DNA from: Ignavibacteriota bacterium
GTDB lineage: Bacteria; Bacteroidota; Ignavibacteria; UBA10030; CAVZMI01
Direction of reading: 5' to 3'
Assembly (NCBI GenBank): GCA_963776275.1
Contig: CAVZMI010000038.1
Location: 1 to 64,000, forward strand
DNA: 64,000 bases
Positions 1 to 64,000 of this stretch are shown here, piece after piece. Positions within the stretch are counted from its first letter, which is position 1. Each line of letters opens with the position of its first letter. The position numbers and the translations under genes are program-made. The notes beneath the pieces were generated by a model. That model searched no databases. It was not told the DNA's origin and worked only from the letters and a program-made list of their open reading frames with translations.

Positions 1-396
1 CAAATCCGTGGAAGTGACGATATCGAATTTTGAGTTTCGCCGGGGATCGTGCAGGCGCTTGGCGGTGGTTTCGCGTCGCGACCTGCGCAGCGCTTCAGCT
101 TGAGCTTTTCCGCGACCTTCTGCCAGCGCTTCCGAGAAGTTGGCAAAAAGGACGGTGAACCAGAGCCATAGCGATACACCGCCGATGTACCACGCGGGTG
201 CCTCACCGGTGCCGAGGAGCGCCTGGATCCATAGTGCCGACGTTAACACGCTACCAATTTCAACGACGAACATCACAGGATTCCGAATCATCCATCGGGG
301 ATTCAGTTTCCAGACCGAATCGATCATCGCACGTCGATACATTGTCCCGGTCAATCCGACCGGTTTCTTAAGCTGCTGTGAAACGGGAGTTGCCAT
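1..396 (-). CDS. kdpB: K+-transporting ATPase subunit B, 5' part (runs off window)
   Basis: Manual translation [49 protein letters not shown]... and [21 protein letters not shown] match the KdpB N-terminus; directly after kdpA. Confidence 0.95.
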
Positions 397-426
397 TATT
401 ATATTTTCCTTTTTTCTTCGAATATT

Positions 427-2169
427 TCAATGGATTATTAAGAAGTGTTCGATGATCGGACCGAGTGCAAGAGCCGGTAGAAAATTCAGCGCGCCGACAA
501 TAAGGACAACCGCAATTAGCCAGAAGATGAACAAAGGAGTATGGGTCGGAAGTGTCCCTTCGCTTGCAGGAATCAATTTCTTACGAGCAAGAGAACCGGC
601 AAGTGCTAGTGTCGGAACTGCAAGCCAGTATCTACCGATCAGCATTGCTAATCCACCCGTGATATTAAAGAAAGGAGTGTTGACACTCAATCCGGCGAAA
701 GCACTTCCGTTGTTATTACCCTGTGAAGTAAATGCATATAGAATTTCACTGAAACCGTGAGGACCGGGATTCGAAATCCCCGCTTTACCCGCGGCGGTCA
801 TCACAGCAAGTGCAGTAAAGATAAGAACCGTTATCGGCATGATAAGAATCAGAAGAGAAGCCATTTTCATCTCGTAGGCCTCGATCTTATGACCTAAATA
901 CTCCGGAGTTCGGCCAACGAGCAGTCCGGCCACAAATACTGCAACGATTACAAACACAAGCATGCCGTAAAGCCCCGATCCTACTCCGCCGAAAACAACT
1001 TCTCCGAGGTGCATCATTGTGAGGGGTATAAGCCCACCAAGCGGTGTAAACGAGTCGTGCATCGAGTTGACCGATCCGTTTGAAGCGGCTGTTGTGACTG
1101 TCGCCCAGAGTGCGGAATTTGGAACACCGAAGCGTACTTCTTTGCCTTCCATATTTCCGCCCGGATTGATCGTTGTGGAATGCTGATCGATGTCGAGAGA
1201 GCTTAGACCGGGATTCCCTGCCGATTCAACCTGGTATGCCACGGCTAATGCGGCGACAAGAATCATGGTCATCGCCGCAAGTAAAGCCCATCCCTGGCGT
1301 GTATCGCCGACCATGCGGCCATACATATAGCAAAGTGCGGCAGCGATCAGAAGGATGGATAGCTGCTCAAGAAAATTAGAGAGCGGTGTCGGATTCTCAA
1401 AAGGATGTGCAGAATTCACATTAAAGAATCCACCGCCGTTGGTGCCGAGCTGCTTGATGGCGATTTGCGATGCCGCAGGTCCCATGGCAATAACCTGTTC
1501 GGTGACAACTTTACCGTTCGTGTCCGTCGTCGGCTGGAGAAGGGGGACAGTTTTATAAGCCGAAAAATTCTGGATCGTTCCCTGTGAGACGAGGGCAAGC
1601 GCTAGAATAATTGAAAGAGGCAGCAAAATATACAGGATGCTGCGTGTAAGATCGAACCAGAAATTGCCAAGAGTCTTTGCAGAATGGCGGGCGATGCCGC
1701 GGATAATGAGCGTGAGAGTAGCAATGCCCGTAGCCGCAGAGACGAAATTCTGGACCGTTAATGCCAGCATTTGAGTCAGATAGCTCATCGTCGTTTCACC
1801 GCCGTACCCCTGCCAATTTGTGTTCGAGGCAAAACTGACTGCAGTATTAAAGGAAGAATCCGGAGAGACTGCGTCGAGTCCCTGTGGATTCAGAGGCAGC
1901 AAATGCTGCAGCCGTTGAAAAGCATAGACAATGAATAATCCGACAATATTGAATAGCAGCATCGCAATCGCGTTTTGCTTCCAATCCATTTCCTCGTCGG
2001 GGTTGATTCTTGCTAACCGGTAGATGAGGCGTTCCACTGGGCCGAGGACCGGATCGAGAAATGTCCGCTCCTTTTGAAACACCCGGGCCATAAATGCACC
2101 GAGCGGTTTTACAAGGAGAATCAGTACCGCAAGGTAAAATACGATTTGAAGAATTCCATTGAGTGTCAT
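427..2169 (-). CDS. kdpA: K+-transporting ATPase subunit A
   Basis: NTNWQGYGGE, KQLGTNGGG, GNMEGKEVRFG, NNGSAFAGL motifs; start set at MTLNGILQ, overlapping the kdpF stop. Confidence 0.97.
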   Translation of the reverse strand: MTLNGILQIVFYLAVLILLVKPLGAFMARVFQKERTFLDPVLGPVERLIYRLARINPDEEMDWKQNAIAMLLFNIVGLFIVYAFQRLQHLLPLNPQGLDAVSPDSSFNTAVSFASNTNWQGYGGETTMSYLTQMLALTVQNFVSAATGIATLTLIIRGIARHSAKTLGNFWFDLTRSILYILLPLSIILALALVSQGTIQNFSAYKTVPLLQPTTDTNGKVVTEQVIAMGPAASQIAIKQLGTNGGGFFNVNSAHPFENPTPLSNFLEQLSILLIAAALCYMYGRMVGDTRQGWALLAAMTMILVAALAVAYQVESAGNPGLSSLDIDQHSTTINPGGNMEGKEVRFGVPNSALWATVTTAASNGSVNSMHDSFTPLGGLIPLTMMHLGEVVFGGVGSGLYGMLVFVIVAVFVAGLLVGRTPEYLGHKIEAYEMKMASLLILIMPITVLIFTALAVMTAAGKAGISNPGPHGFSEILYAFTSQGNNNGSAFAGLSVNTPFFNITGGLAMLIGRYWLAVPTLALAGSLARKKLIPASEGTLPTHTPLFIFWLIAVVLIVGALNFLPALALGPIIEHFLIIH

Positions 2170-2258
2170 TCGAATATCTCCGGTTTCAGTAGTACGATAA
2201 AAAGATAGACGAGAAGACCGAATGCGATGAGTCCGGATATGAGATAGATCGCGTTCAT
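2166..2258 (-). CDS. kdpF: KdpF small membrane subunit (30 aa)
   Basis: Manual translation MNAIYLISGLIAFGLLVYLFIVLLKPEIFE with the KdpF YL..LL.PE.F signature; ATGA overlap with kdpA. Confidence 0.92.
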   Translation of the reverse strand: MNAIYLISGLIAFGLLVYLFIVLLKPEIFE

Positions 2259-2362
2259 GATTTTTCTCCCGATTTATTCTGTCCGAGAATTTCACACAGC
2301 CGCATCAGGCCCCAGGTCAGTAGAAAGAATGCGGCAACGATGGCGATATAGATGATGTCCAT
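2255..2362 (-). CDS. Small hydrophobic kdp-associated peptide (35 aa, KdpZ-like)
   Basis: MDIIYIAIVAAFFLLTWGLMRLCEILGQNKSGEKS; AAGGAG RBS inside the kdpC end; ATGA overlap with kdpF. Confidence 0.75.
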   Translation of the reverse strand: MDIIYIAIVAAFFLLTWGLMRLCEILGQNKSGEKS

Positions 2363-2364
2363 TG

Positions 2365-2958
2365 CTATTTCTCCTTTTGCAGCGGTTTATACGAATCGAG
2401 GGCGAGGTTCAAATTGAGCACATTTACGCGCGGTTCACCTAGGAAACCGAGATCCCTCGATTCTGTATATCGGTCGACAAGAGAGCGGACGTTAGTCTCC
2501 GATAATTTTCTTTCGCGTGCAACGCGCGGAACCTGATAGAGTGCGGCCGCAACACTGATGTGCGGATCGAGTCCGCTTCCCGATGCAGTTACGAGATCGA
2601 CCGGGACAGGTCGTGTATTAAGCGAGTCGGCGGTCTCAGGTCTCCGATCCGCTTTTTCGCCTGGTCGATGAGAGCCGGATTGAGCCGGCCCATAGTTTGA
2701 TCCGCTGGACGCGCCGGCGTTGTATGCATACGGACCGGTTGCTGAGGGACGACTCCAGAAATATTTCGGATCGCTGAACGGCTGACCGATGAGCTCCGAG
2801 CCGAGAATTTTTCCGTCTTTCTCGATGAAGCTTCCGTTTGCTTTCTGAGGGAATATGAGTTGTGCAATCCCGGTCACGACTAGCGGATACAATATCCCCG
2901 TCAAAACCGTAAACACAGCGATCGCGATTATTGATGTACGAAGCTGTTTGTAGAACAT
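2365..2958 (-). CDS. kdpC: K+-transporting ATPase subunit C (two compensating indels ~2634-2686)
   Basis: GSELIGQPF, YFWSRPSA, VTASGSGLDPHIS, GEPRVNVLNLNLALD; expected LNPALIDQAKKRI segment lies in another frame. Confidence 0.93.
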   Translation of the reverse strand: MFYKQLRTSIIAIAVFTVLTGILYPLVVTGIAQLIFPQKANGSFIEKDGKILGSELIGQPFSDPKYFWSRPSATGPYAYNAGASSGSNYGPAQSGSHRPGEKADRRPETADSLNTRPVPVDLVTASGSGLDPHISVAAALYQVPRVARERKLSETNVRSLVDRYTESRDLGFLGEPRVNVLNLNLALDSYKPLQKEK

Positions 2959-3030
2959 TGGTGTTCCTTATTTAAATATCTATTGCTTTTTCTTGAGTGT
3001 AATATTCCTATTGCTTGTTGAAAAAAGCAA

Positions 3031-3079
3031 TTAAGAGCATATAAAAAGGTGGGAAAGGAGCATAAGAAATTTATAAAGA
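3031..3079 (-). promoter_or_regulatory. Putative KdpE-type direct-repeat operators
   Basis: Minus strand reads TCTTTATAAATTTCTTAT and TTTTTATATGCTCTTA upstream of kdpC, resembling T-rich TTTATA repeats bound by KdpE. Confidence 0.45.
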
Positions 3080-3225
3080 TGGAGGGAATCAGCGTACAAA
3101 TGTTGGTTAGAGGGATTATTTGACTTTTCTATTTTATTCAGTACATTACGCTTGAATTCCTGTCTTAAGATATCATTACGAGCAGTAGAACACCTCCCGT
3201 GCTCACCGATATCCAGAGGATGAAC

Positions 3226-4026
3226 ATGCGATTACATCTATCATTACACCCCCAGCGCGAACATACAGCGATACCTTTCAATTATACATATGCGCTCTCA
3301 TCGGCGATATATCGATGGATTGAAGAGTCTTCAATAGAATATTCTTCATTCCTCCATGATAAAGGATTTTCAATTGAAGGTACGGTAAAGAAATTTCGCC
3401 ACTTTTGCTTCTCACAACTCAATATACCTCAACGAAAAATATACAACAGCAGTATAAAAATACTCTCATCGACGGTTGACTGGTACGTTTCGATGCCGGT
3501 GGAAGAATCGGTGCAGCACCTCGTAACGGGAATTTTCGAACGGCGGGAATTTTTCATCGGGGATGAAGAGAACCGCTTCGTTGTCGAGCAGGTAGAGACT
3601 CTTCCGGATCCGCCGTGGGAACGTACGATGAAGTTCAGAATGCTCTCGCCCGTTACCGTATCGGTACCTGAAGATCGCAATGGAAAGTATATGCCGCACT
3701 ATCTTCAGCCCGATGATCCGCATCTCAATGAGGCGTTACGCAAAAACATTCTCAATAAATATCTCTCTCTTTATAATCATCTCCCTTCCGATTCCGATTT
3801 CCTGTGTACGCTGGATAAGAAGTTCATTTCTGATCGGGGTGGAATAACTAAGATTACTAAACTTATCACGATAAAAGAGGGACGGCATGATGAAACAAAA
3901 GTTCGAGGCTTCATGTGCCCAATCGCTATTGAGGGAAATCCCGATTTAATCAAGCTCACATACGAAAGCGGATTGGGTGAGAAAGGATCTATGGGATTTG
4001 GGATGATTGAATACAGCAGAACGTGA
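3226..4026 (+). CDS. cas6: CRISPR endoribonuclease Cas6 (copy 1)
   Basis: FLHDKGF..FCFS motif and C-terminal GLGEKGSMGFG glycine loop; GAGGA RBS. Confidence 0.93.
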   Translation: MRLHLSLHPQREHTAIPFNYTYALSSAIYRWIEESSIEYSSFLHDKGFSIEGTVKKFRHFCFSQLNIPQRKIYNSSIKILSSTVDWYVSMPVEESVQHLVTGIFERREFFIGDEENRFVVEQVETLPDPPWERTMKFRMLSPVTVSVPEDRNGKYMPHYLQPDDPHLNEALRKNILNKYLSLYNHLPSDSDFLCTLDKKFISDRGGITKITKLITIKEGRHDETKVRGFMCPIAIEGNPDLIKLTYESGLGEKGSMGFGMIEYSRT

Positions 4027-4192
4027 CCTTCTGCGTAGGTAATGCGTGTTTGATGGTCACCTTCCCAAAAAAGTTAAAATTGGAGCTCTTTTTTCTTGAT
4101 AGTTTGTATAATATAAAAAGCAGGATTCCTGCTGACACCATTCGCTTATAACATGAGAAATACCGCTATACAAAACGGAGGAGAAAAATAAA

Positions 4193-4849
4193 ATGAGGTT
4201 CTATTTTGAGCTATCGCCGAATACAGTACCAGTGCCGTTCGATTACCAGCATTTTCTGATCGGCACGTTTCATAAGTGGCTGAGGAGAAATGAATTGCAT
4301 GACGGGATAAGTCTATATTCGCTAAGCTGGCTGTCGGGTGGTAAGCGAAAAAGTGATGGTCTGGATTTTACAAACGGAGCAAAATGGTTTGTGAGCTTAT
4401 TTGAGATCGATAGCGCCAAGAAACTCCTTAGTTCAGTATTGAGAGATCCAAATGTTTGCTGTGGGATGAAGGTGACCGGAGTCCAAATTGCAGAACCTCC
4501 ACAATTGACAACGAACCAAAGGTTTCTTGTAGCGACTCCGGTATTAGTGAAGAAGTTTGATGGCAAGGACATCAGGCATATGACTTTTACTGAGAAAGAG
4601 GCAGATAGCGTGTTAACACAGACACTGCAGAGTAAAATGAAAATTGTCGGGATCAATGACGCTTCAGCAACGGTAGAATTCGACAGAACTTATCCGAAGG
4701 CAAGAACAAAACTTGTTACAATCAAAGGCATTCACAACAGAGCAAGTCTTTGTCCCGTTATTGTGAAAGGAACTCCTCAGTCAGTAACATTTGCTTGGGA
4801 AGTAGGGGTTGGCCATTCAACAGGAAGCGGTTTCGGAGCACTTTGTTAA
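4193..4849 (+). CDS. cas6: CRISPR endoribonuclease Cas6 (copy 2)
   Basis: NELHDGISLYSLSWL and GVGHSTGSGFG glycine loop; GGAGG RBS. Confidence 0.92.
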   Translation: MRFYFELSPNTVPVPFDYQHFLIGTFHKWLRRNELHDGISLYSLSWLSGGKRKSDGLDFTNGAKWFVSLFEIDSAKKLLSSVLRDPNVCCGMKVTGVQIAEPPQLTTNQRFLVATPVLVKKFDGKDIRHMTFTEKEADSVLTQTLQSKMKIVGINDASATVEFDRTYPKARTKLVTIKGIHNRASLCPVIVKGTPQSVTFAWEVGVGHSTGSGFGALC

Positions 4850-4864
4850 AAGAAAGGAACGACC

Positions 4865-5491
4865 ATGATTTATATTGTTAAATATGCAGGACCGTTCGGC
4901 TTCATTAAACCATGGACGGCCGTGAGAGATAATGAGACCTATAGCCAAAACTTTCTTACGCCTTCGATTATCGAAGGAATAGAGAAAAAAATCTTTCCAG
5001 AATTACTGGAACAAAAAAAGTATCAGAAAAGAATTGTACGACATCGATTGACATATACTGGATTATCAAAACAACAGGAACAAACACAACCGCGCGGTAT
5101 AAGTATTACCATCAAAAAGAAAGAGAGAACTGCTGTCATAGATAGACCGCGGTCAATTTTAACGCGTGGCGTTTTGCTCAATCCGATTCTTTATCTAGCA
5201 TTCTCCAAACTTGAATTTGCCGAACGTGCATTGCAACAGCACATTTGTCTGTGCCGTAATGAGGATGTTTTACTACCTGTTGAATTTCCGACGTGTGAGT
5301 TGATCTTAAAAATAAACGAAGAAGAATTCGACGAACCGGATAACGGGTTCAATGGATTTGAGTTGCGTTTTGGAAAAACAAAGCAATCCTTCATCGTCGG
5401 ATTCAATCGTTTTGATGACAGTAAGCCGATGTATGGATGGCTTCATATTGTCGGCAATAACCCGTTAATATCACAGGTAGCTTCTCGATGA
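4865..5491 (+). CDS. cas5: Cas5-like Cascade subunit (divergent)
   Basis: N-terminal GPFGFIKP...TPS.IEG pattern typical of the Cas5 RAMP; size and position in the cas operon. Confidence 0.72.
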   Translation: MIYIVKYAGPFGFIKPWTAVRDNETYSQNFLTPSIIEGIEKKIFPELLEQKKYQKRIVRHRLTYTGLSKQQEQTQPRGISITIKKKERTAVIDRPRSILTRGVLLNPILYLAFSKLEFAERALQQHICLCRNEDVLLPVEFPTCELILKINEEEFDEPDNGFNGFELRFGKTKQSFIVGFNRFDDSKPMYGWLHIVGNNPLISQVASR

Positions 5492-7623
5492 ATCCACTGC
5501 AAGACATATATGCTAAAAGTATGAATAACGGCGGAACACTTTTAGCCGATCATTTACGTCATGTTGCTGCTGTAGCAGAAAGGGTTGCCGAGGCAGCAGG
5601 TCTAGATAAACGTCTTGCACGGCTCGGAGGGTACTTACACGATATTGGCAAAGCGCATCCCGATTTCCAGCGAAAGTTGACAAATAATAGGAACGATAAT
5701 TTTGGCATCACTTTCCGACATGAAATTGCATCACTTTTATTCCTTCCGTTATTCCCGAAAGAAGATTGGAACATACTGGTTGATATGATTGTTGCTCATC
5801 ATCGTTCCATTCGCCAGGATGCACGCGATCAGGGAATATTGGATTTAGAAAATATAGAAGGAAGTGATGAGGTATTTGAAAGGCATGTTGAGCCGTGGGA
5901 AGAATGGTCGCCAGTAGCTCTTGCTATTCTGTCTGTTGTTGGCATCTCTATTCGAAGCATAGCAAGAGATGAAACGTTAGAAGCGTTCCGGTATGTTATG
6001 AAATATTGCTCGGAAAAATCACTCGGTTGGTCGAAATGGAAAGGTGTGCTTGTCGGGGCAGACCATTTTGCCTCTGGTTTGTGTGAAAAAATAGATGCCC
6101 ATCTCTTAACGATATTCCAAACTCCCGATCTCTCATCATTTAATAATCGGGCGAATACTTTATTTCCTTTATCTCTTCTTCCTGTCGATGATGAGAGACC
6201 GCATACTCTTGTTGTTGCACCAACGGGATCTGGAAAAACCGATTTTCTGATGCGCCGCTGTCAAAACAGAGTATTCTATACATTGCCCTTTCAAGCCTCT
6301 ATCAATGCTATGTACGAACGATTCCGACAGCAGCTTCCGAATCAAGCTGAAATTCGGCTGCTTCACGCATCATCAAGATTGATGGTGAAAGGAAGTGAAT
6401 CGTATGAAGAAAAAGTTTTGCAAGATAAAGTCGGTGCATCCATTAAAGTATTGACGCCTCATCAATTAGCATCTTTGATTTGTGGAACGCGTGGCTTCGA
6501 AGCGCTTGCTGTGGATATCATGGGGAATGATGTCGTTTTGGATGAAATTCATTCGTATTCCGAGGTCGCGCAGTCTATGGTTTTAGAAATAATCAAAGGG
6601 TTGTTAAAATTACGGTGCCGAATTCATATTGGCAGTGCAACAATGCCTTTGGTTTTGCAAAAGAAAATATTAAAACTTCTTGGTGGAAAGAAACAAACAT
6701 ACACCGTGTCATTGCCTCATAATACGCTTGATACATTCGATAGGCACATTGTATATAAGAATTCATCATTTGATGAAACACGGTGCATTATTCTACAAGC
6801 TCTACAAGAGAATAAAAAAGTCCTCATCGTATGCAATAGGGTAGATACAGCACAACAACGCTTCAAGGAATGCTGTGAACTTTTCCCCCATATACCGCAA
6901 ATGCTTCTTCATAGCCGATTTCGACGAAAGGATAGGGCGGAATTAGAAAAAGAACTTCGGGAAAAATTTGATTGCTATTCGAAAGCCTGCATAGTCGTTT
7001 CAACGCAAGTAGTAGAAGTAAGTTTGGATATTAGTTTTGATGTGATGATGACCGAGTGTGCTCCGTTTGACAGTCTCATCCAACGATTCGGACGCATCAA
7101 CAGGCGTAGAACCGAGGAGATTGTTCGGAATAGGATATTAAAGCCAGTATATGTTATTGAGCCGCCGGAAGACAGCAAAAAGTGTTTACCCTATACGCAT
7201 GAAATACTCGAACAAAGTTTTGCACAGTTACCGGATAAAGAAGTATTGCACGAGTGTGATCTCCAAAAAAAGATTGACGAGGTATTTCCAACTCTTAAAG
7301 AGATTTCCATTAACACTCATTTAGTATGGGAAAAGGATGAGTTTCTTTTGACGGAACTTTGTCATTTTCCCTCTTCTGTTCTGATGGAATCACTGAACAT
7401 CGAATCGGCAACCGCGATTCGATATTCAGATTTAGAGCAATATGAAAAGGGAGACAGTGAACAAAGGGTTAGCATCGAAATACCAATACCACGAACGGCA
7501 AGGTTCCGTAAATTCACGAATTATGGATATTCAAAATATGGAACCTGCCCAATTATTGTTCATGACAAATTATATAGTCCATCGCTAGGATTAGAATGGA
7601 AAGAAATAGATACAGTAATCTAA
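5488..7623 (+). CDS. cas3: Cas3 HD nuclease-helicase
   Basis: LHDIGK, RHE, AHH, ADH (HD domain); APTGSGKT, DEIH, SAT, STQVVEVSLDI, QRFGRINR (helicase). Confidence 0.97.
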   Translation: MNPLQDIYAKSMNNGGTLLADHLRHVAAVAERVAEAAGLDKRLARLGGYLHDIGKAHPDFQRKLTNNRNDNFGITFRHEIASLLFLPLFPKEDWNILVDMIVAHHRSIRQDARDQGILDLENIEGSDEVFERHVEPWEEWSPVALAILSVVGISIRSIARDETLEAFRYVMKYCSEKSLGWSKWKGVLVGADHFASGLCEKIDAHLLTIFQTPDLSSFNNRANTLFPLSLLPVDDERPHTLVVAPTGSGKTDFLMRRCQNRVFYTLPFQASINAMYERFRQQLPNQAEIRLLHASSRLMVKGSESYEEKVLQDKVGASIKVLTPHQLASLICGTRGFEALAVDIMGNDVVLDEIHSYSEVAQSMVLEIIKGLLKLRCRIHIGSATMPLVLQKKILKLLGGKKQTYTVSLPHNTLDTFDRHIVYKNSSFDETRCIILQALQENKKVLIVCNRVDTAQQRFKECCELFPHIPQMLLHSRFRRKDRAELEKELREKFDCYSKACIVVSTQVVEVSLDISFDVMMTECAPFDSLIQRFGRINRRRTEEIVRNRILKPVYVIEPPEDSKKCLPYTHEILEQSFAQLPDKEVLHECDLQKKIDEVFPTLKEISINTHLVWEKDEFLLTELCHFPSSVLMESLNIESATAIRYSDLEQYEKGDSEQRVSIEIPIPRTARFRKFTNYGYSKYGTCPIIVHDKLYSPSLGLEWKEIDTVI

Positions 7624-7635
7624 AAGGTGGAAGCT

Positions 7636-8955
7636 ATGTACACATCATTTATCGGACAGAGGTTTTTAGAAATAGTTAACAAAACACGCAAAAAGAAGTA
7701 TTCAGCAAAAGAATATTTTAAGAAAGAATACTTCCCGTTGTTCTATGATCATCCAAAATATTTACAAAGCCCTGCAAACACACCACTCTTTCAAGTTATT
7801 GCTCAGAAGAAAACAAATAATTCAAAAGCGCGTCATAATGCCTTTAATGAAATTGTTGAAAAAATTAACTCCTTTGCAGAATCAAAGAACAATTCTCCAG
7901 ATATGAGTTTTGGTTTAGGATTTGCTTCTGCCGATCTATTAGGTACAACATCAGGGCAGATCACATCACTAATATTGCCTTTTGAAGCCGAGGACATGTA
8001 TGCCTCTTGGATAGGTGCAGGTTTTGGGATAGGAATAGCAGGAGGATTGAATATTTTGCTTGAGGGACAAGAAATCTTAGAAGCGATTGAGGAAGGATGG
8101 AGTTTGTACAGGGAATATACCGACGAAAATAAAGGAATTGATAATAAAGTTGAGACTTGGAATGGTGTTTGGTTGGCACATAGATTCGGTGGAAATTATA
8201 AGCCACAGTCGCCAAGAGCTAATTTCCAACCAGTGAGTTCAGGAAAAGATGGAGTAGCAAAAATGGAGCGTCCGTCTTGGACTAATGTTTTGTTCACGCT
8301 CGCAAAGATTTATCCCAAACAAACATTGAATGGGTATGTTTATGGTTTTGGGCAGATGAACAGAACGATTGGCTTTGTTCGTTTTGCTTTACCGGAAGTA
8401 CATAAAATGTCGGAGCTATACCATACTCTCTTCGGTAAGAGCAAGATATTGTCCAATAAAGAACTTGCTCATATTTATGAATCTGAATTTGCGTTTTCTA
8501 CGGTGTGCGAAAGATTCAGCATGATTGGCTTACGTTCTTTTGAACCAAAAGATTTACGTAAATATATGCCCGGCAGATCCAGTTCGAATGAGATGCCAAA
8601 ACTTAAGGATGATGAAAAATCTCAAATAAACTATTCATTTTACATTACATGGGTGATAGCTATGCTTAATAACAAAAATCTTCTTGATTTGGCAGAAAAA
8701 GCTGCTCATGCGTTTCGAGAGTATGAAAAAGGAGGAAAGAAAGGAACTGTAAAGCGTGATAACGAAATAAAAGAACTACTATCCTCCCGCAATCGCAAAG
8801 AGTTGATCGATCAGCTTACTCTACTTGTTGAAGAAGAACCGAAGATATCTGAGGTATGTAATACTCTAGTCCATGAGTTAATGGAGAATATTGCAGTAGA
8901 CAATGTCCCACTTTTTGTAACGCTGATACGTTTCAAATATGCATTACCCAATTGA
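7636..8955 (+). CDS. cas8: Probable Cas8 large subunit (divergent)
   Basis: ~440 aa ORF between cas3 and cas7 with a helical C-terminus; call is positional. Confidence 0.62.
   Translation: MYTSFIGQRFLEIVNKTRKKKYSAKEYFKKEYFPLFYDHPKYLQSPANTPLFQVIAQKKTNNSKARHNAFNEIVEKINSFAESKNNSPDMSFGLGFASADLLGTTSGQITSLILPFEAEDMYASWIGAGFGIGIAGGLNILLEGQEILEAIEEGWSLYREYTDENKGIDNKVETWNGVWLAHRFGGNYKPQSPRANFQPVSSGKDGVAKMERPSWTNVLFTLAKIYPKQTLNGYVYGFGQMNRTIGFVRFALPEVHKMSELYHTLFGKSKILSNKELAHIYESEFAFSTVCERFSMIGLRSFEPKDLRKYMPGRSSSNEMPKLKDDEKSQINYSFYITWVIAMLNNKNLLDLAEKAAHAFREYEKGGKKGTVKRDNEIKELLSSRNRKELIDQLTLLVEEEPKISEVCNTLVHELMENIAVDNVPLFVTLIRFKYALPN
8662..8955 (+). CDS. Putative internally translated Cas11 small subunit (97 aa)
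   Basis: In-frame ATG (MLNNKNLLDLAEK...) preceded by GGGTGA SD-like sequence within cas8. Confidence 0.45.
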   Translation: MLNNKNLLDLAEKAAHAFREYEKGGKKGTVKRDNEIKELLSSRNRKELIDQLTLLVEEEPKISEVCNTLVHELMENIAVDNVPLFVTLIRFKYALPN

Positions 8956-8988
8956 TGGTAAAAATAACTTTAAATAAGGAGAACCAAT

Positions 8989-10047
8989 ATGGGATCATCA
9001 TTTATTTATATTCGCGGGCTTCGACATGCCGAACATACGGTGTTTTGTGTTCAAGAAGGACAAAAGACATACTATGATAATCTATTTGGGAAGTTTGTTC
9101 CTTATTCGAGTGGTCAACAGGTTAAGCGTTCAGCATTAGATTCTGTTCTGGAAGTCCTGGGAGAACAACAAGCACCAATAACTTTTAATAAAGTAATAAA
9201 TGAAAAGGGCGGTTTGGGTGAGGGAGAACCATGGTCACCCTGTGATCCCAAATATACTGATCAATTACTCGGCGGTTGGATGCGAGCTCAGGCTGGGGAA
9301 ACACCGGTTAAGAGACGAAGTCCATTGTCTATTTCTGCAATGCGTGCATTACATCCTCTTTTATCTGGTGTCGTAAGAGAGAATTTGACCTTTGATCGCA
9401 GCAGTAATCCTGAAATACATCCTGTTAAAGTTCGCGATGCAAATGGAAAAGAAATGTCAGAAGTTGAGATTAATAAATTTCTTGAGAACAAAAAAATATC
9501 GCTTACACGTAGAAATTATATTCAAGACAATACAAGGGCAGCGGGCCTATTTGTATACGACATTGCAATAGATATGCGTACGCTCTTTTCCGTGTCATTG
9601 AATAAATATGAACGTGAAATAACGGATGATATTGGAAAAGAACTTATAGAGAATGGTTGGAAAGAATCTAGGAATGTTTTCGGTAGCTGTTTGATATGCC
9701 CCAAAGAGAAGAGAGATAAGATTATTTGTGCTCTTGCTAAAGGTATTATTAATTGGAGAATTACCAGCAACCAATCCCGCACATTCAGTCTTATGGAGAC
9801 ACTTGCTATTGCTATGAGCGATAACGCAAACAAAGTGGCAAGCGCAATACGTGCTAAACTTTCAGAGGAATCAGAGAAACCCCGTGCAATCCCGATTATT
9901 GACGATACCGTTGGGGCGGACTTGTTTATAACTCTTCCCTGTGACGGATATGTCCAAGGAGTGCACGGAACGGCGAATGCAATGGATGATGCAGAGAACA
10001 AATTGAAGGAAACGCTGTTGGCATATGACTATGAAAAGCAAGTGTAG
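8989..10047 (+). CDS. cas7: Cas7 backbone subunit (divergent)
   Basis: PYSSGQQVKR, DQLLGGWM, KRRSPLSIS, GLFVYDIAID motifs; AGGAG RBS. Confidence 0.85.
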   Translation: MGSSFIYIRGLRHAEHTVFCVQEGQKTYYDNLFGKFVPYSSGQQVKRSALDSVLEVLGEQQAPITFNKVINEKGGLGEGEPWSPCDPKYTDQLLGGWMRAQAGETPVKRRSPLSISAMRALHPLLSGVVRENLTFDRSSNPEIHPVKVRDANGKEMSEVEINKFLENKKISLTRRNYIQDNTRAAGLFVYDIAIDMRTLFSVSLNKYEREITDDIGKELIENGWKESRNVFGSCLICPKEKRDKIICALAKGIINWRITSNQSRTFSLMETLAIAMSDNANKVASAIRAKLSEESEKPRAIPIIDDTVGADLFITLPCDGYVQGVHGTANAMDDAENKLKETLLAYDYEKQV

Positions 10048-10104
10048 TCTCTTTCCTCGGGGTTTGAGCAAAGCAGAAGGAGACCTTCCACCGGGAACTT
10101 AAAA

Positions 10105-10599
10105 GTGACCATTACCGGAACACATATCAATTATTATTTCGTATGCAAACGAAAACTCTGGCTGTTCTCGTCCGGGATACAGATGGAACAAACTTCAGAT
10201 ACGGTGCTGATGGGAAAGATTATCGACGCCGGCAGTTACGAACGTAAAGAAAAAGCAATCGATATCGACGAATCGATCGTCATCGACTGGCTCGACGAAA
10301 AGAGCGGCGTCATCCACGAGGTAAAGAAATCCGACAGTATGGAAGAAGCGCACCGCTGGCAGGTGCTCTATTACTTATGGTATCTTAAACAAAAAGGAGT
10401 CGAAGGGTTGAAAGGCGAAATCGACTATCCGAAGCTGAAGCAAAAGGTGACTATCGAGCTGACACCCGACGACGAACACCGAATGCTCGGTATACACGAA
10501 GCAATCGAAACAGTTGTAAACGCTGAGAAACCACCCGATAAGAATACGAAGAAATTCTGTAAAACCTGCAGTTATTTCGAGCTGTGCTGGGTGGAATAG
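10105..10599 (+). CDS. cas4: Cas4 nuclease
   Basis: YYFVCKRKLW, IDW..HEVKKS, QVLYYL, C..CSYFELC iron-sulfur cysteines. Confidence 0.96.
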   Translation: MTITGTHINYYFVCKRKLWLFSSGIQMEQTSDTVLMGKIIDAGSYERKEKAIDIDESIVIDWLDEKSGVIHEVKKSDSMEEAHRWQVLYYLWYLKQKGVEGLKGEIDYPKLKQKVTIELTPDDEHRMLGIHEAIETVVNAEKPPDKNTKKFCKTCSYFELCWVE

Positions 10600-10621
10600 C
10601 ATGGCAAGGCAGAGGTAAAAG

Positions 10622-11718
10622 ATGAAAAGACCTTACTACATATGTTCTTCCGGACGCCTAAAAAGGCGCCAGAACACAATCTATTTCGAGTCGTTTCCTG
10701 CCGGTGAACCTGACCCCGCTGTTGCGGACGAGGAACTTCTTGCGGGTTTCACAGAAGAGGGGAAGAAAGACGATAACGAACCGGTGAAACGAAAACCAAT
10801 TCCCGTTGAAGATATTGAGGCCTTTTACTGTTTGGGGAACTCGATTTTAATTCGAAATTTTTCAATTTTCTATCGCAGCAGAAGATTCCGCTTCATCTAT
10901 TCAATTATTACGGCTATTATAGCGGTAGTTTTATGCCGCGCGATTATCTCCCCTCGGGACATACGCTTGTGGAACAGGTGCGGGCATATCTTGATCCGCA
11001 TCGAAGGCTGGTTCTTGCCCGTGAATTTGTCGATGGTGCTTCATTCAATATTCTTAAAAATCTCCAGTACTATTCAAATCCTTCGCGGGATACGGGTGAA
11101 CGTAGAATCGATTTTGACACGGCAATAAAGGATATCGAGTCACTCCGGTTATCAATTCCGAACGCTCAGACGACGCAGGAACTCATGGGCATCGAGGGGA
11201 ATATTCATGATCGCTATTATCGGTGTTGGGAAGATATTCTCGGGCAAGAATATGCTTTGGAAAAGCGTGTGAAACATCCGCCCGATAATGCGATCAATGC
11301 GTTAAAATCATTTGCAAACGGCTTGGTATATTCCACAGTATTGAGCGAGTTATATCATACGCATCTATCTCCAACTATCAGTTATCTGCATGGTCCGGGT
11401 GAACGGCGGTATTCGTTGGCTCTAGATGTGAGTGAAATTTTTAAGCCTATACTTGCCGATAAGATGATTTTCAAACTTTTGAATAATAAACAGATACAGG
11501 AAAAGCATTTTCGGAAAGAGTTAAATTTTTGTTATCTTGAGGAAAACGGCAGGAAGATCGTGCTCCAGGAATACGATGAGCGGTTGAAAACGACCATCAA
11601 GCATCGTGGTCTCGGGAGGAATGTATCGTATCGCCACCTCATTCGTCTCGAAGCATATAAGCTTGTGAATTATCTGATAAGTGGAAATGAATATAAAGCA
11701 TTCAGAGCATGGTGGTGA
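10622..11718 (+). CDS. cas1: Cas1 (type I-B-like), single frameshift near 10833
   Basis: GRLKRRQNTIYF in one frame; ELMGIEG, HPPDNAINAL, LALDVSEIFKP, YKAFRAWW in another; one missing T restores FGELDFNSK. Confidence 0.93.
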
Positions 11719-11720
11719 AT

Positions 11721-11984
11721 ATGTATCTGATTATCGTTTATGATGTTGAAGAAAAGCGGGTTGCAAAGATATGCAAATATTTGCGCAGATATCTTCATTG
11801 GGTCCAGAACAGCGTTTTTGAGGGGGAGTTGACCGACGGCAAGTTCACTGAAGTACAAACCGGCCTCAAAAAGCGAATAAAACCTGATGAAGATTCAGTA
11901 TTGTTTTATAAATTACGTTCAGGAGATGAAATAAAAAAGGAGGTCATGGGATTAGAAAAGGCTCCGATCGAGAATATACTCTGA
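11721..11984 (+). CDS. cas2: Cas2
   Basis: YLIIVYDV...YLHWVQNSVFEGEL...DSV. Confidence 0.97.
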   Translation: MYLIIVYDVEEKRVAKICKYLRRYLHWVQNSVFEGELTDGKFTEVQTGLKKRIKPDEDSVLFYKLRSGDEIKKEVMGLEKAPIENIL

Positions 11985-12083
11985 TAGTCGTCAGCTTCCT
12001 GGACTTTTTACACTATCGTATGTTGACGACGACATCGTTAGTAAAAATGCCGAATGGCAGTTTTTTTAAGCCTTTTTTAACTA
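11985..12083 (+). promoter_or_regulatory. CRISPR leader
   Basis: Between cas2 and the first repeat; inverted motif GTCGTCAGC...GTTGACGAC and T-tracts next to the repeat. Confidence 0.8.
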
Positions 12084-15000
12084 GTTTGAATCGGACCAAA
12101 GTGGAATTGAAACTTTGGGTGATCTATTTCAAGATTATCATTTGTACATGTTTGAATCGGACCAAAGTGGAATTGAAACATTCCCATCCTTCTCACTCCG
12201 AATCGAGTGCCGACGGTTTGAATCGGACCAAAGTGGAATTGAAACCAGTGAGCGCGAGTGAGATCTTCGCCAACTTCTCCGTTTGAATCGGACCAAAGTG
12301 GAATTGAAACTAGAATGAAGTGTTGAATTAATGCCGAGAAGCGCTACGTTTGAATCGGACCAAAGTGGAATTGAAACGGTGAATACGAAGGTGTCGTTTG
12401 AAGCGATGCACGAAGTTTGAATCGGACCAAAGTGGAATTGAAACCCAAGATTCGAGGCAGTATTCGCCTCGCCCGATCCAGTTTGAATCGGACCAAAGTG
12501 GAATTGAAACGTGAGAGAACGATAATAGATGATTTGAAAGAATATGGGTTTGAATCGGACCAAAGTGGAATTGAAACAGTATTGATTGCAAAGATGCATG
12601 GAGTCTTGTTGTTGGTTTGAATCGGACCAAAGTGGAATTGAAACTAAGTGACATCATCGGCAACTTCCTTGTTTTTTAATTGTTTGAATCGGACCAAAGT
12701 GGAATTGAAACTAAGGAAAGTCGTTGATTTCCTTTCCGATTCATTTGGTTTGAATCGGACCAAAGTGGAATTGAAACTAGCACGTTTCTCCGCTGCAATA
12801 TCATTCTGGAAGGCGTTTGAATCGGACCAAAGTGGAATTGAAACGATGCAATCTAAATAGGAAAAATAAATGGCCTGGAGTTTGAATCGGACCAAAGTGG
12901 AATTGAAACAAAGGCAAAAGCAAACTGGAGAGGACGTGGATTCCGCGTTTGAATCGGACCAAAGTGGAATTGAAACAATGAATTTGAGTTTGCCGTTGAC
13001 TTTATTCTTGAGTTTGAATCGGACCAAAGTGGAATTGAAACCTTGCAACTGCAATTACGGATATATGGGAACCAACTAGTTTGAATCGGACCAAAGTGGA
13101 ATTGAAACCAAATATAACTTTAAATGTTTGCCCAAATATTTTAGTTTGAATCGGACCAAAGTGGAATTGAAACATAGGTTCGCGATTGCTTCATCTGAAA
13201 TTATGATTGAGTTTGAATCGGACCAAAGTGGAATTGAAACAAAGAATTGGAATTCTATACCGGTCTTACACTCTTTGTTTGAATCGGACCAAAGTGGAAT
13301 TGAAACCTTGATAGATCATTATTCGATTGGATAACCATTTCGTTTGAATCGGACCAAAGTGGAATTGAAACTTTTTATAAATAACAACCTTCCGGCTGTG
13401 AACTCTAAGTTTGAATCGGACCAAAGTGGAATTGAAACGTATTCTTTCGCCAGCGTCGTGTACTTGGAACTTTTGGTTTGAATCGGACCAAAGTGGAATT
13501 GAAACGAAAAGCCATGACGGTTTCCATGAGCGTTTTATTGAGTTTGAATCGGACCAAAGTGGAATTGAAACCAAGCTCAGGTTATCGAGCATAAAGATGA
13601 AGGCGGTAGTTTGAATCGGACCAAAGTGGAATTGAAACCATTGTAATGTTCAAGGATGGCTTGCGCCTGTGCATGTTTGAATCGGACCAAAGTGGAATTG
13701 AAACATGGCTGCAACAACTTCAGTGACGGCTGGACTGATTTGTTTGAATCGGACCAAAGTGGAATTGAAACGTAGTTTCAATCCTTCCGGCAATGTACAA
13801 CCGCTGAGTTTGAATCGGACCAAAGTGGAATTGAAACTCACATCTTGTGCAGGCGGACGTATTCGTACCGTCAAGTTTGAATCGGACCAAAGTGGAATTG
13901 AAACTTTGTCGTATCGGGTCTGACATCGAATGAGAATGTCGTTTGAATCGGACCAAAGTGGAATTGAAACATTTACGTTCCGCTGGACTCATCTTGTACT
14001 CAGGGAGTTTGAATCGGACCAAAGTGGAATTGAAACTAATAAGACGTGCGACTGCATTACGGATCGGTAATCGTTTGAATCGGACCAAAGTGGAATTGAA
14101 ACTAAACTTTGACATCGAAAGAATTATTAAATCCCATACGTTTGAATCGGACCAAAGTGGAATTGAAACGAGCAATACTGTCAATCTTCGTCTCAGATTG
14201 CATACGTTTGAATCGGACCAAAGTGGAATTGAAACCATTGTTCTTTGTGATGGAAATGGTTAATGAGGTTAGTTTGAATCGGACCAAAGTGGAATTGAAA
14301 CCTTTATGTGCATTAAGCATCGCGCCAGTGACATATGAGTTTGAATCGGACCAAAGTGGAATTGAAACGATATTGCAATTAATCTAATTATGTCTGCATT
14401 GGAAGTTTGAATCGGACCAAAGTGGAATTGAAACGCCCAAGTCACTATAAACGGCTTCAAGACTCGGAGAGTTTGAATCGGACCAAAGTGGAATTGAAAC
14501 CTTGACCTATTATTGAATCCGCAGCAACGGATGTTGGTTTGAATCGGACCAAAGTGGAATTGAAACGTTCGATTGATCTGTTGTCGTTGGCATGTAGTAG
14601 CCGGTTTGAATCGGACCAAAGTGGAATTGAAACCAATCGTAGTTATTGAATCATTCCGGGTTGCAATCGGTTTGAATCGGACCAAAGTGGAATTGAAACA
14701 TCAATACACTGTTGCCAATGGAACGCATTATTTTAGTTTGAATCGGACCAAAGTGGAATTGAAACTGTATCAAGATTCAAAAGACTGTAATCCTTGACAA
14801 GCGTTTGAATCGGACCAAAGTGGAATTGAAACGTCTTGTAAATGCAATGAAGGTTGCAGTTACTTCCGGGTTTGAATCGGAACAAAGTGGAATTGAAACT
14901 TAGGAATGGATTTGATTCTGAGGGAATTAAAACGTGTTTGAATCGGACCAAAGTGGAATTGAAACGTATTGAGGGTGGACTTAAAAGACATAAAAAACAT

Positions 15001-18000
15001 TGTTTGAATCGGACCAAAGTGGAATTGAAACTTTTCGGCATATTCTAACTCATGAGTCATTGTCTTGGTTTGAATCGGACCAAAGTGGAATTGAAACATG
15101 CGAAACGTATTCGTGAGTTGGAAGATGCACAGGCGTTTGAATCGGACCAAAGTGGAATTGAAACTAGCAATAGCTCCTTGTGGATTGTGATTTTGTGATG
15201 GGTTTGAATCGGACCAAAGTGGAATTGAAACAAATTAATATCCCTGGTTGTTTAAGAATTGACATTAGTTTGAATCGGACCAAAGTGGAATTGAAACTGG
15301 GAACAAACGGTGCAACTAAACCGATTACATCCGGTTTGAATCGGACCAAAGTGGAATTGAAACGACCTATTCGGGGATTCGAAAAACGATCGCTGCCTCG
15401 TTTGAATCGGACGAAAGTGGAATTGAAACTGGGTATTCGGTGATGGAGCAGTCCATCCGGATAGGTTTGAATCGGACCAAAGTGGAATTGAAACGGGAGG
15501 AGAATGATTTCACTCTGGCGTCAGTTGAGGGTTTGAATCGGACCAAAGTGGAATTGAAACGAGGAAAAAGCGATGTTGACTGTTTCATTGAAAAAAGTTT
15601 GAATCGGACCAAAGTGGAATTGAAACTATGCTGCTGTCGATCAATGCACATCAAATTATTCAGTTTGAATCGGACCAAAGTGGAATTGAAACTTGAGAGA
15701 GAGGCAAATAATGGAATTTGTAAAAAGCGTTTGAATCGGACCAAAGTGGAATTGAAACAAAAAGAGGATAAAGATATTGCGGCAGCCTACAGAAGTTTGA
15801 ATCGGACCAAAGTGGAATTGAAACTTGCTACCTGTTGCGGACTTAATTTGATTGGAAGAAAGTTTGAATCGGACCAAAGTGGAATTGAAACACCATAGGC
15901 TTCTGCGATCTGTCCGTCGATCCCTTCGTTTGAATCGGACCAAAGTGGAATTGAAACCCATGAAAAGCCGAAGAGGCTAATTACTTTAATATAGGTTTGA
16001 ATCGGACCAAAGTGGAATTGAAACATCTTCATCAAACTCTACTCGACCAATAATTTTCAAGTTTGAATCGGACCAAAGTGGAATTGAAACATTGAGAGAT
16101 ATTGTAACTTTGACGGTTCTTGAAGTGTTTGAATCGGACCAAAGTGGAATTGAAACCAAGAACCGCCGGTATGATGTGGGTCGTCTCCTTCGGTTTGAAT
16201 CGGACCAAAGTGGAATTGAAACGATTCACTTATTGCTTTAATGGTTAATTCCGGCACTAGTTTGAATCGGACCAAAGTGGAATTGAAACGTGGGATTACA
16301 GAGATATGAAAGGTAAATTATTTTCGTTTGAATCGGACCAAAGTGGAATTGAAACTATATGCACATCATCTGCACATACCTGAGCCGGTTCAGTTTGAAT
16401 CGGACCAAAGTGGAATTGAAACAAGGAACAAAAGCATTGAATAAATCATAATGGAAATGTTTGAATCGGACCAAAGTGGAATTGAAACCAACTCTACACT
16501 TCCGTCATCTCGTAGACGAACATGGTTTGAATCGGACCAAAGTGGAATTGAAACAAGGCAATACCAGCAAGTAAAATATTGAATCCAATTGTTTGAATCG
16601 GACCAAAGTGGAATTGAAACAATGTTATACCCGGAACTACATCGCTGATCACTCCGGTTTGAATCGGACCAAAGTGGAATTGAAACAATTTCATTGGCGG
16701 TTTAATCGAAAAACCTAAGATTGTTTGAATCGGACCAAAGTGGAATTGAAACGCAGAGAAGTGGAATAAGGTCTGGGCGTTTAGGGTGGTTTGAATCGGA
16801 CCGAAAGTGGAATTGAAACCGTGTATAAGCTGTAATCGTTGGATCACTCACTTCAAGTTTGAATCGGACCAAAGTGGAATTGAAACTGAAGTTGAAGTGT
16901 GGCCCCATTCCATTTCATATAAGTTTGAATCGGACCAAAGTGGAATTGAAACGGTGTTGAATGTTCTAAACATACTTGGACATCGGGAAGTTTGAATCGG
17001 ACCAAAGTGGAATTGAAACTATCAACCATTGCCTGGATACTCTCGCGCTCGTCCGTTTGAATCGGACCAAAGTGGAATTGAAACTATCATCGGTGCATCA
17101 AATGCGACGGCGGCAGCGGTGTTTGAATCGGACCAAAGTGGAATTGAAACGCTATAAGTTCTCCTTCATGAAAATGTTTATTAAAAGTTTGAATCGGACC
17201 AAAGTGGAATTGAAACTTTTCCAAGCGCCGTTAATGAGTGTCTACCTTTTTGTGTTTGAATCGGACCAAAGTGGAATTGAAACAGTATTGCAAGACTTGA
17301 ACAGGGATTTTATCGACGATAGTTTGAATCGAACCAAAGTGGAATTGAAACTTTGTCGTATATCGGAGTTCAACATCTTTTCCGAGAGTTTGAATCGGAC
17401 CAAAGTGGAATTGAAACCTTTCCGGGAAAACACCGAAATGTTTTAATAATTCAAGTTTGAATCGGACCAAAGTGGAATTGAAACAATGTAACTCGTGAGT
17501 TTGAATGTATTGACTATCAGAGTTTGAATCGGACCAAAGTGGAATTGAAACTAAGTAGTTGCATCATAGAATATACCGTCACCATCGTTTGAATCGGACC
17601 AAAGTGGAATTGAAACCCCATCCTGCCATGCCGCAATTATGTAATAGTATTCCGTTTGAATCGGACCAAAGTGGAATTGAAACACGTCCGCCTTCTTCGT
17701 GAATTTTTTGGCTGGCTTTGGTTTGAATCGGACCAAAGTGGAATTGAAACCAACATATGGATGGTGCTGACGCATTGTCTTCTGTGGTTTGAATCGGACC
17801 AAAGTGGAATTGAAACCACTAAATGTCTTCGTACCATTCAACATCTCTTCCAGGTTTGAATCGGACCAAAGTGGAATTGAAACAAGAGATCGCCCGCTGC
17901 CATTGAAGTCAATCCATCGTGTTTGAATCGGACCAAAGTGGAATTGAAACGCCGTTCAGGCATTGCAGGCAGATGCGGGATTGCCGTGTTTGAATCGGAC

Positions 18001-20686
18001 CAAAGTGGAATTGAAACCCTTCAAGGGTTTCATCTTCTTCTTTTTCATACTGAGTTTGAATCGGACCAAAGTGGAATTGAAACCGAAAAGGGTGATGTTG
18101 TATCTTTGACTGGTACTATGTTTGAATCGGACCAAAGTGGAATTGAAACGAGTATCCGGTTGACAGCTTTCTCCTCATAAGAGAGCGTTTGAATCGGACC
18201 AAAGTGGAATTGAAACGAAGGTTGAAAGTCGCTGAACAAGTCCGTCCAAGACAGTTTGAATCGGACCAAAGTGGAATTGAAACCATCATTTACTTTGAAC
18301 GAAAATGAATATGCTTGATCGTTTGAATCGGACCAAAGTGGAATTGAAACATGTAACCGATGTCCATACCGATGTTGATACAGTGCGTTTGAATCGGACC
18401 AAAGTGGAATTGAAACTGGAAACAGTGGCCGAAGGAAAAGCCGAATAAGGATGGTTTGAATCGGACCAAAGTGGAATTGAAACGGGATCCAAAACTTTCT
18501 CACCTTTAAAGTCATCCTCGTTTGAATCGGACCAAAGTGGAATTGAAACACTTGATTCAGCTAAACCCGTTTTCGATAATTATGGGTTTGAATCGGACCA
18601 AAGTGGAATTGAAACTATAAGGTTTCAATTGTAATCCAACAAGCACCCTTGTTTGAATCGGACCAAAGTGGAATTGAAACGGAGGTGATTGAGAAGATCA
18701 GGGAAAGAACAAAAATGTTTGAATCGGACCAAAGTGGAATTGAAACGAGTGAAATCATTCTCCTCCCTGGGAAATCGGTATTGTTTGAATCGGACCAAAG
18801 TGGAATTGAAACTTCGATGTCCATTGATTTTACAATACAAGACGTGACCGTTTGAATCGGACCAAAGTGGAATTGAAACATGGGAAATCCCATGCTTTAT
18901 AAAGCATGGATTCAAGTTTGAATCGGACCAAAGTGGAATTGAAACTGAGTTGGTTTTCGGTTCAATCGTTCAAGGAATTCTGTTTGAATCGGACCAAAGT
19001 GGAATTGAAACTGAAGTCCTTCACGTCTATATATCGCATCGAGTTCAGTTTGAATCGGACCAAAGTGGAATTGAAACGAATTAATCGTGACGAAAGAAAA
19101 TGCTGCCGATTTTAGTTTGAATCGGACCAAAGTGGAATTGAAACGATCACCGGGAATCTTTATTCTGGAGTTTTTCAAGGGGTTTGAATCGGACCAAAGT
19201 GGAATTGAAACAATAGTATATGGGTACAAGTCGGATGGACTGATTTAAGTTTGAATCGGACCAAAGTGGAATTGAAACAATTTGATACGAATAATACTCC
19301 GACAAATCTCGCAGGTTTGAATCGGACCAAAGTGGAATTGAAACGATTTTATTTCATCAATGACTTGATCCGGTGACATCTGTTTGAATCGGACCAAAGT
19401 GGAATTGAAACGATACAGGGACAGATTGATATTCTAAAATATATATTAGTTTGAATCGGACCAAAGTGGAATTGAAACGTGGAATGTTCACGCAGGATAT
19501 GGAAGACTTTGCAGGTTTGAATCGGACCAAAGTGGAATTGAAACAAAGATATGCTCGAAGCGGTGAAGGCGAACATCCGGTTTGAATCGGACCAAAGTGG
19601 AATTGAAACAAAGATATCGATGATTTTAAAACTATTCTTTATAATGGTTTGAATCGGACCAAAGTGGAATTGAAACCATTGATACAAGAGATAAAACTTG
19701 CAGACCTAAAAAGTTTGAATCGGACCAAAGTGGAATTGAAACATATGACCATTGATAAATATAATCATCAATATCATTGTTTGAATCGGACCAAAGTGGA
19801 ATTGAAACTATCTTGTACCTATTTTTACATTCATGATTTTGTCAGTTTGAATCGGACCAAAGTGGAATTGAAACGGGAAAGGTTTTGGCAATTCCCGACG
19901 TTGTGATAGGAGTTTGAATCGGACCAAAGTGGAATTGAAACGGAGAATTTATTAGTGATTTGTTCTTTGAAAAATATGTTTGAATCGGACCAAAGTGGAA
20001 TTGAAACAGAATATACATATACCATTCTTTAACGGCTTTCATAGTTTGAATCGGACCAAAGTGGAATTGAAACTCGGTAAGTATCGCTTTTGTCATATAA
20101 CGGAAAAGCGTTTGAATCGGACCAAAGTGGAATTGAAACTTTGTGTGATCGTCGCGTTTTACATTGGTACTCTGCGTTTGAATCGGACCAAAGTGGAATT
20201 GAAACGAAATTGCCGCTATGACACCATTGCCAGTTGTCGAAGGTTTGAATCGTACCAAAGTGGAATTGAAACGAAAGATTTTATCTGCTTTGCAAATTCA
20301 AGACTCATGTTTGAATCGTACCAAAGTGGAATTGAAATTTTGCAAATTCATCAATGAGTTGTTTTTCCATTTTCGGTTTGAATCGAACCATCATGGAATT
20401 GAAACAAACATTGAAAGGTGTTCCCTACATAGTGCGCGTACTTTGAATCGAACCATAATGGAATTGAAACGGTGTCCACCATGCCCAGTAATACCCTGAC
20501 TTCGCACTTTGAATCGGACCATAATGGAATTGAAAGTTTCATTGCTTTCCCTTTCCTGTTTGTGAGACTTTGAATCGAACCATAATGGAATTGAAACTTT
20601 TTTAGGGTCGTTGAATCAGCGTTTTTCAGCAATGTTTGAATCGAACCATAGTGGAATTGTCCCGACGGAAAGCGTCGGGACGAAAA
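12084..20686 (+). CRISPR. CRISPR array, about 130 repeats GTTTGAATCGGACCAAAGTGGAATTGAAAC (30 bp), spacers mostly 35-38 bp
   Basis: Manual count; ATTGAAAC 3' end, leader at left and degeneration at right give + orientation; point variants near 14870, 15400, 16789, 17322, 20243, 20309. Confidence 0.99.
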
Positions 20687-20749
20687 TTTGCTGAGGGTTT
20701 ATAATTTTTGCTTATCTCGTCTTGATGATTTTGTATAAGTGAAAGAAGT

Positions 20750-21074
20750 GTTTGCTTGTGGTGAGCGAGTTCCGCCCCGTTTTTGGGTGGGGCGAGTCGA
20801 ACCAAATCGGACCATAATGGAATTGAAACGGTGTCCACCATGCCCAGTAATACACTGACTTCGCACTTTGAATCGAACCATAATGGAATTGAAACTTTTT
20901 TAGAGTCGTTGAATCAGCGTTTTTCAGCAATGTTTGAATCGAACCATAATGGAATTGAAACAGAAATGCTTCTGCTTTGCCGATGATACAGGTAGGACTT
21001 TGAATCGAACCATAGTGGAATTGTCCCGACGGAAAGCGTGGGGATCGTACCGACAAAACCGGTCGGGACGAAAA
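20750..21074 (+). CRISPR. Satellite mini-array, 4 variant repeats ((G/C)TTTGAATCGAACCATAATGGAATTGAAAC), 3 spacers
   Basis: Two spacers are near-copies of 20471-20506 and 20598-20633; first and last repeats interrupted by hairpin elements. Confidence 0.9.
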
Positions 21075-21237
21075 TTGCTGATAGTCAACCACAGGATGTG
21101 GTTGATCCCGTTTGTGGTAGGATGCCAACAATCGGGGAACAAAAGACTTTTTGTAGCAACTACGTTTTTCGTTCTGTATGGTGTGTGTTGAGCCTTACCT
21201 CCCACCTAAAGTATAAGCTTCTCACCCTGCCAAAATA

Positions 21238-21266
21238 TTACCAACCTTTGACATTTTTTTGACAAC
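21238..21266 (+). promoter_or_regulatory. 11-bp-period direct repeats (OmpR/PhoB-type box)
   Basis: TTACCAA 21238, TGACATT 21249, TGACAAC 21260; TATCAT at 21280. Confidence 0.5.
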
Positions 21267-21325
21267 TCCCTCCGACTTCTATCATATCTTGATTCCAGCA
21301 AAATGATAGATGGGAGGGAATTTCG

Positions 21326-21541
21326 ATGTCATGTAAATTTTTGGATTTAACTCGAAGGATACTCGCGTACGTCACATTTGGCGGAGGAGTTCTCAACATC
21401 CTATTCTGGACATTATACTTTACCAATATCATCACACTGAGCGAGGAAAACAGATCACTCGTCGATCGGTTCGAATCGGCTTTTCCGCTTGCCGATGCCG
21501 TCCTGGGAGTCCTCCTTCTCTTTGCCGGGATTCGGGTCTGA
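21326..21541 (+). pseudogene. Small membrane protein, apparently truncated
   Basis: GGAGG RBS; hydrophobic helices with FESAFPLAD; ends abruptly and runs into the degenerate regulator frame. Confidence 0.45.
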
Positions 21542-21599
21542 ACTTGTTGGTCCGCTGGACTCTATTCTGGCAAAACAGCATTGCCCTGGTAACCCAATA

Positions 21600-22238
21600 T
21601 TTTACAACATTAGAAATGTGCTTGGATTTGCTGAAGATGGTTATGTAGTACCTGTGTCTGATGGTGATGGTATCGGGGAAAAGAAACATCAATATGACAC
21701 CATAATTCTCGATATCATGCTGCCTTCGATGAATGGAATGGAAATTTGCAAGAAACTACGATCCGATGGAATTCAAACGCCTATTCTCATGCTGACGAGT
21801 AAAGGGACAGAGCTCGACAAAGTGATGGGTCTTGAAATCGGTGCTGACGATTATGTGACGAAGCCTTTCAGCGTACGTGAATTGATCGCACGCGTCAAGG
21901 CGTTATTGCGGCGTCAGGCAACCGTAGTCAGTGAATTGACGGAATACTTTTTTGATGATGTCCATCTCGATTTTGAAAAACAGGAAGCGCACAAAGGCAA
22001 AAAAGCGGTTGATTTTTCGGCGAAGGAATTCGAGCTTCTTAAATATTTCGTCGAGCGTGAGGGACAAGTCATCGCACGCGTGCGATTGTTGGATGATGTA
22101 TGGGGCTATGAAGCCACTCTGACAACCCGAACGGTCGACAATTACATTCTCTCGCTCCGCAAGAAACTCGAAGCAAATCCATCCAAGCCGAAGCACCTTT
22201 TGACTGTCCACACCGCCGGCTATAAGTTCATTCGATAG
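21600..22238 (+). pseudogene. OmpR/PhoB-family response regulator lacking a normal N-terminus
   Basis: IILDIMLP, GADDYVTKPF, TRTVDNYI, GYKF present; beta1 strand with acidic pair and a clear start codon absent. Confidence 0.7.
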
Positions 22239-22291
22239 TTGAAAGCCGTTAACTTTCGGTAGAAAAATTTCTTCGTCTTCTGTATCCTTTT

Positions 22292-22354
22292 ATCTGCCAT
22301 CTGTCGTCCGTAATCTTCATTCTTCGATCTTCGACCTTCAATCTCCAATCTCTC
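22292..22354 (+). repeat. Degenerate heptamer tandem repeat (ATCTTCN-like)
   Basis: atctgcc atctgtc gtccgta atcttca ttcttcg atcttcg accttca atctcca atctctc. Confidence 0.7.
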
Positions 22355-22355
22355 C

Positions 22356-22395
22356 TGACCAATCTTTTACGTTGCTTTGACAATTTCATGACAAC
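22356..22395 (+). promoter_or_regulatory. 11-bp-period direct repeats (OmpR/PhoB-type box)
   Basis: TGACCAA 22356, TTACGTT 22367, TGACAAT 22378, TGACAAC 22389. Confidence 0.55.
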
Positions 22396-22461
22396 TCTGT
22401 GCCCCGAAAGTCTGTAATTAGGAATGAACAGAATTCGGCAACATTCACAAGGATAAAAGTC

Positions 22462-22692
22462 ATGGAACAGAATCAAAAAGTACATGAAGACAATAGTGAC
22501 AATGTTTCACCACAATCTGTATCCGTTTTGCTTGGTACCTATCGTAGACTCATTGAATTCCGTTGCCGGGAAGAGCGTATTGGTAATCTCATCATTGGCA
22601 GTATGCCTTTAAAAGTTCTCAAGGCCGTTTTCGGTGAGATCGAAGTCGTAATCGATGAACTGCTGGGCGACACTGAGATTGTAGTGAGCTAA
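22462..22692 (+). CDS. Small hypothetical protein (76 aa)
   Basis: AAGGA RBS then MEQNQKVHED...; fills the gap between two operator sets. Confidence 0.45.
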   Translation: MEQNQKVHEDNSDNVSPQSVSVLLGTYRRLIEFRCREERIGNLIIGSMPLKVLKAVFGEIEVVIDELLGDTEIVVS

Positions 22693-22701
22693 ATGAGAGA
22701 A

Positions 22702-22741
22702 TGACAATATTTTTACAAATGCCAGACAGATTCATGGCAAT
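22702..22741 (+). promoter_or_regulatory. 11-bp-period direct repeats (OmpR/PhoB-type box)
   Basis: TGACAAT 22702, TTACAAA 22713, AGACAGA 22724, TGGCAAT 22735; TACAAT at 22760. Confidence 0.55.
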
Positions 22742-22807
22742 AGTTGTCTATCGGTAGAGTACAATGCACAAGGAATATCAATCAAACTATTTCAGAGGAG
22801 AAGAGCC

Positions 22808-24409
22808 ATGGAGATTAGCATGAGTATATCACAAATTCACTTGGATGAAAAACCCAATCATGTCGCGGAAATCCGGCCACACGATGTGTCCGCGCTGGTT
22901 GTCCCGCGACCCACGTTGAGCGAACGGCTGGCGTTTTTGTTCTTGACATTGTTCAACATTATAATTCAGGTCGCTTGCGTTCGGTATGAAACGTTTCTTT
23001 TTTTCTTTCAGACATTGCCGCCGTGGTTCCTCGAATGGGCTGGCAGGCTGCGCGCCCATGCGGCATTCTATCGGGCAGCACGGAACGTTCCGGCATATGC
23101 GAAATTCCTTACTGCGAATGACTGGCGTACCGGCGAACCGCCTGAAACCGACAAGGAATCCTATATCAAGCGTTACCCGACCGAAGAGCGATGTGTGGGC
23201 GGTGCGCTCCCAGAGTCACAAGTCGCGATCGACGAGTCATCGGGCAGCACAGGAACGCCCTACAATTGGGTACGCACGGCAAAGGAACGGCATCAGAGTC
23301 ACATTTTCATCAGCTACTTTGCCAAGTATTGCTACGGCACAGAGCCGTACGTTACGATTAATGCGTTCTCGATGGGGGCATGGGCCACGGGTGTCAACAT
23401 GGGAGTGGCAATGGGGCAAAACGGTATCGTCAAATGCACGGGTCCGGACATTGGAAAAATCCTGCACACGATGCGCTTCTTCGGTCCTCGTTATCGGTAT
23501 CTCATTGCTGGCTACCCTCCGTTCCTCAAGCACCTGCTCGATGCAGCCGAGGCAGAAGGTTTTTCATTCAACCAGTACGAGCTTCGAGCGCTGGTCGGCG
23601 GCGAAGGAATGTCGGAAGGATTACGCGATTATTTGCTGCGGCGTTTTAAGACGGTCTACAGCGGTTTCGGGGCGACTGACCTCGAGATCGGCATCGCGGG
23701 CGAGACGCCGCTCGCGGTGGCGATTCGAAGGATTTGCCGGGAACGTGCCGACGTACGCGAGAAACTCTTCGGAGCCGATTCGCGGCTGCCGATGCTCTTC
23801 CAATACAACCCACTGATGCACTACATCGAGGTTAATGACAACCGAGAGCTGGTGTTCACGATCTCGCGCGGCTCGTTGCTTTCTCCACGCATCCGCTACA
23901 ACGTGCACGACGAAGGCGGCGTGGCCCGTTTCGACGAGATGGCGAAGATGCTGGCTGAAGCAGGGGTGGACGTGGAAGCGCTCAAGAAGTCGGCCGGCAG
24001 CGGTGGCCTCCGCCTACCATTCATCTGGATCTACGGCCGGCGCGATTACACGATCTCTGTGATGGGAGCAAACATCTATCCCGAAGACCTCGAACAATGT
24101 CTCTATGCCGAACCTGAGCTTGCGAAAATCACTCACTCGTTCTGTCTCTCGCTCGCTGAGGGTGACGACGCATCGGTTCGCCCGCGGTTTGTCTTTGAAG
24201 TAGACGCGGAACCAACCGAGGAACTGCAGGCGACCTTCCGGGACACGATGCTGCGTCGCCTGGTTGCACTCAACGCCGACTTCCGCGAGGCGTGGCGAGA
24301 ATATCCCGAGACACTCGTTCCCGAAATTCAATTGTACCGAGTCGGCGAAGGTCGGTTTGCCGGCGACAAGGGAAAGATCAAGCAAACTCGTTTTCTCAAA
24401 GTTGCATAA
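22808..24409 (+). CDS. Phenylacetate-CoA ligase/F390 synthetase-like adenylate-forming enzyme
   Basis: ESSGSTGTP P-loop, GYPPFLK, GGEG, FGATD, PRIRYNVHD, YGRRD..GANIYP; GAGGAG RBS. Confidence 0.82.
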   Translation: MEISMSISQIHLDEKPNHVAEIRPHDVSALVVPRPTLSERLAFLFLTLFNIIIQVACVRYETFLFFFQTLPPWFLEWAGRLRAHAAFYRAARNVPAYAKFLTANDWRTGEPPETDKESYIKRYPTEERCVGGALPESQVAIDESSGSTGTPYNWVRTAKERHQSHIFISYFAKYCYGTEPYVTINAFSMGAWATGVNMGVAMGQNGIVKCTGPDIGKILHTMRFFGPRYRYLIAGYPPFLKHLLDAAEAEGFSFNQYELRALVGGEGMSEGLRDYLLRRFKTVYSGFGATDLEIGIAGETPLAVAIRRICRERADVREKLFGADSRLPMLFQYNPLMHYIEVNDNRELVFTISRGSLLSPRIRYNVHDEGGVARFDEMAKMLAEAGVDVEALKKSAGSGGLRLPFIWIYGRRDYTISVMGANIYPEDLEQCLYAEPELAKITHSFCLSLAEGDDASVRPRFVFEVDAEPTEELQATFRDTMLRRLVALNADFREAWREYPETLVPEIQLYRVGEGRFAGDKGKIKQTRFLKVA

Positions 24410-24427
24410 CCCGAAAGGATTAATCCA

Positions 24428-26666
24428 ATGCGTAGACTGGTGCAGTTCGTTCTTCGTCGGCCGCTCGTGGTCATCATCATCTGGGCGGCCCTTCTTGCAG
24501 CTGTGGCGCCATTTGCGTCGCGACTTTCAGGAGTACTTCGTGGAAGCACCGATGCTGTCCCCGGTAGTCCCTCAGAATTGGTCGCACGGGATGTCAATCG
24601 GGCGTTCGGCGATGGATCGGCATTTGTGTTTCCTGCCGTGCTTGTTTCGAACGATGTTGCAGTATCCGACCCCCGATTTTCCGTTGCAGCGGCAAGGCTC
24701 GAGCGTGCGCTCGATTCCGCCGGAATGCACAGTGTGAAACATTTCTGGAACACAGGCGACACTCGTCTTGTCGGACGCGACGGTCATTCGGCACTCCTTC
24801 TCGTGACGCCACCGGCGGAAACATTTTTCGATGCGGAAACGAACGTCAGCCGGATCCGTTCAGTCGCTGCAGGCGCGGGGTTGGACAACAAGTTTGATGT
24901 GAAGCTGACCGGTATGGTCTCCATGTTTCACGACCTCGATGTCAATTCATCGGACGATTTATTGAATGCAGAACGTCTTGGCATTCCGCTCACCCTTGTC
25001 ATTCTCTTTATTGTATTCGGTGCACCCATCGCTGCGGGCCTGCCGTTGTTGCTATCTCTCGGCGCTACGGCGGTGACGCTCGCCATGCTGTATGCGCTCA
25101 GTGCATTCATGCCGGTCAGCGTGTTCGCGGAAAACGCGGTGACGATGGTCGGTCTTGGAGTAGGCGTCGACTATGCGCTTTTTCTTGTGAACCGTTGCCG
25201 CCAGGAACTCGCGCGGGCAGTGCCGTTCCGAGACGCTGTGGAGATTGCGTCTGTGGAAGCGGGCCATGTTGTGATTGTGTCCGGCCTGGCGGTTTGCATC
25301 GGATTCCTTGCGCTGTTCATGGTAAACATCCGATTTCTGCACACGCTCGCAATTGGCGGAGTCACCGTGGTGGTCACTGCGGTGTTCGCGACGCTCACGT
25401 TGCTTCCGGCTGTACTGCTGTTGATTGGCGAGCGGGTGAACTGGCCCCGCCGTCCCAAACTTGAAACGCGAACCGAGAACATTTGGTCGCGATGGGCGCA
25501 CACGGCGATGGCAAGGCCGATGCGTTATCTCCTCCCGACGCTCGTCGTGATTGCCGCGCTGATTGTCCCGGTTCGCCGGCTTGCGCCGTGGAACATGGGT
25601 GCTCGCGATCTTTCGCCGGGCATGGAAGCACGGCAAGGATATGAACTTCTGGAGCGCAATTTTTCGGCAGGGTGGATGGGACCGATCGGGATTTTTGTCA
25701 CCTGCCGTGAAGGAGAGACACTCTGGTCCCCCGATCACGAGACGGCGATCATGTCCCTTAGTACACGGCTCGCACTTGACCCACGCGTCGCAACAATCGG
25801 AGGTTTTCCATCACTGCTGGCTCTTCTCGGGACCGGCGCGTACGACCATCCACGCGAGTTCAGACCTCCAGCCGCTATTTCGGCAGGAAGCGGCAAACGT
25901 GTTGTCGTCCGACGGCCGCACCGCACTCGTTGTGGTTGTTCCACACTCGGCGCCGGAGACGAAGGAAGTAATGGCGATGGTCTATGAGCTTCGTTCATCA
26001 TCGTGGACGGAAGCTCGCAATGCAGGACTCGAGGTCCGCATCGGCGGCTTCAGCGCGAGCATCCTCGATTTCGATGACGAACTGTTCGGGAGTCTTACAC
26101 GGGTCGTTCCGGTAGTACTGGTCATCACGTTTCTGGTGCTTGCGTTCGTGTTCCGCTCAGTCGCTATTCCTCTCAAGGCAATCGCGATGAACCTGATCTC
26201 TGTGCTCGCGTCGTATGGGTTTCTGGTGTATCTGTTTCAGGATGGCATCGGCGCTGGCCTGATCGGACTGGATCCGCCGGGAGGTCTCAATTCGTTTATC
26301 GTCCTGATACTCTTTACAATATTGTTTGGTTTGTCGATGGATTACGAGGTGTTCCTGTTGAGCCACATCCGTGAGGAGTACGAGCGCACCGGCGACAACC
26401 GTGAGGCGGTTGCAAACGGATTGGCGCGAACCGGCGGACTTATTACGAGTGCTGCCCTCATCATGGTTGTGTTGTTCGGGTCGTTCGGATTCACGCGGCT
26501 CACTGCGACGCGCGAGTTCGGGCTCGGACTTGCATTTGCGGTTGCTCTTGACGCGACGCTCATCCGTGTCGTGCTTGTACCGATTTTCATGAGTCTGATG
26601 GGGCGAGCAAACTGGTGGTTCCCATCGTGGTTGCATGTGGGAAAGACAAAACAAGCGACGGCATAA
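24428..26666 (+). CDS. MMPL/RND-family transporter, frameshift near 25830
   Basis: GLGVGVDYALFLVNR..E in first half; FGLSMDYEVFLLS.IRE, TGGLITSAALIM, LDATLIR in second; removing one G joins the frames. Confidence 0.9.
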
Positions 26667-26760
26667 AGATCGATTAAAACTGCGACCGATGAGAAGAAAG
26701 CGTCGGTTGGGATGATGCGTCTACAGCCAGAAAAATCATGTTTCGACGATGAAGTGATCA

Positions 26761-26799
26761 TGACAATGTATTGACTCTTGCGTTTTCCTTTCGTACTAT
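26761..26799 (+). promoter_or_regulatory. Sigma70-like promoter with upstream TGACAAT half-site
   Basis: TTGACT(26771)-17 bp-TACTAT(26794); TGACAAT 11 bp upstream of TGACTCT. Confidence 0.5.
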
Positions 26800-26851
26800 G
26801 CTTTTACTATGTTCATCAGACTCCCCTTTTCACTGATTGTGAGGCGGTGTC

Positions 26852-29371
26852 ATGGAACGTGAATTTAATCTTCCCTCTATACTCCGTAAGCTGCGCTCAA
26901 CGCTGTCGGGACGCCAGCCGGCCTGGGTCTGGTCGATCGTTGTCTTTGATATTATCCTTCTCGGATTATGTTTTATCCATCTTCCTTCTTTTTTAAACCG
27001 GGCTCAGCCGCCGTTCGATGCAGGGTTCCGAAATAATCGCGTCACCGTTCGTAGTATTCTCAACGTCCGCTCTGCTGCGGATTTACATAAAGGAGATATT
27101 CTTCTTGAGTGGGACGGATTTCCGGTTACAATGCTGGGCGCTATCGAATTCATGAGCGACCTTTCGTCGGTCGGCAAGGACGTTCAATTTACTATTGAAC
27201 GGGAAGGTCAGGTTCGTGAAGTAACAGCCCGCATGATTCCCGCCGTTATACCGGTCAGGTTTGTTGCGATTACATTTTTCATGGGGTGCACAATCTGGTT
27301 GATCGGCATTTTCGTGCTTCTGAGTCGCCCTTACGACCGCACCGGAAGAGTCATTCATTGGGGTTTGATAGCGTTCGCAGTGAATGCGATGATCACCTTG
27401 GGAAAAGCCGACTCCGCTGCGTTGGAGACAATACTCTCACGCATTACTTTTTTTGTTTCATATCCGGCCTGCATATCGTTTTTCTTGTTATTTACGACAC
27501 TCTACCCGACGCCCAAGCCGGGTTCGTTTACAGTCAAAGCTCTGCTGACCTTTACACCGGCGGTAGCGGTCACCGCCCTCATGACAATTTTTCATCTCCG
27601 AGCTCTTCGTACTATGTCGATTATAGACTACAGCAATTTCCAGACATCATTTGATATTTTCCATATCATTCTTATTCTTTACGCCGTACTCGGCATCATT
27701 AATATTGTTCTTTCGTACCGGCATGCGAAGACTACTGAAGAATGTTCCCGCCTCAAGTGGATCATCTGGGGATTCTCCGTCGGCCTGCTCCCGTTTATTG
27801 TGCTGTGCGTTCTCCCCCAGCTTTTTGGAGAGAGCCAGATCATATCCGAAGAGTATGCCACAATATTTTTCCTCGCTATTCCTTTCTCGTTTGCGATCTC
27901 GTTCATCCGGTATCGGATGCTCGATATCGACTTTATCATCAACCGCACGGTCATGTACGCCATCTTCAGCACGTTTATCATTATCGTCGCGTTTTTGATC
28001 GCTCTTCTTCTTGTGTCACTCGTACAGAGTAAAGAGGACTTCGGAGTGTATGTGCTCGTCGTGCTCATTACATTCATTGTTGCACTCTTCGCTGCTCCGC
28101 TACGGAAGGCAATTCAGCACCTGATGGATCAGCGATTTTTTGCAGCGAGAGCGTCGTTCCGGAGTGCACTCCTATCGATTACGGAGGAAATCAGAAATTC
28201 TCTGACAAGCAGTATTCTGTATCAGCGTCTGATAACGAGACTCCCGGAAGTTATTCCTGCGGAAGGCATTGCAGTGTATCGTTATCATAATGGCGGTCTT
28301 CTCTTCCAGATCTCAAAAGGGGAGATCCGGACCAGACGGTTTGATCTAAGCAATGAAGAGGCACGATATCTTGCTGCAAAGCCGTGTATAATGGATTATG
28401 CCGGGGAATCTGAAGAAAAAAAATCCTGTGCACGGCTGCTACAGGCTCTCGGGTTTTCACTCTGCGGACCGCTGGCGACGGAATCGGGAGAACTCCTCGG
28501 TGTTGTATGCCTGAATCCGCGTACGCGCGGCGAGCGGTTCAGCGAGGAAGAAGTCGATCTCATTGTGGCCGTCTGTTCACAGGCATCCGAAGTGCTCGGC
28601 CGCCTGCTGCTGCAGGAACAGATCTTTCGGAAGGAACAGGAAAAGAAAGTCCTTCAGGAATTGAGCGATATGAAATCGTTTTTTGTCTCAAGCGTCTCGC
28701 ATGAACTGCGTAATCCGCTCACCTCCATCCGGCTTGGAGCCGAGGCGCTCCGGAGCGGGACGGTACGCAAACGGCGGAAACAGTCGGAATATCTTCGCAT
28801 CATCGAAGGCGAAAGCAACCGGCTTTCACGCCTGATCGGTAATGTACTGGATTTCTCAAAAATCGAGCGGGGCTCTAGGTCGTATACGTTCAAGCCCTTA
28901 CGTCTGGAAAGGGTTGTCCGGCAGGCCGCTGCAATGATGAAATATGAGGTCCGGAAAGAAAAGGGAACACTTAAGCTGCGGCTGCCGCGCACGCTTAATC
29001 CGATTGAAGGCGATGCCGATGCACTGCAGCAAGTATTGATCAATCTTATTTCCAACGCGTTGAAGTATTCTGTACCGCCGAAAGAAGTATCCATTACACT
29101 TACCGAAAAAGCGAATCAACTGACAATGATAGTAGCCGATAATGGTGTCGGTATTCCGGAATCGGCACAAACTAGCATCTTCGAGCCGTTTTATCAGGTT
29201 CGCGAAGGTAAAACCCGGGGAACGGGCGGAGCCGGACTCGGCCTTGCCATCGTTAGGCACATCGTCGATGCCCATCATGCAACCATCACTGTCGAGAGTG
29301 CTCCCGGCAAGGGGAGCAGATTCATTATTCTTTTTTCACGATTTGCCGGACACCAGAAGGGGAAACCATGA
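26852..29371 (+). CDS. Multi-TM sensor histidine kinase with PDZ-like and GAF-like domains
   Basis: LHKGDILLEWDG (PDZ), many TM helices, LLGVVCL..FSEEEVDL (GAF), SHELRNPL, NLISNALKY, DNGVGI, GAGLGL. Confidence 0.93.
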   Translation: MEREFNLPSILRKLRSTLSGRQPAWVWSIVVFDIILLGLCFIHLPSFLNRAQPPFDAGFRNNRVTVRSILNVRSAADLHKGDILLEWDGFPVTMLGAIEFMSDLSSVGKDVQFTIEREGQVREVTARMIPAVIPVRFVAITFFMGCTIWLIGIFVLLSRPYDRTGRVIHWGLIAFAVNAMITLGKADSAALETILSRITFFVSYPACISFFLLFTTLYPTPKPGSFTVKALLTFTPAVAVTALMTIFHLRALRTMSIIDYSNFQTSFDIFHIILILYAVLGIINIVLSYRHAKTTEECSRLKWIIWGFSVGLLPFIVLCVLPQLFGESQIISEEYATIFFLAIPFSFAISFIRYRMLDIDFIINRTVMYAIFSTFIIIVAFLIALLLVSLVQSKEDFGVYVLVVLITFIVALFAAPLRKAIQHLMDQRFFAARASFRSALLSITEEIRNSLTSSILYQRLITRLPEVIPAEGIAVYRYHNGGLLFQISKGEIRTRRFDLSNEEARYLAAKPCIMDYAGESEEKKSCARLLQALGFSLCGPLATESGELLGVVCLNPRTRGERFSEEEVDLIVAVCSQASEVLGRLLLQEQIFRKEQEKKVLQELSDMKSFFVSSVSHELRNPLTSIRLGAEALRSGTVRKRRKQSEYLRIIEGESNRLSRLIGNVLDFSKIERGSRSYTFKPLRLERVVRQAAAMMKYEVRKEKGTLKLRLPRTLNPIEGDADALQQVLINLISNALKYSVPPKEVSITLTEKANQLTMIVADNGVGIPESAQTSIFEPFYQVREGKTRGTGGAGLGLAIVRHIVDAHHATITVESAPGKGSRFIILFSRFAGHQKGKP

Positions 29372-30048
29372 AACGCATCCTCATTGTTGAAGACGACGCA
29401 TCCATCCTGCGGCTGCTTATTGATACCTTAAAAACAGAGCGGTTCGACATCACGACCGCTTCGGACGGCGAAGCAGGATATAAAATCGCACGGCAGAAGA
29501 AGTTCGATCTGATCATTCTCAACGTCATGCTTCCTTCAATGGATGGGTTTGAGATTTGCAAGAATCTCCGGAACAACAACATCGCATCTCCCATACTGAT
29601 GCTGACGGCAAAGGGAGAAGAGGTCGATAAAGTAATCGGACTCGAGATCGGGGCCGACGATTATATGACCAAGCCATTCGGTGTTCGTGAGCTTATCGCA
29701 CGTGTCCACGCGCTACTGCGCCGTCAGACGGAAATCCATTCGAAGATCGAGGAGACTACGATCGGCGATCTCTACGTGAATTTCAAGCAGCAGGAGGTCT
29801 GCAAAGGAAAGAAGACAATCTCGATGCGGGCAAAAGAATTCCAGCTTCTTCGGTATTTCGTCGAGCGGGAAGGGGAGGTGATTTCCAGGAGTCAGCTCCT
29901 CGACGATGTATGGGGGTATGAAGTTACTCCCACCACGCGTACGGTCGATAATTATATTCTCTCCATACGAAAAAAAATCGAGACGGATCCGGCTAATCCA
30001 AAACATCTTCTCACAATCCACACGGTGGGATATAAGTTTGTAAAGTAA
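29368..30048 (+). CDS. OmpR/PhoB-family response regulator, phospho-acceptor Asp replaced by Asn
   Basis: MKRILIVEDD, LIILNVMLP, GADDYMTKPF, winged-helix C-terminus; ATGA overlap with kinase. Confidence 0.93.
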   Translation: MKRILIVEDDASILRLLIDTLKTERFDITTASDGEAGYKIARQKKFDLIILNVMLPSMDGFEICKNLRNNNIASPILMLTAKGEEVDKVIGLEIGADDYMTKPFGVRELIARVHALLRRQTEIHSKIEETTIGDLYVNFKQQEVCKGKKTISMRAKEFQLLRYFVEREGEVISRSQLLDDVWGYEVTPTTRTVDNYILSIRKKIETDPANPKHLLTIHTVGYKFVK

Positions 30049-30156
30049 TGCTTTGTACGATAACTCCGCGTTATATCATTTGAGCGTTTGCAATAGAAGT
30101 TTTTTTTTCTACATTTCGTAGAGGAATTACCATATCAATTGATGGGGAGTAATACC

Positions 30157-31047
30157 ATGCAAAAAAATATACCAGTCCTGACCGTCACCGGAACTACTCT
30201 GGCCGAGGCGTACGAAAAGGCACTTGTCGCACTTTATCAAAACGGTATCAGTATTCGAACACAGTATGACAAGCCGGGCGATCCTTTGAGTATTGATTCT
30301 ACCATGAACATAACAATTTTAGAACCCTTTAGTGATCCGATGATCCATCGGGCCTTTCCCGGTGGAATAGATGACTTGAAAGAATATGTGATGGAGCTGA
30401 TGGGATTGAAAGACCACTGGGTAAAGAATGTCAACGATCCGAAGGATACACGGTGGGAATATACGTATCATGGAAGACTTTCTGCCTATGGTGCATGGAG
30501 GGAACTTGTCGATGGAAAATCGCAACAGGCCGGTTTCTTTTCAATTAATCAAATAAACGCCGTGATCGAGAAGCTAAGTAAACAACCTTTTACCCGGCAA
30601 GCCCAGATGATAACCTGGATGCCGAATTTAGATATCGATTGTTTTGATCCGCCATGTTTACAATCCCTCTGGTACAGAATTATTGAAGATGAGGATGGCG
30701 TATGGTGGCTTAATTGCAATGTTCGATTCAGAAGCAATGATTCCTGGGGGGCGAGCTTTATGAACATGTTCGGTTTTATTAATTTCAATAAAAACGTCAT
30801 TGCGGCCGGCATTTCCGAAAAAACCGGCAAAAAAATAGAACTCGGCAGAATGAACTGGCATGCTGATTCGTATCACATATATGGAAAAGACATCGAGAAT
30901 GCCAAACAGCTGTTGTTTGATCGGATCGATTCAATGAAGTTCGAAGACCGGACATTCAATTTTCACGATGATTTCATCCAGGAAATGTACAACGATGCCG
31001 AGGCGGCTGTATTGGAAAAGATAAAAAATTACGACGAGACACTGTAG
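30157..31047 (+). CDS. thyA: Thymidylate synthase, archaeal-type
   Basis: YTYHGRL, TRQA, DPPCLQ catalytic Cys, FRSND..GA...N, SYHIY. Confidence 0.78.
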   Translation: MQKNIPVLTVTGTTLAEAYEKALVALYQNGISIRTQYDKPGDPLSIDSTMNITILEPFSDPMIHRAFPGGIDDLKEYVMELMGLKDHWVKNVNDPKDTRWEYTYHGRLSAYGAWRELVDGKSQQAGFFSINQINAVIEKLSKQPFTRQAQMITWMPNLDIDCFDPPCLQSLWYRIIEDEDGVWWLNCNVRFRSNDSWGASFMNMFGFINFNKNVIAAGISEKTGKKIELGRMNWHADSYHIYGKDIENAKQLLFDRIDSMKFEDRTFNFHDDFIQEMYNDAEAAVLEKIKNYDETL

Positions 31048-31246
31048 ATCGAATTTCCAATTCAACAAAATCGGCAACACGAATTTCGGTTCGACCGCTC
31101 GATGAGGTCTCGACAAACTCGACCCAAGACTCGCGGTAAACAGGCTTGCCCGGAGCGTGCCGAGGGGCTCACCGCAAGCCAATTCGACCGTTCATGGAGG
31201 TCGAAATGACCCGTGGTGAGCAGGGCCGAACCAAATTTCGACCAAC
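31044..31246 (+). repeat. REP cluster upstream of RAYT with nested hairpin insertions
   Basis: GTAGATCGAATTTCCAATTC..., GGTCGAAATGA[CCCGTGGTGAGCAGGGCCGAACC]AAATTTCGACCAAC. Confidence 0.75.
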
Positions 31247-31285
31247 AACATAAGCAGATAGGTTTGTTTATTCCTTGATTGCATA

Positions 31286-31921
31286 ATGGAGAACAAAACA
31301 TTTTACCGTCGTCACCTTCCACATTATCAACCATCGGATGCGACATTCTTTGTGACGTTTCGATTGGCAGGATCACTGCCTGCGGAGGTGATCGAAAAAA
31401 TGCGTATTGATCGACAACTGACAAAACGAAGGATTGAAAACATTGGTAATAGGAAAAACCGATCAGACGAATGGCATGAGTTTAATAATGAATATTTTTC
31501 ACGTTTTGATGGATTACTCGATAGAGGTTCCCATGGCCCTCTCTGGCTTAGAGAACTGGAGATTGCATGCATTGTCCAGAATGCACTTCATTTCTATGAT
31601 AAAGACAGATACGATTTACTATGCTTTTGCATAATGCCAAACCATGTCCATGTGGTAATAGATGTAGGTCGAAATGAAATTTCGACCAACAACACATCAC
31701 TGTTACGTATTCTGCAATCAATAAAGAGACATACGGCACATAAAGCAAACATCGAACTTAATCGGCACGGTGCATTCTGGCAGCACGAAAGCTACGATCA
31801 TGTCGTACGCGATGATGCGGATTTATCACGGATAGTTGAATATGTAATTTATAATCCTGTTCAGGCAGGATTGGTTAAATCGTGGGAAGAATGGCCTTGG
31901 ACATATTTAAAACGCATGTAG
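31286..31921 (+). mobile_element. REP-associated tyrosine transposase (RAYT, HUH Y1)
   Basis: RRHLPH, FFVTFRL, IMPNHVH, FWQHESYDHVVR, YVIYNPVQAGL. Confidence 0.92.
31664..31690 (+). repeat. REP inside the RAYT coding sequence
   Basis: GTAGGTCGAAATGAAATTTCGACCAAC: GTAG tetranucleotide plus palindrome. Confidence 0.8.
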
Positions 31922-31975
31922 GTCGAATTTCCAATTCGACAAAATAGGCAACGCGAATTTTCATTTCGACCAACG
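31918..31975 (+). repeat. REP doublet downstream of RAYT
   Basis: GTAGGTCGAATTTCCAATTCGAC...GCGAATTTTCATTTCGACCAAC, homologous to 31044-31096. Confidence 0.8.
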
Positions 31976-32009
31976 TCAATACCCAAAATTTTTGGAGATT
32001 CTATTTATA

Positions 32010-34149
32010 ATGTTTACAATCAGATGCATTGTGTGTGTGCTCATGCTTGTCATAGCCGGGCGGCTGGATTCAGCACCAGTTTCACATCTGCGTGTTCTCA
32101 CCATCAACGTCTGGAGCGGGCTCGATTATATCGGAAATATTCGCTGTGGCGATTATGAACAGGACGATCGGCGCGAGCTCCGCTTTCAGGCACTCCTTGT
32201 GCAGATACGGCAGCTTGATCCGGATGTTATCTTCCTCCAGGAGGCAAATCCCGTCGGGACGTACGCGGCTCGGCTGGCCGATTCCCTTTCATTCGATGAA
32301 ATCCATCTTGTATGCAATGCCGGCATCAAGCTGGGACCGATAGGTCTCCCGACGAATCTCAAAGAGGGAATTGCCATTCTTGCCCGGCGCTCTCTCGCTC
32401 TCGAACTGTTCGACGTTTGGAAGCTCTCCGGTGCGCCGGGAATCTACGGCGACGCCATCACCGTTCACTTCGATCAATCGATTTTTGCTCTCGTCGGGAA
32501 AATCACGGTTGATCGGACTCCAATTATGGTCGTGAATCCTCACCTTATTGCTGCGATACCGCAGGATACGTTGCTTGAACAGGAATTCGGGCAGCGCGCC
32601 CAAATAATCGGAATATCGAAAAATAAATATGCGGATGCTCTCAGGATGTGGGAGAAAAATAACCAGAGAAGGAAAAGAGAAGTCACACAACTGATCGAGC
32701 ATCTCGGTCCGCTCACCGAGAGTCATGGAGTGGTGATGGCCGGCGATTTTAACGCCGAGCCTCAGTCGCCTGAAATCGATATGGTAATTGGGACAACCGG
32801 ATATCTTGATATATACTCTACATCGGCGTCATCTTCCCGGCCCACATGGGATCCCAGGACAAATGAAAATATATTGTTTTCAACACAGGTGGTCGATGCC
32901 CAGGGAGATACGCTTGATGGATACGGCTGCCTGTCGGCGTTGTATGATGAGCATCCCCGCCGCATCGATTATATCTTTCTCAGTCGGCAATTCACTCAAA
33001 ACGATGTTTCCGAGTGCCGTATTGTTCTCGATTCATTAGTGAACGGCCTCCACGCTTCCGATCATTATGGAGTCCTTGCAGAGATTGATCTGACTCATTA
33101 TCTGCAAACTTCTTTGAAAGAGTCGGATACGCTTTCTATTCAGAGTGAATCGATCATCGAACCGCTCCCCATCCTGAGTTATGATACGGACGTCGGATTG
33201 GGGTACGGCGCGAAAGCAGTCTTCCGTAACCAGCTGCATTCAAATGAATCGTTCGAACGTCACGGCTTTCAACAGCACCAAAGGCGAGCGGTGGTATCGT
33301 TTTGTGTTCTCGATACCGGATTTCGAACTACGTCAGGGTAAAATCTATCCGTTTGCCCTGGACCTTGTGGTTGACTACGATAAGTGGATCAAGAATAGTT
33401 ACTTTGGCATCGGCAACGGTTCAAGTTTTAACGATAGAGAATATTATACAAAAGAGCCGCTTGATATAAACCTGACGCTTAGCAGAGGTTTTTCGCCTCA
33501 TGTTGTTGGACAGATCGGCGCCAGATATAAAACGGTCAGGAATTTCAATTTCTCTGAAGATAGCAAGCTCATTGTTCTTCAGCCGGAATCCAACGCATCA
33601 CGGGTGAACTTTTCGTCTCTCTTCGCGACATTCAGGTACGACACGCGCAACAGTTTTATCAATCCGTCGCGAGGACTGGTACTGCAAGGAGAAGCAGAGT
33701 GGGCTCCGAGGTGCGGATTGAGCAATGTAGCATTTGCACGGTTTGCCGGATGGTTTCAACATTACTCGGTACTCTTCTATCCGAAAACGATCCTTGCATT
33801 GCGTTGCGGTGTGCAGGGACTCGCAGGTGAAGATTTACCAGTCCAGGTGCTCATGTCGATCGGCGGCAACAATAATTTGCGAGGATCACCGCAAGATCGA
33901 TACCTCGATAGAACCTCTGCGGTATATAACGCGGAGCTGCGCTTTCCGATTTATTGGCGCTTCGGAGGCGTGATCGGTCTTGATGGAGGGAATGTATGGA
34001 GTTCGTTGTCGAAGATTGGTTTCGCGCGCTGGGTGATGAATCCAACGGCAGGATTGAGATTCTACTTCGATACGTTTGTCGTCCGGCTCGATGTCGGTTT
34101 TGGTAAAGAAACAACAGGATTTTATTTTAATTTTGGACAGATCTTTTAG
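32010..34149 (+). CDS. EEP-family phosphodiesterase fused to BamA/TamA-like beta-barrel, frameshift near 33258
   Basis: LTINVW, FLQE, AGDFNA, RIDYIF, SDHYG; then PILSYDTDVGLGYG, LRG..DRY, terminal FGQIF; removing one A joins the frames. Confidence 0.8.
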
Positions 34150-34163
34150 AAGGTCAAGATTAA

Positions 34164-34304
34164 TCCTTCGACTCGTCCCGGTATCCCCACTGTGAAACGT
34201 GGGGCGTAAATCTCACTGGACCCCACATAAGACGTGGGGCCGTAAAGAACACGGGAACGTGAGACGGGAAAAAACGGAACATGAGAACATCGGGACTCGC
34301 TCAG
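34164..34304. repeat. Nested REP-like composite
   Basis: TCCTTCGACTC[GTCCCG...CGGGAC]TCGCTCAG with heptamer-like filler; inverse of the composite near 57670. Confidence 0.65.
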
Positions 34305-34417
34305 CGAAGCAGTACTTTAGTACAGGACAAGGGTTGAGGTTGAGCAAGGGTGAAAAAGAGATTGCCCCTACTTTAAGGATACAGAGTTTTACCATAAAAT
34401 TGTGAAATGAGGAAAAT

Positions 34418-34972
34418 ATGAGTGAACGGATCTGTCCATGGTACTTAGGATATTTCTTAGCGAGTCCCTTAAGACGGTTGATGTACAAACCGGAAACAAT
34501 TATAGGGCCTTACATAGAAAAGGGACAAACGATACTCGATATAGGCAGTGCGATGGGCTTTTTTACATTACCGATGGCCCGCTTCGTGGGGGATGAAGGC
34601 AGAGTCATTGCAGTCGATCTTCAGGATAAAATGATTCGTTCGCTCCGGAGGAGAGCCGAAAAAGCCGAACTCTCCCAGATAATCGAGATTCGTCTTTGTT
34701 CAAGTCTAACGCTCGGCATTGATGATCTTGCCGATAAAGTGGACTTTGCCCTCATTTTTGCCGTCCTTCATGAAATGCCCGACATCAAACTCCCGCTCTC
34801 GGAAGTCTATAGTGCACTTAAACAGCAAGGTCTTCTCTTCATCTCTGAACCTGCAGGACACATTACAAAAGAAAAGTTCGGGGAAGAGATTTCTATTGTG
34901 GAAGGATGCGGATTCAAAGTTCTTGATAAGCCGATTATCAAGAATAACTATTCTATTGTAGTGCAAAAATAA
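34418..34972 (+). CDS. Class I SAM-dependent methyltransferase
   Basis: ILDIGSAMGFFT, VIAVDLQ, VLHEM, EP. Confidence 0.9.
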   Translation: MSERICPWYLGYFLASPLRRLMYKPETIIGPYIEKGQTILDIGSAMGFFTLPMARFVGDEGRVIAVDLQDKMIRSLRRRAEKAELSQIIEIRLCSSLTLGIDDLADKVDFALIFAVLHEMPDIKLPLSEVYSALKQQGLLFISEPAGHITKEKFGEEISIVEGCGFKVLDKPIIKNNYSIVVQK

Positions 34973-35067
34973 ATATGTCTTAATGGAAATTGGTTCAGAA
35001 GATCAATGTACGACCGGGAAACTTTGATCTCATATCTCCATGTTATATTTAATAAGGAGATATTTCA

Positions 35068-35811
35068 ATGGCCTTACCGAAGCATCAAGCAATCGCCCGA
35101 GCGCTGGTAATTTTTCTTATTGTGCAGGCCGCAGCATTGGCGGGCCCTCCGTTCATCACCGATGATCCGCAGCCAGTCGATTACCTTCACTGGGAGTTGT
35201 ATTTTTCCTCGACGCAATTTTTTAGCAGTGGAGAAATCAGTGCAACGCTGCCGTATATCGAGATCAATTACGGCGCGCTACGGGATATCCAACTCCATCT
35301 CATTCTTCCCATGGGCTTTGTTAATTCTGAAGGTATCTCTACCTACGGCTTCTCGAATACCGAGTTCGGAATAAAGTACCGGTTTATTGAAGAGACAAAT
35401 GATCGGCCGCAGATAGGGATCTTTCCCTTGATTGAAATTCCCACGGCAAGCAATGAGCAAAACCTCGGTACCGGCCAGGCTCAGATATTTTTACCGCTCT
35501 GGATGCAAAAAAGTTGGGGAAGTTTTACGACCTACGGGGGAGGGGGCTTCTGGTACAATCCCGGAGAAGGGAATAAGAACTATTTTTTCATCGGCTGGGA
35601 ACTTCAGTACGATTTTTCAAAAATGGTTACGCTGGGCGGCGAATTATTCTTTCATACATCCGATATGACGGATGGGAATTCGGATGCCGGGTGCAACCTC
35701 GGTGGGTTCATTAATTTGGATGAGACTAACCATCTTCTCTTCTCGCTCGGTCATAATTTTATCGGGACAGGCACTTTCACAGGATATATCGGATATCAAC
35801 TTACAATTTGA
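35068..35811 (+). CDS. Outer-membrane beta-barrel protein (putative transporter)
   Basis: Signal peptide then GPPFITDDP; amphipathic strands; terminal YQLTI; AAGGAG RBS. Confidence 0.7.
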   Translation: MALPKHQAIARALVIFLIVQAAALAGPPFITDDPQPVDYLHWELYFSSTQFFSSGEISATLPYIEINYGALRDIQLHLILPMGFVNSEGISTYGFSNTEFGIKYRFIEETNDRPQIGIFPLIEIPTASNEQNLGTGQAQIFLPLWMQKSWGSFTTYGGGGFWYNPGEGNKNYFFIGWELQYDFSKMVTLGGELFFHTSDMTDGNSDAGCNLGGFINLDETNHLLFSLGHNFIGTGTFTGYIGYQLTI

Positions 35812-35980
35812 CGTCGAGTCGCTGCATAAAAAACCCGGCAGGACATTATGGCTTTTCAAATATCATTTGAGTACTATTCTCTCGCGATCAACTCACACGA
35901 CTACCAGAGAAAGTCAGCTCCTATTACTCTTCAGGAAATATTGATGAATTATCATCCGACATAATACAGGAGTTACTATC

Positions 35981-36898
35981 ATGAGAACATTTCATTATAT
36001 TCTCGCCTTTGTGTTGCTATCCGAATTGTCCCTGGCTCAAGCCGGACTCATTGCATATTATCCGTTGAACTCAAATCCAAATGACACGACAGGGAATCTT
36101 GGCCCCGTGACATTAACGAACGTCCCTTACCAGGAGGGGGGTGTGTATTGTAACGGGATTTACGGTGGTTCCAATCTTCAAACCCCAATCCTTCCTGATA
36201 CTATCTATAAATCCTTCTCTCTGACCGTGATGTTTAAAGTGACCGACTTCCCCACAGGCCCGAATCGGCCTGTTCTCATTGGAGGTGGTGATTATCGATG
36301 GGTAGGTTTTTATCTGATGACAGATTCAACCGTAGCACTTTATTATAATAATGGCTTTTTCCATCCTTGCACAGTTCACTATACCACCAATACATGGCAC
36401 ACTGCGACTCTCAATTATGACAGCAGTGTGGGAATGGCCAATTTATCGATCGATGGAGTACTCGCATGCAGTGCAAATTTTACTGCCATCCACGGGTCTA
36501 GTACATACGACCGTGTTTTTATGTCCACTGATCTTGGGACCGGAAAAACTTACAAGGGATATCTTAAAGATCTGAAGTTCTACTCGACATTCGAGATTCC
36601 GACTTCCGTGTCTTCCAGGAATTTGCAGGAACCCGAGAGTATGACGCTTCTGCAAAATTATCCCAATCCGTTTAATCCCTGTACGACGATTCGTTTCCGG
36701 ATCGATCGATCTTCATTTGTCTCGCTCGATGTATATGACATTCTTGGACAGAAAATTGCATCCTTGATGTCGAGAGAACTTACCGCCGGAGAACATGAGG
36801 TTCAGTCGTCCGCTGAAGGATTTTCCAGCGGAGTATATTTTTGTCGGATGCAGACTGGGAACAATATTCAAATCAGAAAACTTATCTTGAATAAGTAG
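35981..36898 (+). CDS. Secreted LamG/ConA-like protein with T9SS C-terminal domain
   Basis: GLIAYYPLN, WH..TL, G.LKDLKFY; LLQNYPNPFNP...SSGVYF...KLILNK. Confidence 0.85.
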   Translation: MRTFHYILAFVLLSELSLAQAGLIAYYPLNSNPNDTTGNLGPVTLTNVPYQEGGVYCNGIYGGSNLQTPILPDTIYKSFSLTVMFKVTDFPTGPNRPVLIGGGDYRWVGFYLMTDSTVALYYNNGFFHPCTVHYTTNTWHTATLNYDSSVGMANLSIDGVLACSANFTAIHGSSTYDRVFMSTDLGTGKTYKGYLKDLKFYSTFEIPTSVSSRNLQEPESMTLLQNYPNPFNPCTTIRFRIDRSSFVSLDVYDILGQKIASLMSRELTAGEHEVQSSAEGFSSGVYFCRMQTGNNIQIRKLILNK

Positions 36899-37110
36899 TG
36901 TTGTAACTGGGTAGAATGCTTTAGAAAATCAAAGGATTAGTTGATTGCAAATTGCGATCCACGTAAATCTCTTACCCACGGATTATCGAGTTTGATACGA
37001 TCGTAACAAGTAAGGTTTATAACCGAAGCTTATTAGAATGCCTCAATGGTGATGAGAAGTTTTATCGTTGAGTGAATTTCTTTAAAGACTCTGTCCGGCT
37101 AGTCCTTTTT

Positions 37111-37989
37111 TTATCCCGCAAAAGACTTGCTCAAAAATCTTCTTATCGATATCATGCTTCCGATCATCCCGAGGAATATTCCTGCTGCGGCGATCAAAGC
37201 GTAGAGCATCGGATCGACAATGAGGATATCGGCAAGTTCGGCGGTAAGTTGTTTCTGCGCAAAGAGCACCAATCCGAATACAATCCCGGTAGCAACAACA
37301 CCTCCGATGAATCCCTGGATGATTCCTTCGATGATAAACGGGGTCCGGATGAAACTGCGGGTGGCGCCGACGAGCTTCATTGTCTCGATGATCGCCCGTT
37401 TCGAGTAGATTGCCAGGCGGATGGTGTTCGACACAAGCATGATGGCGGACAGACTTATGATGAGACCGAGCGAGAGTGTAATAAGGAAGACTGTCTTTGT
37501 CCGCTTATCAAGAAATTCGAGCAGGCTTTTCCGATAAATGATATCGGTAATGCCGGGGATGGCACTGATTCTTTTACTTATGGCCTCGACATGGACTGTC
37601 GTCTTGTACCCGTTCTTAAGGGATATCTTAAACGAGGGAGGAAGGGGATTGAAATTAAGCACGCTTGTAATATCCTCTCCGAATTCCTGTTTGAAAACGC
37701 GTGCTGCTTCTTCTTTAGATACGAAGCGGAGTGTGTCGATCCCTTTCACCTGTTGAATCTGCATCCTCAACGAATCGATCACCGCTTGTGTAACGGGCTC
37801 TTCAAGAAAGACTTCCAGTTCCACCCGGTTGCGTATGGAATCGATGAGTCGGTTTGCATTCGATGTGACTATGGCGAAGATTGCCAGGAGAATGAGAGCG
37901 ATACAGATCGTGATGATAGAAATTGTCATCGACAGTTTTGCTCTCTGGAATCCGGAAAACCCTTCCCGCAAAATATATGCTGTGCTCAC
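37111..37989 (-). CDS. ftsX: Cell division permease FtsX
   Basis: FVSKEEA, NPLPPS, NTIRLAIYS, MKLVGATRSFIRTPFIIEG. Confidence 0.95.
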   Translation of the reverse strand: MSTAYILREGFSGFQRAKLSMTISIITICIALILLAIFAIVTSNANRLIDSIRNRVELEVFLEEPVTQAVIDSLRMQIQQVKGIDTLRFVSKEEAARVFKQEFGEDITSVLNFNPLPPSFKISLKNGYKTTVHVEAISKRISAIPGITDIIYRKSLLEFLDKRTKTVFLITLSLGLIISLSAIMLVSNTIRLAIYSKRAIIETMKLVGATRSFIRTPFIIEGIIQGFIGGVVATGIVFGLVLFAQKQLTAELADILIVDPMLYALIAAAGIFLGMIGSMISIRRFLSKSFAG

Positions 37990-37998
37990 AGGACACTC

Positions 37999-38838
37999 CT
38001 ATACTTTGGTATATGAACCGAGGATTCGAAGATGCGATGTCACGTCACCAAGTGCTTCAAGGGCATGCCGGCAGTTTTTTTCTGCAATGCTTCCGCTGAA
38101 ATCGAGATAGAAAAGATATTCCCATGGCTTTCCCATTATTGGCCGTGACTCTATTTTTTCGAGATCGATGTTCCGGAGTGCGAAAACGCTCAACGCCTTG
38201 AAGAGTGCCCCCGGAATACTCTTAAGCGAAAAAATGATTGACGTCTTCGCATTGTTCTTCACAGAGATCGGTCGACGGGATAATACGAGGAAGCGTGTGT
38301 AATTATGGTGGTTGCTTTCGATCCCGCGTTTCAGAATGTGCAATCCATATAACTGTGCGGCTGTGGCGCTGGCAATTGCCGCGGCGTTTCGCATCCGCTG
38401 CTCGCTGATCATTTTTGCCGAACCTGCAGTATCATAGACGGCGACGATTTCCACATTATGCAGTGTCTGGAGATATTGGTCGCACTGACCTAACGCCTGC
38501 GGATGGGAATACACATGCCGGATGTCACTGAGCTTCACTCCGGGTATTGCCATCAACATGTGACTTACCCGAAGCTTCACTTCTCCTATAATATTGAGCG
38601 GGTACCGGTCGAGAAGATCATAGTTCTCGTGAACGCTGCCAAAAAGTGAATTTTCGATCGGTATAATACCGGCATTCACTTCTTTTTTGTGAACGGCGTC
38701 AAAGACTTTTGCGAACGAAGCATAGGGTCTGGACACAGCCGCCGGCGTATGATTGAGCGATGCACAGTATGCGGATGCCGCCTCTTCGCTGAAGGCTCCG
38801 TGTTCGCCCTGAAATGCTATCGTAAGTCTCTTTGGCAT
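37999..38838 (-). CDS. pheA: Prephenate dehydratase (monofunctional)
   Basis: AFQGEHGAFSE, PIENS, YSHPQALGQC, NYTRF, KIESRP, ACT domain. Confidence 0.95.
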   Translation of the reverse strand: MPKRLTIAFQGEHGAFSEEAASAYCASLNHTPAAVSRPYASFAKVFDAVHKKEVNAGIIPIENSLFGSVHENYDLLDRYPLNIIGEVKLRVSHMLMAIPGVKLSDIRHVYSHPQALGQCDQYLQTLHNVEIVAVYDTAGSAKMISEQRMRNAAAIASATAAQLYGLHILKRGIESNHHNYTRFLVLSRRPISVKNNAKTSIIFSLKSIPGALFKALSVFALRNIDLEKIESRPIMGKPWEYLFYLDFSGSIAEKNCRHALEALGDVTSHLRILGSYTKV

Positions 38839-38879
38839 AATAAGTTTGAAAAAAAACTATAAATATTTCTGATGTATGA

Positions 38880-39040
38880 CCTGTCCGCCGAAGTCCAACA
38901 CCGGTGGATGGAGGCGGATTGTTGATTTATGAGTTTAATAAAGTACAAAGATTTTTTCGGCCGGTAGTATTCGATCATCCGATTATAGAAAAGAGACAGC
39001 CGACGCCACTCATAAATCAAAGATCATCGATCATAAATCT
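38880..39040. repeat. Hairpin element plus inverted heptamer-like arms
   Basis: TCCGCC...GGCGGA; TTGATTTATGAGT vs ACTCATAAATCAA inverted pair. Confidence 0.55.
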
Positions 39041-39050
39041 CTTGGCTTTC

Positions 39051-39566
39051 CTAAAAATTCGATTCGTCTCTCCAGCGCGCAATTTTCCAGATGCTCTGCT
39101 GTGTCAGCCGGGTGACATTGAAATTCGCGTATCCGTTCACACGTATAATATCGCTAGGATTGAATGTTACGGTCATTGAAAAACTCCGGGTAACGTTTAT
39201 GTTCAATGAATCGCCGGAAAATGAAACCGTGTTGTTCCAGATCAGGTCGAGGTTTTGTGCATTCATAAATAGTCCGTATGTCGTGCGCATATCCTCATCC
39301 CGTCCCCAGCTGATATCAATGCCGTTGTCATAATCACGATAGACAAACGCAAAATTCTGATCGAGGAGCTGTCCGTATATTGTTGAATCTTTAAATGTGT
39401 ATGCGTATTGAAAATTGCGGAAGACTCCTTCGAGGGTTCGTTGATCGCCCAGAATCGAGTTCGAAACTTCAGTCGATGTATCCAGCTCCGGTGCAAATGG
39501 ATTCGCACACCCCGCGGTGAGGCTGGCGACAAAAAATATTATAATAAGAATCCGATGCACAATCAT
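39051..39566 (-). CDS. Hypothetical lipoprotein
   Basis: Lipobox LTAGC; ends WKIARWRDESNF; overlaps upstream paralog. Confidence 0.75.
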   Translation of the reverse strand: MIVHRILIIIFFVASLTAGCANPFAPELDTSTEVSNSILGDQRTLEGVFRNFQYAYTFKDSTIYGQLLDQNFAFVYRDYDNGIDISWGRDEDMRTTYGLFMNAQNLDLIWNNTVSFSGDSLNINVTRSFSMTVTFNPSDIIRVNGYANFNVTRLTQQSIWKIARWRDESNF

Positions 39567-40186
39567 GAGCTAAACCGCGCTTTCAGGTCGCTCCAGCTAA
39601 AATCGTTCCCTGTTGCATTGTCGATCCATCGGTGAATGGCCCAATTGTTATTTCGATCGACTGAAAGTAAAAACAGAAGTGTGCCCTGTGCCTGCGTCTT
39701 AATATCCTGTACCGTGTGTGGAATGATCAGCTTATATGTTGCAGTGTATACGGCAGAATCGGACTGGATGCTTAATTGGGCATCGGTTAGGATCAGCGCC
39801 GATTCCTCCCCCGTTGGGATTCTGGAGCACAGGTTCTCGAAATACGTCCGCTCCGATGTAAGATTCCAATCATGAAAAATAGCACTGTAAGCGGTTTGGG
39901 CACTCTGGGCCGCCTGAAATGAAAAACTATAATTCGAGAATGTTGAGTCGACAAAACAATTGATATAGTTTTCAGTGTTGCGTTCACGGATTGCGTTCAT
40001 GAGGTTATCGATTACAATACTCGGCAACGTCGGTGGAACAAACGACGAACTGGACTCCGATGGTTTTTCCGGCGTCCGAGTATTAAGTATATTGCACCCC
40101 TGAAAAATAAAAAACCCACCGATACATACACTAACGATCCACCCGGGTTTCCTGATAAACCAAAGAGCGCCTAGCCGTATGTTCAC
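39563..40186 (-). CDS. Hypothetical lipoprotein
   Basis: FQGC lipobox-like; WAIHRWID; coupled to recR. Confidence 0.72.
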
Positions 40187-40779
40187 AATGATATTCGCCC
40201 CTCCAACGCTCGTGACAGGGTTGCCTCGTCGGCAAATTCAAGATCGCTCCCGATCGGAAGACCCCGGGCAATACGCGAAACCTTAATACCCAGCGGTTTT
40301 ATGAGTCGCGACAGGTAAATTGTTGTCGCCTCTCCTTCGGTATTTGGATTCATTGCCAGGATGACCTCTGTTATCTCACCCGTGATACGATTCAGTAATT
40401 CTTTAATTTTTAAATCTTCCGGACCAATCCCATCAAGCGGTGAAAGGGCTCCTCCGAGCACATGATATAACCCGCGGAATTCATTCGTTTTTTCTATTGC
40501 TATGACGTCGCTGGGTTCTTCAACGACACAGATGATAGATCGTTCACGTTTCTGACTCGAGCAAATAACACACGGATCGATCTCTGTAATATTCGAACAG
40601 GTCGAGCAATATCTTACCTTATCTTTAACATCGACCAGTGACCGGGCAAGAGCGACGACATCCTCCCGGGATTGTTTGAGAATGTAGAGGGCAAATCGTT
40701 GCGCCGTTTTTCGGCCTACGCCGGGGAGCTGCCCGAGTTGTTCGATTAGTTGTTCGACGGATTCACTTGTAAAAAGCAT
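40183..40779 (-). CDS. recR: Recombination mediator RecR
   Basis: [12 protein letters not shown]4 zinc finger, YHVLGG, EGEAT, ADEATL. Confidence 0.98.
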
Positions 40780-40780
40780 T

Positions 40781-41116
40781 TTACAAACCAGGAATATTCA
40801 ATCCGGGGATGTTCGGAATCATTCCAGCCGTTGCTTTTTGCATTTCAGCATTTGCTAATGCAGCGGCGTCATCGAGCGCTTTATTAACTCCCGCCACGAT
40901 AAGATCTTCCAGCATCTCTTTTTCTTCAGGTTTGATTACCTCTTTTTCAATTTCTATCTTGACAATCTGCTGTTTTCCCGACGCTGTCACTTTGACCATG
41001 CCGCCTCCAGCTTCGGCCACGATAGTCTTTGAACCGAGTTCGGCCTGAACCTGTGCAATTCGTTCTTGCATCTGCTGGACTTGCTTCATCATTCCCTGCA
41101 TTCCGCCTTTGAGCAT
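40781..41116 (-). CDS. ybaB: YbaB/EbfC nucleoid-associated protein
   Basis: [24 protein letters not shown]; upstream of recR. Confidence 0.95.
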
Positions 41117-41289
41117 CAGCGATATCCTTTCATTTTCAAAATATTCCATCACTTCGACTAAATGTAACTTTTACTCTGAGAAATATATCATAATTAATAG
41201 GGAAAGTCAAAATACCTTGACTTTCCATACCAAAAAACTTACATTTATGAACACTTTTTATGTTTTATTGATCTCTTTATGGGGTACGC

Positions 41290-42129
41290 GTGGGGAAGAA
41301 GTATAACGCACCGACACCTGCAGATAAAGCTTTTCAAGATAATCTAAAGGAAAAGGGTGCCATCCCAAACCATATAGCAATTATCATGGACGGGAATGGC
41401 CGATGGGCAAAGGAGCGGGGACTTCCCCGTGTTGCCGGTCACCGCGAAGGAGTAAATTCTGTCCGCGATATCGTTGAGGTATGCGGACAGCTGGGAATTA
41501 AATACCTTACTCTGTTTGCATTTTCGACTGAAAACTGGAAGCGTCCGAAGAATGAAGTCTCGGTTTTAATGCGGCTTCTTGTCAAGTCGCTGCGTGATGA
41601 AACAGACCGGTTACTCGCGAATAACGTGCGCCTCCGGACGGTTGGCGATACAGCATCGTTGCCAAAAGATGTGCAGGAAGAACTCCTATTTTCGGTTGAA
41701 AAAACAAAGAAGAATACGGGTCTGATGCTTGTCCTTGCACTCAGTTACAGCGGCCGGTGGGATATTGTGAACGCCATTCGAAGAATTGCTCGTGCCGTTG
41801 AGCACTATGAAATACGCAGCAACGACGTAACAGAAAAGGTCATTTCTTCGTATCTGACGACACACGATATTCCCGATCCTGATCTTTTAATCCGTACCAG
41901 TGGCGAATTCCGTTTAAGCAATTTTTTACTCTGGGAACTTGCATATACCGAAATTCATATAACCCGGTGTTATTGGCCTGAATTCCGTCGTGCACATCTG
42001 TATGATGCTATCCGCGATTATCAACAGCGGGAACGGCGGTTCGGCCTTGTGAGCGAACAACTCACCCAACATCGATCTTCAGGAATTTCGAAAGTCGAAA
42101 GGCTAGCCAAACGTGCCGTACGTGTCTAA
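41290..42129 (+). CDS. uppS: Undecaprenyl diphosphate synthase
   Basis: HIAIIMDGNGRWA, FSTENWKRP, IRTSGEFRLSNFLLW, RERRFG. Confidence 0.98.
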   Translation: MGKKYNAPTPADKAFQDNLKEKGAIPNHIAIIMDGNGRWAKERGLPRVAGHREGVNSVRDIVEVCGQLGIKYLTLFAFSTENWKRPKNEVSVLMRLLVKSLRDETDRLLANNVRLRTVGDTASLPKDVQEELLFSVEKTKKNTGLMLVLALSYSGRWDIVNAIRRIARAVEHYEIRSNDVTEKVISSYLTTHDIPDPDLLIRTSGEFRLSNFLLWELAYTEIHITRCYWPEFRRAHLYDAIRDYQQRERRFGLVSEQLTQHRSSGISKVERLAKRAVRV

Positions 42130-44503
42130 AATCCTCCTCATATTTCTGGTTGCAAGTCTGGTAGTCCCGTACCGACTCATTGCTCAGCCAAAACAACCCG
42201 AGGTATATAAGATTCTGGGGATTTCGGTCGAAGGCAATTCGAGCGCGGAGCCTGCCGCGATTATCGGGAATTCGGGATTGAAAATCGGCGACGATCTTAC
42301 AATACCCGGGGATCAAACAACGCGAGCAATTCAGGCTCTCTGGCGGTTGAGAATTTTCTCCGATATCCAGATCGCTATCGAAAATAGGGTGAGTGCAGGT
42401 ATTTTCCTTGTTATTAAAGTGAAGGAATATCCACGCCTCGAACGGATAGACTACGTTGGTAATGATGAGCTCAACGCGGACGACCTGAACAAGAAGGTCA
42501 CTGTGATCAAAGGACAGCTCCTGACACCATCGGAGATCAACCGTATCGTCAAGGCTATGAAAAAAGCCTATGAAGAAGAAGGATATCTCCAGGTATCGAT
42601 TGTTCCAACTTTGACTGAAGCCCCCGATGCGAATGCTAATAAACGAAGCATCCTCCGGTTTACGATTGACGAAGGTCGCCAGCTGCGTGTCGGTGAAATC
42701 CGATTTACGGGGAATACAACGGTCAGCGCAAGTACGTTGAAAGGGGAAATGAAAGAAACATCCGAGAGGACATGGTGGAAATTCTGGAACAGTGCAAGAC
42801 TGGATAAGAAGAAATACGAAGACGACAAGAAATTAATCATCACCTACTATAAAAAGAATGGATATCGCGACGCGGAGATTCTCTCGGATTCAATATATTA
42901 TGATCCAGATGTCGACAATCTTGTAGTGCAAGTCAATCTCTATGAAGGTCCGCAATATTATATCCGTTCAATCGTATTTGAGGGAAGTACGATTTTTAAG
43001 GAAGAAGCATTGCTCGAAATTATCGGCATGAAAAAGGGGGATGTGTTGAACGGAGAGAAATTCCAAGAGAACCTTTATGGAAATCAAGAACAGACAGATG
43101 TCTTATCGGCATATCGCAACGCCGGGTATTTGCTGATTCGTCCTGATCTTCAACTGATGCGTGCTGCGGAGGATAGTCTTGATATCGTCATCCGATTTGT
43201 AGAAGGCAACCAATTCACCGTCCGATATGTCGAGGTGCAGGGGAATACCAAGACCAAAGACAAAGTGGTGCGACGCGAGTTGTATACACGGCCGGGAGAC
43301 AAATTCAGCCAGGCGGCAATTATGCGAAGCTTCCGGCAGCTTCAACAGCTCCAGTACTTCAATCCGGAGAAAATCAAGCCGGATTATAAATTGGTTGACG
43401 ATAAAACTGTCGACATTGTTTATGAGGTTGAGGAAAAATCAAGCGATACCTTCAATACTTCTATCGGATATAGTCAGGCCTGGGGACTGATGGGCTCATT
43501 CGGAATCACATTTAATAATTTTTCGCTTTCCGACCCGCTGGCAGGTGGAGGGGGACAAACACTCAACTTCGACTGGCAATTCGGCGAGGCAAGCCGGTAC
43601 CGGACATTCTCAATCAGCTTTACCGAACCCTGGTTGATGGATGTTCCGACGACACTTGGTGTATCGCTCTTCGATACACGGCAGAATTACGGATATGACT
43701 ATCGCATGACGGGTGCCTCGCTCCGAGTTGGTCGTCGTTTCCGCTGGCCCGATGATTATTTTCGCGGCGACTGGACATTCCGCTTTCAGCAATACGATGT
43801 TGTTCAAGGGCTCGGTCTCTACTCGACTGGCCAGTATAGTCAGTTCAGTCTCGGCCAGGTCATTCAGCGCAACAGCATCGATAATCCGATTTTCCCGACA
43901 ACGGGCTCGAGCATTGCTTTGAATATCGAAATCTCCGGAAAACCGCTTCCCGGCCGTGCATATTATCAAAAAGCGCAATTCAGCACGGCATGGTACACAC
44001 CCCTGTTCAACAGCCAGAAACTTGCATTCGCGCTCACGACGGACTGGGGAATCATCAATCGACCGTCGCTCGAGGCATTTGTTCCTCTGACGGAAGTATT
44101 TTATATGGGTGGAACGGGTCTCGGGTATTATAACACTACACCGTTGCGCGGTTATGACGATCGAATTATCGGACCGAGAAGCAGCCTCGGAGCAGAGCTT
44201 GGCGGGTTGGCGATGGTTAAGTACACTGCCGAAATAAGGTATAATGTTTCGCTTAGTCCGATTCCAATTTACCTTCTTGTTTTTGCCGAAGCGGGAAATG
44301 TGTGGAAAGATTTTCAATCAATCGATCCATTCCAGCTTTATCGTTCGGCGGGTTTCGGAGCGCGACTCATGATCAATCCAATCGGGATGGTCGGCTTTGA
44401 CTATGGATTCGGATTTGACGATGCTTCCGGTGGAACGAACGGTCTTCCTGATGGCAACCGGGATGGCTGGAAGTTCCATTTCCAATTCGGAAGAGGATTC
44501 TAG
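42113..44503 (+). CDS. bamA: Outer membrane protein assembly factor BamA
   Basis: POTRA repeats, GNTKTKDKVVRREL, LRGY, terminal FQFGRGF. Confidence 0.96.
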   Translation: MPYVSKILLIFLVASLVVPYRLIAQPKQPEVYKILGISVEGNSSAEPAAIIGNSGLKIGDDLTIPGDQTTRAIQALWRLRIFSDIQIAIENRVSAGIFLVIKVKEYPRLERIDYVGNDELNADDLNKKVTVIKGQLLTPSEINRIVKAMKKAYEEEGYLQVSIVPTLTEAPDANANKRSILRFTIDEGRQLRVGEIRFTGNTTVSASTLKGEMKETSERTWWKFWNSARLDKKKYEDDKKLIITYYKKNGYRDAEILSDSIYYDPDVDNLVVQVNLYEGPQYYIRSIVFEGSTIFKEEALLEIIGMKKGDVLNGEKFQENLYGNQEQTDVLSAYRNAGYLLIRPDLQLMRAAEDSLDIVIRFVEGNQFTVRYVEVQGNTKTKDKVVRRELYTRPGDKFSQAAIMRSFRQLQQLQYFNPEKIKPDYKLVDDKTVDIVYEVEEKSSDTFNTSIGYSQAWGLMGSFGITFNNFSLSDPLAGGGGQTLNFDWQFGEASRYRTFSISFTEPWLMDVPTTLGVSLFDTRQNYGYDYRMTGASLRVGRRFRWPDDYFRGDWTFRFQQYDVVQGLGLYSTGQYSQFSLGQVIQRNSIDNPIFPTTGSSIALNIEISGKPLPGRAYYQKAQFSTAWYTPLFNSQKLAFALTTDWGIINRPSLEAFVPLTEVFYMGGTGLGYYNTTPLRGYDDRIIGPRSSLGAELGGLAMVKYTAEIRYNVSLSPIPIYLLVFAEAGNVWKDFQSIDPFQLYRSAGFGARLMINPIGMVGFDYGFGFDDASGGTNGLPDGNRDGWKFHFQFGRGF

Positions 44504-44525
44504 TCTGTTTGGATGGCTGGGAAAT

Positions 44526-44696
44526 TGTGAATTGTGAGTTGTGAATGGTGAGTGTTTAGAAGAGCCGGGACTATGAAAGATACAAAAAAAGACACATGGA
44601 AAATTTTTTACACGCAATAATCACAACACATAATTCGCTACAAAATATTTCGCTATTTATACATTCACAAATCAAAATTCACAATTCATAATTTAC
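44526..44696. repeat. Inverted heptamer-repeat arms
   Basis: TGTGAAT TGTGAGT TGTGAAT GGTGAGT vs ATTCACA...ATTCACA ATTCATA. Confidence 0.65.
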
Positions 44697-44707
44697 AAGA
44701 GGGAAAC

Positions 44708-45242
44708 GTGAAGACAGCACATTGGTTAATCATTGGTATGCTGATCTGCCTCGTGGCAGTCGGCGGAAAAACTTTTTCACAGCAAAAATCCGGCTTTGTA
44801 AATTCTCAGACAATTCTTAATGAATTGCCAGAGGCTCAGGAAGCGCAAAAGAAGCTTAATGCGATTGTTCAGGCCGTCCAGGATACGCTGGAAAAAATGC
44901 AGAAAGATTTTCAAACGAAATACGAAGATTATCAAAAGAAGCAGGCGATGATGACCGATGCGGCAAAAAAAGAACAGGAACAGAAGCTTGTTGAGCAGGA
45001 CCGAACAGATCAAACAATTCCAGCAGGTGAAATTCAGTCAGACCGGCGAAATTGCGCAGCAGCGTGAAAAGATATTTGCTCCGGTTCGCGAAAAGATTGT
45101 GAAGGCGATTCAATCGGTTGCAAAGGAAGAAAAAATGGTTTTTGTATTTGATAAGACTCCTGAAGGTTCGATGGTTTTGTATGCAGAACCGACCTTAGAT
45201 CTCACATACAAAGTTTTAGATCGTATGAAAAGAGGTAAGTAA
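44708..45242 (+). CDS. skp: OmpH/Skp chaperone, frameshift near 45000
   Basis: KSGFVNSQTILNELPEAQ in one frame; FVFDK...YAEPTLDLTYKVL in another. Confidence 0.88.
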
Positions 45243-45290
45243 TTTTTATTGAGTTTCAGTGTATCATTCTATTTTTCGAAGGATGTAACA

Positions 45291-45857
45291 ATGAAAGCGA
45301 CTTTTCCCCGGGTCATTCCCGTACTCTCGAGCAATAGGCTTACGAGTTTTTGGCTTGCCATGCTCTGTGTATTCTGTATCTTACCGATACTCGTTCACGC
45401 GCAGGTGAAAATTGGTTACATCGATAGCGAAGCAATCATGAAGAAACTTCCGGAAGCACAGGATGCGCAGAAAACGCTTGACCAAATAGTATCAGGGTGG
45501 CAGGATGAACTAAACAAAATGCAGTCACAATGGCAGAAGAAGTTTGAAGAATATGATCGGCGTAAACTGATCATGAGCGACCAGAGCCGGGCGACAGCCG
45601 AACGGGAATTAATGGATCTTGAGAAAAAAGTCAGCGATTTCCGCACACAAAAGTTCGGTCCGAATGGAGAGATGCTTGCGAAACAGACCGAGATGATGAA
45701 GCCTGTTCAGGATAAAGTGTTCAAAGCTATCCAGGATGTTGCAATCGCCGAGAACTGTGACTATGTGTTCGATAAAAGCGGTCAGATTCTTCTCCTCTAT
45801 GCTAATGATAAATATGACCTGACCTCAAAAGTACTTGCCAAACTTAACGTCAAGTAA
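45291..45857 (+). CDS. skp: OmpH/Skp chaperone
   Basis: KIGYIDSEAI, DYVFDKSG, KYDLT. Confidence 0.93.
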   Translation: MKATFPRVIPVLSSNRLTSFWLAMLCVFCILPILVHAQVKIGYIDSEAIMKKLPEAQDAQKTLDQIVSGWQDELNKMQSQWQKKFEEYDRRKLIMSDQSRATAERELMDLEKKVSDFRTQKFGPNGEMLAKQTEMMKPVQDKVFKAIQDVAIAENCDYVFDKSGQILLLYANDKYDLTSKVLAKLNVK

Positions 45858-45870
45858 AACTGATTGCCAT

Positions 45871-46932
45871 ATGAATCTCCGTGACATCGCTGTGCTCCTA
45901 GAAGGTGAACTTGTCGGGAACGGGGAAACCGAGATAGTCAACGTCATGAAGATCGAAGAGGCAGTCGAGGGAACAATAACTTTTCTCGCGAATTCCCGCT
46001 ATCAGAAATTTCTCGATACAACGGGCGCGTCGGCTGTCATTATCCAAAAATCTGTGGATATAGCAACCATAAAACGCCCGGTTCCGTTCTCCTATATCAA
46101 AGTCGCCGATCCGTATTTTTCGTTTCTCCGGCTGCTCGTTCATTTTCACCCGCCGGCGCCGCCGCTCGCCCCGGGGATTCATTCGACGGCCGTCATTGCA
46201 CCGTCAGCAGAAATCGGGAAGGACGCTGCCATCGGCGCGTATGTCGTGATCGGTGAACGATGCCGGATCGGTGAAGGAACGATCATACTTCATGGGACTG
46301 TCATCGGGGATGACGTAACCATCGGTTCACAGACCCTGCTCTATGCCAATATTTCAATACGGGAAGGTTGCCACATTGGGAGTCGCGTCATTATTCACCC
46401 GGGTACCGTAGTCGGAAGCGATGGGTTCGGATTTGCTCCCCGGCCCGATGGAACATATGAAAAAATTCCCCAGATGGGAATTGTTGTAATCGAAGACAAC
46501 GTCGAGATCGGCGCAAATTGTACACTCGATCGTGCAACGATGGGCGAAACGCGCGTCAAACGTGGGACAAAACTTGATAATCTCATTCAAGTGGCGCACA
46601 ATGTTGTCATCGGTGAGAATACAGTCATGGCGGCACAGTCCGGGATTTCCGGAAGCACAAAGATCGGTAAAAACGTGATGGTAGGAGGACAGGTGGGATT
46701 TACAGGTCATCTCGATATAGCCGACCGGACATTTGTCGGTGCACAATCCGGCATAGCGAAATCGATTCCAGAAGCAGGTAAATCTTTTTTTGGATCTCCG
46801 GCAAAAGAAAAAATGGTCGCAGCCCGTATCGAGGGTTCGCTGCGCAATCTTCCTGAGGCACTCAAGCAGATCGCAGAGCTTGAAAAAAGAATCGCATCGC
46901 TCGAAGAGAAATTGAAAAATAAAAAAGAATAG
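45871..46932 (+). CDS. lpxD: UDP-3-O-acylglucosamine N-acyltransferase
   Basis: GSDGFGF, KIPQMG, EIGANCTLDR, KLDNLIQVAHN hexapeptide repeats. Confidence 0.97.
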   Translation: MNLRDIAVLLEGELVGNGETEIVNVMKIEEAVEGTITFLANSRYQKFLDTTGASAVIIQKSVDIATIKRPVPFSYIKVADPYFSFLRLLVHFHPPAPPLAPGIHSTAVIAPSAEIGKDAAIGAYVVIGERCRIGEGTIILHGTVIGDDVTIGSQTLLYANISIREGCHIGSRVIIHPGTVVGSDGFGFAPRPDGTYEKIPQMGIVVIEDNVEIGANCTLDRATMGETRVKRGTKLDNLIQVAHNVVIGENTVMAAQSGISGSTKIGKNVMVGGQVGFTGHLDIADRTFVGAQSGIAKSIPEAGKSFFGSPAKEKMVAARIEGSLRNLPEALKQIAELEKRIASLEEKLKNKKE

Positions 46933-46942
46933 CTTTTATAAA

Positions 46943-47064
46943 CTCCGTGTCCTCTTCTTTCCCCTTTGTGTACTCTGTGGTAATATTTTTAACATAGATA
47001 AAAAGAAAACCACGGAGGACACAGAGATGTTTTTAAAATAGCTTTCAGGGGCGAGGACACAGAG
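46943..47064. repeat. CTCTGTG/CACAGAG inverted repeat family
   Basis: CTCCGTGTCCTC..CTCTGTGG vs CCACGGAGGACACAGAG; related copy at ~51096-51220. Confidence 0.65.
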
Positions 47065-47112
47065 TAGGAGTAGCTTCTGATTTTTTAATAATTAACAAAC
47101 GGAAGGACCCCG

Positions 47113-48528
47113 ATGCTTGTACAGCAACAAACAATCAAAGCGCCCGTCTCATATTCCGGAGTCGGCCTTCATACCGGTAATCAGTGCACTATGCGGTTTA
47201 TTCCCGCACCCGAAAATTACGGCATTCGATTTAAACGAATCGATGTAGGAGGAACACCAGAAATTCCGGCCGATATCGACCATGTTGTCGATATTGCTCG
47301 CGGTACGACGCTAGCCGTTGGCGATATCCGTGTTCATACCGTCGAACATGTTCTTGCCGCGCTTGCCGGATTGCAGATCGATAACGTGATGATCGAACTC
47401 GGTAACAGCGAGCCGCCCGTTGGTGACGGAAGCTCGCTGCCTTATGTTGAGGCGCTCCTTAGTGTCGGACTCGAACGCCAGGATGCACCAAAAGATTTCC
47501 TCGTGATCGATGAGACGATTCAATATTCCGATGAAAACCGTGGTGTCGAGATTGTTGCCCTGCCCACCGACGATTACCGGATCACGGTGATGGTTGATTA
47601 TCACAATCCGGCTTTGGGGAGCCAGCATACGGGTCTTTTTAATCTTGAAAAAGAATTTGTCAAGGATTTCGCACCGGCACGAACATTCTGTTTCCTTCAC
47701 GAGGTCGAGCTGCTCCGCGAAGCGGGATTAATCAGGGGAGGAAATCTCGATAATGCCGTTGTGATCGTCGATCGGGAGCTTTCTGACGAAGAAATCAAGA
47801 CATTATCGGTGAAACTCGGCATCGAACAGGCTGTCATCCTTGGAACGAATGGTATTCTTAATAATAAATCGCTTCGATTCAAGAACGAGCCGGCACGACA
47901 CAAACTGCTCGACATGATGGGCGATCTCGCACTTATCGGAGTACCGCTCAAAGCGCAAATCCTCGCTGCGCGGCCCGGTCATGCCGCCAACATCGAGTTC
48001 GTACGGAAAATTCGTAAGCTCTATCAGCAGAAAAAACTTGTTAAGAAATACCAGCATGAGAAAATAGAGGGAGTGGTGTTCGATGTTAATGCAATCAAGC
48101 GAATACTCCCACACCGGTATCCGTTTCTTCTCATTGATAAAATCATCGAGTTTGTTCTCGACGAAAAGGTTGTCGGTGTAAAGAATATCACGGCCAACGA
48201 GCCGTTCTTTGAGGGCCATTTCCCCGGTCAACCGGTGATGCCGGGTGTTCTTATCATCGAAGCCATGGCACAGACCGGTGGAATTTTGCTGCTGAATGGT
48301 TTGGAGAATCCGGGTTCGAAGCTGGCGTTTTTCCTGGGTATCAATAATGCAAAATTCCGGAAGCCGGTTCTCCCGGGCGATACGCTGGTGCTGGAACTGC
48401 AAATGGTCAGCAAGCGGTCAAGGATATCAATCATGACCGGCAAAGCCTATGTCGATGGCACGCTCGTTGCCGAAGCGGAGCTTTCGGCCATGATCACTGA
48501 TCGGAATATTCCGGCTGAACAGATGTAA
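47113..48528 (+). CDS. lpxC: Bifunctional LpxC-FabZ
   Basis: GVGLHTG, TVEHVL, ARTF, HKLLD (LpxC); LPHRYPFLL, GHFPGQPVMPGVLIIEAMAQ (FabZ). Confidence 0.97.
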   Translation: MLVQQQTIKAPVSYSGVGLHTGNQCTMRFIPAPENYGIRFKRIDVGGTPEIPADIDHVVDIARGTTLAVGDIRVHTVEHVLAALAGLQIDNVMIELGNSEPPVGDGSSLPYVEALLSVGLERQDAPKDFLVIDETIQYSDENRGVEIVALPTDDYRITVMVDYHNPALGSQHTGLFNLEKEFVKDFAPARTFCFLHEVELLREAGLIRGGNLDNAVVIVDRELSDEEIKTLSVKLGIEQAVILGTNGILNNKSLRFKNEPARHKLLDMMGDLALIGVPLKAQILAARPGHAANIEFVRKIRKLYQQKKLVKKYQHEKIEGVVFDVNAIKRILPHRYPFLLIDKIIEFVLDEKVVGVKNITANEPFFEGHFPGQPVMPGVLIIEAMAQTGGILLLNGLENPGSKLAFFLGINNAKFRKPVLPGDTLVLELQMVSKRSRISIMTGKAYVDGTLVAEAELSAMITDRNIPAEQM

Positions 48529-48686
48529 GAAAAAGGATAAGAAAGAGGAAAAGGTAAAGGTTAAGATAGAGATCAAGAAATAGTCCCGAAGGCCTACGGC
48601 CCGTAGGGGACACCGTATTTATAGAAGTACCGACCGTATGAGGTCAAAATTACATAACAAAAGACGAAAGAAAAACAAGTTCATTT

Positions 48687-49496
48687 ATGCCTCTTACAAT
48701 CGATTCTCATGCAATCATCAGCCCGAAGGCCGTTCTTGGTGATAATGTCGCTGTCGGGCCTTTTACCGTCGTTGAAGATGATGTAGTTATTGGAAACAAT
48801 ACAGTGATTGCACGGCATGCATTGATCTCTTCAGGTTCACGGATCGGGAATGACTGCATTATTCATCACGGTGCCGCAATCGGAGGTCCGCCGCAGGATT
48901 TGAAATATAAAAATGAAAAAACGGAATTAATCATCGGCGACCGTACCATCATCCGCGAGTTCACAACGCTGCATCGTGGAACAACCGCGCACTGGAAAAC
49001 AGTCATCGGCAGCGATACGTTTATCATGGCCTATGCTCACGTCTCCCATGACAGCTCAATAGGAAGTCATTGCATCATCGCAGGTTCGGTGACGATGGGC
49101 GGACACGTAGAGGTCGAAGACTGGGCAATCGTAGGAGGATTGACGGCCATTCACCAGTTTATTAAAATCGGCGGACATGCAATGGTCGGCGGTAATACAG
49201 GAGTAGGAAAAGATGTCCCACCCTACGTAATGGCTGCGAATGAACCATTCCGGTACGAAGGTTTAAATATTATCGGACTGAGACGAAGAGGATTTCAGAG
49301 TGATATTATCGACGCCCTGAAAGCTGCCTACGGAATTTTGTATTCCGGTAAGTATAATGTCTCTGTAGCAGTCGAACATATCAGGCAGGAAGTTCCCCAG
49401 ATTCCGGAAGTTCTCAATGTCATAGAATTTATCACACAAAAAAGTACGCGTGGAATCGTCCCCGGTCCGTGGATGGCACACGCTGCAGGTTCATGA
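48687..49496 (+). CDS. lpxA: UDP-N-acetylglucosamine O-acyltransferase
   Basis: PQDLKY, IREFTTLHRGT, HVSHD, HQF, DVPPY, GLNIIGLRRRG. Confidence 0.97.
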   Translation: MPLTIDSHAIISPKAVLGDNVAVGPFTVVEDDVVIGNNTVIARHALISSGSRIGNDCIIHHGAAIGGPPQDLKYKNEKTELIIGDRTIIREFTTLHRGTTAHWKTVIGSDTFIMAYAHVSHDSSIGSHCIIAGSVTMGGHVEVEDWAIVGGLTAIHQFIKIGGHAMVGGNTGVGKDVPPYVMAANEPFRYEGLNIIGLRRRGFQSDIIDALKAAYGILYSGKYNVSVAVEHIRQEVPQIPEVLNVIEFITQKSTRGIVPGPWMAHAAGS

Positions 49497-50269
49497 TCTG
49501 GCAATTCCTCAATACTGGAGCACAGAACGGGCAGTCCAATATGGATATTGATATGGAGCTTGCCCGCAGGCTTCAACAGCGGCTGGGGAACCAAACACTC
49601 CGCCTCTACAGTTGGCGACCATATGCGATTTCTCTCGGGTTCAATCAACGCATCGATGATATTGATGTCGGTGCATGCGCGGCCGCGGGTATCGGTATAG
49701 TCCGTCGGCCCACAGGAGGGCGCGCTATTCTCCATGGAGAAGAACTGACCTACAGCGTGGTGATGTATTCCGAAGGAAGAAATACTATGAAGGCATATCA
49801 CGATATTGGAACGGCTCTTATTCGTGGTTTGCAGAAACTCCATCCTGAAATTCATATGGGGCAGCTTCAGCCCGATTTCCCCGCCCTCTATCGCCAACCT
49901 TCTTCTGTGCCCTGTTTCAGCAGTACTGCCCGTTACGAGATACAATATCACGGAAAGAAATTGGTCGGCAGTGCACAGCGGCGTTTCACGGTCGTATCTC
50001 GACAGAGTCGGGACGAGCCGGAAATCATTCTTCAGCACGGGTCGATTCTAATCGGACCCGAACATCGCCGTCTGGCAGAATTCATTCGACCGGGAAGAAC
50101 GACAACCGAAAGCATCCGGCAAACAATTATCGATAGAACGACCGAACTTTCGACTATTCTTCAAAGACGGGTTTCGTTTGATGAGGTTGCAGAAGTAGTC
50201 AGGAATGGATTTGAGGAAGAATGGAATATAGCTTTTGAACATTCAACAACAGAAAGTGTGACGGTATGA
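49493..50269 (+). CDS. Lipoate-protein ligase / LipM-like octanoyltransferase
   Basis: NMDID, LRLYSW, VRRPTGGRAILH, CF, KKLVGSAQ, LQHGS. Confidence 0.9.
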   Translation: MIWQFLNTGAQNGQSNMDIDMELARRLQQRLGNQTLRLYSWRPYAISLGFNQRIDDIDVGACAAAGIGIVRRPTGGRAILHGEELTYSVVMYSEGRNTMKAYHDIGTALIRGLQKLHPEIHMGQLQPDFPALYRQPSSVPCFSSTARYEIQYHGKKLVGSAQRRFTVVSRQSRDEPEIILQHGSILIGPEHRRLAEFIRPGRTTTESIRQTIIDRTTELSTILQRRVSFDEVAEVVRNGFEEEWNIAFEHSTTESVTV

Positions 50270-51081
50270 ATGCTCCGGGTAAGTATAAAAAGATTACCTC
50301 GAAAACAATTCGAGAGATGAAGAAACAGGGAGAAAAAATCGTTGCGCTGACCGCATACGATTTTCTTCTTGCTAGGTTACTCGATAAGAGCGGGATCGAT
50401 ATTGTGCTCGTAGGCGACTCGCTCTCTAATGTTTTTCAGGGCAACGAAACGACATTGCCAGTAACGGTTGATGAAATGATCTATCATACAAAAGCAGTGC
50501 GGCGCGGAGTGCACCGAGCGATGGTCGTCGTCGACATGCCATTCCTCTCATATCAGATTAATGAAGAAGAGGCGCTGCGGAATTGCGGAAGGGTACTCAA
50601 AGAGAGCGGTGCCGAGGCGGTGAAAATCGAGGGCGGTAATGTTATCGCATCGGTTGTGAAACGGCTTGTTGCAGCTGGAATCCCGGTGATGGGACATCTG
50701 GGACTTACACCGCAGTCGATTCACGTCTTTGGAGGGTATGATCTTCAGGCGCGGAATTCTGAGGCGGCTGTGGAGCTATTGGACGATGCGCACGCGCTTC
50801 AGGATGCCGGTGCATTTGCGATCGTTCTTGAAAAAATCCCTGCGAAAGTTGCGATCGATGTATCGCGCTCGCTTGAAATACCTACCATTGGAATCGGTGC
50901 CGGTGCCGGATGCGACGGCCAGGTGCTGGTAACATATGATATGCTCGGATTGAACGAAGAATTCCGTCCGAAATTCGTCCGCCACTATATCGAGGGTTCG
51001 AAATTGTTCTCCGATGCCTTCGAACGGTTTATCAATGATGTTAAGAAAGGCAAGTACCCCTCGGAAAGCGAAAGCTACTAG
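50266..51081 (+). CDS. panB: 3-methyl-2-oxobutanoate hydroxymethyltransferase
   Basis: LTAYD, LVGDS, DMPF, KIEGG, GHLGLTPQS, TIGIGAG.CDGQVL. Confidence 0.98.
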   Translation: MNAPGKYKKITSKTIREMKKQGEKIVALTAYDFLLARLLDKSGIDIVLVGDSLSNVFQGNETTLPVTVDEMIYHTKAVRRGVHRAMVVVDMPFLSYQINEEEALRNCGRVLKESGAEAVKIEGGNVIASVVKRLVAAGIPVMGHLGLTPQSIHVFGGYDLQARNSEAAVELLDDAHALQDAGAFAIVLEKIPAKVAIDVSRSLEIPTIGIGAGAGCDGQVLVTYDMLGLNEEFRPKFVRHYIEGSKLFSDAFERFINDVKKGKYPSESESY

Positions 51082-51332
51082 CTAATGTGCCCCCACTCTG
51101 TGTCCTTATAAATCGGATTTTAGATCTCTGTGAACTCCGTGGTTATATTTTATCAATGGGAAAATATAAACCCAGAGCCTACAGAGTACTCTAAAAACAA
51201 TCGTAAACGAGGGCACAGAGTATTATCCTTCACTGTAGACCCTACATCAAGTTTGAAGAATTTACAAGGATAAATATCCCCATCTTTATCTAATAATAGA
51301 AAGACTATTTTCCCATCCTGTAACATATTAAT

Positions 51333-51394
51333 AATCAATAACTTATAGCTTTTCAAAGAACCAGACTTCTCTTTTTCTCTGGCACGTTCTTAGC
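51333..51394 (+). promoter_or_regulatory. Putative sigma54 promoter with upstream IHF site
   Basis: AATCAATAACTTA (IHF consensus, 51333-51345) and TGGCACGTTCTTAGC (-24/-12, 51380-51394). Confidence 0.6.
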
Positions 51395-51433
51395 GTATAT
51401 ATATTCCAGAAATCTGGAAAAGGAGCGACGAAC

Positions 51434-52234
51434 ATGAAAACGACAGGGAACATGCAGGAGAAGATGGGAAAAAACATGATGCGCATGTTGGTGGGTGTTT
51501 TCTTTGTCATGCTTGTCGGTGGGACGGCAAGCTTAATGGGTGGGAGAGGAAGCGATCTCTACGCGCCGGAATTCCGGACTCTACGTGAAGAGCTGGCGGA
51601 AGGCGGAAACGTCGCTCGTGCAATCCGGATTTACAGAATGTTTGTGAAGGTCGACGATGAAGATCTCTTTGCACATTATGAATTGGGGAACGCTTATATA
51701 TACGCAGGGGAATATGCAAAAGCCGAGGGTGAATATCGTCGTGCTATTAGTCTCGATCCGAAATTTAGTCCTGCATATGCGGGGTTGGGAAATGCGCTGG
51801 TGATGAGGAGCAAAGCAGAGGAAGCGCAGAGAGTGTACGAGCAATCCATCGAGATCTCGAAAAATGAACTGAGAACAAGTGTAACTCTGTGGACGATGGT
51901 TGCTCAAACTGGCAGCATTGAAGTAGCGATCAGGGCATTCAAATACAAACTCGAGAGCAAAGGACAACTGGGTAGTTCCTATCTCGGGCTCGGGATTGCC
52001 CAGGCTGCCAGTCGGATGAATCAGGACGCGATTCGGTCATTTCAAATGGCACTTCGGTATTCCCCTTCGCTCTATCAGGCATATGTTCAGTTAGGAAAAG
52101 TGTACGAATCGATGGGAGAGCATACAAAAGCTCTTGCATTGTTTGCCAAGGCCTCAAAACTCGATCAATCTACGAAAAATGCTCGGTATACTCCATATAC
52201 TGCACCGGTAACACTTTTAGCGTCAGCCAGATAG
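51434..52234 (+). CDS. Tetratricopeptide repeat protein, exported
   Basis: AHYELGNAY, AYAGLGNAL, AYVQLGKVY TPRs; hydrophobic N-terminus; AGGAG RBS. Confidence 0.85.
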   Translation: MKTTGNMQEKMGKNMMRMLVGVFFVMLVGGTASLMGGRGSDLYAPEFRTLREELAEGGNVARAIRIYRMFVKVDDEDLFAHYELGNAYIYAGEYAKAEGEYRRAISLDPKFSPAYAGLGNALVMRSKAEEAQRVYEQSIEISKNELRTSVTLWTMVAQTGSIEVAIRAFKYKLESKGQLGSSYLGLGIAQAASRMNQDAIRSFQMALRYSPSLYQAYVQLGKVYESMGEHTKALALFAKASKLDQSTKNARYTPYTAPVTLLASAR

Positions 52235-52259
52235 GTATTCATTAGTCCTCCTCATTTAG

Positions 52260-52296
52260 AGCGCACCTCGAATGGAATCGAGCGTGCGCTTTTTTT
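52260..52296 (+). terminator. Intrinsic terminator
   Basis: AGCGCACCTCGA-loop-TCGAGCGTGCGCT then T run. Confidence 0.8.
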
Positions 52297-52300
52297 ATCC

Positions 52301-52390
52301 AGTCACGGAGTGACGGTAGCAAATAATCCACGACGGAATTCGTGGGGATATCTAAAGCCACATCACTCAAAGAGCCACGGAGTGGCGAAA
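52301..52390. repeat. REP/MITE-like element
   Basis: AGTCACGGAGTGACG and AGCCACGGAGTGGCG hairpins flanking CCACGA..TCGTGG. Confidence 0.55.
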
Positions 52391-52601
52391 GAACTTAGAA
52401 GCTGTAAACCCTTCAAAAGCTTTGAAAAATCTATAAGAATTGCATACTTCTCAGAATCCCTCAGAATTTCTCCCTTTTAAATGTCTCCATATCGCACTTG
52501 TTTTCAATGGCTTAGGTGATGATCAGGAATGATAGCTCCCGGATGAACCTGGCATGCTATTGGAACCTTTTTTGATAGTAATAAGTGGGAGGAAACAGTA
52601 C

Positions 52602-53036
52602 ATGAATATTAAATCAACACGTAGATGGATTTTCGTTGCATTTGCATGGGTAGCAGTGATCTATGTGGGTACGAGTTCTCCGTTGATGGCCGGGACGGTA
52701 ACCAGAGCGTTATTCGGTAATTATGATGGGATGATACGTTCTCTCGGGCATATGTGCGAATTTTTCATACTGACGTTCATACTTTATGGAATACTCACCT
52801 CGCGTCGGTTATACGGGTGGAAAGGCGTAGCTCTTGTGCTATTTATTGCAGCAGTCGTTGCATTCCTGGATGAATATCACCAGCTTTTTGTTCCGGGGAG
52901 AAGTTATAAAAATGTCGATATTGTAAAAGATATGATTGGCGTCTGTAGTGCGCTTGTAATGGCTAAAATCCCTCAGATAAGGAGAAAGATATTCAATGAG
53001 AAGCCGCGATACCGGCGTGTTGCATATTACATATAA
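52602..53036 (+). CDS. VanZ-family membrane protein
   Basis: RSLGHMCEF, LDEYHQLFVPGR...D...D; GGAGG RBS. Confidence 0.88.
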   Translation: MNIKSTRRWIFVAFAWVAVIYVGTSSPLMAGTVTRALFGNYDGMIRSLGHMCEFFILTFILYGILTSRRLYGWKGVALVLFIAAVVAFLDEYHQLFVPGRSYKNVDIVKDMIGVCSALVMAKIPQIRRKIFNEKPRYRRVAYYI

Positions 53037-53077
53037 GTCTAAAACCATATAAATTCTCTTTAAATTCATCTCTGACG

Positions 53078-53104
53078 CGCGTTCATAAGGACGCGTTTTT
53101 TTTT
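53078..53104 (+). terminator. Intrinsic terminator
   Basis: CGCGTTC-ATAA-GGACGCG then T9. Confidence 0.75.
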
Positions 53105-53384
53105 GATTATTCGATAATCGTATTATTTGAGGGAAATACATTTCATAATTCCTTGACTTTTATCACAGATTTTTTAAAATTAATGTAATTAACGTGGCAG
53201 ACCGCGTTTAGGCTTTAAAAAAGCTGGAACTGCCTCCCCCTCCGGATTGTTGGCTCTATGGTTTTCGGAGAGCCGGTGGGGAGAACCCATAAAAAAGTAC
53301 TTTCCTTGCGAGAATTTTCGTTTTTTATTGTTGTTGACTATCATACGTTTCGGTGAATAAACTAAAAGAAAGGTATACTGGGGC

Positions 53385-55742
53385 ATGAGTTCTCAAAGCA
53401 AAGTGACGTACATGGGAGAATTGGACTTCCATGATTATTATCAAATCATCTACCGCGGCCGCTGGATCATCCTCTTCTGCTTTCTCGCCATAGTGCTTGC
53501 GACAGCTGTCTATACGTTCTCAAGCAATTTTATTTATCAATCGACCGCCTCCGTGTCTGTCGATCTTCGAAATCCTTTGACCCGCATGAAAACAATCGGG
53601 ACTACACAGGAATACCCGATTTATGATCCCGAGCGTATAGTGAAAAATGAGGTCGAAGTTCTCAAGTCCCGTTTTCTTGCGTATGCGCTGGCAAAAGAGC
53701 TGTTAAAGCGAGAATATATAGATTCGATTTCTAAAGAACCCATCCGGATCATCCATCGTAACCGCGATGGTAGTGCCCCGCTCATGGATGCGGATATCAT
53801 CACACTCCTTATTCAATCGGATATTACAATCACTCCGAGCAGGGATGCTGACTTTATCGAAATTACAGCACGTAGTAGTACGCCCCAGGAAGCCGCATTA
53901 TTGGCGAATATGTATGTTGATGCCTATTTTAACAATAATGTGTCGGCGAGCCGGCTGCGATCGCGGAGCGTTCGTGAATTCTTGGAGGGACAGGTCAAGG
54001 CAAAACAGGTAGAACTCACATCGGCTGAGTTAGCGCAGAAAGATTTCATGGAACGTGAACGGATTGTATCGCTCGATGATGAATCAAAAAAGATCATTGA
54101 TATTCTTTCGCGCTTCCAGGCGGCACGGGATGAGGCAATGATTGAATCAGAAGCAATCGGGAGACTATTGGTTTCTTATCAGGACCAGCTCGAACTGGTT
54201 GAACCGCAAACCGCGAAAAATATTGCCTCGGCAGGAGATAAATATATCGAACAACTCCAGACAGAAATTGCTCGTCTCGAGGTCAATCGCGATGTTATTA
54301 TTGCTCAGAATCCACAGACGGCATCCCTGCAGATATATAACCAGCAGCTTCGCGAAACAGAAAATCAGATAAATTCTCTCCGTGAAAAACTGAAAGAAAA
54401 GACCGATGAATTAATGAAGACCTCCATTCCGGACCAGCCTTCAAGTGGACAAACGGGAGCATTTGGATATATCAGAGTATTGAAAGAAAGGATTATCGAT
54501 TGTCAGATTAAAAAGCAGGCTTACAATTCACGTATCAAGATCCTGACCGAAATAATCAGGCAGTATGAAGGACAATTCAATCGTCTGCCGGGCCGTAGTA
54601 TGAGGTATGCGCAACTTCAGCGTAATAAATCGACGAGTGAAAAAGTGTACCTGATGGTCTCGGAAAAATTTCAGGAAGCATTCATTGCAGAGCAGTCGGA
54701 ATTTGGTTATATCAATGTTCTTGATCGAGCCGAACCTGCCTTTCAGCCCGTGAGCCCGAAAATTTTCATGAATATGGCGTTGGCAGTGTTAGGAGGGATT
54801 ATCCTCGGCCTCGGAGTTGTTATTTTGCGCGAGTTAATCGACAGCCGTGTCCGTAGTCCCGAAGATGTGAAGAAACAGGGATTGGTAACACTGGCGCTCG
54901 TCCATAATTTTGATACTATTCAGGAAGTTAAAGAAAATATTATGGGGGGAAATGGGAGCGGATACCCTTCCGGTGAATTTCAAAATGGAGCAATGAATCT
55001 TAAGAAGTCGCTCGTCGTCTATTATAATCCAATGTCGCCGGTCGCCGAGTCGTTCCGACGGCTGCGTACGAGTCTCTTTTTTGCATCGCCTGAAAAACCC
55101 CTCAAGAGCATACTTGTTACAAGTGCAGAACCGTCAGAAGGTAAGACAACGATTGTAGCAAATCTTGCATTGACGTATGCTCAATTAGGGAAAAAGACGC
55201 TTATAGTCGATGGCGATCTTCGCCGGGGGGCGTTGCATAAGTTTATCGGTGGAGAAAAATCGCCCGGACTTACGGAGTTTTTGACCGAAGAATCAAAATT
55301 TGATTCTGTTATTGCGAAAACGAACATCGATGATCTATCGTTCGTCGGATGCGGATTGCATTCACCGAATCCTGCAGAACTTTTAAGTACTCCTCTGATG
55401 CATTCCTTCAAAAAAAGCACTGAAAAAGCATACGATCTGGTGATCTACGATTCGTCGCCTCTCCTTCTGGTCACAGATGGCCTAGTTCTTGCCTCACTTG
55501 TTGATGGAGTGATTCTCGTGGTACAATCCGGAGAAACTCGGACTGCAGTACTTGAAAAGTCTATTGAAATGTTGCAACAGGTTGGAGCTAATATTATTGG
55601 TGTTGTAGTAAACCGATTCGATTATCGCAGCACACTTCATTCATACTACAAATCATATACATATTATACATATGAAGCTCCGGGCGAAGAGAATGGAAAA
55701 ACAAGGCAAAGCCGGAAACGTAAAGAAGTGAAGAGGGCATAA
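53385..55742 (+). CDS. wzc: Wzc-like polysaccharide co-polymerase / tyrosine autokinase
   Basis: Wzz-like N-terminus, PVSP, ESFRRLRT, GKTT, VDGDLR, PNPAELL, Tyr-rich tail. Confidence 0.93.
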   Translation: MSSQSKVTYMGELDFHDYYQIIYRGRWIILFCFLAIVLATAVYTFSSNFIYQSTASVSVDLRNPLTRMKTIGTTQEYPIYDPERIVKNEVEVLKSRFLAYALAKELLKREYIDSISKEPIRIIHRNRDGSAPLMDADIITLLIQSDITITPSRDADFIEITARSSTPQEAALLANMYVDAYFNNNVSASRLRSRSVREFLEGQVKAKQVELTSAELAQKDFMERERIVSLDDESKKIIDILSRFQAARDEAMIESEAIGRLLVSYQDQLELVEPQTAKNIASAGDKYIEQLQTEIARLEVNRDVIIAQNPQTASLQIYNQQLRETENQINSLREKLKEKTDELMKTSIPDQPSSGQTGAFGYIRVLKERIIDCQIKKQAYNSRIKILTEIIRQYEGQFNRLPGRSMRYAQLQRNKSTSEKVYLMVSEKFQEAFIAEQSEFGYINVLDRAEPAFQPVSPKIFMNMALAVLGGIILGLGVVILRELIDSRVRSPEDVKKQGLVTLALVHNFDTIQEVKENIMGGNGSGYPSGEFQNGAMNLKKSLVVYYNPMSPVAESFRRLRTSLFFASPEKPLKSILVTSAEPSEGKTTIVANLALTYAQLGKKTLIVDGDLRRGALHKFIGGEKSPGLTEFLTEESKFDSVIAKTNIDDLSFVGCGLHSPNPAELLSTPLMHSFKKSTEKAYDLVIYDSSPLLLVTDGLVLASLVDGVILVVQSGETRTAVLEKSIEMLQQVGANIIGVVVNRFDYRSTLHSYYKSYTYYTYEAPGEENGKTRQSRKRKEVKRA

Positions 55743-55795
55743 TACTGAATAGATATCATGTAATTTACTTTAACGCTGACAGAGGAAACGTCGAT

Positions 55796-56284
55796 ATGAG
55801 TAACACAAAAAGGATAATTTTCGCTATTCTGCTTTGTCTTTTTTCAATTTCTTTTACCCAATCACAGGTCGCTACTGTTATTGGAAGTACATCTTTTTAT
55901 AAACTTACAAAGCCAGGCGAGTACTCGATCACTGTAAATCTATGGGGGTATGTTCGGAACCCTGGACGGTATGAAGTACCCAGCGATTGTGATATTGTTC
56001 AATTAATATCCTTCGCCGGTGGTCCGTCGAACCATGCCGATCTGGAAAATATAAAATTATATCGTATACGTCCGGACTCCGGCTTGATATCGAAGCAGGA
56101 TCTCACCTTAGTCAACCTGGAGGATATGCTAAGGTCAAAGAATCGGCCGATCCTTCTCCAACATAGTGATACCATCATCCTTGAACCGACAAGCTACCCA
56201 TTCTGGATGGATGTCCTTGCAGTTTTTAGAGATGTTTCCTGGATTATTTATTCGGTAGCGGTCGTATATCAAATTTTGAAGTGA
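55796..56284 (+). CDS. SLBB-domain polysaccharide export-associated protein
   Basis: VNLWGYVRNPGRYEV...LISFAGG. Confidence 0.8.
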   Translation: MSNTKRIIFAILLCLFSISFTQSQVATVIGSTSFYKLTKPGEYSITVNLWGYVRNPGRYEVPSDCDIVQLISFAGGPSNHADLENIKLYRIRPDSGLISKQDLTLVNLEDMLRSKNRPILLQHSDTIILEPTSYPFWMDVLAVFRDVSWIIYSVAVVYQILK

Positions 56285-56405
56285 TCTTAATATAAAATTA
56301 TTGTTTCATTCGAAGAAATTTGTAGAATATAAATTTTTCGCCTTACTCCATGGTAGTATCCACGAACAGATCTATGAGTAATGCTCTGGTGTTGAAAGGA
56401 GATCT

Positions 56406-57656
56406 GTGAGGGTTGTTCATCTCAGTACAGATGATATACAAGGTGGAGCGGCGATTGCTGCTTTTCGGATACATCGCGGTCTATGTGAAGCGGGTATTGA
56501 TTCGGTCATGCTTGTCGGAAAAAAGCTGACCGAGGATGTTCGTGTGATTTGTTCGACATCACGTTTTCATGAAGGGATGCGGATCATCCGGCGGAATATT
56601 GATTCGATCCCTTTTCGTTTTTATAAACGCCGCTGGTCGCTCGGATGGCTGCCGTCAACCATCCATCGACGCATAAATGAATTACACCCCGATATAGTTC
56701 ATATCCATCTTGTCTCCGACGGTTTTCTTCCTCTCCGGTTATTGCAGAAATTAAAAATCCCGATTGTATGGACGATGCACGATATGTGGGCATTCACAGG
56801 AGGATGTCACTACAGCAGCAATTGCACACGATATACTCAGAAGTGCGGAGCTTGTCCCCAATTATACTCACATCGTGAATCGGATCTGACACGGTTTGGA
56901 TGGTCGATGAAGGCATCAGCCGTGAAGAAGCTGAATATGACCGTGGTTGGTCCGAGCCTCTGGATGGCCCAATGTGCTCAAAGCAGTAGTGTCTTTCAAC
57001 ATGTATCCGTAATGAATATTCCCTATGGCCTTGACCTGAAGGAATTCAAACCTATCGATCAGACCACAGCCCGTACCATTCTGGGTCTCCCAAAAGATAA
57101 ACGGTTACTTCTGTTCGGCGGTATGAGTCCCACCGATGACCCGAGAAAAGGATTTCGACAGCTGATCGAAGCGTTACAGAATGATGAGATCCGGAAGAAA
57201 ATGAGCGATGTCGAGGTAATCATTTTTGGGGCTTCGCAGTTGAATTCGCAATTATCTCTTCCGCTGAAAACTCATTTTATGGGTCGTGTCCACGATACAA
57301 GCAGCCTGAACCTCATCTACTCAGCTTCGGATGCATTCGTTGCTCCTTCGCTTGAAGAGAATCTTGCCAATACAGTACTTGAGTCCCTTGCCAGCGGTAC
57401 GCCAGTCATTGCATTCCGCATCGGCGGTATGCCCGACATGATCAGGCACAATGAGAATGGATATCTCGCTGCTCCACTCGATCCGGCAGATCTCGCAATG
57501 GGGATCAACTGGGTGTTATCTGAAAAGAATCGCCTTGAGAAACTCCGGATAAATGCACGACGCACGATCGAAGAGAAGTTCGATATCCGAGATGTTGCAC
57601 GGCAGTATAGTGAATTGTACTCTCAAATGTCGTCAGTAACAGTCCCCTCTCTCTGA
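56406..57656 (+). CDS. GT4 glycosyltransferase (WcaC-like)
   Basis: GGAAIAA, WTMHDMWAFTGGCHY, RKG, ENLANTVLES, GGMPD. Confidence 0.9.
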   Translation: MRVVHLSTDDIQGGAAIAAFRIHRGLCEAGIDSVMLVGKKLTEDVRVICSTSRFHEGMRIIRRNIDSIPFRFYKRRWSLGWLPSTIHRRINELHPDIVHIHLVSDGFLPLRLLQKLKIPIVWTMHDMWAFTGGCHYSSNCTRYTQKCGACPQLYSHRESDLTRFGWSMKASAVKKLNMTVVGPSLWMAQCAQSSSVFQHVSVMNIPYGLDLKEFKPIDQTTARTILGLPKDKRLLLFGGMSPTDDPRKGFRQLIEALQNDEIRKKMSDVEVIIFGASQLNSQLSLPLKTHFMGRVHDTSSLNLIYSASDAFVAPSLEENLANTVLESLASGTPVIAFRIGGMPDMIRHNENGYLAAPLDPADLAMGINWVLSEKNRLEKLRINARRTIEEKFDIRDVARQYSELYSQMSSVTVPSL

Positions 57657-57975
57657 GAGGGGCGTCGTCCTGAGCGAGTCCCGCCGGACTTGTCCCGAAG
57701 TTCATCGAGGGATGGCGGGACGAGTCGAAGGATGGTCGCCGTAGGGAGGGCGGGGTGTGTTAGATGGCGCTTTATGACACACCCCTATGCTTCCCCTCTC
57801 AAGAGGGGAATATTTTCTTTTTTTCAATGTTCCGTTATCTTCATTCGAAATAATTATTTGAGCTTGGTATTTATAACAGTTGAGATAATAACAGTCCCCT
57901 CTCTTTGAGAGGGGTGGTCGCCTACGGCGACCGGGGTGTGTAAGAGAGTGCTTTATCACACACCCTCTCCATAGA
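57636..57975. repeat. Duplicated CCCCTCT/AGAGGGG hairpin element, first copy with nested insertions
   Basis: TAACAGTCCCCTCTCT..GAGAGGGG...GGGGTGTG...ACACACCC at ~57637 and ~57888. Confidence 0.75.
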
Positions 57976-58040
57976 GGTGTGTTTTCGATTTTCTTATATC
58001 AGGTTTTTTCTCAGTCAATTTAATTGTTAAAACCCTCGCA

Positions 58041-59372
58041 ATGAACCTTTTTTCAAAACTGACACAAAAAATAATCGCCTGGATGGGCGGTGGGACAAAT
58101 TCGGCCCGAGTTCTCGCCAACCTTCAGTGGCTTGTAGCCGATCGGTTCATCCGTGCAGTTTTTGGTTTCATCATCAGCGTTCTGGTAACTCGTTACCTTG
58201 GACCCGACTATTTTGGAACGCTGAGTTATGCAGTTGCCTACGTAGGAATGTTCGCAGCATTTGCCGGTCTGGGACTTGAGACAATAGTCATCCGCGAAAT
58301 TGCCAAAGATGTCTCAAAAAAAAATGTATTGCTGGGGACAGCATTTTTCCTTAAATCCACCGCAAGTATCTTCGCATTGATCTGTATCATCGTTAGTACA
58401 CTGATTTCTGATATGGATCATACAACAAAAATTCTCATCGCGATAGTAGCAGCCGGTCTTTTTTTCAACGGGTGGGACGTCGTCGATTACTGGTTCCAGT
58501 CGCAAGTCCAATCGCGGTTCAACGTTATCGCACGGAACGTATCGAATGTCCTTTCCATCCTTGTCAGGCTTATCCTGGTTCTCTTTCACGCGCCTTTGAT
58601 TGCATTTGCAATAGCCACTGCAGTCGATACATTACTCGCGGCAGCAGCGCTGGCCATAGCTTATCTGAAGACCTCCGATCACATTCGTGAGTGGAAGATC
58701 GAATTCCTGTTGGCAAACTCATTGCTGAAAGAATCATGGCCGTTGATGCTATCGGCCTTTGCCGTCACAGTATACATGAGAGTGGATCAAATTATTTTGG
58801 GAAATTTCGGCGGGTCTCACAGCGTGGGAATTTATGCAGCCGCGGTGAAATTATCCGAGTTATGGTATTTCATTCCAATGGCGATTTCATCATCGATTTT
58901 TCCTATACTTGTTTCGTACCGGAAAGAAAATGAACAATTATTTTATAGTAAATTTCAAAAATATTCCGCAGTGCTGGTGGTAATTTCTGTCGGTATTGCC
59001 ATAGTCACTACATTATTTTCGGGTAGTATCACCCGACTTATCTACGGGGCACGGTTCAGTGAATCCGCGCCGGTTCTTGCACTGTATATATGGGCGGGAA
59101 TTTTTGTGTTTATTGGCGTAGGGGCTTCAAACTGGACGATTATCGAGGGGCGCCAGAAGATTCTTATGTATGCCACATTTGCAGGGGCAGTATCGAATGT
59201 TGTACTTAATCTATTACTCGTCCCGCGTTATCATGAAATGGGTGCTGCAGTTGCCACTATCGTGGGTTATGCTGTTGCCGGCTATTTTACTTTTTTCGTA
59301 TTGCCTGAATCAAGAAAAGTGGCTATTATATTCACAAAAGCCATCTTTTTCCCGTGGAAATATTTATTATAG
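58041..59372 (+). CDS. wzx: Wzx flippase
   Basis: RYLGPDYFG, LLKESWPL, YMRVDQI, VGIYAAA, LVPRY..MGAA. Confidence 0.92.
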   Translation: MNLFSKLTQKIIAWMGGGTNSARVLANLQWLVADRFIRAVFGFIISVLVTRYLGPDYFGTLSYAVAYVGMFAAFAGLGLETIVIREIAKDVSKKNVLLGTAFFLKSTASIFALICIIVSTLISDMDHTTKILIAIVAAGLFFNGWDVVDYWFQSQVQSRFNVIARNVSNVLSILVRLILVLFHAPLIAFAIATAVDTLLAAAALAIAYLKTSDHIREWKIEFLLANSLLKESWPLMLSAFAVTVYMRVDQIILGNFGGSHSVGIYAAAVKLSELWYFIPMAISSSIFPILVSYRKENEQLFYSKFQKYSAVLVVISVGIAIVTTLFSGSITRLIYGARFSESAPVLALYIWAGIFVFIGVGASNWTIIEGRQKILMYATFAGAVSNVVLNLLLVPRYHEMGAAVATIVGYAVAGYFTFFVLPESRKVAIIFTKAIFFPWKYLL

Positions 59373-59416
59373 TGTCTCGATTGATGGTTCGACGAGCTCA
59401 CCACAAGCTCGACACA
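59372..59416. repeat. Nested REP-like hairpins
   Basis: GTGTCTCGA..TGGTTCGACGAGCTCACCACAAG..CTCGACAC. Confidence 0.65.
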
Positions 59417-59469
59417 GGTATTTTTTCGGATCTTTTTGCCGAATATATATAATAGTGGTATCCGAGGAT

Positions 59470-60108
59470 ATGATATATAAAATATTGAAACGATGTGCAG
59501 CGGTATGCGCTCTGATGGTATTTGAGCTGAAAGCTCTTCTGAAATCGGTCTATTCGATTGTGAAAGTGAGGCTCTGGGGGGAGAGGATACTCAATGCACG
59601 GATTGAAATCGGCAGTTCTCATCCTCGCAAGGGATTCTATACGCTTGATCTCAGCGGGAAAGCCGATTTCCCCTTTGACTTACGGAACGGATTGCCATTC
59701 CCGGATAATTCGATCAGTACGATCTATGCAGAACATATACTTGAACATTTTGCATACAATGAATTTCTATATTTACTGCAGGAAGTCCGCCGCGTGCTGA
59801 TTCCTGCCGGAGTATTCTCGATTGTCGTTCCCGATGTACGCCCATTGATGATGGCATATTCTGTTCCTGAAGACGAGTTTAAGCAGCGTGTAACATATGA
59901 ATATCCCGGGAATCTCAAAACGAAGCTCGATATCATCAATTTTCTTTTCTATATGGACGGCGGTCATAAAAATGCATTTGATGCCGATAATATTACCCGT
60001 GCACTCTCTGATGCAGGTTTTGTGAATGTTCGTTCGCGTGAATTCGACCCGGAACTTGATAAGGAAGAGCGGAGAAAAAATTCGTTATATATGGAAGGCA
60101 GAAAATAA
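59470..60108 (+). CDS. SAM-dependent methyltransferase (Methyltransf_11-like)
   Basis: IEIGS, LPFPDNS, EHILEH, RVLIPAG...VPD; GAGGA RBS. Confidence 0.85.
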   Translation: MIYKILKRCAAVCALMVFELKALLKSVYSIVKVRLWGERILNARIEIGSSHPRKGFYTLDLSGKADFPFDLRNGLPFPDNSISTIYAEHILEHFAYNEFLYLLQEVRRVLIPAGVFSIVVPDVRPLMMAYSVPEDEFKQRVTYEYPGNLKTKLDIINFLFYMDGGHKNAFDADNITRALSDAGFVNVRSREFDPELDKEERRKNSLYMEGRK

Positions 60109-60947
60109 TGTCACTGAAATCATCCATAGCATCAACTCTTACACGGATCTATCGCACCCTTTTTGCACGGAGGTGCTGCTGGGAATTGAATCTCTTTCTA
60201 TACGATCTGGCTCTCAGGGGAATGGGAATTCTAAATTATGAAAACCGGGGTGTCAGTGGGGAAAAAAGATTCTTACAGGATTACTTGAGACCAAAAAACC
60301 ACAGTATCGTCGTCGATGTGGGGGCGAATATTGGTGAATACGCGAAAATGGTGATCGAAATCCAACCGACCGCCACTGTTTATGCGATTGAACCGCATCC
60401 GGTTACATTTGTGAAACTTCAACAGAATGCAGATGCCAATAAATTCAGAGCATTTAATTTCGCCTGCGATGCACATGGCGGACAAATAACTTTATATGAT
60501 TATGCAGAAAATGATGGATCGGAACATGCTTCTGTTTTTAAAGAGGCAATAATGGAATTTTATCATAAAGAGCCAGTGGCACATGTTGTCACCTTAATGA
60601 CATTAGACGATTTTATGATTCAGAATACTATAGAAAAAATCGACTTGCTCAAAATCGATGTCGAGGGGAATGAATTGAATGTTTTGAAAGGATGTACGAG
60701 GGCAATCGGGGAAGGAAAGATAAACGTGATTCATTTCGAATTCAACGAAATGAATATTCTCAGCCGGACCTATTTCAAAGACTTTATTACGGCTCTTCCG
60801 GAATATGTTTTCTTTCGTATGCTTCCCTCGGGTCTAAAGCCGATGAGGGAATACAGACCCCTTACTCATGAAATCTTCGCTTTTCAGAATATTGTCGCGA
60901 TGCGTCATGCCATGATGGATGAAAAGTTTAGGGAGCTTATTACCTAA
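60108..60947 (+). CDS. FkbM-family methyltransferase
   Basis: DVGANIG, AIEP, TLDDF, LKIDVEGNEL. Confidence 0.92.
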   Translation: MSLKSSIASTLTRIYRTLFARRCCWELNLFLYDLALRGMGILNYENRGVSGEKRFLQDYLRPKNHSIVVDVGANIGEYAKMVIEIQPTATVYAIEPHPVTFVKLQQNADANKFRAFNFACDAHGGQITLYDYAENDGSEHASVFKEAIMEFYHKEPVAHVVTLMTLDDFMIQNTIEKIDLLKIDVEGNELNVLKGCTRAIGEGKINVIHFEFNEMNILSRTYFKDFITALPEYVFFRMLPSGLKPMREYRPLTHEIFAFQNIVAMRHAMMDEKFRELIT

Positions 60948-61074
60948 CAAGATTAATCTAATAAAGTTTTAATGCGATTTGGCTGGCAAAACCGAAGAAA
61001 CTATATATTATACGGGTTTAAGAATCATAATTTTAAGCATTGTACTAGGAATCAAAAACTTTCGCTTGGATTTT

Positions 61075-62002
61075 ATGCAAACGTCTTTTGACATACCCAT
61101 ATTATTAATCGTTTTTAACAGACCGGGGACAACGTCGAAAGTATTTAGTGTGATAAGAGAAACTAAACCGGGGCGATTATATATTGCTGCGGATGCGTTC
61201 GCGCCCCGGTATTCAAAGTGATCTCGCCGCATGTGCAAGCGTACGAGAAATAGTCGGCAATATTGATTGGCCCTGTGAAAATAAATTTCTATTTCATGAA
61301 AATAATCTTGGTTGTCGAGATTCTATGATAACGGCAATAACGTGGTTATTCACTCATGAAGAAAGAGGAATTATCTTGGAGGACGATTGTCTGCCGGTAC
61401 ACTCCTTTTTTCTTTATTGTAAAGAGTTATTGGATCGGTACAAAGATAATGAAAATATTATGCATATCGGCGGGAATAATTTTCAAAATGGTAAAACACG
61501 GGGTGAGGCGAGCTATTACTTTTCTGCATTTAGTCACAATTGGGGATGGGCTACCTGGAGACGAGCGTGGAATTTGTACGACAAGCAAGTTGATGGGCTG
61601 CAAGATTTATTACAAAAAAAATGCCTCGATAGAATTTTCAAAAGCACTATTGATCGACAGTACTGGACAATGATTTTTGGGCTTATGCGTAGAGGAGAAA
61701 TTTCAATATGGGATTACCAATGGCAATTCAGTATATGGAACAATGGAGGACTTTGCATATCACCAAATAATAATTTAGTCACGAATATAGGATTCGGAGA
61801 TGCTGCCACCCATACTAAAAATATCTATAGTTGGCTGGCGAATCTCCACTCAACTAATATATCAATTCCGCTTATTCATCCGATAAAAATACAACGAGAT
61901 CTCGAAGCTGATGGTTATACTCAGCGTAAAATATTCCGACCAAAACCCTTGATATTGAGAATTATCAAGAAGCTATTTACCATATTCAGAAAAAGAATTT
62001 GA
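61075..62002 (+). CDS. Nucleotide-diphospho-sugar transferase, frameshift near 61197
   Basis: PILLIVFNRP..LYIAAD in one frame; NLGC, IILEDD, WGWATWRRAW, WDYQW, NIGFG in another. Confidence 0.85.
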
Positions 62003-62141
62003 AGTTTTTATACTTTGAATATAGCTTATAAACTTAATAAGGACTTATCATTAAAGCATAGAGAGGGTGATGGTTCATTTTCATAAGATATATGCGCAGA
62101 TAAAGAGATATGATGATCGGTCTTGATTAAACGAGGAGAAA

Positions 62142-63122
62142 ATGGCATTGCATAATACATCTAAAATATTAGAACTCAATAATCTACATCCTGTTTTCCT
62201 GGATATTGGTGCTTCAGGAAAACCGCAGGATATATTAGATCCAATCTCTCGTCAGAGTATCTATATCGGATTCGATCCGGATACGAGAGATACTCAAGAT
62301 TCCAGACCAACACAGTACTGGAAATCATTCATCATCAATAAAGCTATCGTTACAACCGATGATGAAACTAAAACTTCTTTTTTCTTGACACGATCGCCAT
62401 ATTGCTCCAGTACGTTGCTGCCGGATACAAAATCGATTTGTGATTATCTTTTTTCGGATTTATTCATTGTAGAGAAAAAGATCACGGTCGATGCGATTTC
62501 TATTGATAGACTCCTTCAAGAATTAAATTTATCGGGCATCGATTGGTTCAAGACCGACTCACAAGGAACTGATTTGCGACTTTTCAGCAGCATATCATCC
62601 CAAATTCGTTCACGTATTATGGCTGTCGATATCGAACCGGGACTTGTGGATGTTTATCAGGGAGAAGACCTATTTATTAATGCCCATCAAGTATTACTTA
62701 AGGAAGGATTTTGGCCTTCCCGGTTAAATATCGGTAAGGCAATCCGTATGAAGAGATCAAACATGGATTCATTAGTGGCAATTCATTCTCGTTTCTCAGA
62801 AAAGAGAATAAATTCTTTATTACATCCTAGCCCGATATATTGTGAGGCTCGATATTTAAGATCTATTGATTGGTTAGTCGATCATAATTTCAGCAAGAGA
62901 GAATATATCCTGTTATGGATTTTTGCTTTACTTGATGATCAGCCGGGGTACGCTTTTGATATCGTAACGATGTATGAAAATCTTTTTGAACGAGATAATG
63001 TTTTTGACATCATGAGAGATGATACCCTCCGGGTGTTGAAGTCTCGAATGTCATTGCACAATCGTGTCAAACGAATCATAAAAAAAATTATACAGAAAGT
63101 TGAACGGCACTTTTTAAATTAA
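62142..63122 (+). CDS. FkbM-like methyltransferase
   Basis: FLDIGAS, GFDPD, KTDSQGTDL. Confidence 0.75.
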   Translation: MALHNTSKILELNNLHPVFLDIGASGKPQDILDPISRQSIYIGFDPDTRDTQDSRPTQYWKSFIINKAIVTTDDETKTSFFLTRSPYCSSTLLPDTKSICDYLFSDLFIVEKKITVDAISIDRLLQELNLSGIDWFKTDSQGTDLRLFSSISSQIRSRIMAVDIEPGLVDVYQGEDLFINAHQVLLKEGFWPSRLNIGKAIRMKRSNMDSLVAIHSRFSEKRINSLLHPSPIYCEARYLRSIDWLVDHNFSKREYILLWIFALLDDQPGYAFDIVTMYENLFERDNVFDIMRDDTLRVLKSRMSLHNRVKRIIKKIIQKVERHFLN

Positions 63123-63154
63123 TAACTAATAAATTATAAAGAGTATATATAGAT

Positions 63155-63862
63155 ATGTTCCCGAAGATAAATTCAATATGCAACCATACATTCATATCTT
63201 CTATTCTCGATAAGAAATCGGTTGTTATTGATTTAGGGGCAAATGAGGGAACATTTTCTGATTCAATAGCAGATGAATTGCATTGCGATATTTTTGCGTG
63301 TGAACCAATTCCGCAACTCTATAATCAGATTAATGAGAAGCGGAGAATTAAAAAATTCCCATATTGCATTTCCCGGAAAAACGGTCCTATTTCGATAAAG
63401 ATTCCGGATGATTCGTGTGCAAGTTTATATCATCCAAACGAGGTTAAAAAAGACATTAGCATTGTTGTTGAGGGTGTCATCTATAGTTCTTTTATAAAGG
63501 AAATAAATGTCAAGAGTATAGACTTGCTGAAGGTAGATATCGAAGGTGCCGAGATCGATCTCTTCAATTCGATGTCAATTGCAGACTTTCAATCTCATAC
63601 GCAAATTACAGTTGAATTCCATGATTTTCTTTTTCCGGAATTGAAAGAACGAATAAATCAAATTAAATTGAAAATAAAAGAGAGTGGATTCTATCAAGTC
63701 TCATTCTCACTTGACAATACGGATGTCCTGTTTATCCGGAAGAGCGCGCTTTCACTCTGGAGATATCTCTATTTAAAATATTTTCTGAAATACTATAGAA
63801 AAAGAAAAAAAATTCTTCCTCGGGTTAGATATAAATTTGAAGAGATGGTAAAATTAAAATAG
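63155..63862 (+). CDS. FkbM-family methyltransferase
   Basis: IDLGANEG, ACEP, LKVDIEGAE, QITVEFH. Confidence 0.9.
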   Translation: MFPKINSICNHTFISSILDKKSVVIDLGANEGTFSDSIADELHCDIFACEPIPQLYNQINEKRRIKKFPYCISRKNGPISIKIPDDSCASLYHPNEVKKDISIVVEGVIYSSFIKEINVKSIDLLKVDIEGAEIDLFNSMSIADFQSHTQITVEFHDFLFPELKERINQIKLKIKESGFYQVSFSLDNTDVLFIRKSALSLWRYLYLKYFLKYYRKRKKILPRVRYKFEEMVKLK

Positions 63863-63866
63863 CGAT

Positions 63867-64000
63867 ATGAATGGAATTACAGCAGAGCGTCGACGAAATA
63901 CGGTAATTATATCAAATGGCCATGGTAAGTTCCATTTGATTTACGCTGCTCAGAGTGCCGAACGACATGGTATACTTGACCAGCTCATCACAGCAGCATA
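63867..64000 (+). CDS. Next polysaccharide gene, 5' fragment (possibly glycosyltransferase)
   Basis: Open frame MNGITAERRRNTVIISNGHGKFHLIYAAQ... to window end. Confidence 0.45.
   Translation, partial: MNGITAERRRNTVIISNGHGKFHLIYAAQSAERHGILDQLITAA

Follow-up and report, generated by a model that had tools for sequence, protein, structure and literature searches.

Mini-elements of dispersed families inside three repeats at the decayed end of a CRISPR array

The stretch of DNA analysed here (the window; 64,000 nucleotides of an Ignavibacteriota bacterium, contig CAVZMI010000038.1) carries a CRISPR-Cas locus on the plus strand. The cas genes (3199..11985) are assigned by Pfam, except for cas2, which is called by position only. 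They comprise cas6 (3199-4026, Pfam Cas6), a second cas6-like gene (4193-4849), cas3 (5488-7623, Pfam Cas3, HD plus helicase), cas4 (10105-10599, Pfam Cas4), cas1 (10622-11718, Pfam Cas1, in two overlapping frames), and cas2 (~11722-11985). Three ORFs in the cas region have no Pfam match. The frameshift in cas1 may be a sequencing error. The presence of cas3, adaptation genes, cas6, and a regular repeat-spacer array identifies a Type I system. Going by the repeat end ATTGAAAC, the subtype may be I-B-like.

The CRISPR array (12084..21074, plus strand) follows a leader (~11986-12083) after cas2. It contains 134 repeat units, namely 133 repeat-like 30-mers and one unit with a 1-nt insertion. The consensus GTTTGAATCGGACCAAAGTGGAATTGAAAC is matched exactly by 119 units, and the last ~12 units are degenerate. 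The spacers are 35-37 nt long in 128 of the 132 intervals. A crude 18-mer periodicity scan of the genome detects no second array; the other periodic loci that it flags read as protein-coding or other tandem repeats or as a tRNA-like run. In a genome of the same genus (G001), the whole CRISPR-cas island is missing between kdpC and the sequence corresponding to window position 21240, and therefore no orthologous array is available for comparison.

Exactly three of the 134 units are interrupted, and all three lie within the last six, degenerate units. Cutting out 23, 50, and 47 nt restores repeats (a), (b), and (c), respectively, by direct reading as well as by array parsing, in accordance with the initial annotation, which described precise insertions into CRISPR repeats. 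Repeat (a) (20634-20686) consists of 25 nt of repeat, insert (a) (20659..20681), and GAAAA. The insert, GTCCCGACGGAAAGCGTCGGGAC, is a 23-nt perfect hairpin of the form GTCCCGAC-N7-GTCGGGAC, positioned between GGAATT and GAAA with a one-G ambiguity at its boundary. Repeat (b) (20750-20829) consists of GTTTG, a 50-nt composite (20755..20804, plus strand), and AATCGGACCATAATGGAATTGAAAC. In the composite, a shell, CTTGTGGTGAGCGAGT ... CGAGTCGAACCA, surrounds an inner hairpin, TCCGCCCC..GGGGCG. Its boundaries, between GTTTG and AATCGG, are unambiguous, and there is no target duplication. Repeat (c) spans 20998-21074. Its 47-nt insert (21023..21069) occupies the site used in (a) and consists of a pair of adjoining GTCCCGAC-type hairpins, which have similar stems and loops that differ at 5 of 7 letters. 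Insert (a) corresponds to the 5′ part of the first hairpin of (c) joined to the 3′ part of the second. Because only 4-5 nt of repeat follow the hairpin, the reading as an insertion is weaker for (a) and (c) than for (b).

The end of the array is duplicated. Block 1 (20441..20749, plus strand) has the arrangement R-S1-R-S2-R-S3-R(a), followed by 63 nt of non-repeat DNA (20687-20749). Block 2 (20750..21085, plus strand) has the arrangement R(b)-S1′-R-S3′-R-S4-R(c), followed by the start of the trailer. Insert (b) is located at the junction of the two blocks. The spacer pairs S1/S1′ and S3/S3′ are each identical at 35 of 36 positions. Judged by these shared spacers, (a) and (c) are one event, copied with the duplicated array end, and the common origin suggested for them holds. 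Insert (b) is a second event, separate from (a) and (c). The spacer shared at the array end is matched exactly at 0 loci in metagenome contigs.

In predicted folds, the inserts at (a) and (c) form 10-11 pairs, 8 of which are the perfect stem of a hairpin family. The GTCCCGAC hairpin has 8 copies in the genome, compared with 0 for a control stem, and a GTCCCGAT hairpin has 9; both are among the most frequent 8-bp-stem hairpins of the genome. By reading, the GTCCCGAC copies are mostly nested in shells, with 4 of the 7 other perfect copies between GAGCGAGT and ACGAGTCGAA. The shell of (b) alone forms 4 pairs only, and its inner hairpin forms ~9. That both insertion sites mark the single mismatched G·G of a repeat-end stem is no more than a remark, as that fold is no better than shuffles (z 0.66). 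The exact hairpin of (a) occurs once in metagenome contigs, nested in another composite; the single identical 7-nt loop in this match could be due to chance.

The shell of (b), CTTGTGGTGAG..TCGAACCA holding the inner hairpin, has the ends CTTG.. and ..CCA, which are not inverted repeats. As the initial annotation pointed out, these ends match a 23-nt element at 59385-59407 in reverse, that is, on the minus strand. This minimal element, CTTGTGGTGAGCTCGTCGAACCA, resides in the loop of a host hairpin, GTGTCGAG..TCAATCGAGACAC, and G001 has the same host hairpin without the element, an empty site. Twenty copies in the genome have the ends of (b). Seven of them are 23-nt minimal forms, and others are nested or stand in tandem arrays. 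The 5′ end CTTGTGGTGAG occurs 22 times, compared with 3 times for the reversed control, and the shell core GAGCTTGTCGAA occurs 40 times, compared with 4 times for its reversed control. Complementary triplets flank 37 of the 40 core copies and make up six stem types. The copies are on both strands and mostly outside genes, and 8 of the 40 core copies are deep inside long open frames, compared with 74% of random positions. With 40 core copies and 8-24 hairpin copies, mainly extragenic, the two kinds of insert belong to abundant dispersed repeats, as the initial annotation had assumed in assigning them to multi-copy families.

The distribution of the shell element is wide. Exact copies of the minimal 23-mer are present at more than 118 loci in species-representative genomes; the genomes span many phyla, and the flanking sequences are unrelated. 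IMG/VR has 2 loci with the exact 23-mer. The small genomes with the 23-mer are mostly labelled Patescibacteria/CPR. A host stem of at least 5 bp is present at the junction in 14 of 116 loci, compared with 3.1 expected. No fixed target motif is detected at the 116 junctions, where only A at -1 (46/116) and T at +1 (72/116) stand out. Of 12 HisRS orthologues that we read, 8 are empty, 2 contain the exact element (+8 aa), and 2 contain diverged copies. In three proteins identified by eye, namely HisRS, a wHTH protein, and an S16-like ribosomal protein (in its tail), the 23-mer is always translated in the same reading frame. A blastn search of plasmids and phages with a tandem array of the element gives no match, to which the low-complexity filter may have contributed. 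In the literature searched, mostly outside subscription journals, the DNA strings and peptide readings lead to unrelated papers only, and the concepts lead to no description of such an element.

Several known systems resemble the inserts in part. The very small dispersed repeats (SDRs) of Nostoc and related cyanobacteria, reportedly presented by Elhai et al. in Genome Research in 2008, are said to be 21-27 nt long, mobile-like, nested, and without a linked transposase. By this description, the shell would belong to the same size class and have the same habit, in different organisms. In contrast to MITEs, the inserts have no terminal inverted repeats, no duplication at the junctions of (b), and no visible parent IS. 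IS200/IS605-type (Y1) elements insert without duplication and 3′ of a fixed 4-5-nt target; duplication is likewise absent here, but no fixed target is seen at the 116 junctions. The Rickettsia palindromic elements (RPEs) enter protein genes of unrelated kinds and keep the reading frame, according to the MITE review PMC10969869, and the 23-mer is similar to them in its in-frame occurrences. However, RPEs are ~150 bp long and restricted to Rickettsia, whereas the element here has 23-25 nt, is spread over many phyla, and in this genome lies mainly outside genes.

Mobile DNA in CRISPR arrays has precedents. According to a published account, a 134-nt MITE divides a single array of Anabaena 7120 into CR_6 and CR_7, and Tn7-like transposons targeting CRISPR repeats are the subject of a paper, going by its title. 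The remark in the initial annotation that this is not a described interaction is therefore too strong. The inserts here differ from those MITEs and transposons in that they are 23-50 nt long, lie inside repeats with both halves kept, and are gene-free.

The interrupted units are probably the result of two independent, precise insertions of non-autonomous mini-elements into old trailer-end repeats. In the first event, a GTCCCGAC-type hairpin would have been inserted and later copied with the array end, giving (a) and (c). Insert (b) would be a shell element that already carried its inner hairpin when it arrived. Both inserts would come from one system of very small, self-nesting dispersed repeats, in which each unit has a short stem that covaries and a conserved loop, GAGC-NNN-TCGA. 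That loop, other hairpin loops, intergenic DNA, and occasionally genes (in frame) would receive new units and hairpins, without target duplication. The precision of the insertions, the membership in families, the nesting, the empty and filled sites, and the wide distribution are direct observations. Movement may proceed through single-stranded DNA hairpins with an enzyme supplied in trans, for which a Y1/HUH transposase is one candidate. The inserts may have been retained in these repeats owing to the age of the trailer end and the loss of selection on it, and they would therefore be passengers rather than CRISPR regulators. Against this explanation, the inner hairpins of the shells are nearly all mutually different, which simple copy-and-paste of composites does not predict, and the 116 junctions show no target motif.

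The initial annotation instead proposed REPs mobilised by a RAYT (Y1/HUH) enzyme, whose presence in the repeats disturbs Cas6 processing or caused the local duplication, a scenario that we consider unlikely. Hairpin shape and insertion without target duplication fit HUH enzymes, as known for IS200/IS605 and REP/RAYT systems. Insert (b) does lie where the duplicated blocks meet, and the genome has nine Pfam Y1_Tnp hits. A RAYT-type tyrosine transposase gene ~10 kb downstream of the array (31286..31921, plus strand, 211 aa) exceeds the NCBIfam RAYT cut-off (83.8 vs 80 bits). Nested shell-like elements, read by eye, lie within 200 nt upstream of it (31086..31233). They are a minus-strand composite (31086-31180) and, within a GTAG hairpin loop, a diverged copy (31207-31233). 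In addition, Y1-like hits, between 3 and 13 per genome, are present in 4 of 5 small genomes with the element. However, the repeat on both sides of the RAYT gene is a ~57-nt direct repeat that holds GTAG-headed hairpins, a family different from the shell, and one GTAG-headed hairpin lies in frame inside the RAYT ORF (~31664-31688). Around the nine Y1 hits, within 300 nt on either side, reading by eye reveals no GTCCCGAC hairpin. Among 201 genomes of one phylum, in which related genomes are not independent, close homologues of the window RAYT are present in 17 of the 200 others, and 1 of these 17 is element-rich; among the 11 other element-rich genomes, 6 show no match to it at all. Of the element-rich genomes, 10 of 12 contain Y1_Tnp, as do 112 of 189 others. 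Any relationship of element copy number across the 201 genomes with the window RAYT, or with Y1 transposases in general, is thus weak or absent. Five Y1-like genes in three small genomes with the 23-mer have their own, different flanking palindromes, and one small genome with 9 core copies has no Y1 match. Of the proposed RAYT mobilisation, the presence of such genes is borne out, but a link to them across genomes is not.

The comparison with REPs leads to a similar division. As in REP/REPIN-RAYT systems, short, many-copy hairpin repeats, mostly intergenic, occur without target duplication in a genome with Y1-type genes, one of which has hairpin repeats on both sides, and (a) and (c) qualify as short (20-40 nt) imperfect palindromes. 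The shell, however, has a stem of 4 bp only, a conserved loop, and the habit of nesting in itself, and no genome-wide tie to a RAYT is found. REP families are usually lineage-specific, whereas the exact sequence of the shell is common to phyla. Classical REPs have a conserved GTAG or CGTC head at one end, as described in PMC3733652; neither insert has such a head. As for Cas6, the interrupted units are at the decayed trailer end, no unique functional spacer is flanked by them, and the only spacer that they could affect, if any, has an intact twin. The effect on Cas6 is thus predicted from the sequence to be probably small.

Alternatively, selection could be acting on the family as a structured RNA motif or as a binding site for a protein, with functional copies in the array, for example as stabilisers or terminators of the pre-crRNA 3′ end. 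The stems do covary around a conserved 11-nt loop (37/40), the hairpin of (a) is very stable (-21.3 kcal/mol, z -4.1), and a hairpin occupies the last repeat of each block. Yet nothing in the window matches Rfam at the gathering score; in three element-rich loci searched with E up to 1, only tRNA reaches the gathering score, alongside four sub-threshold matches. A terminator scan shows no T run after the array hairpins, and the copies are on both strands, nested, in frame in genes, and present or absent at orthologous sites, which makes selection for such a role improbable. Mis-joining of strain variants or repeats during assembly could also yield a duplicated array end with inserts. The inserts come from a metagenome-type assembly of binned quality (38 contigs, 5.3% contamination), and the one read run found, with a share of 0.06, gives a single 151-nt contig (~20347-20497) that stops short of the inserts. 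Moreover, the single-base differences between the blocks are such as strain variants show, and the cas1 frameshift may be a sequencing error. An artefact would not, however, put family members with exact boundaries inside repeats with both halves intact, and the same kind of insertion is present in independent assemblies of many organisms. We therefore regard an artefact as very improbable.

More tentatively, the shell might be a minimal mobile DNA not yet described, a 23-25-nt unit identical across many phyla, including the tiny genomes of Patescibacteria (CPR). It would copy itself into hairpin loops, its own loop (as Russian dolls or tandems), housekeeping genes in frame, and CRISPR repeats, without target duplication or a linked transposase. 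A widely conserved host function, and no element-specific enzyme, would move it. This reading is speculative.

The array end described here is a small but clean case of decaying repeats that take up dispersed mini-elements with both of their halves preserved. Programs that detect arrays, and counts of spacers, will mistake such repeats for a 136-nt 'spacer' or for the array end. The larger point is the element itself, 23 nt that are exact in distant phyla, nest in themselves, have covarying stems, and leave sites that are filled in some close relatives and empty in others. The element also accounts for short peptide inserts that recur in proteins of uncultured bacteria. Should it move without a dedicated transposase, this would point to a so far unrecognised mechanism for copying very short DNA.

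A type I CRISPR-Cas locus lies on the plus strand of the window and comprises, by Pfam, cas6, a second cas6-like gene, cas3, cas4 and cas1, together with cas2, which is assigned by position only; three ORFs of the locus have no Pfam match. The cas1 gene (10622-11718) is divided over two overlapping frames, one with the N-terminal part and the other with Pfam Cas1 positions 79-283, a split that stems from a frameshift or from a sequencing error near 10870-10930. The array begins at 12084 on the plus strand, after a leader of ~100 nt. Parsed with the consensus GTTTGAATCGGACCAAAGTGGAATTGAAAC and up to seven mismatches, it contains 133 repeat-like 30-mers and one unit with a 1-nt insertion (..GGACCGAAAGTGG.., in an otherwise normal repeat at 16789-16819). 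The consensus is matched exactly by 119 of these units, and the spacers are 35-37 nt long in 128 of 132 intervals. Mutated repeats are present from ~20243 onward, consistent with an old, leader-distal array end. A crude scan of the 3.70-Mb, 38-contig genome for regularly spaced 18-mers finds no other array. In the same-genus genome G001, the locus (L010, on contig C6) corresponding to window 3100-21240 runs from kdpC to the orthologue at window position 21240; a single small ORF region and no CRISPR-cas lies between them, indicating that the whole 18-kb locus is an island gained or lost within the genus.

Only three units of the array are irregular, all within the last six. In the repeat at 20634, insert (a) (20659-20681) follows 25 nt of repeat, forms a perfect hairpin, GTCCCGAC-GGAAAGC-GTCGGGAC, and is followed by GAAAA. 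In the repeat at 20750, the 50-nt insert (b) (20755-20804) separates GTTTG from the other 25 nt. Insert (c) (21023-21069), in the repeat at 20998, is positioned as (a) but is 47 nt long and consists of two adjacent hairpins. With the inserts removed, each repeat differs from its neighbours at two positions. The junctions of (b) permit no shift, even by one base, and show neither duplication nor loss. One G is ambiguous at the boundaries of (a) and (c), and only 4-5 nt of repeat lie 3' of the insert; therefore, the case for insertion is somewhat weaker for (a) and (c) than for (b). The ends of (b) match the element at 59385-59407, as the initial annotation stated; that site carries CTTGTGGTGAGCTCGTCGAACCA on the minus strand. 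The interrupted repeats are real and make the array modestly unusual. Folding of the consensus repeat is not better than that of shuffled sequences; we remark only that the two insertion sites are next to the lone G·G mismatch which this weak fold places where the repeat ends pair.

The array end is built of two parallel blocks, with 20430-20760 aligned to 20740-21140. With R for repeat and S for spacer, block 1 reads R-S1-R-S2-R-S3-R(a) and block 2 reads R(b)-S1'-R-S3'-R-S4-R(c). Both S1/S1' and S3/S3' are identical at 35 of 36 positions, and the blocks share the ending ..GAAAATT(T)GCTGA, which indicates that the array end was duplicated after the hairpin insertion and that each copy then lost one unit. 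The duplicated end and its near-identical spacers bear out the earlier proposal that (a) and (c) stem from one original event. Since (a) can be composed from (c), with 17 nt from the start of hairpin 1 and 6 nt from the end of hairpin 2, it may have arisen by deletion from an ancestor with two hairpins; the opposite order, in which an insertion enlarged (a), is no less possible. Insert (b) is found in one block only and is a second, independent event. The chance of two random events falling among the last six of 134 units is ~0.002 by our own arithmetic, and both greater age and relaxed selection would account for their clustering at the trailer end. Between the blocks lie 63 nt of AT-rich non-repeat DNA (20687-20749), which by eye resemble the trailer after 21085 only in patches and the present leader not at all.

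In type I systems, cleavage by Cas6 gives the crRNA a handle made of the final 8 nt of the repeat. The inserts of (a) and (c), 4-5 nt from the repeat 3' end, would thus lie inside the handle. The DNA that follows them is not normal spacer, being the 63-nt stretch in one block and trailer in the other. Any effect of (b) on maturation would be limited to S1', whose near-identical twin S1 is intact.

Both kinds of insert belong to multi-copy families above controls, as had been claimed. The pattern CTTGTGGTGAG..(0-80 nt)..TCGAACCA, which we call the shell and which has the conserved ends of (b), has 20 copies in the genome, seven in the minimal 23-mer form of 59385-59407 and the rest containing further units or hairpins. 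CTTGTGGTGAG occurs 22 times, compared with 3 for its reversed control, and the core GAGCTTGTCGAA, with the loop GAGC-NNN-TCGA, 40 times, compared with 4. In 37 of the 40 core copies the triplet preceding TGAGC is complementary to the one following TCGAA, with six stem types (CCC/GGG 12, TGG/CCA 10, CCG/CGG 7, TCC/GGA 6 and two singletons); the shell unit is a small hairpin. New material is placed in its loop, as in C6:58406-58449 (GAGCGAGT-[TCCCGAC..GTCGGGA]-CGAGTCGAA), where the (b) shell is joined to an (a)-type hairpin. Core copies avoid genes: 8 of 40, five of which belong to a single tandem array, are located well inside long open frames, compared with 74% of random positions. Mini-elements also form tandem arrays at C28:91275-91619, C4:18799-18891 and C21:6973-7200, whose respective periods are 46, 23 and 32 nt; the unit of the first consists of one element nested in another.

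The (a)-type hairpin GTCCCGAC-loop-GTCGGGAC has 8 copies in the genome, compared with 0 for the control stem, and 24 compared with 3 when 6-bp stems are counted. Both GTCCCGAC and the related GTCCCGAT (9 copies) rank within the top four by frequency of 1214 hairpins with 8-bp stems. By our own reading of the pattern listing, shells enclose four of the seven perfect copies other than (a), and some copies with weaker stems sit in the loops of other hairpins (e.g. C34:30252). The (a)-type loops are nearly all different. The exact (a) hairpin occurs once in metagenome contigs, nested in a composite, which could be chance. Downstream of a tRNA-Thr gene (C5:58700-59900; L140), a tandem repeat of ~252 nt holds shell composites and tRNA-like pieces that have a GTCCCGAC-type hairpin at the position expected for an anticodon loop; tRNA-Thr is the only ARAGORN call there.

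G001 aligns at 93-94% identity on either side of window 59385-59407 and has at this site the host hairpin GTGTCTCGATTGA-CA-CTCGACAC without the 23-mer. In a neighbouring copy of the host hairpin in G001 (GTGTCTCGATT..CACTCGACAC; C6, L163 1790-1945), a hairpin element of ~95 nt with inverted ends occupies the same loop position as the 23-mer in the source genome. An exact scan with one genome per species finds the 23-mer at at least 118 loci. The 80 matches listed by title are all metagenome-assembled or uncultured genomes, and the labels among them include Patescibacteria groups, Ignavibacteria, Bacteroidota, Zixibacteria, Planctomycetota, Spirochaetes, Chloroflexota, Acidobacteriota, Gammaproteobacteria and others. 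Flanks are unrelated; several copies, including a triply nested one, lie in a sister unit's loop. At 14 of 116 loci the junction has a perfect host stem of at least 5 bp, compared with 3.1 (maximum 9) with shuffled partners. The 116 junctions show no target motif, and nothing stands out beyond A before the element (46/116) and T after it (72/116). IMG/VR holds 2 copies; plasmids and phages give no blastn match. At five loci from other phyla the 23-mer lies inside an open frame, in one constant reading frame. Among 12 histidyl-tRNA synthetase orthologues, 8 are empty, the exact element adds 8 residues to 2, and diverged copies add 4 and 5 residues to the other 2; the anchor motif was not seen at a thirteenth locus. 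Such empty, filled and diverged sites indicate that the shell element is acquired, passed on and later eroded, as other insertions are. The synthetase inserts (L135, L136, L148 and L153, in small genomes) map to a surface loop between the RYDQTVPLAR and FKRYQ motifs.

The initial annotation attributed mobilisation to a RAYT. The genome has nine Y1_Tnp matches, and the ORF at 31286-31921 scores above the NCBIfam RAYT cut-off (83.8 versus 80 bits); shell-like nested copies within 200 nt upstream of it are suggestive of a tie. However, this ORF is bracketed by a direct repeat of ~57 nt with GTAG-headed hairpins, and the repeat that looks cognate to it is this GTAG hairpin rather than the shell. 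Nor do counts across genomes support the link. Twelve of 201 sampled genomes of the phylum are element-rich (at least 11 core copies). Close homologues of the window RAYT (E <1e-30) occur in 17 other genomes, one of them element-rich, and 6 of the 11 other element-rich genomes have no RAYT match at E <=1e-5. Y1_Tnp (E <=1e-10) is present in 10 of 12 element-rich genomes compared with 112 of 189 others, in a sample limited to one phylum, in which relatedness makes the genomes non-independent. Of five small genomes with the 23-mer, four have 3-13 Y1-like matches and one has none; the five Y1-like genes read in three of them have their own flanking palindromes, not of the shell family. Therefore, mobilisation by a RAYT is a possible but unsupported explanation. 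The ORF itself has an in-frame GTAG hairpin just after the HVH motif. Of its paralogues at C23:132292-132963 and C2:7205-7833, one has a longer insert at the HVH-adjacent place; the other, a pseudogene and the third copy of the gene, has there a shell-like element that includes a stop.

To treat the interaction as undescribed is too strong, since CRISPR arrays that contain mobile elements are already on record: an array of Anabaena is split by a 134-nt MITE, and Tn7-like elements that target CRISPR repeats are the subject of one paper, by its title. REP/RAYT systems share hairpins and copy number with the present elements, but their head motif is absent here, and the nesting and cross-phylum identity of the present elements are not known from them. 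No published paper with the element's sequence strings was found. The closest habit is reportedly that of very small dispersed repeats of cyanobacteria. The mini-element family deserves study in its own right.
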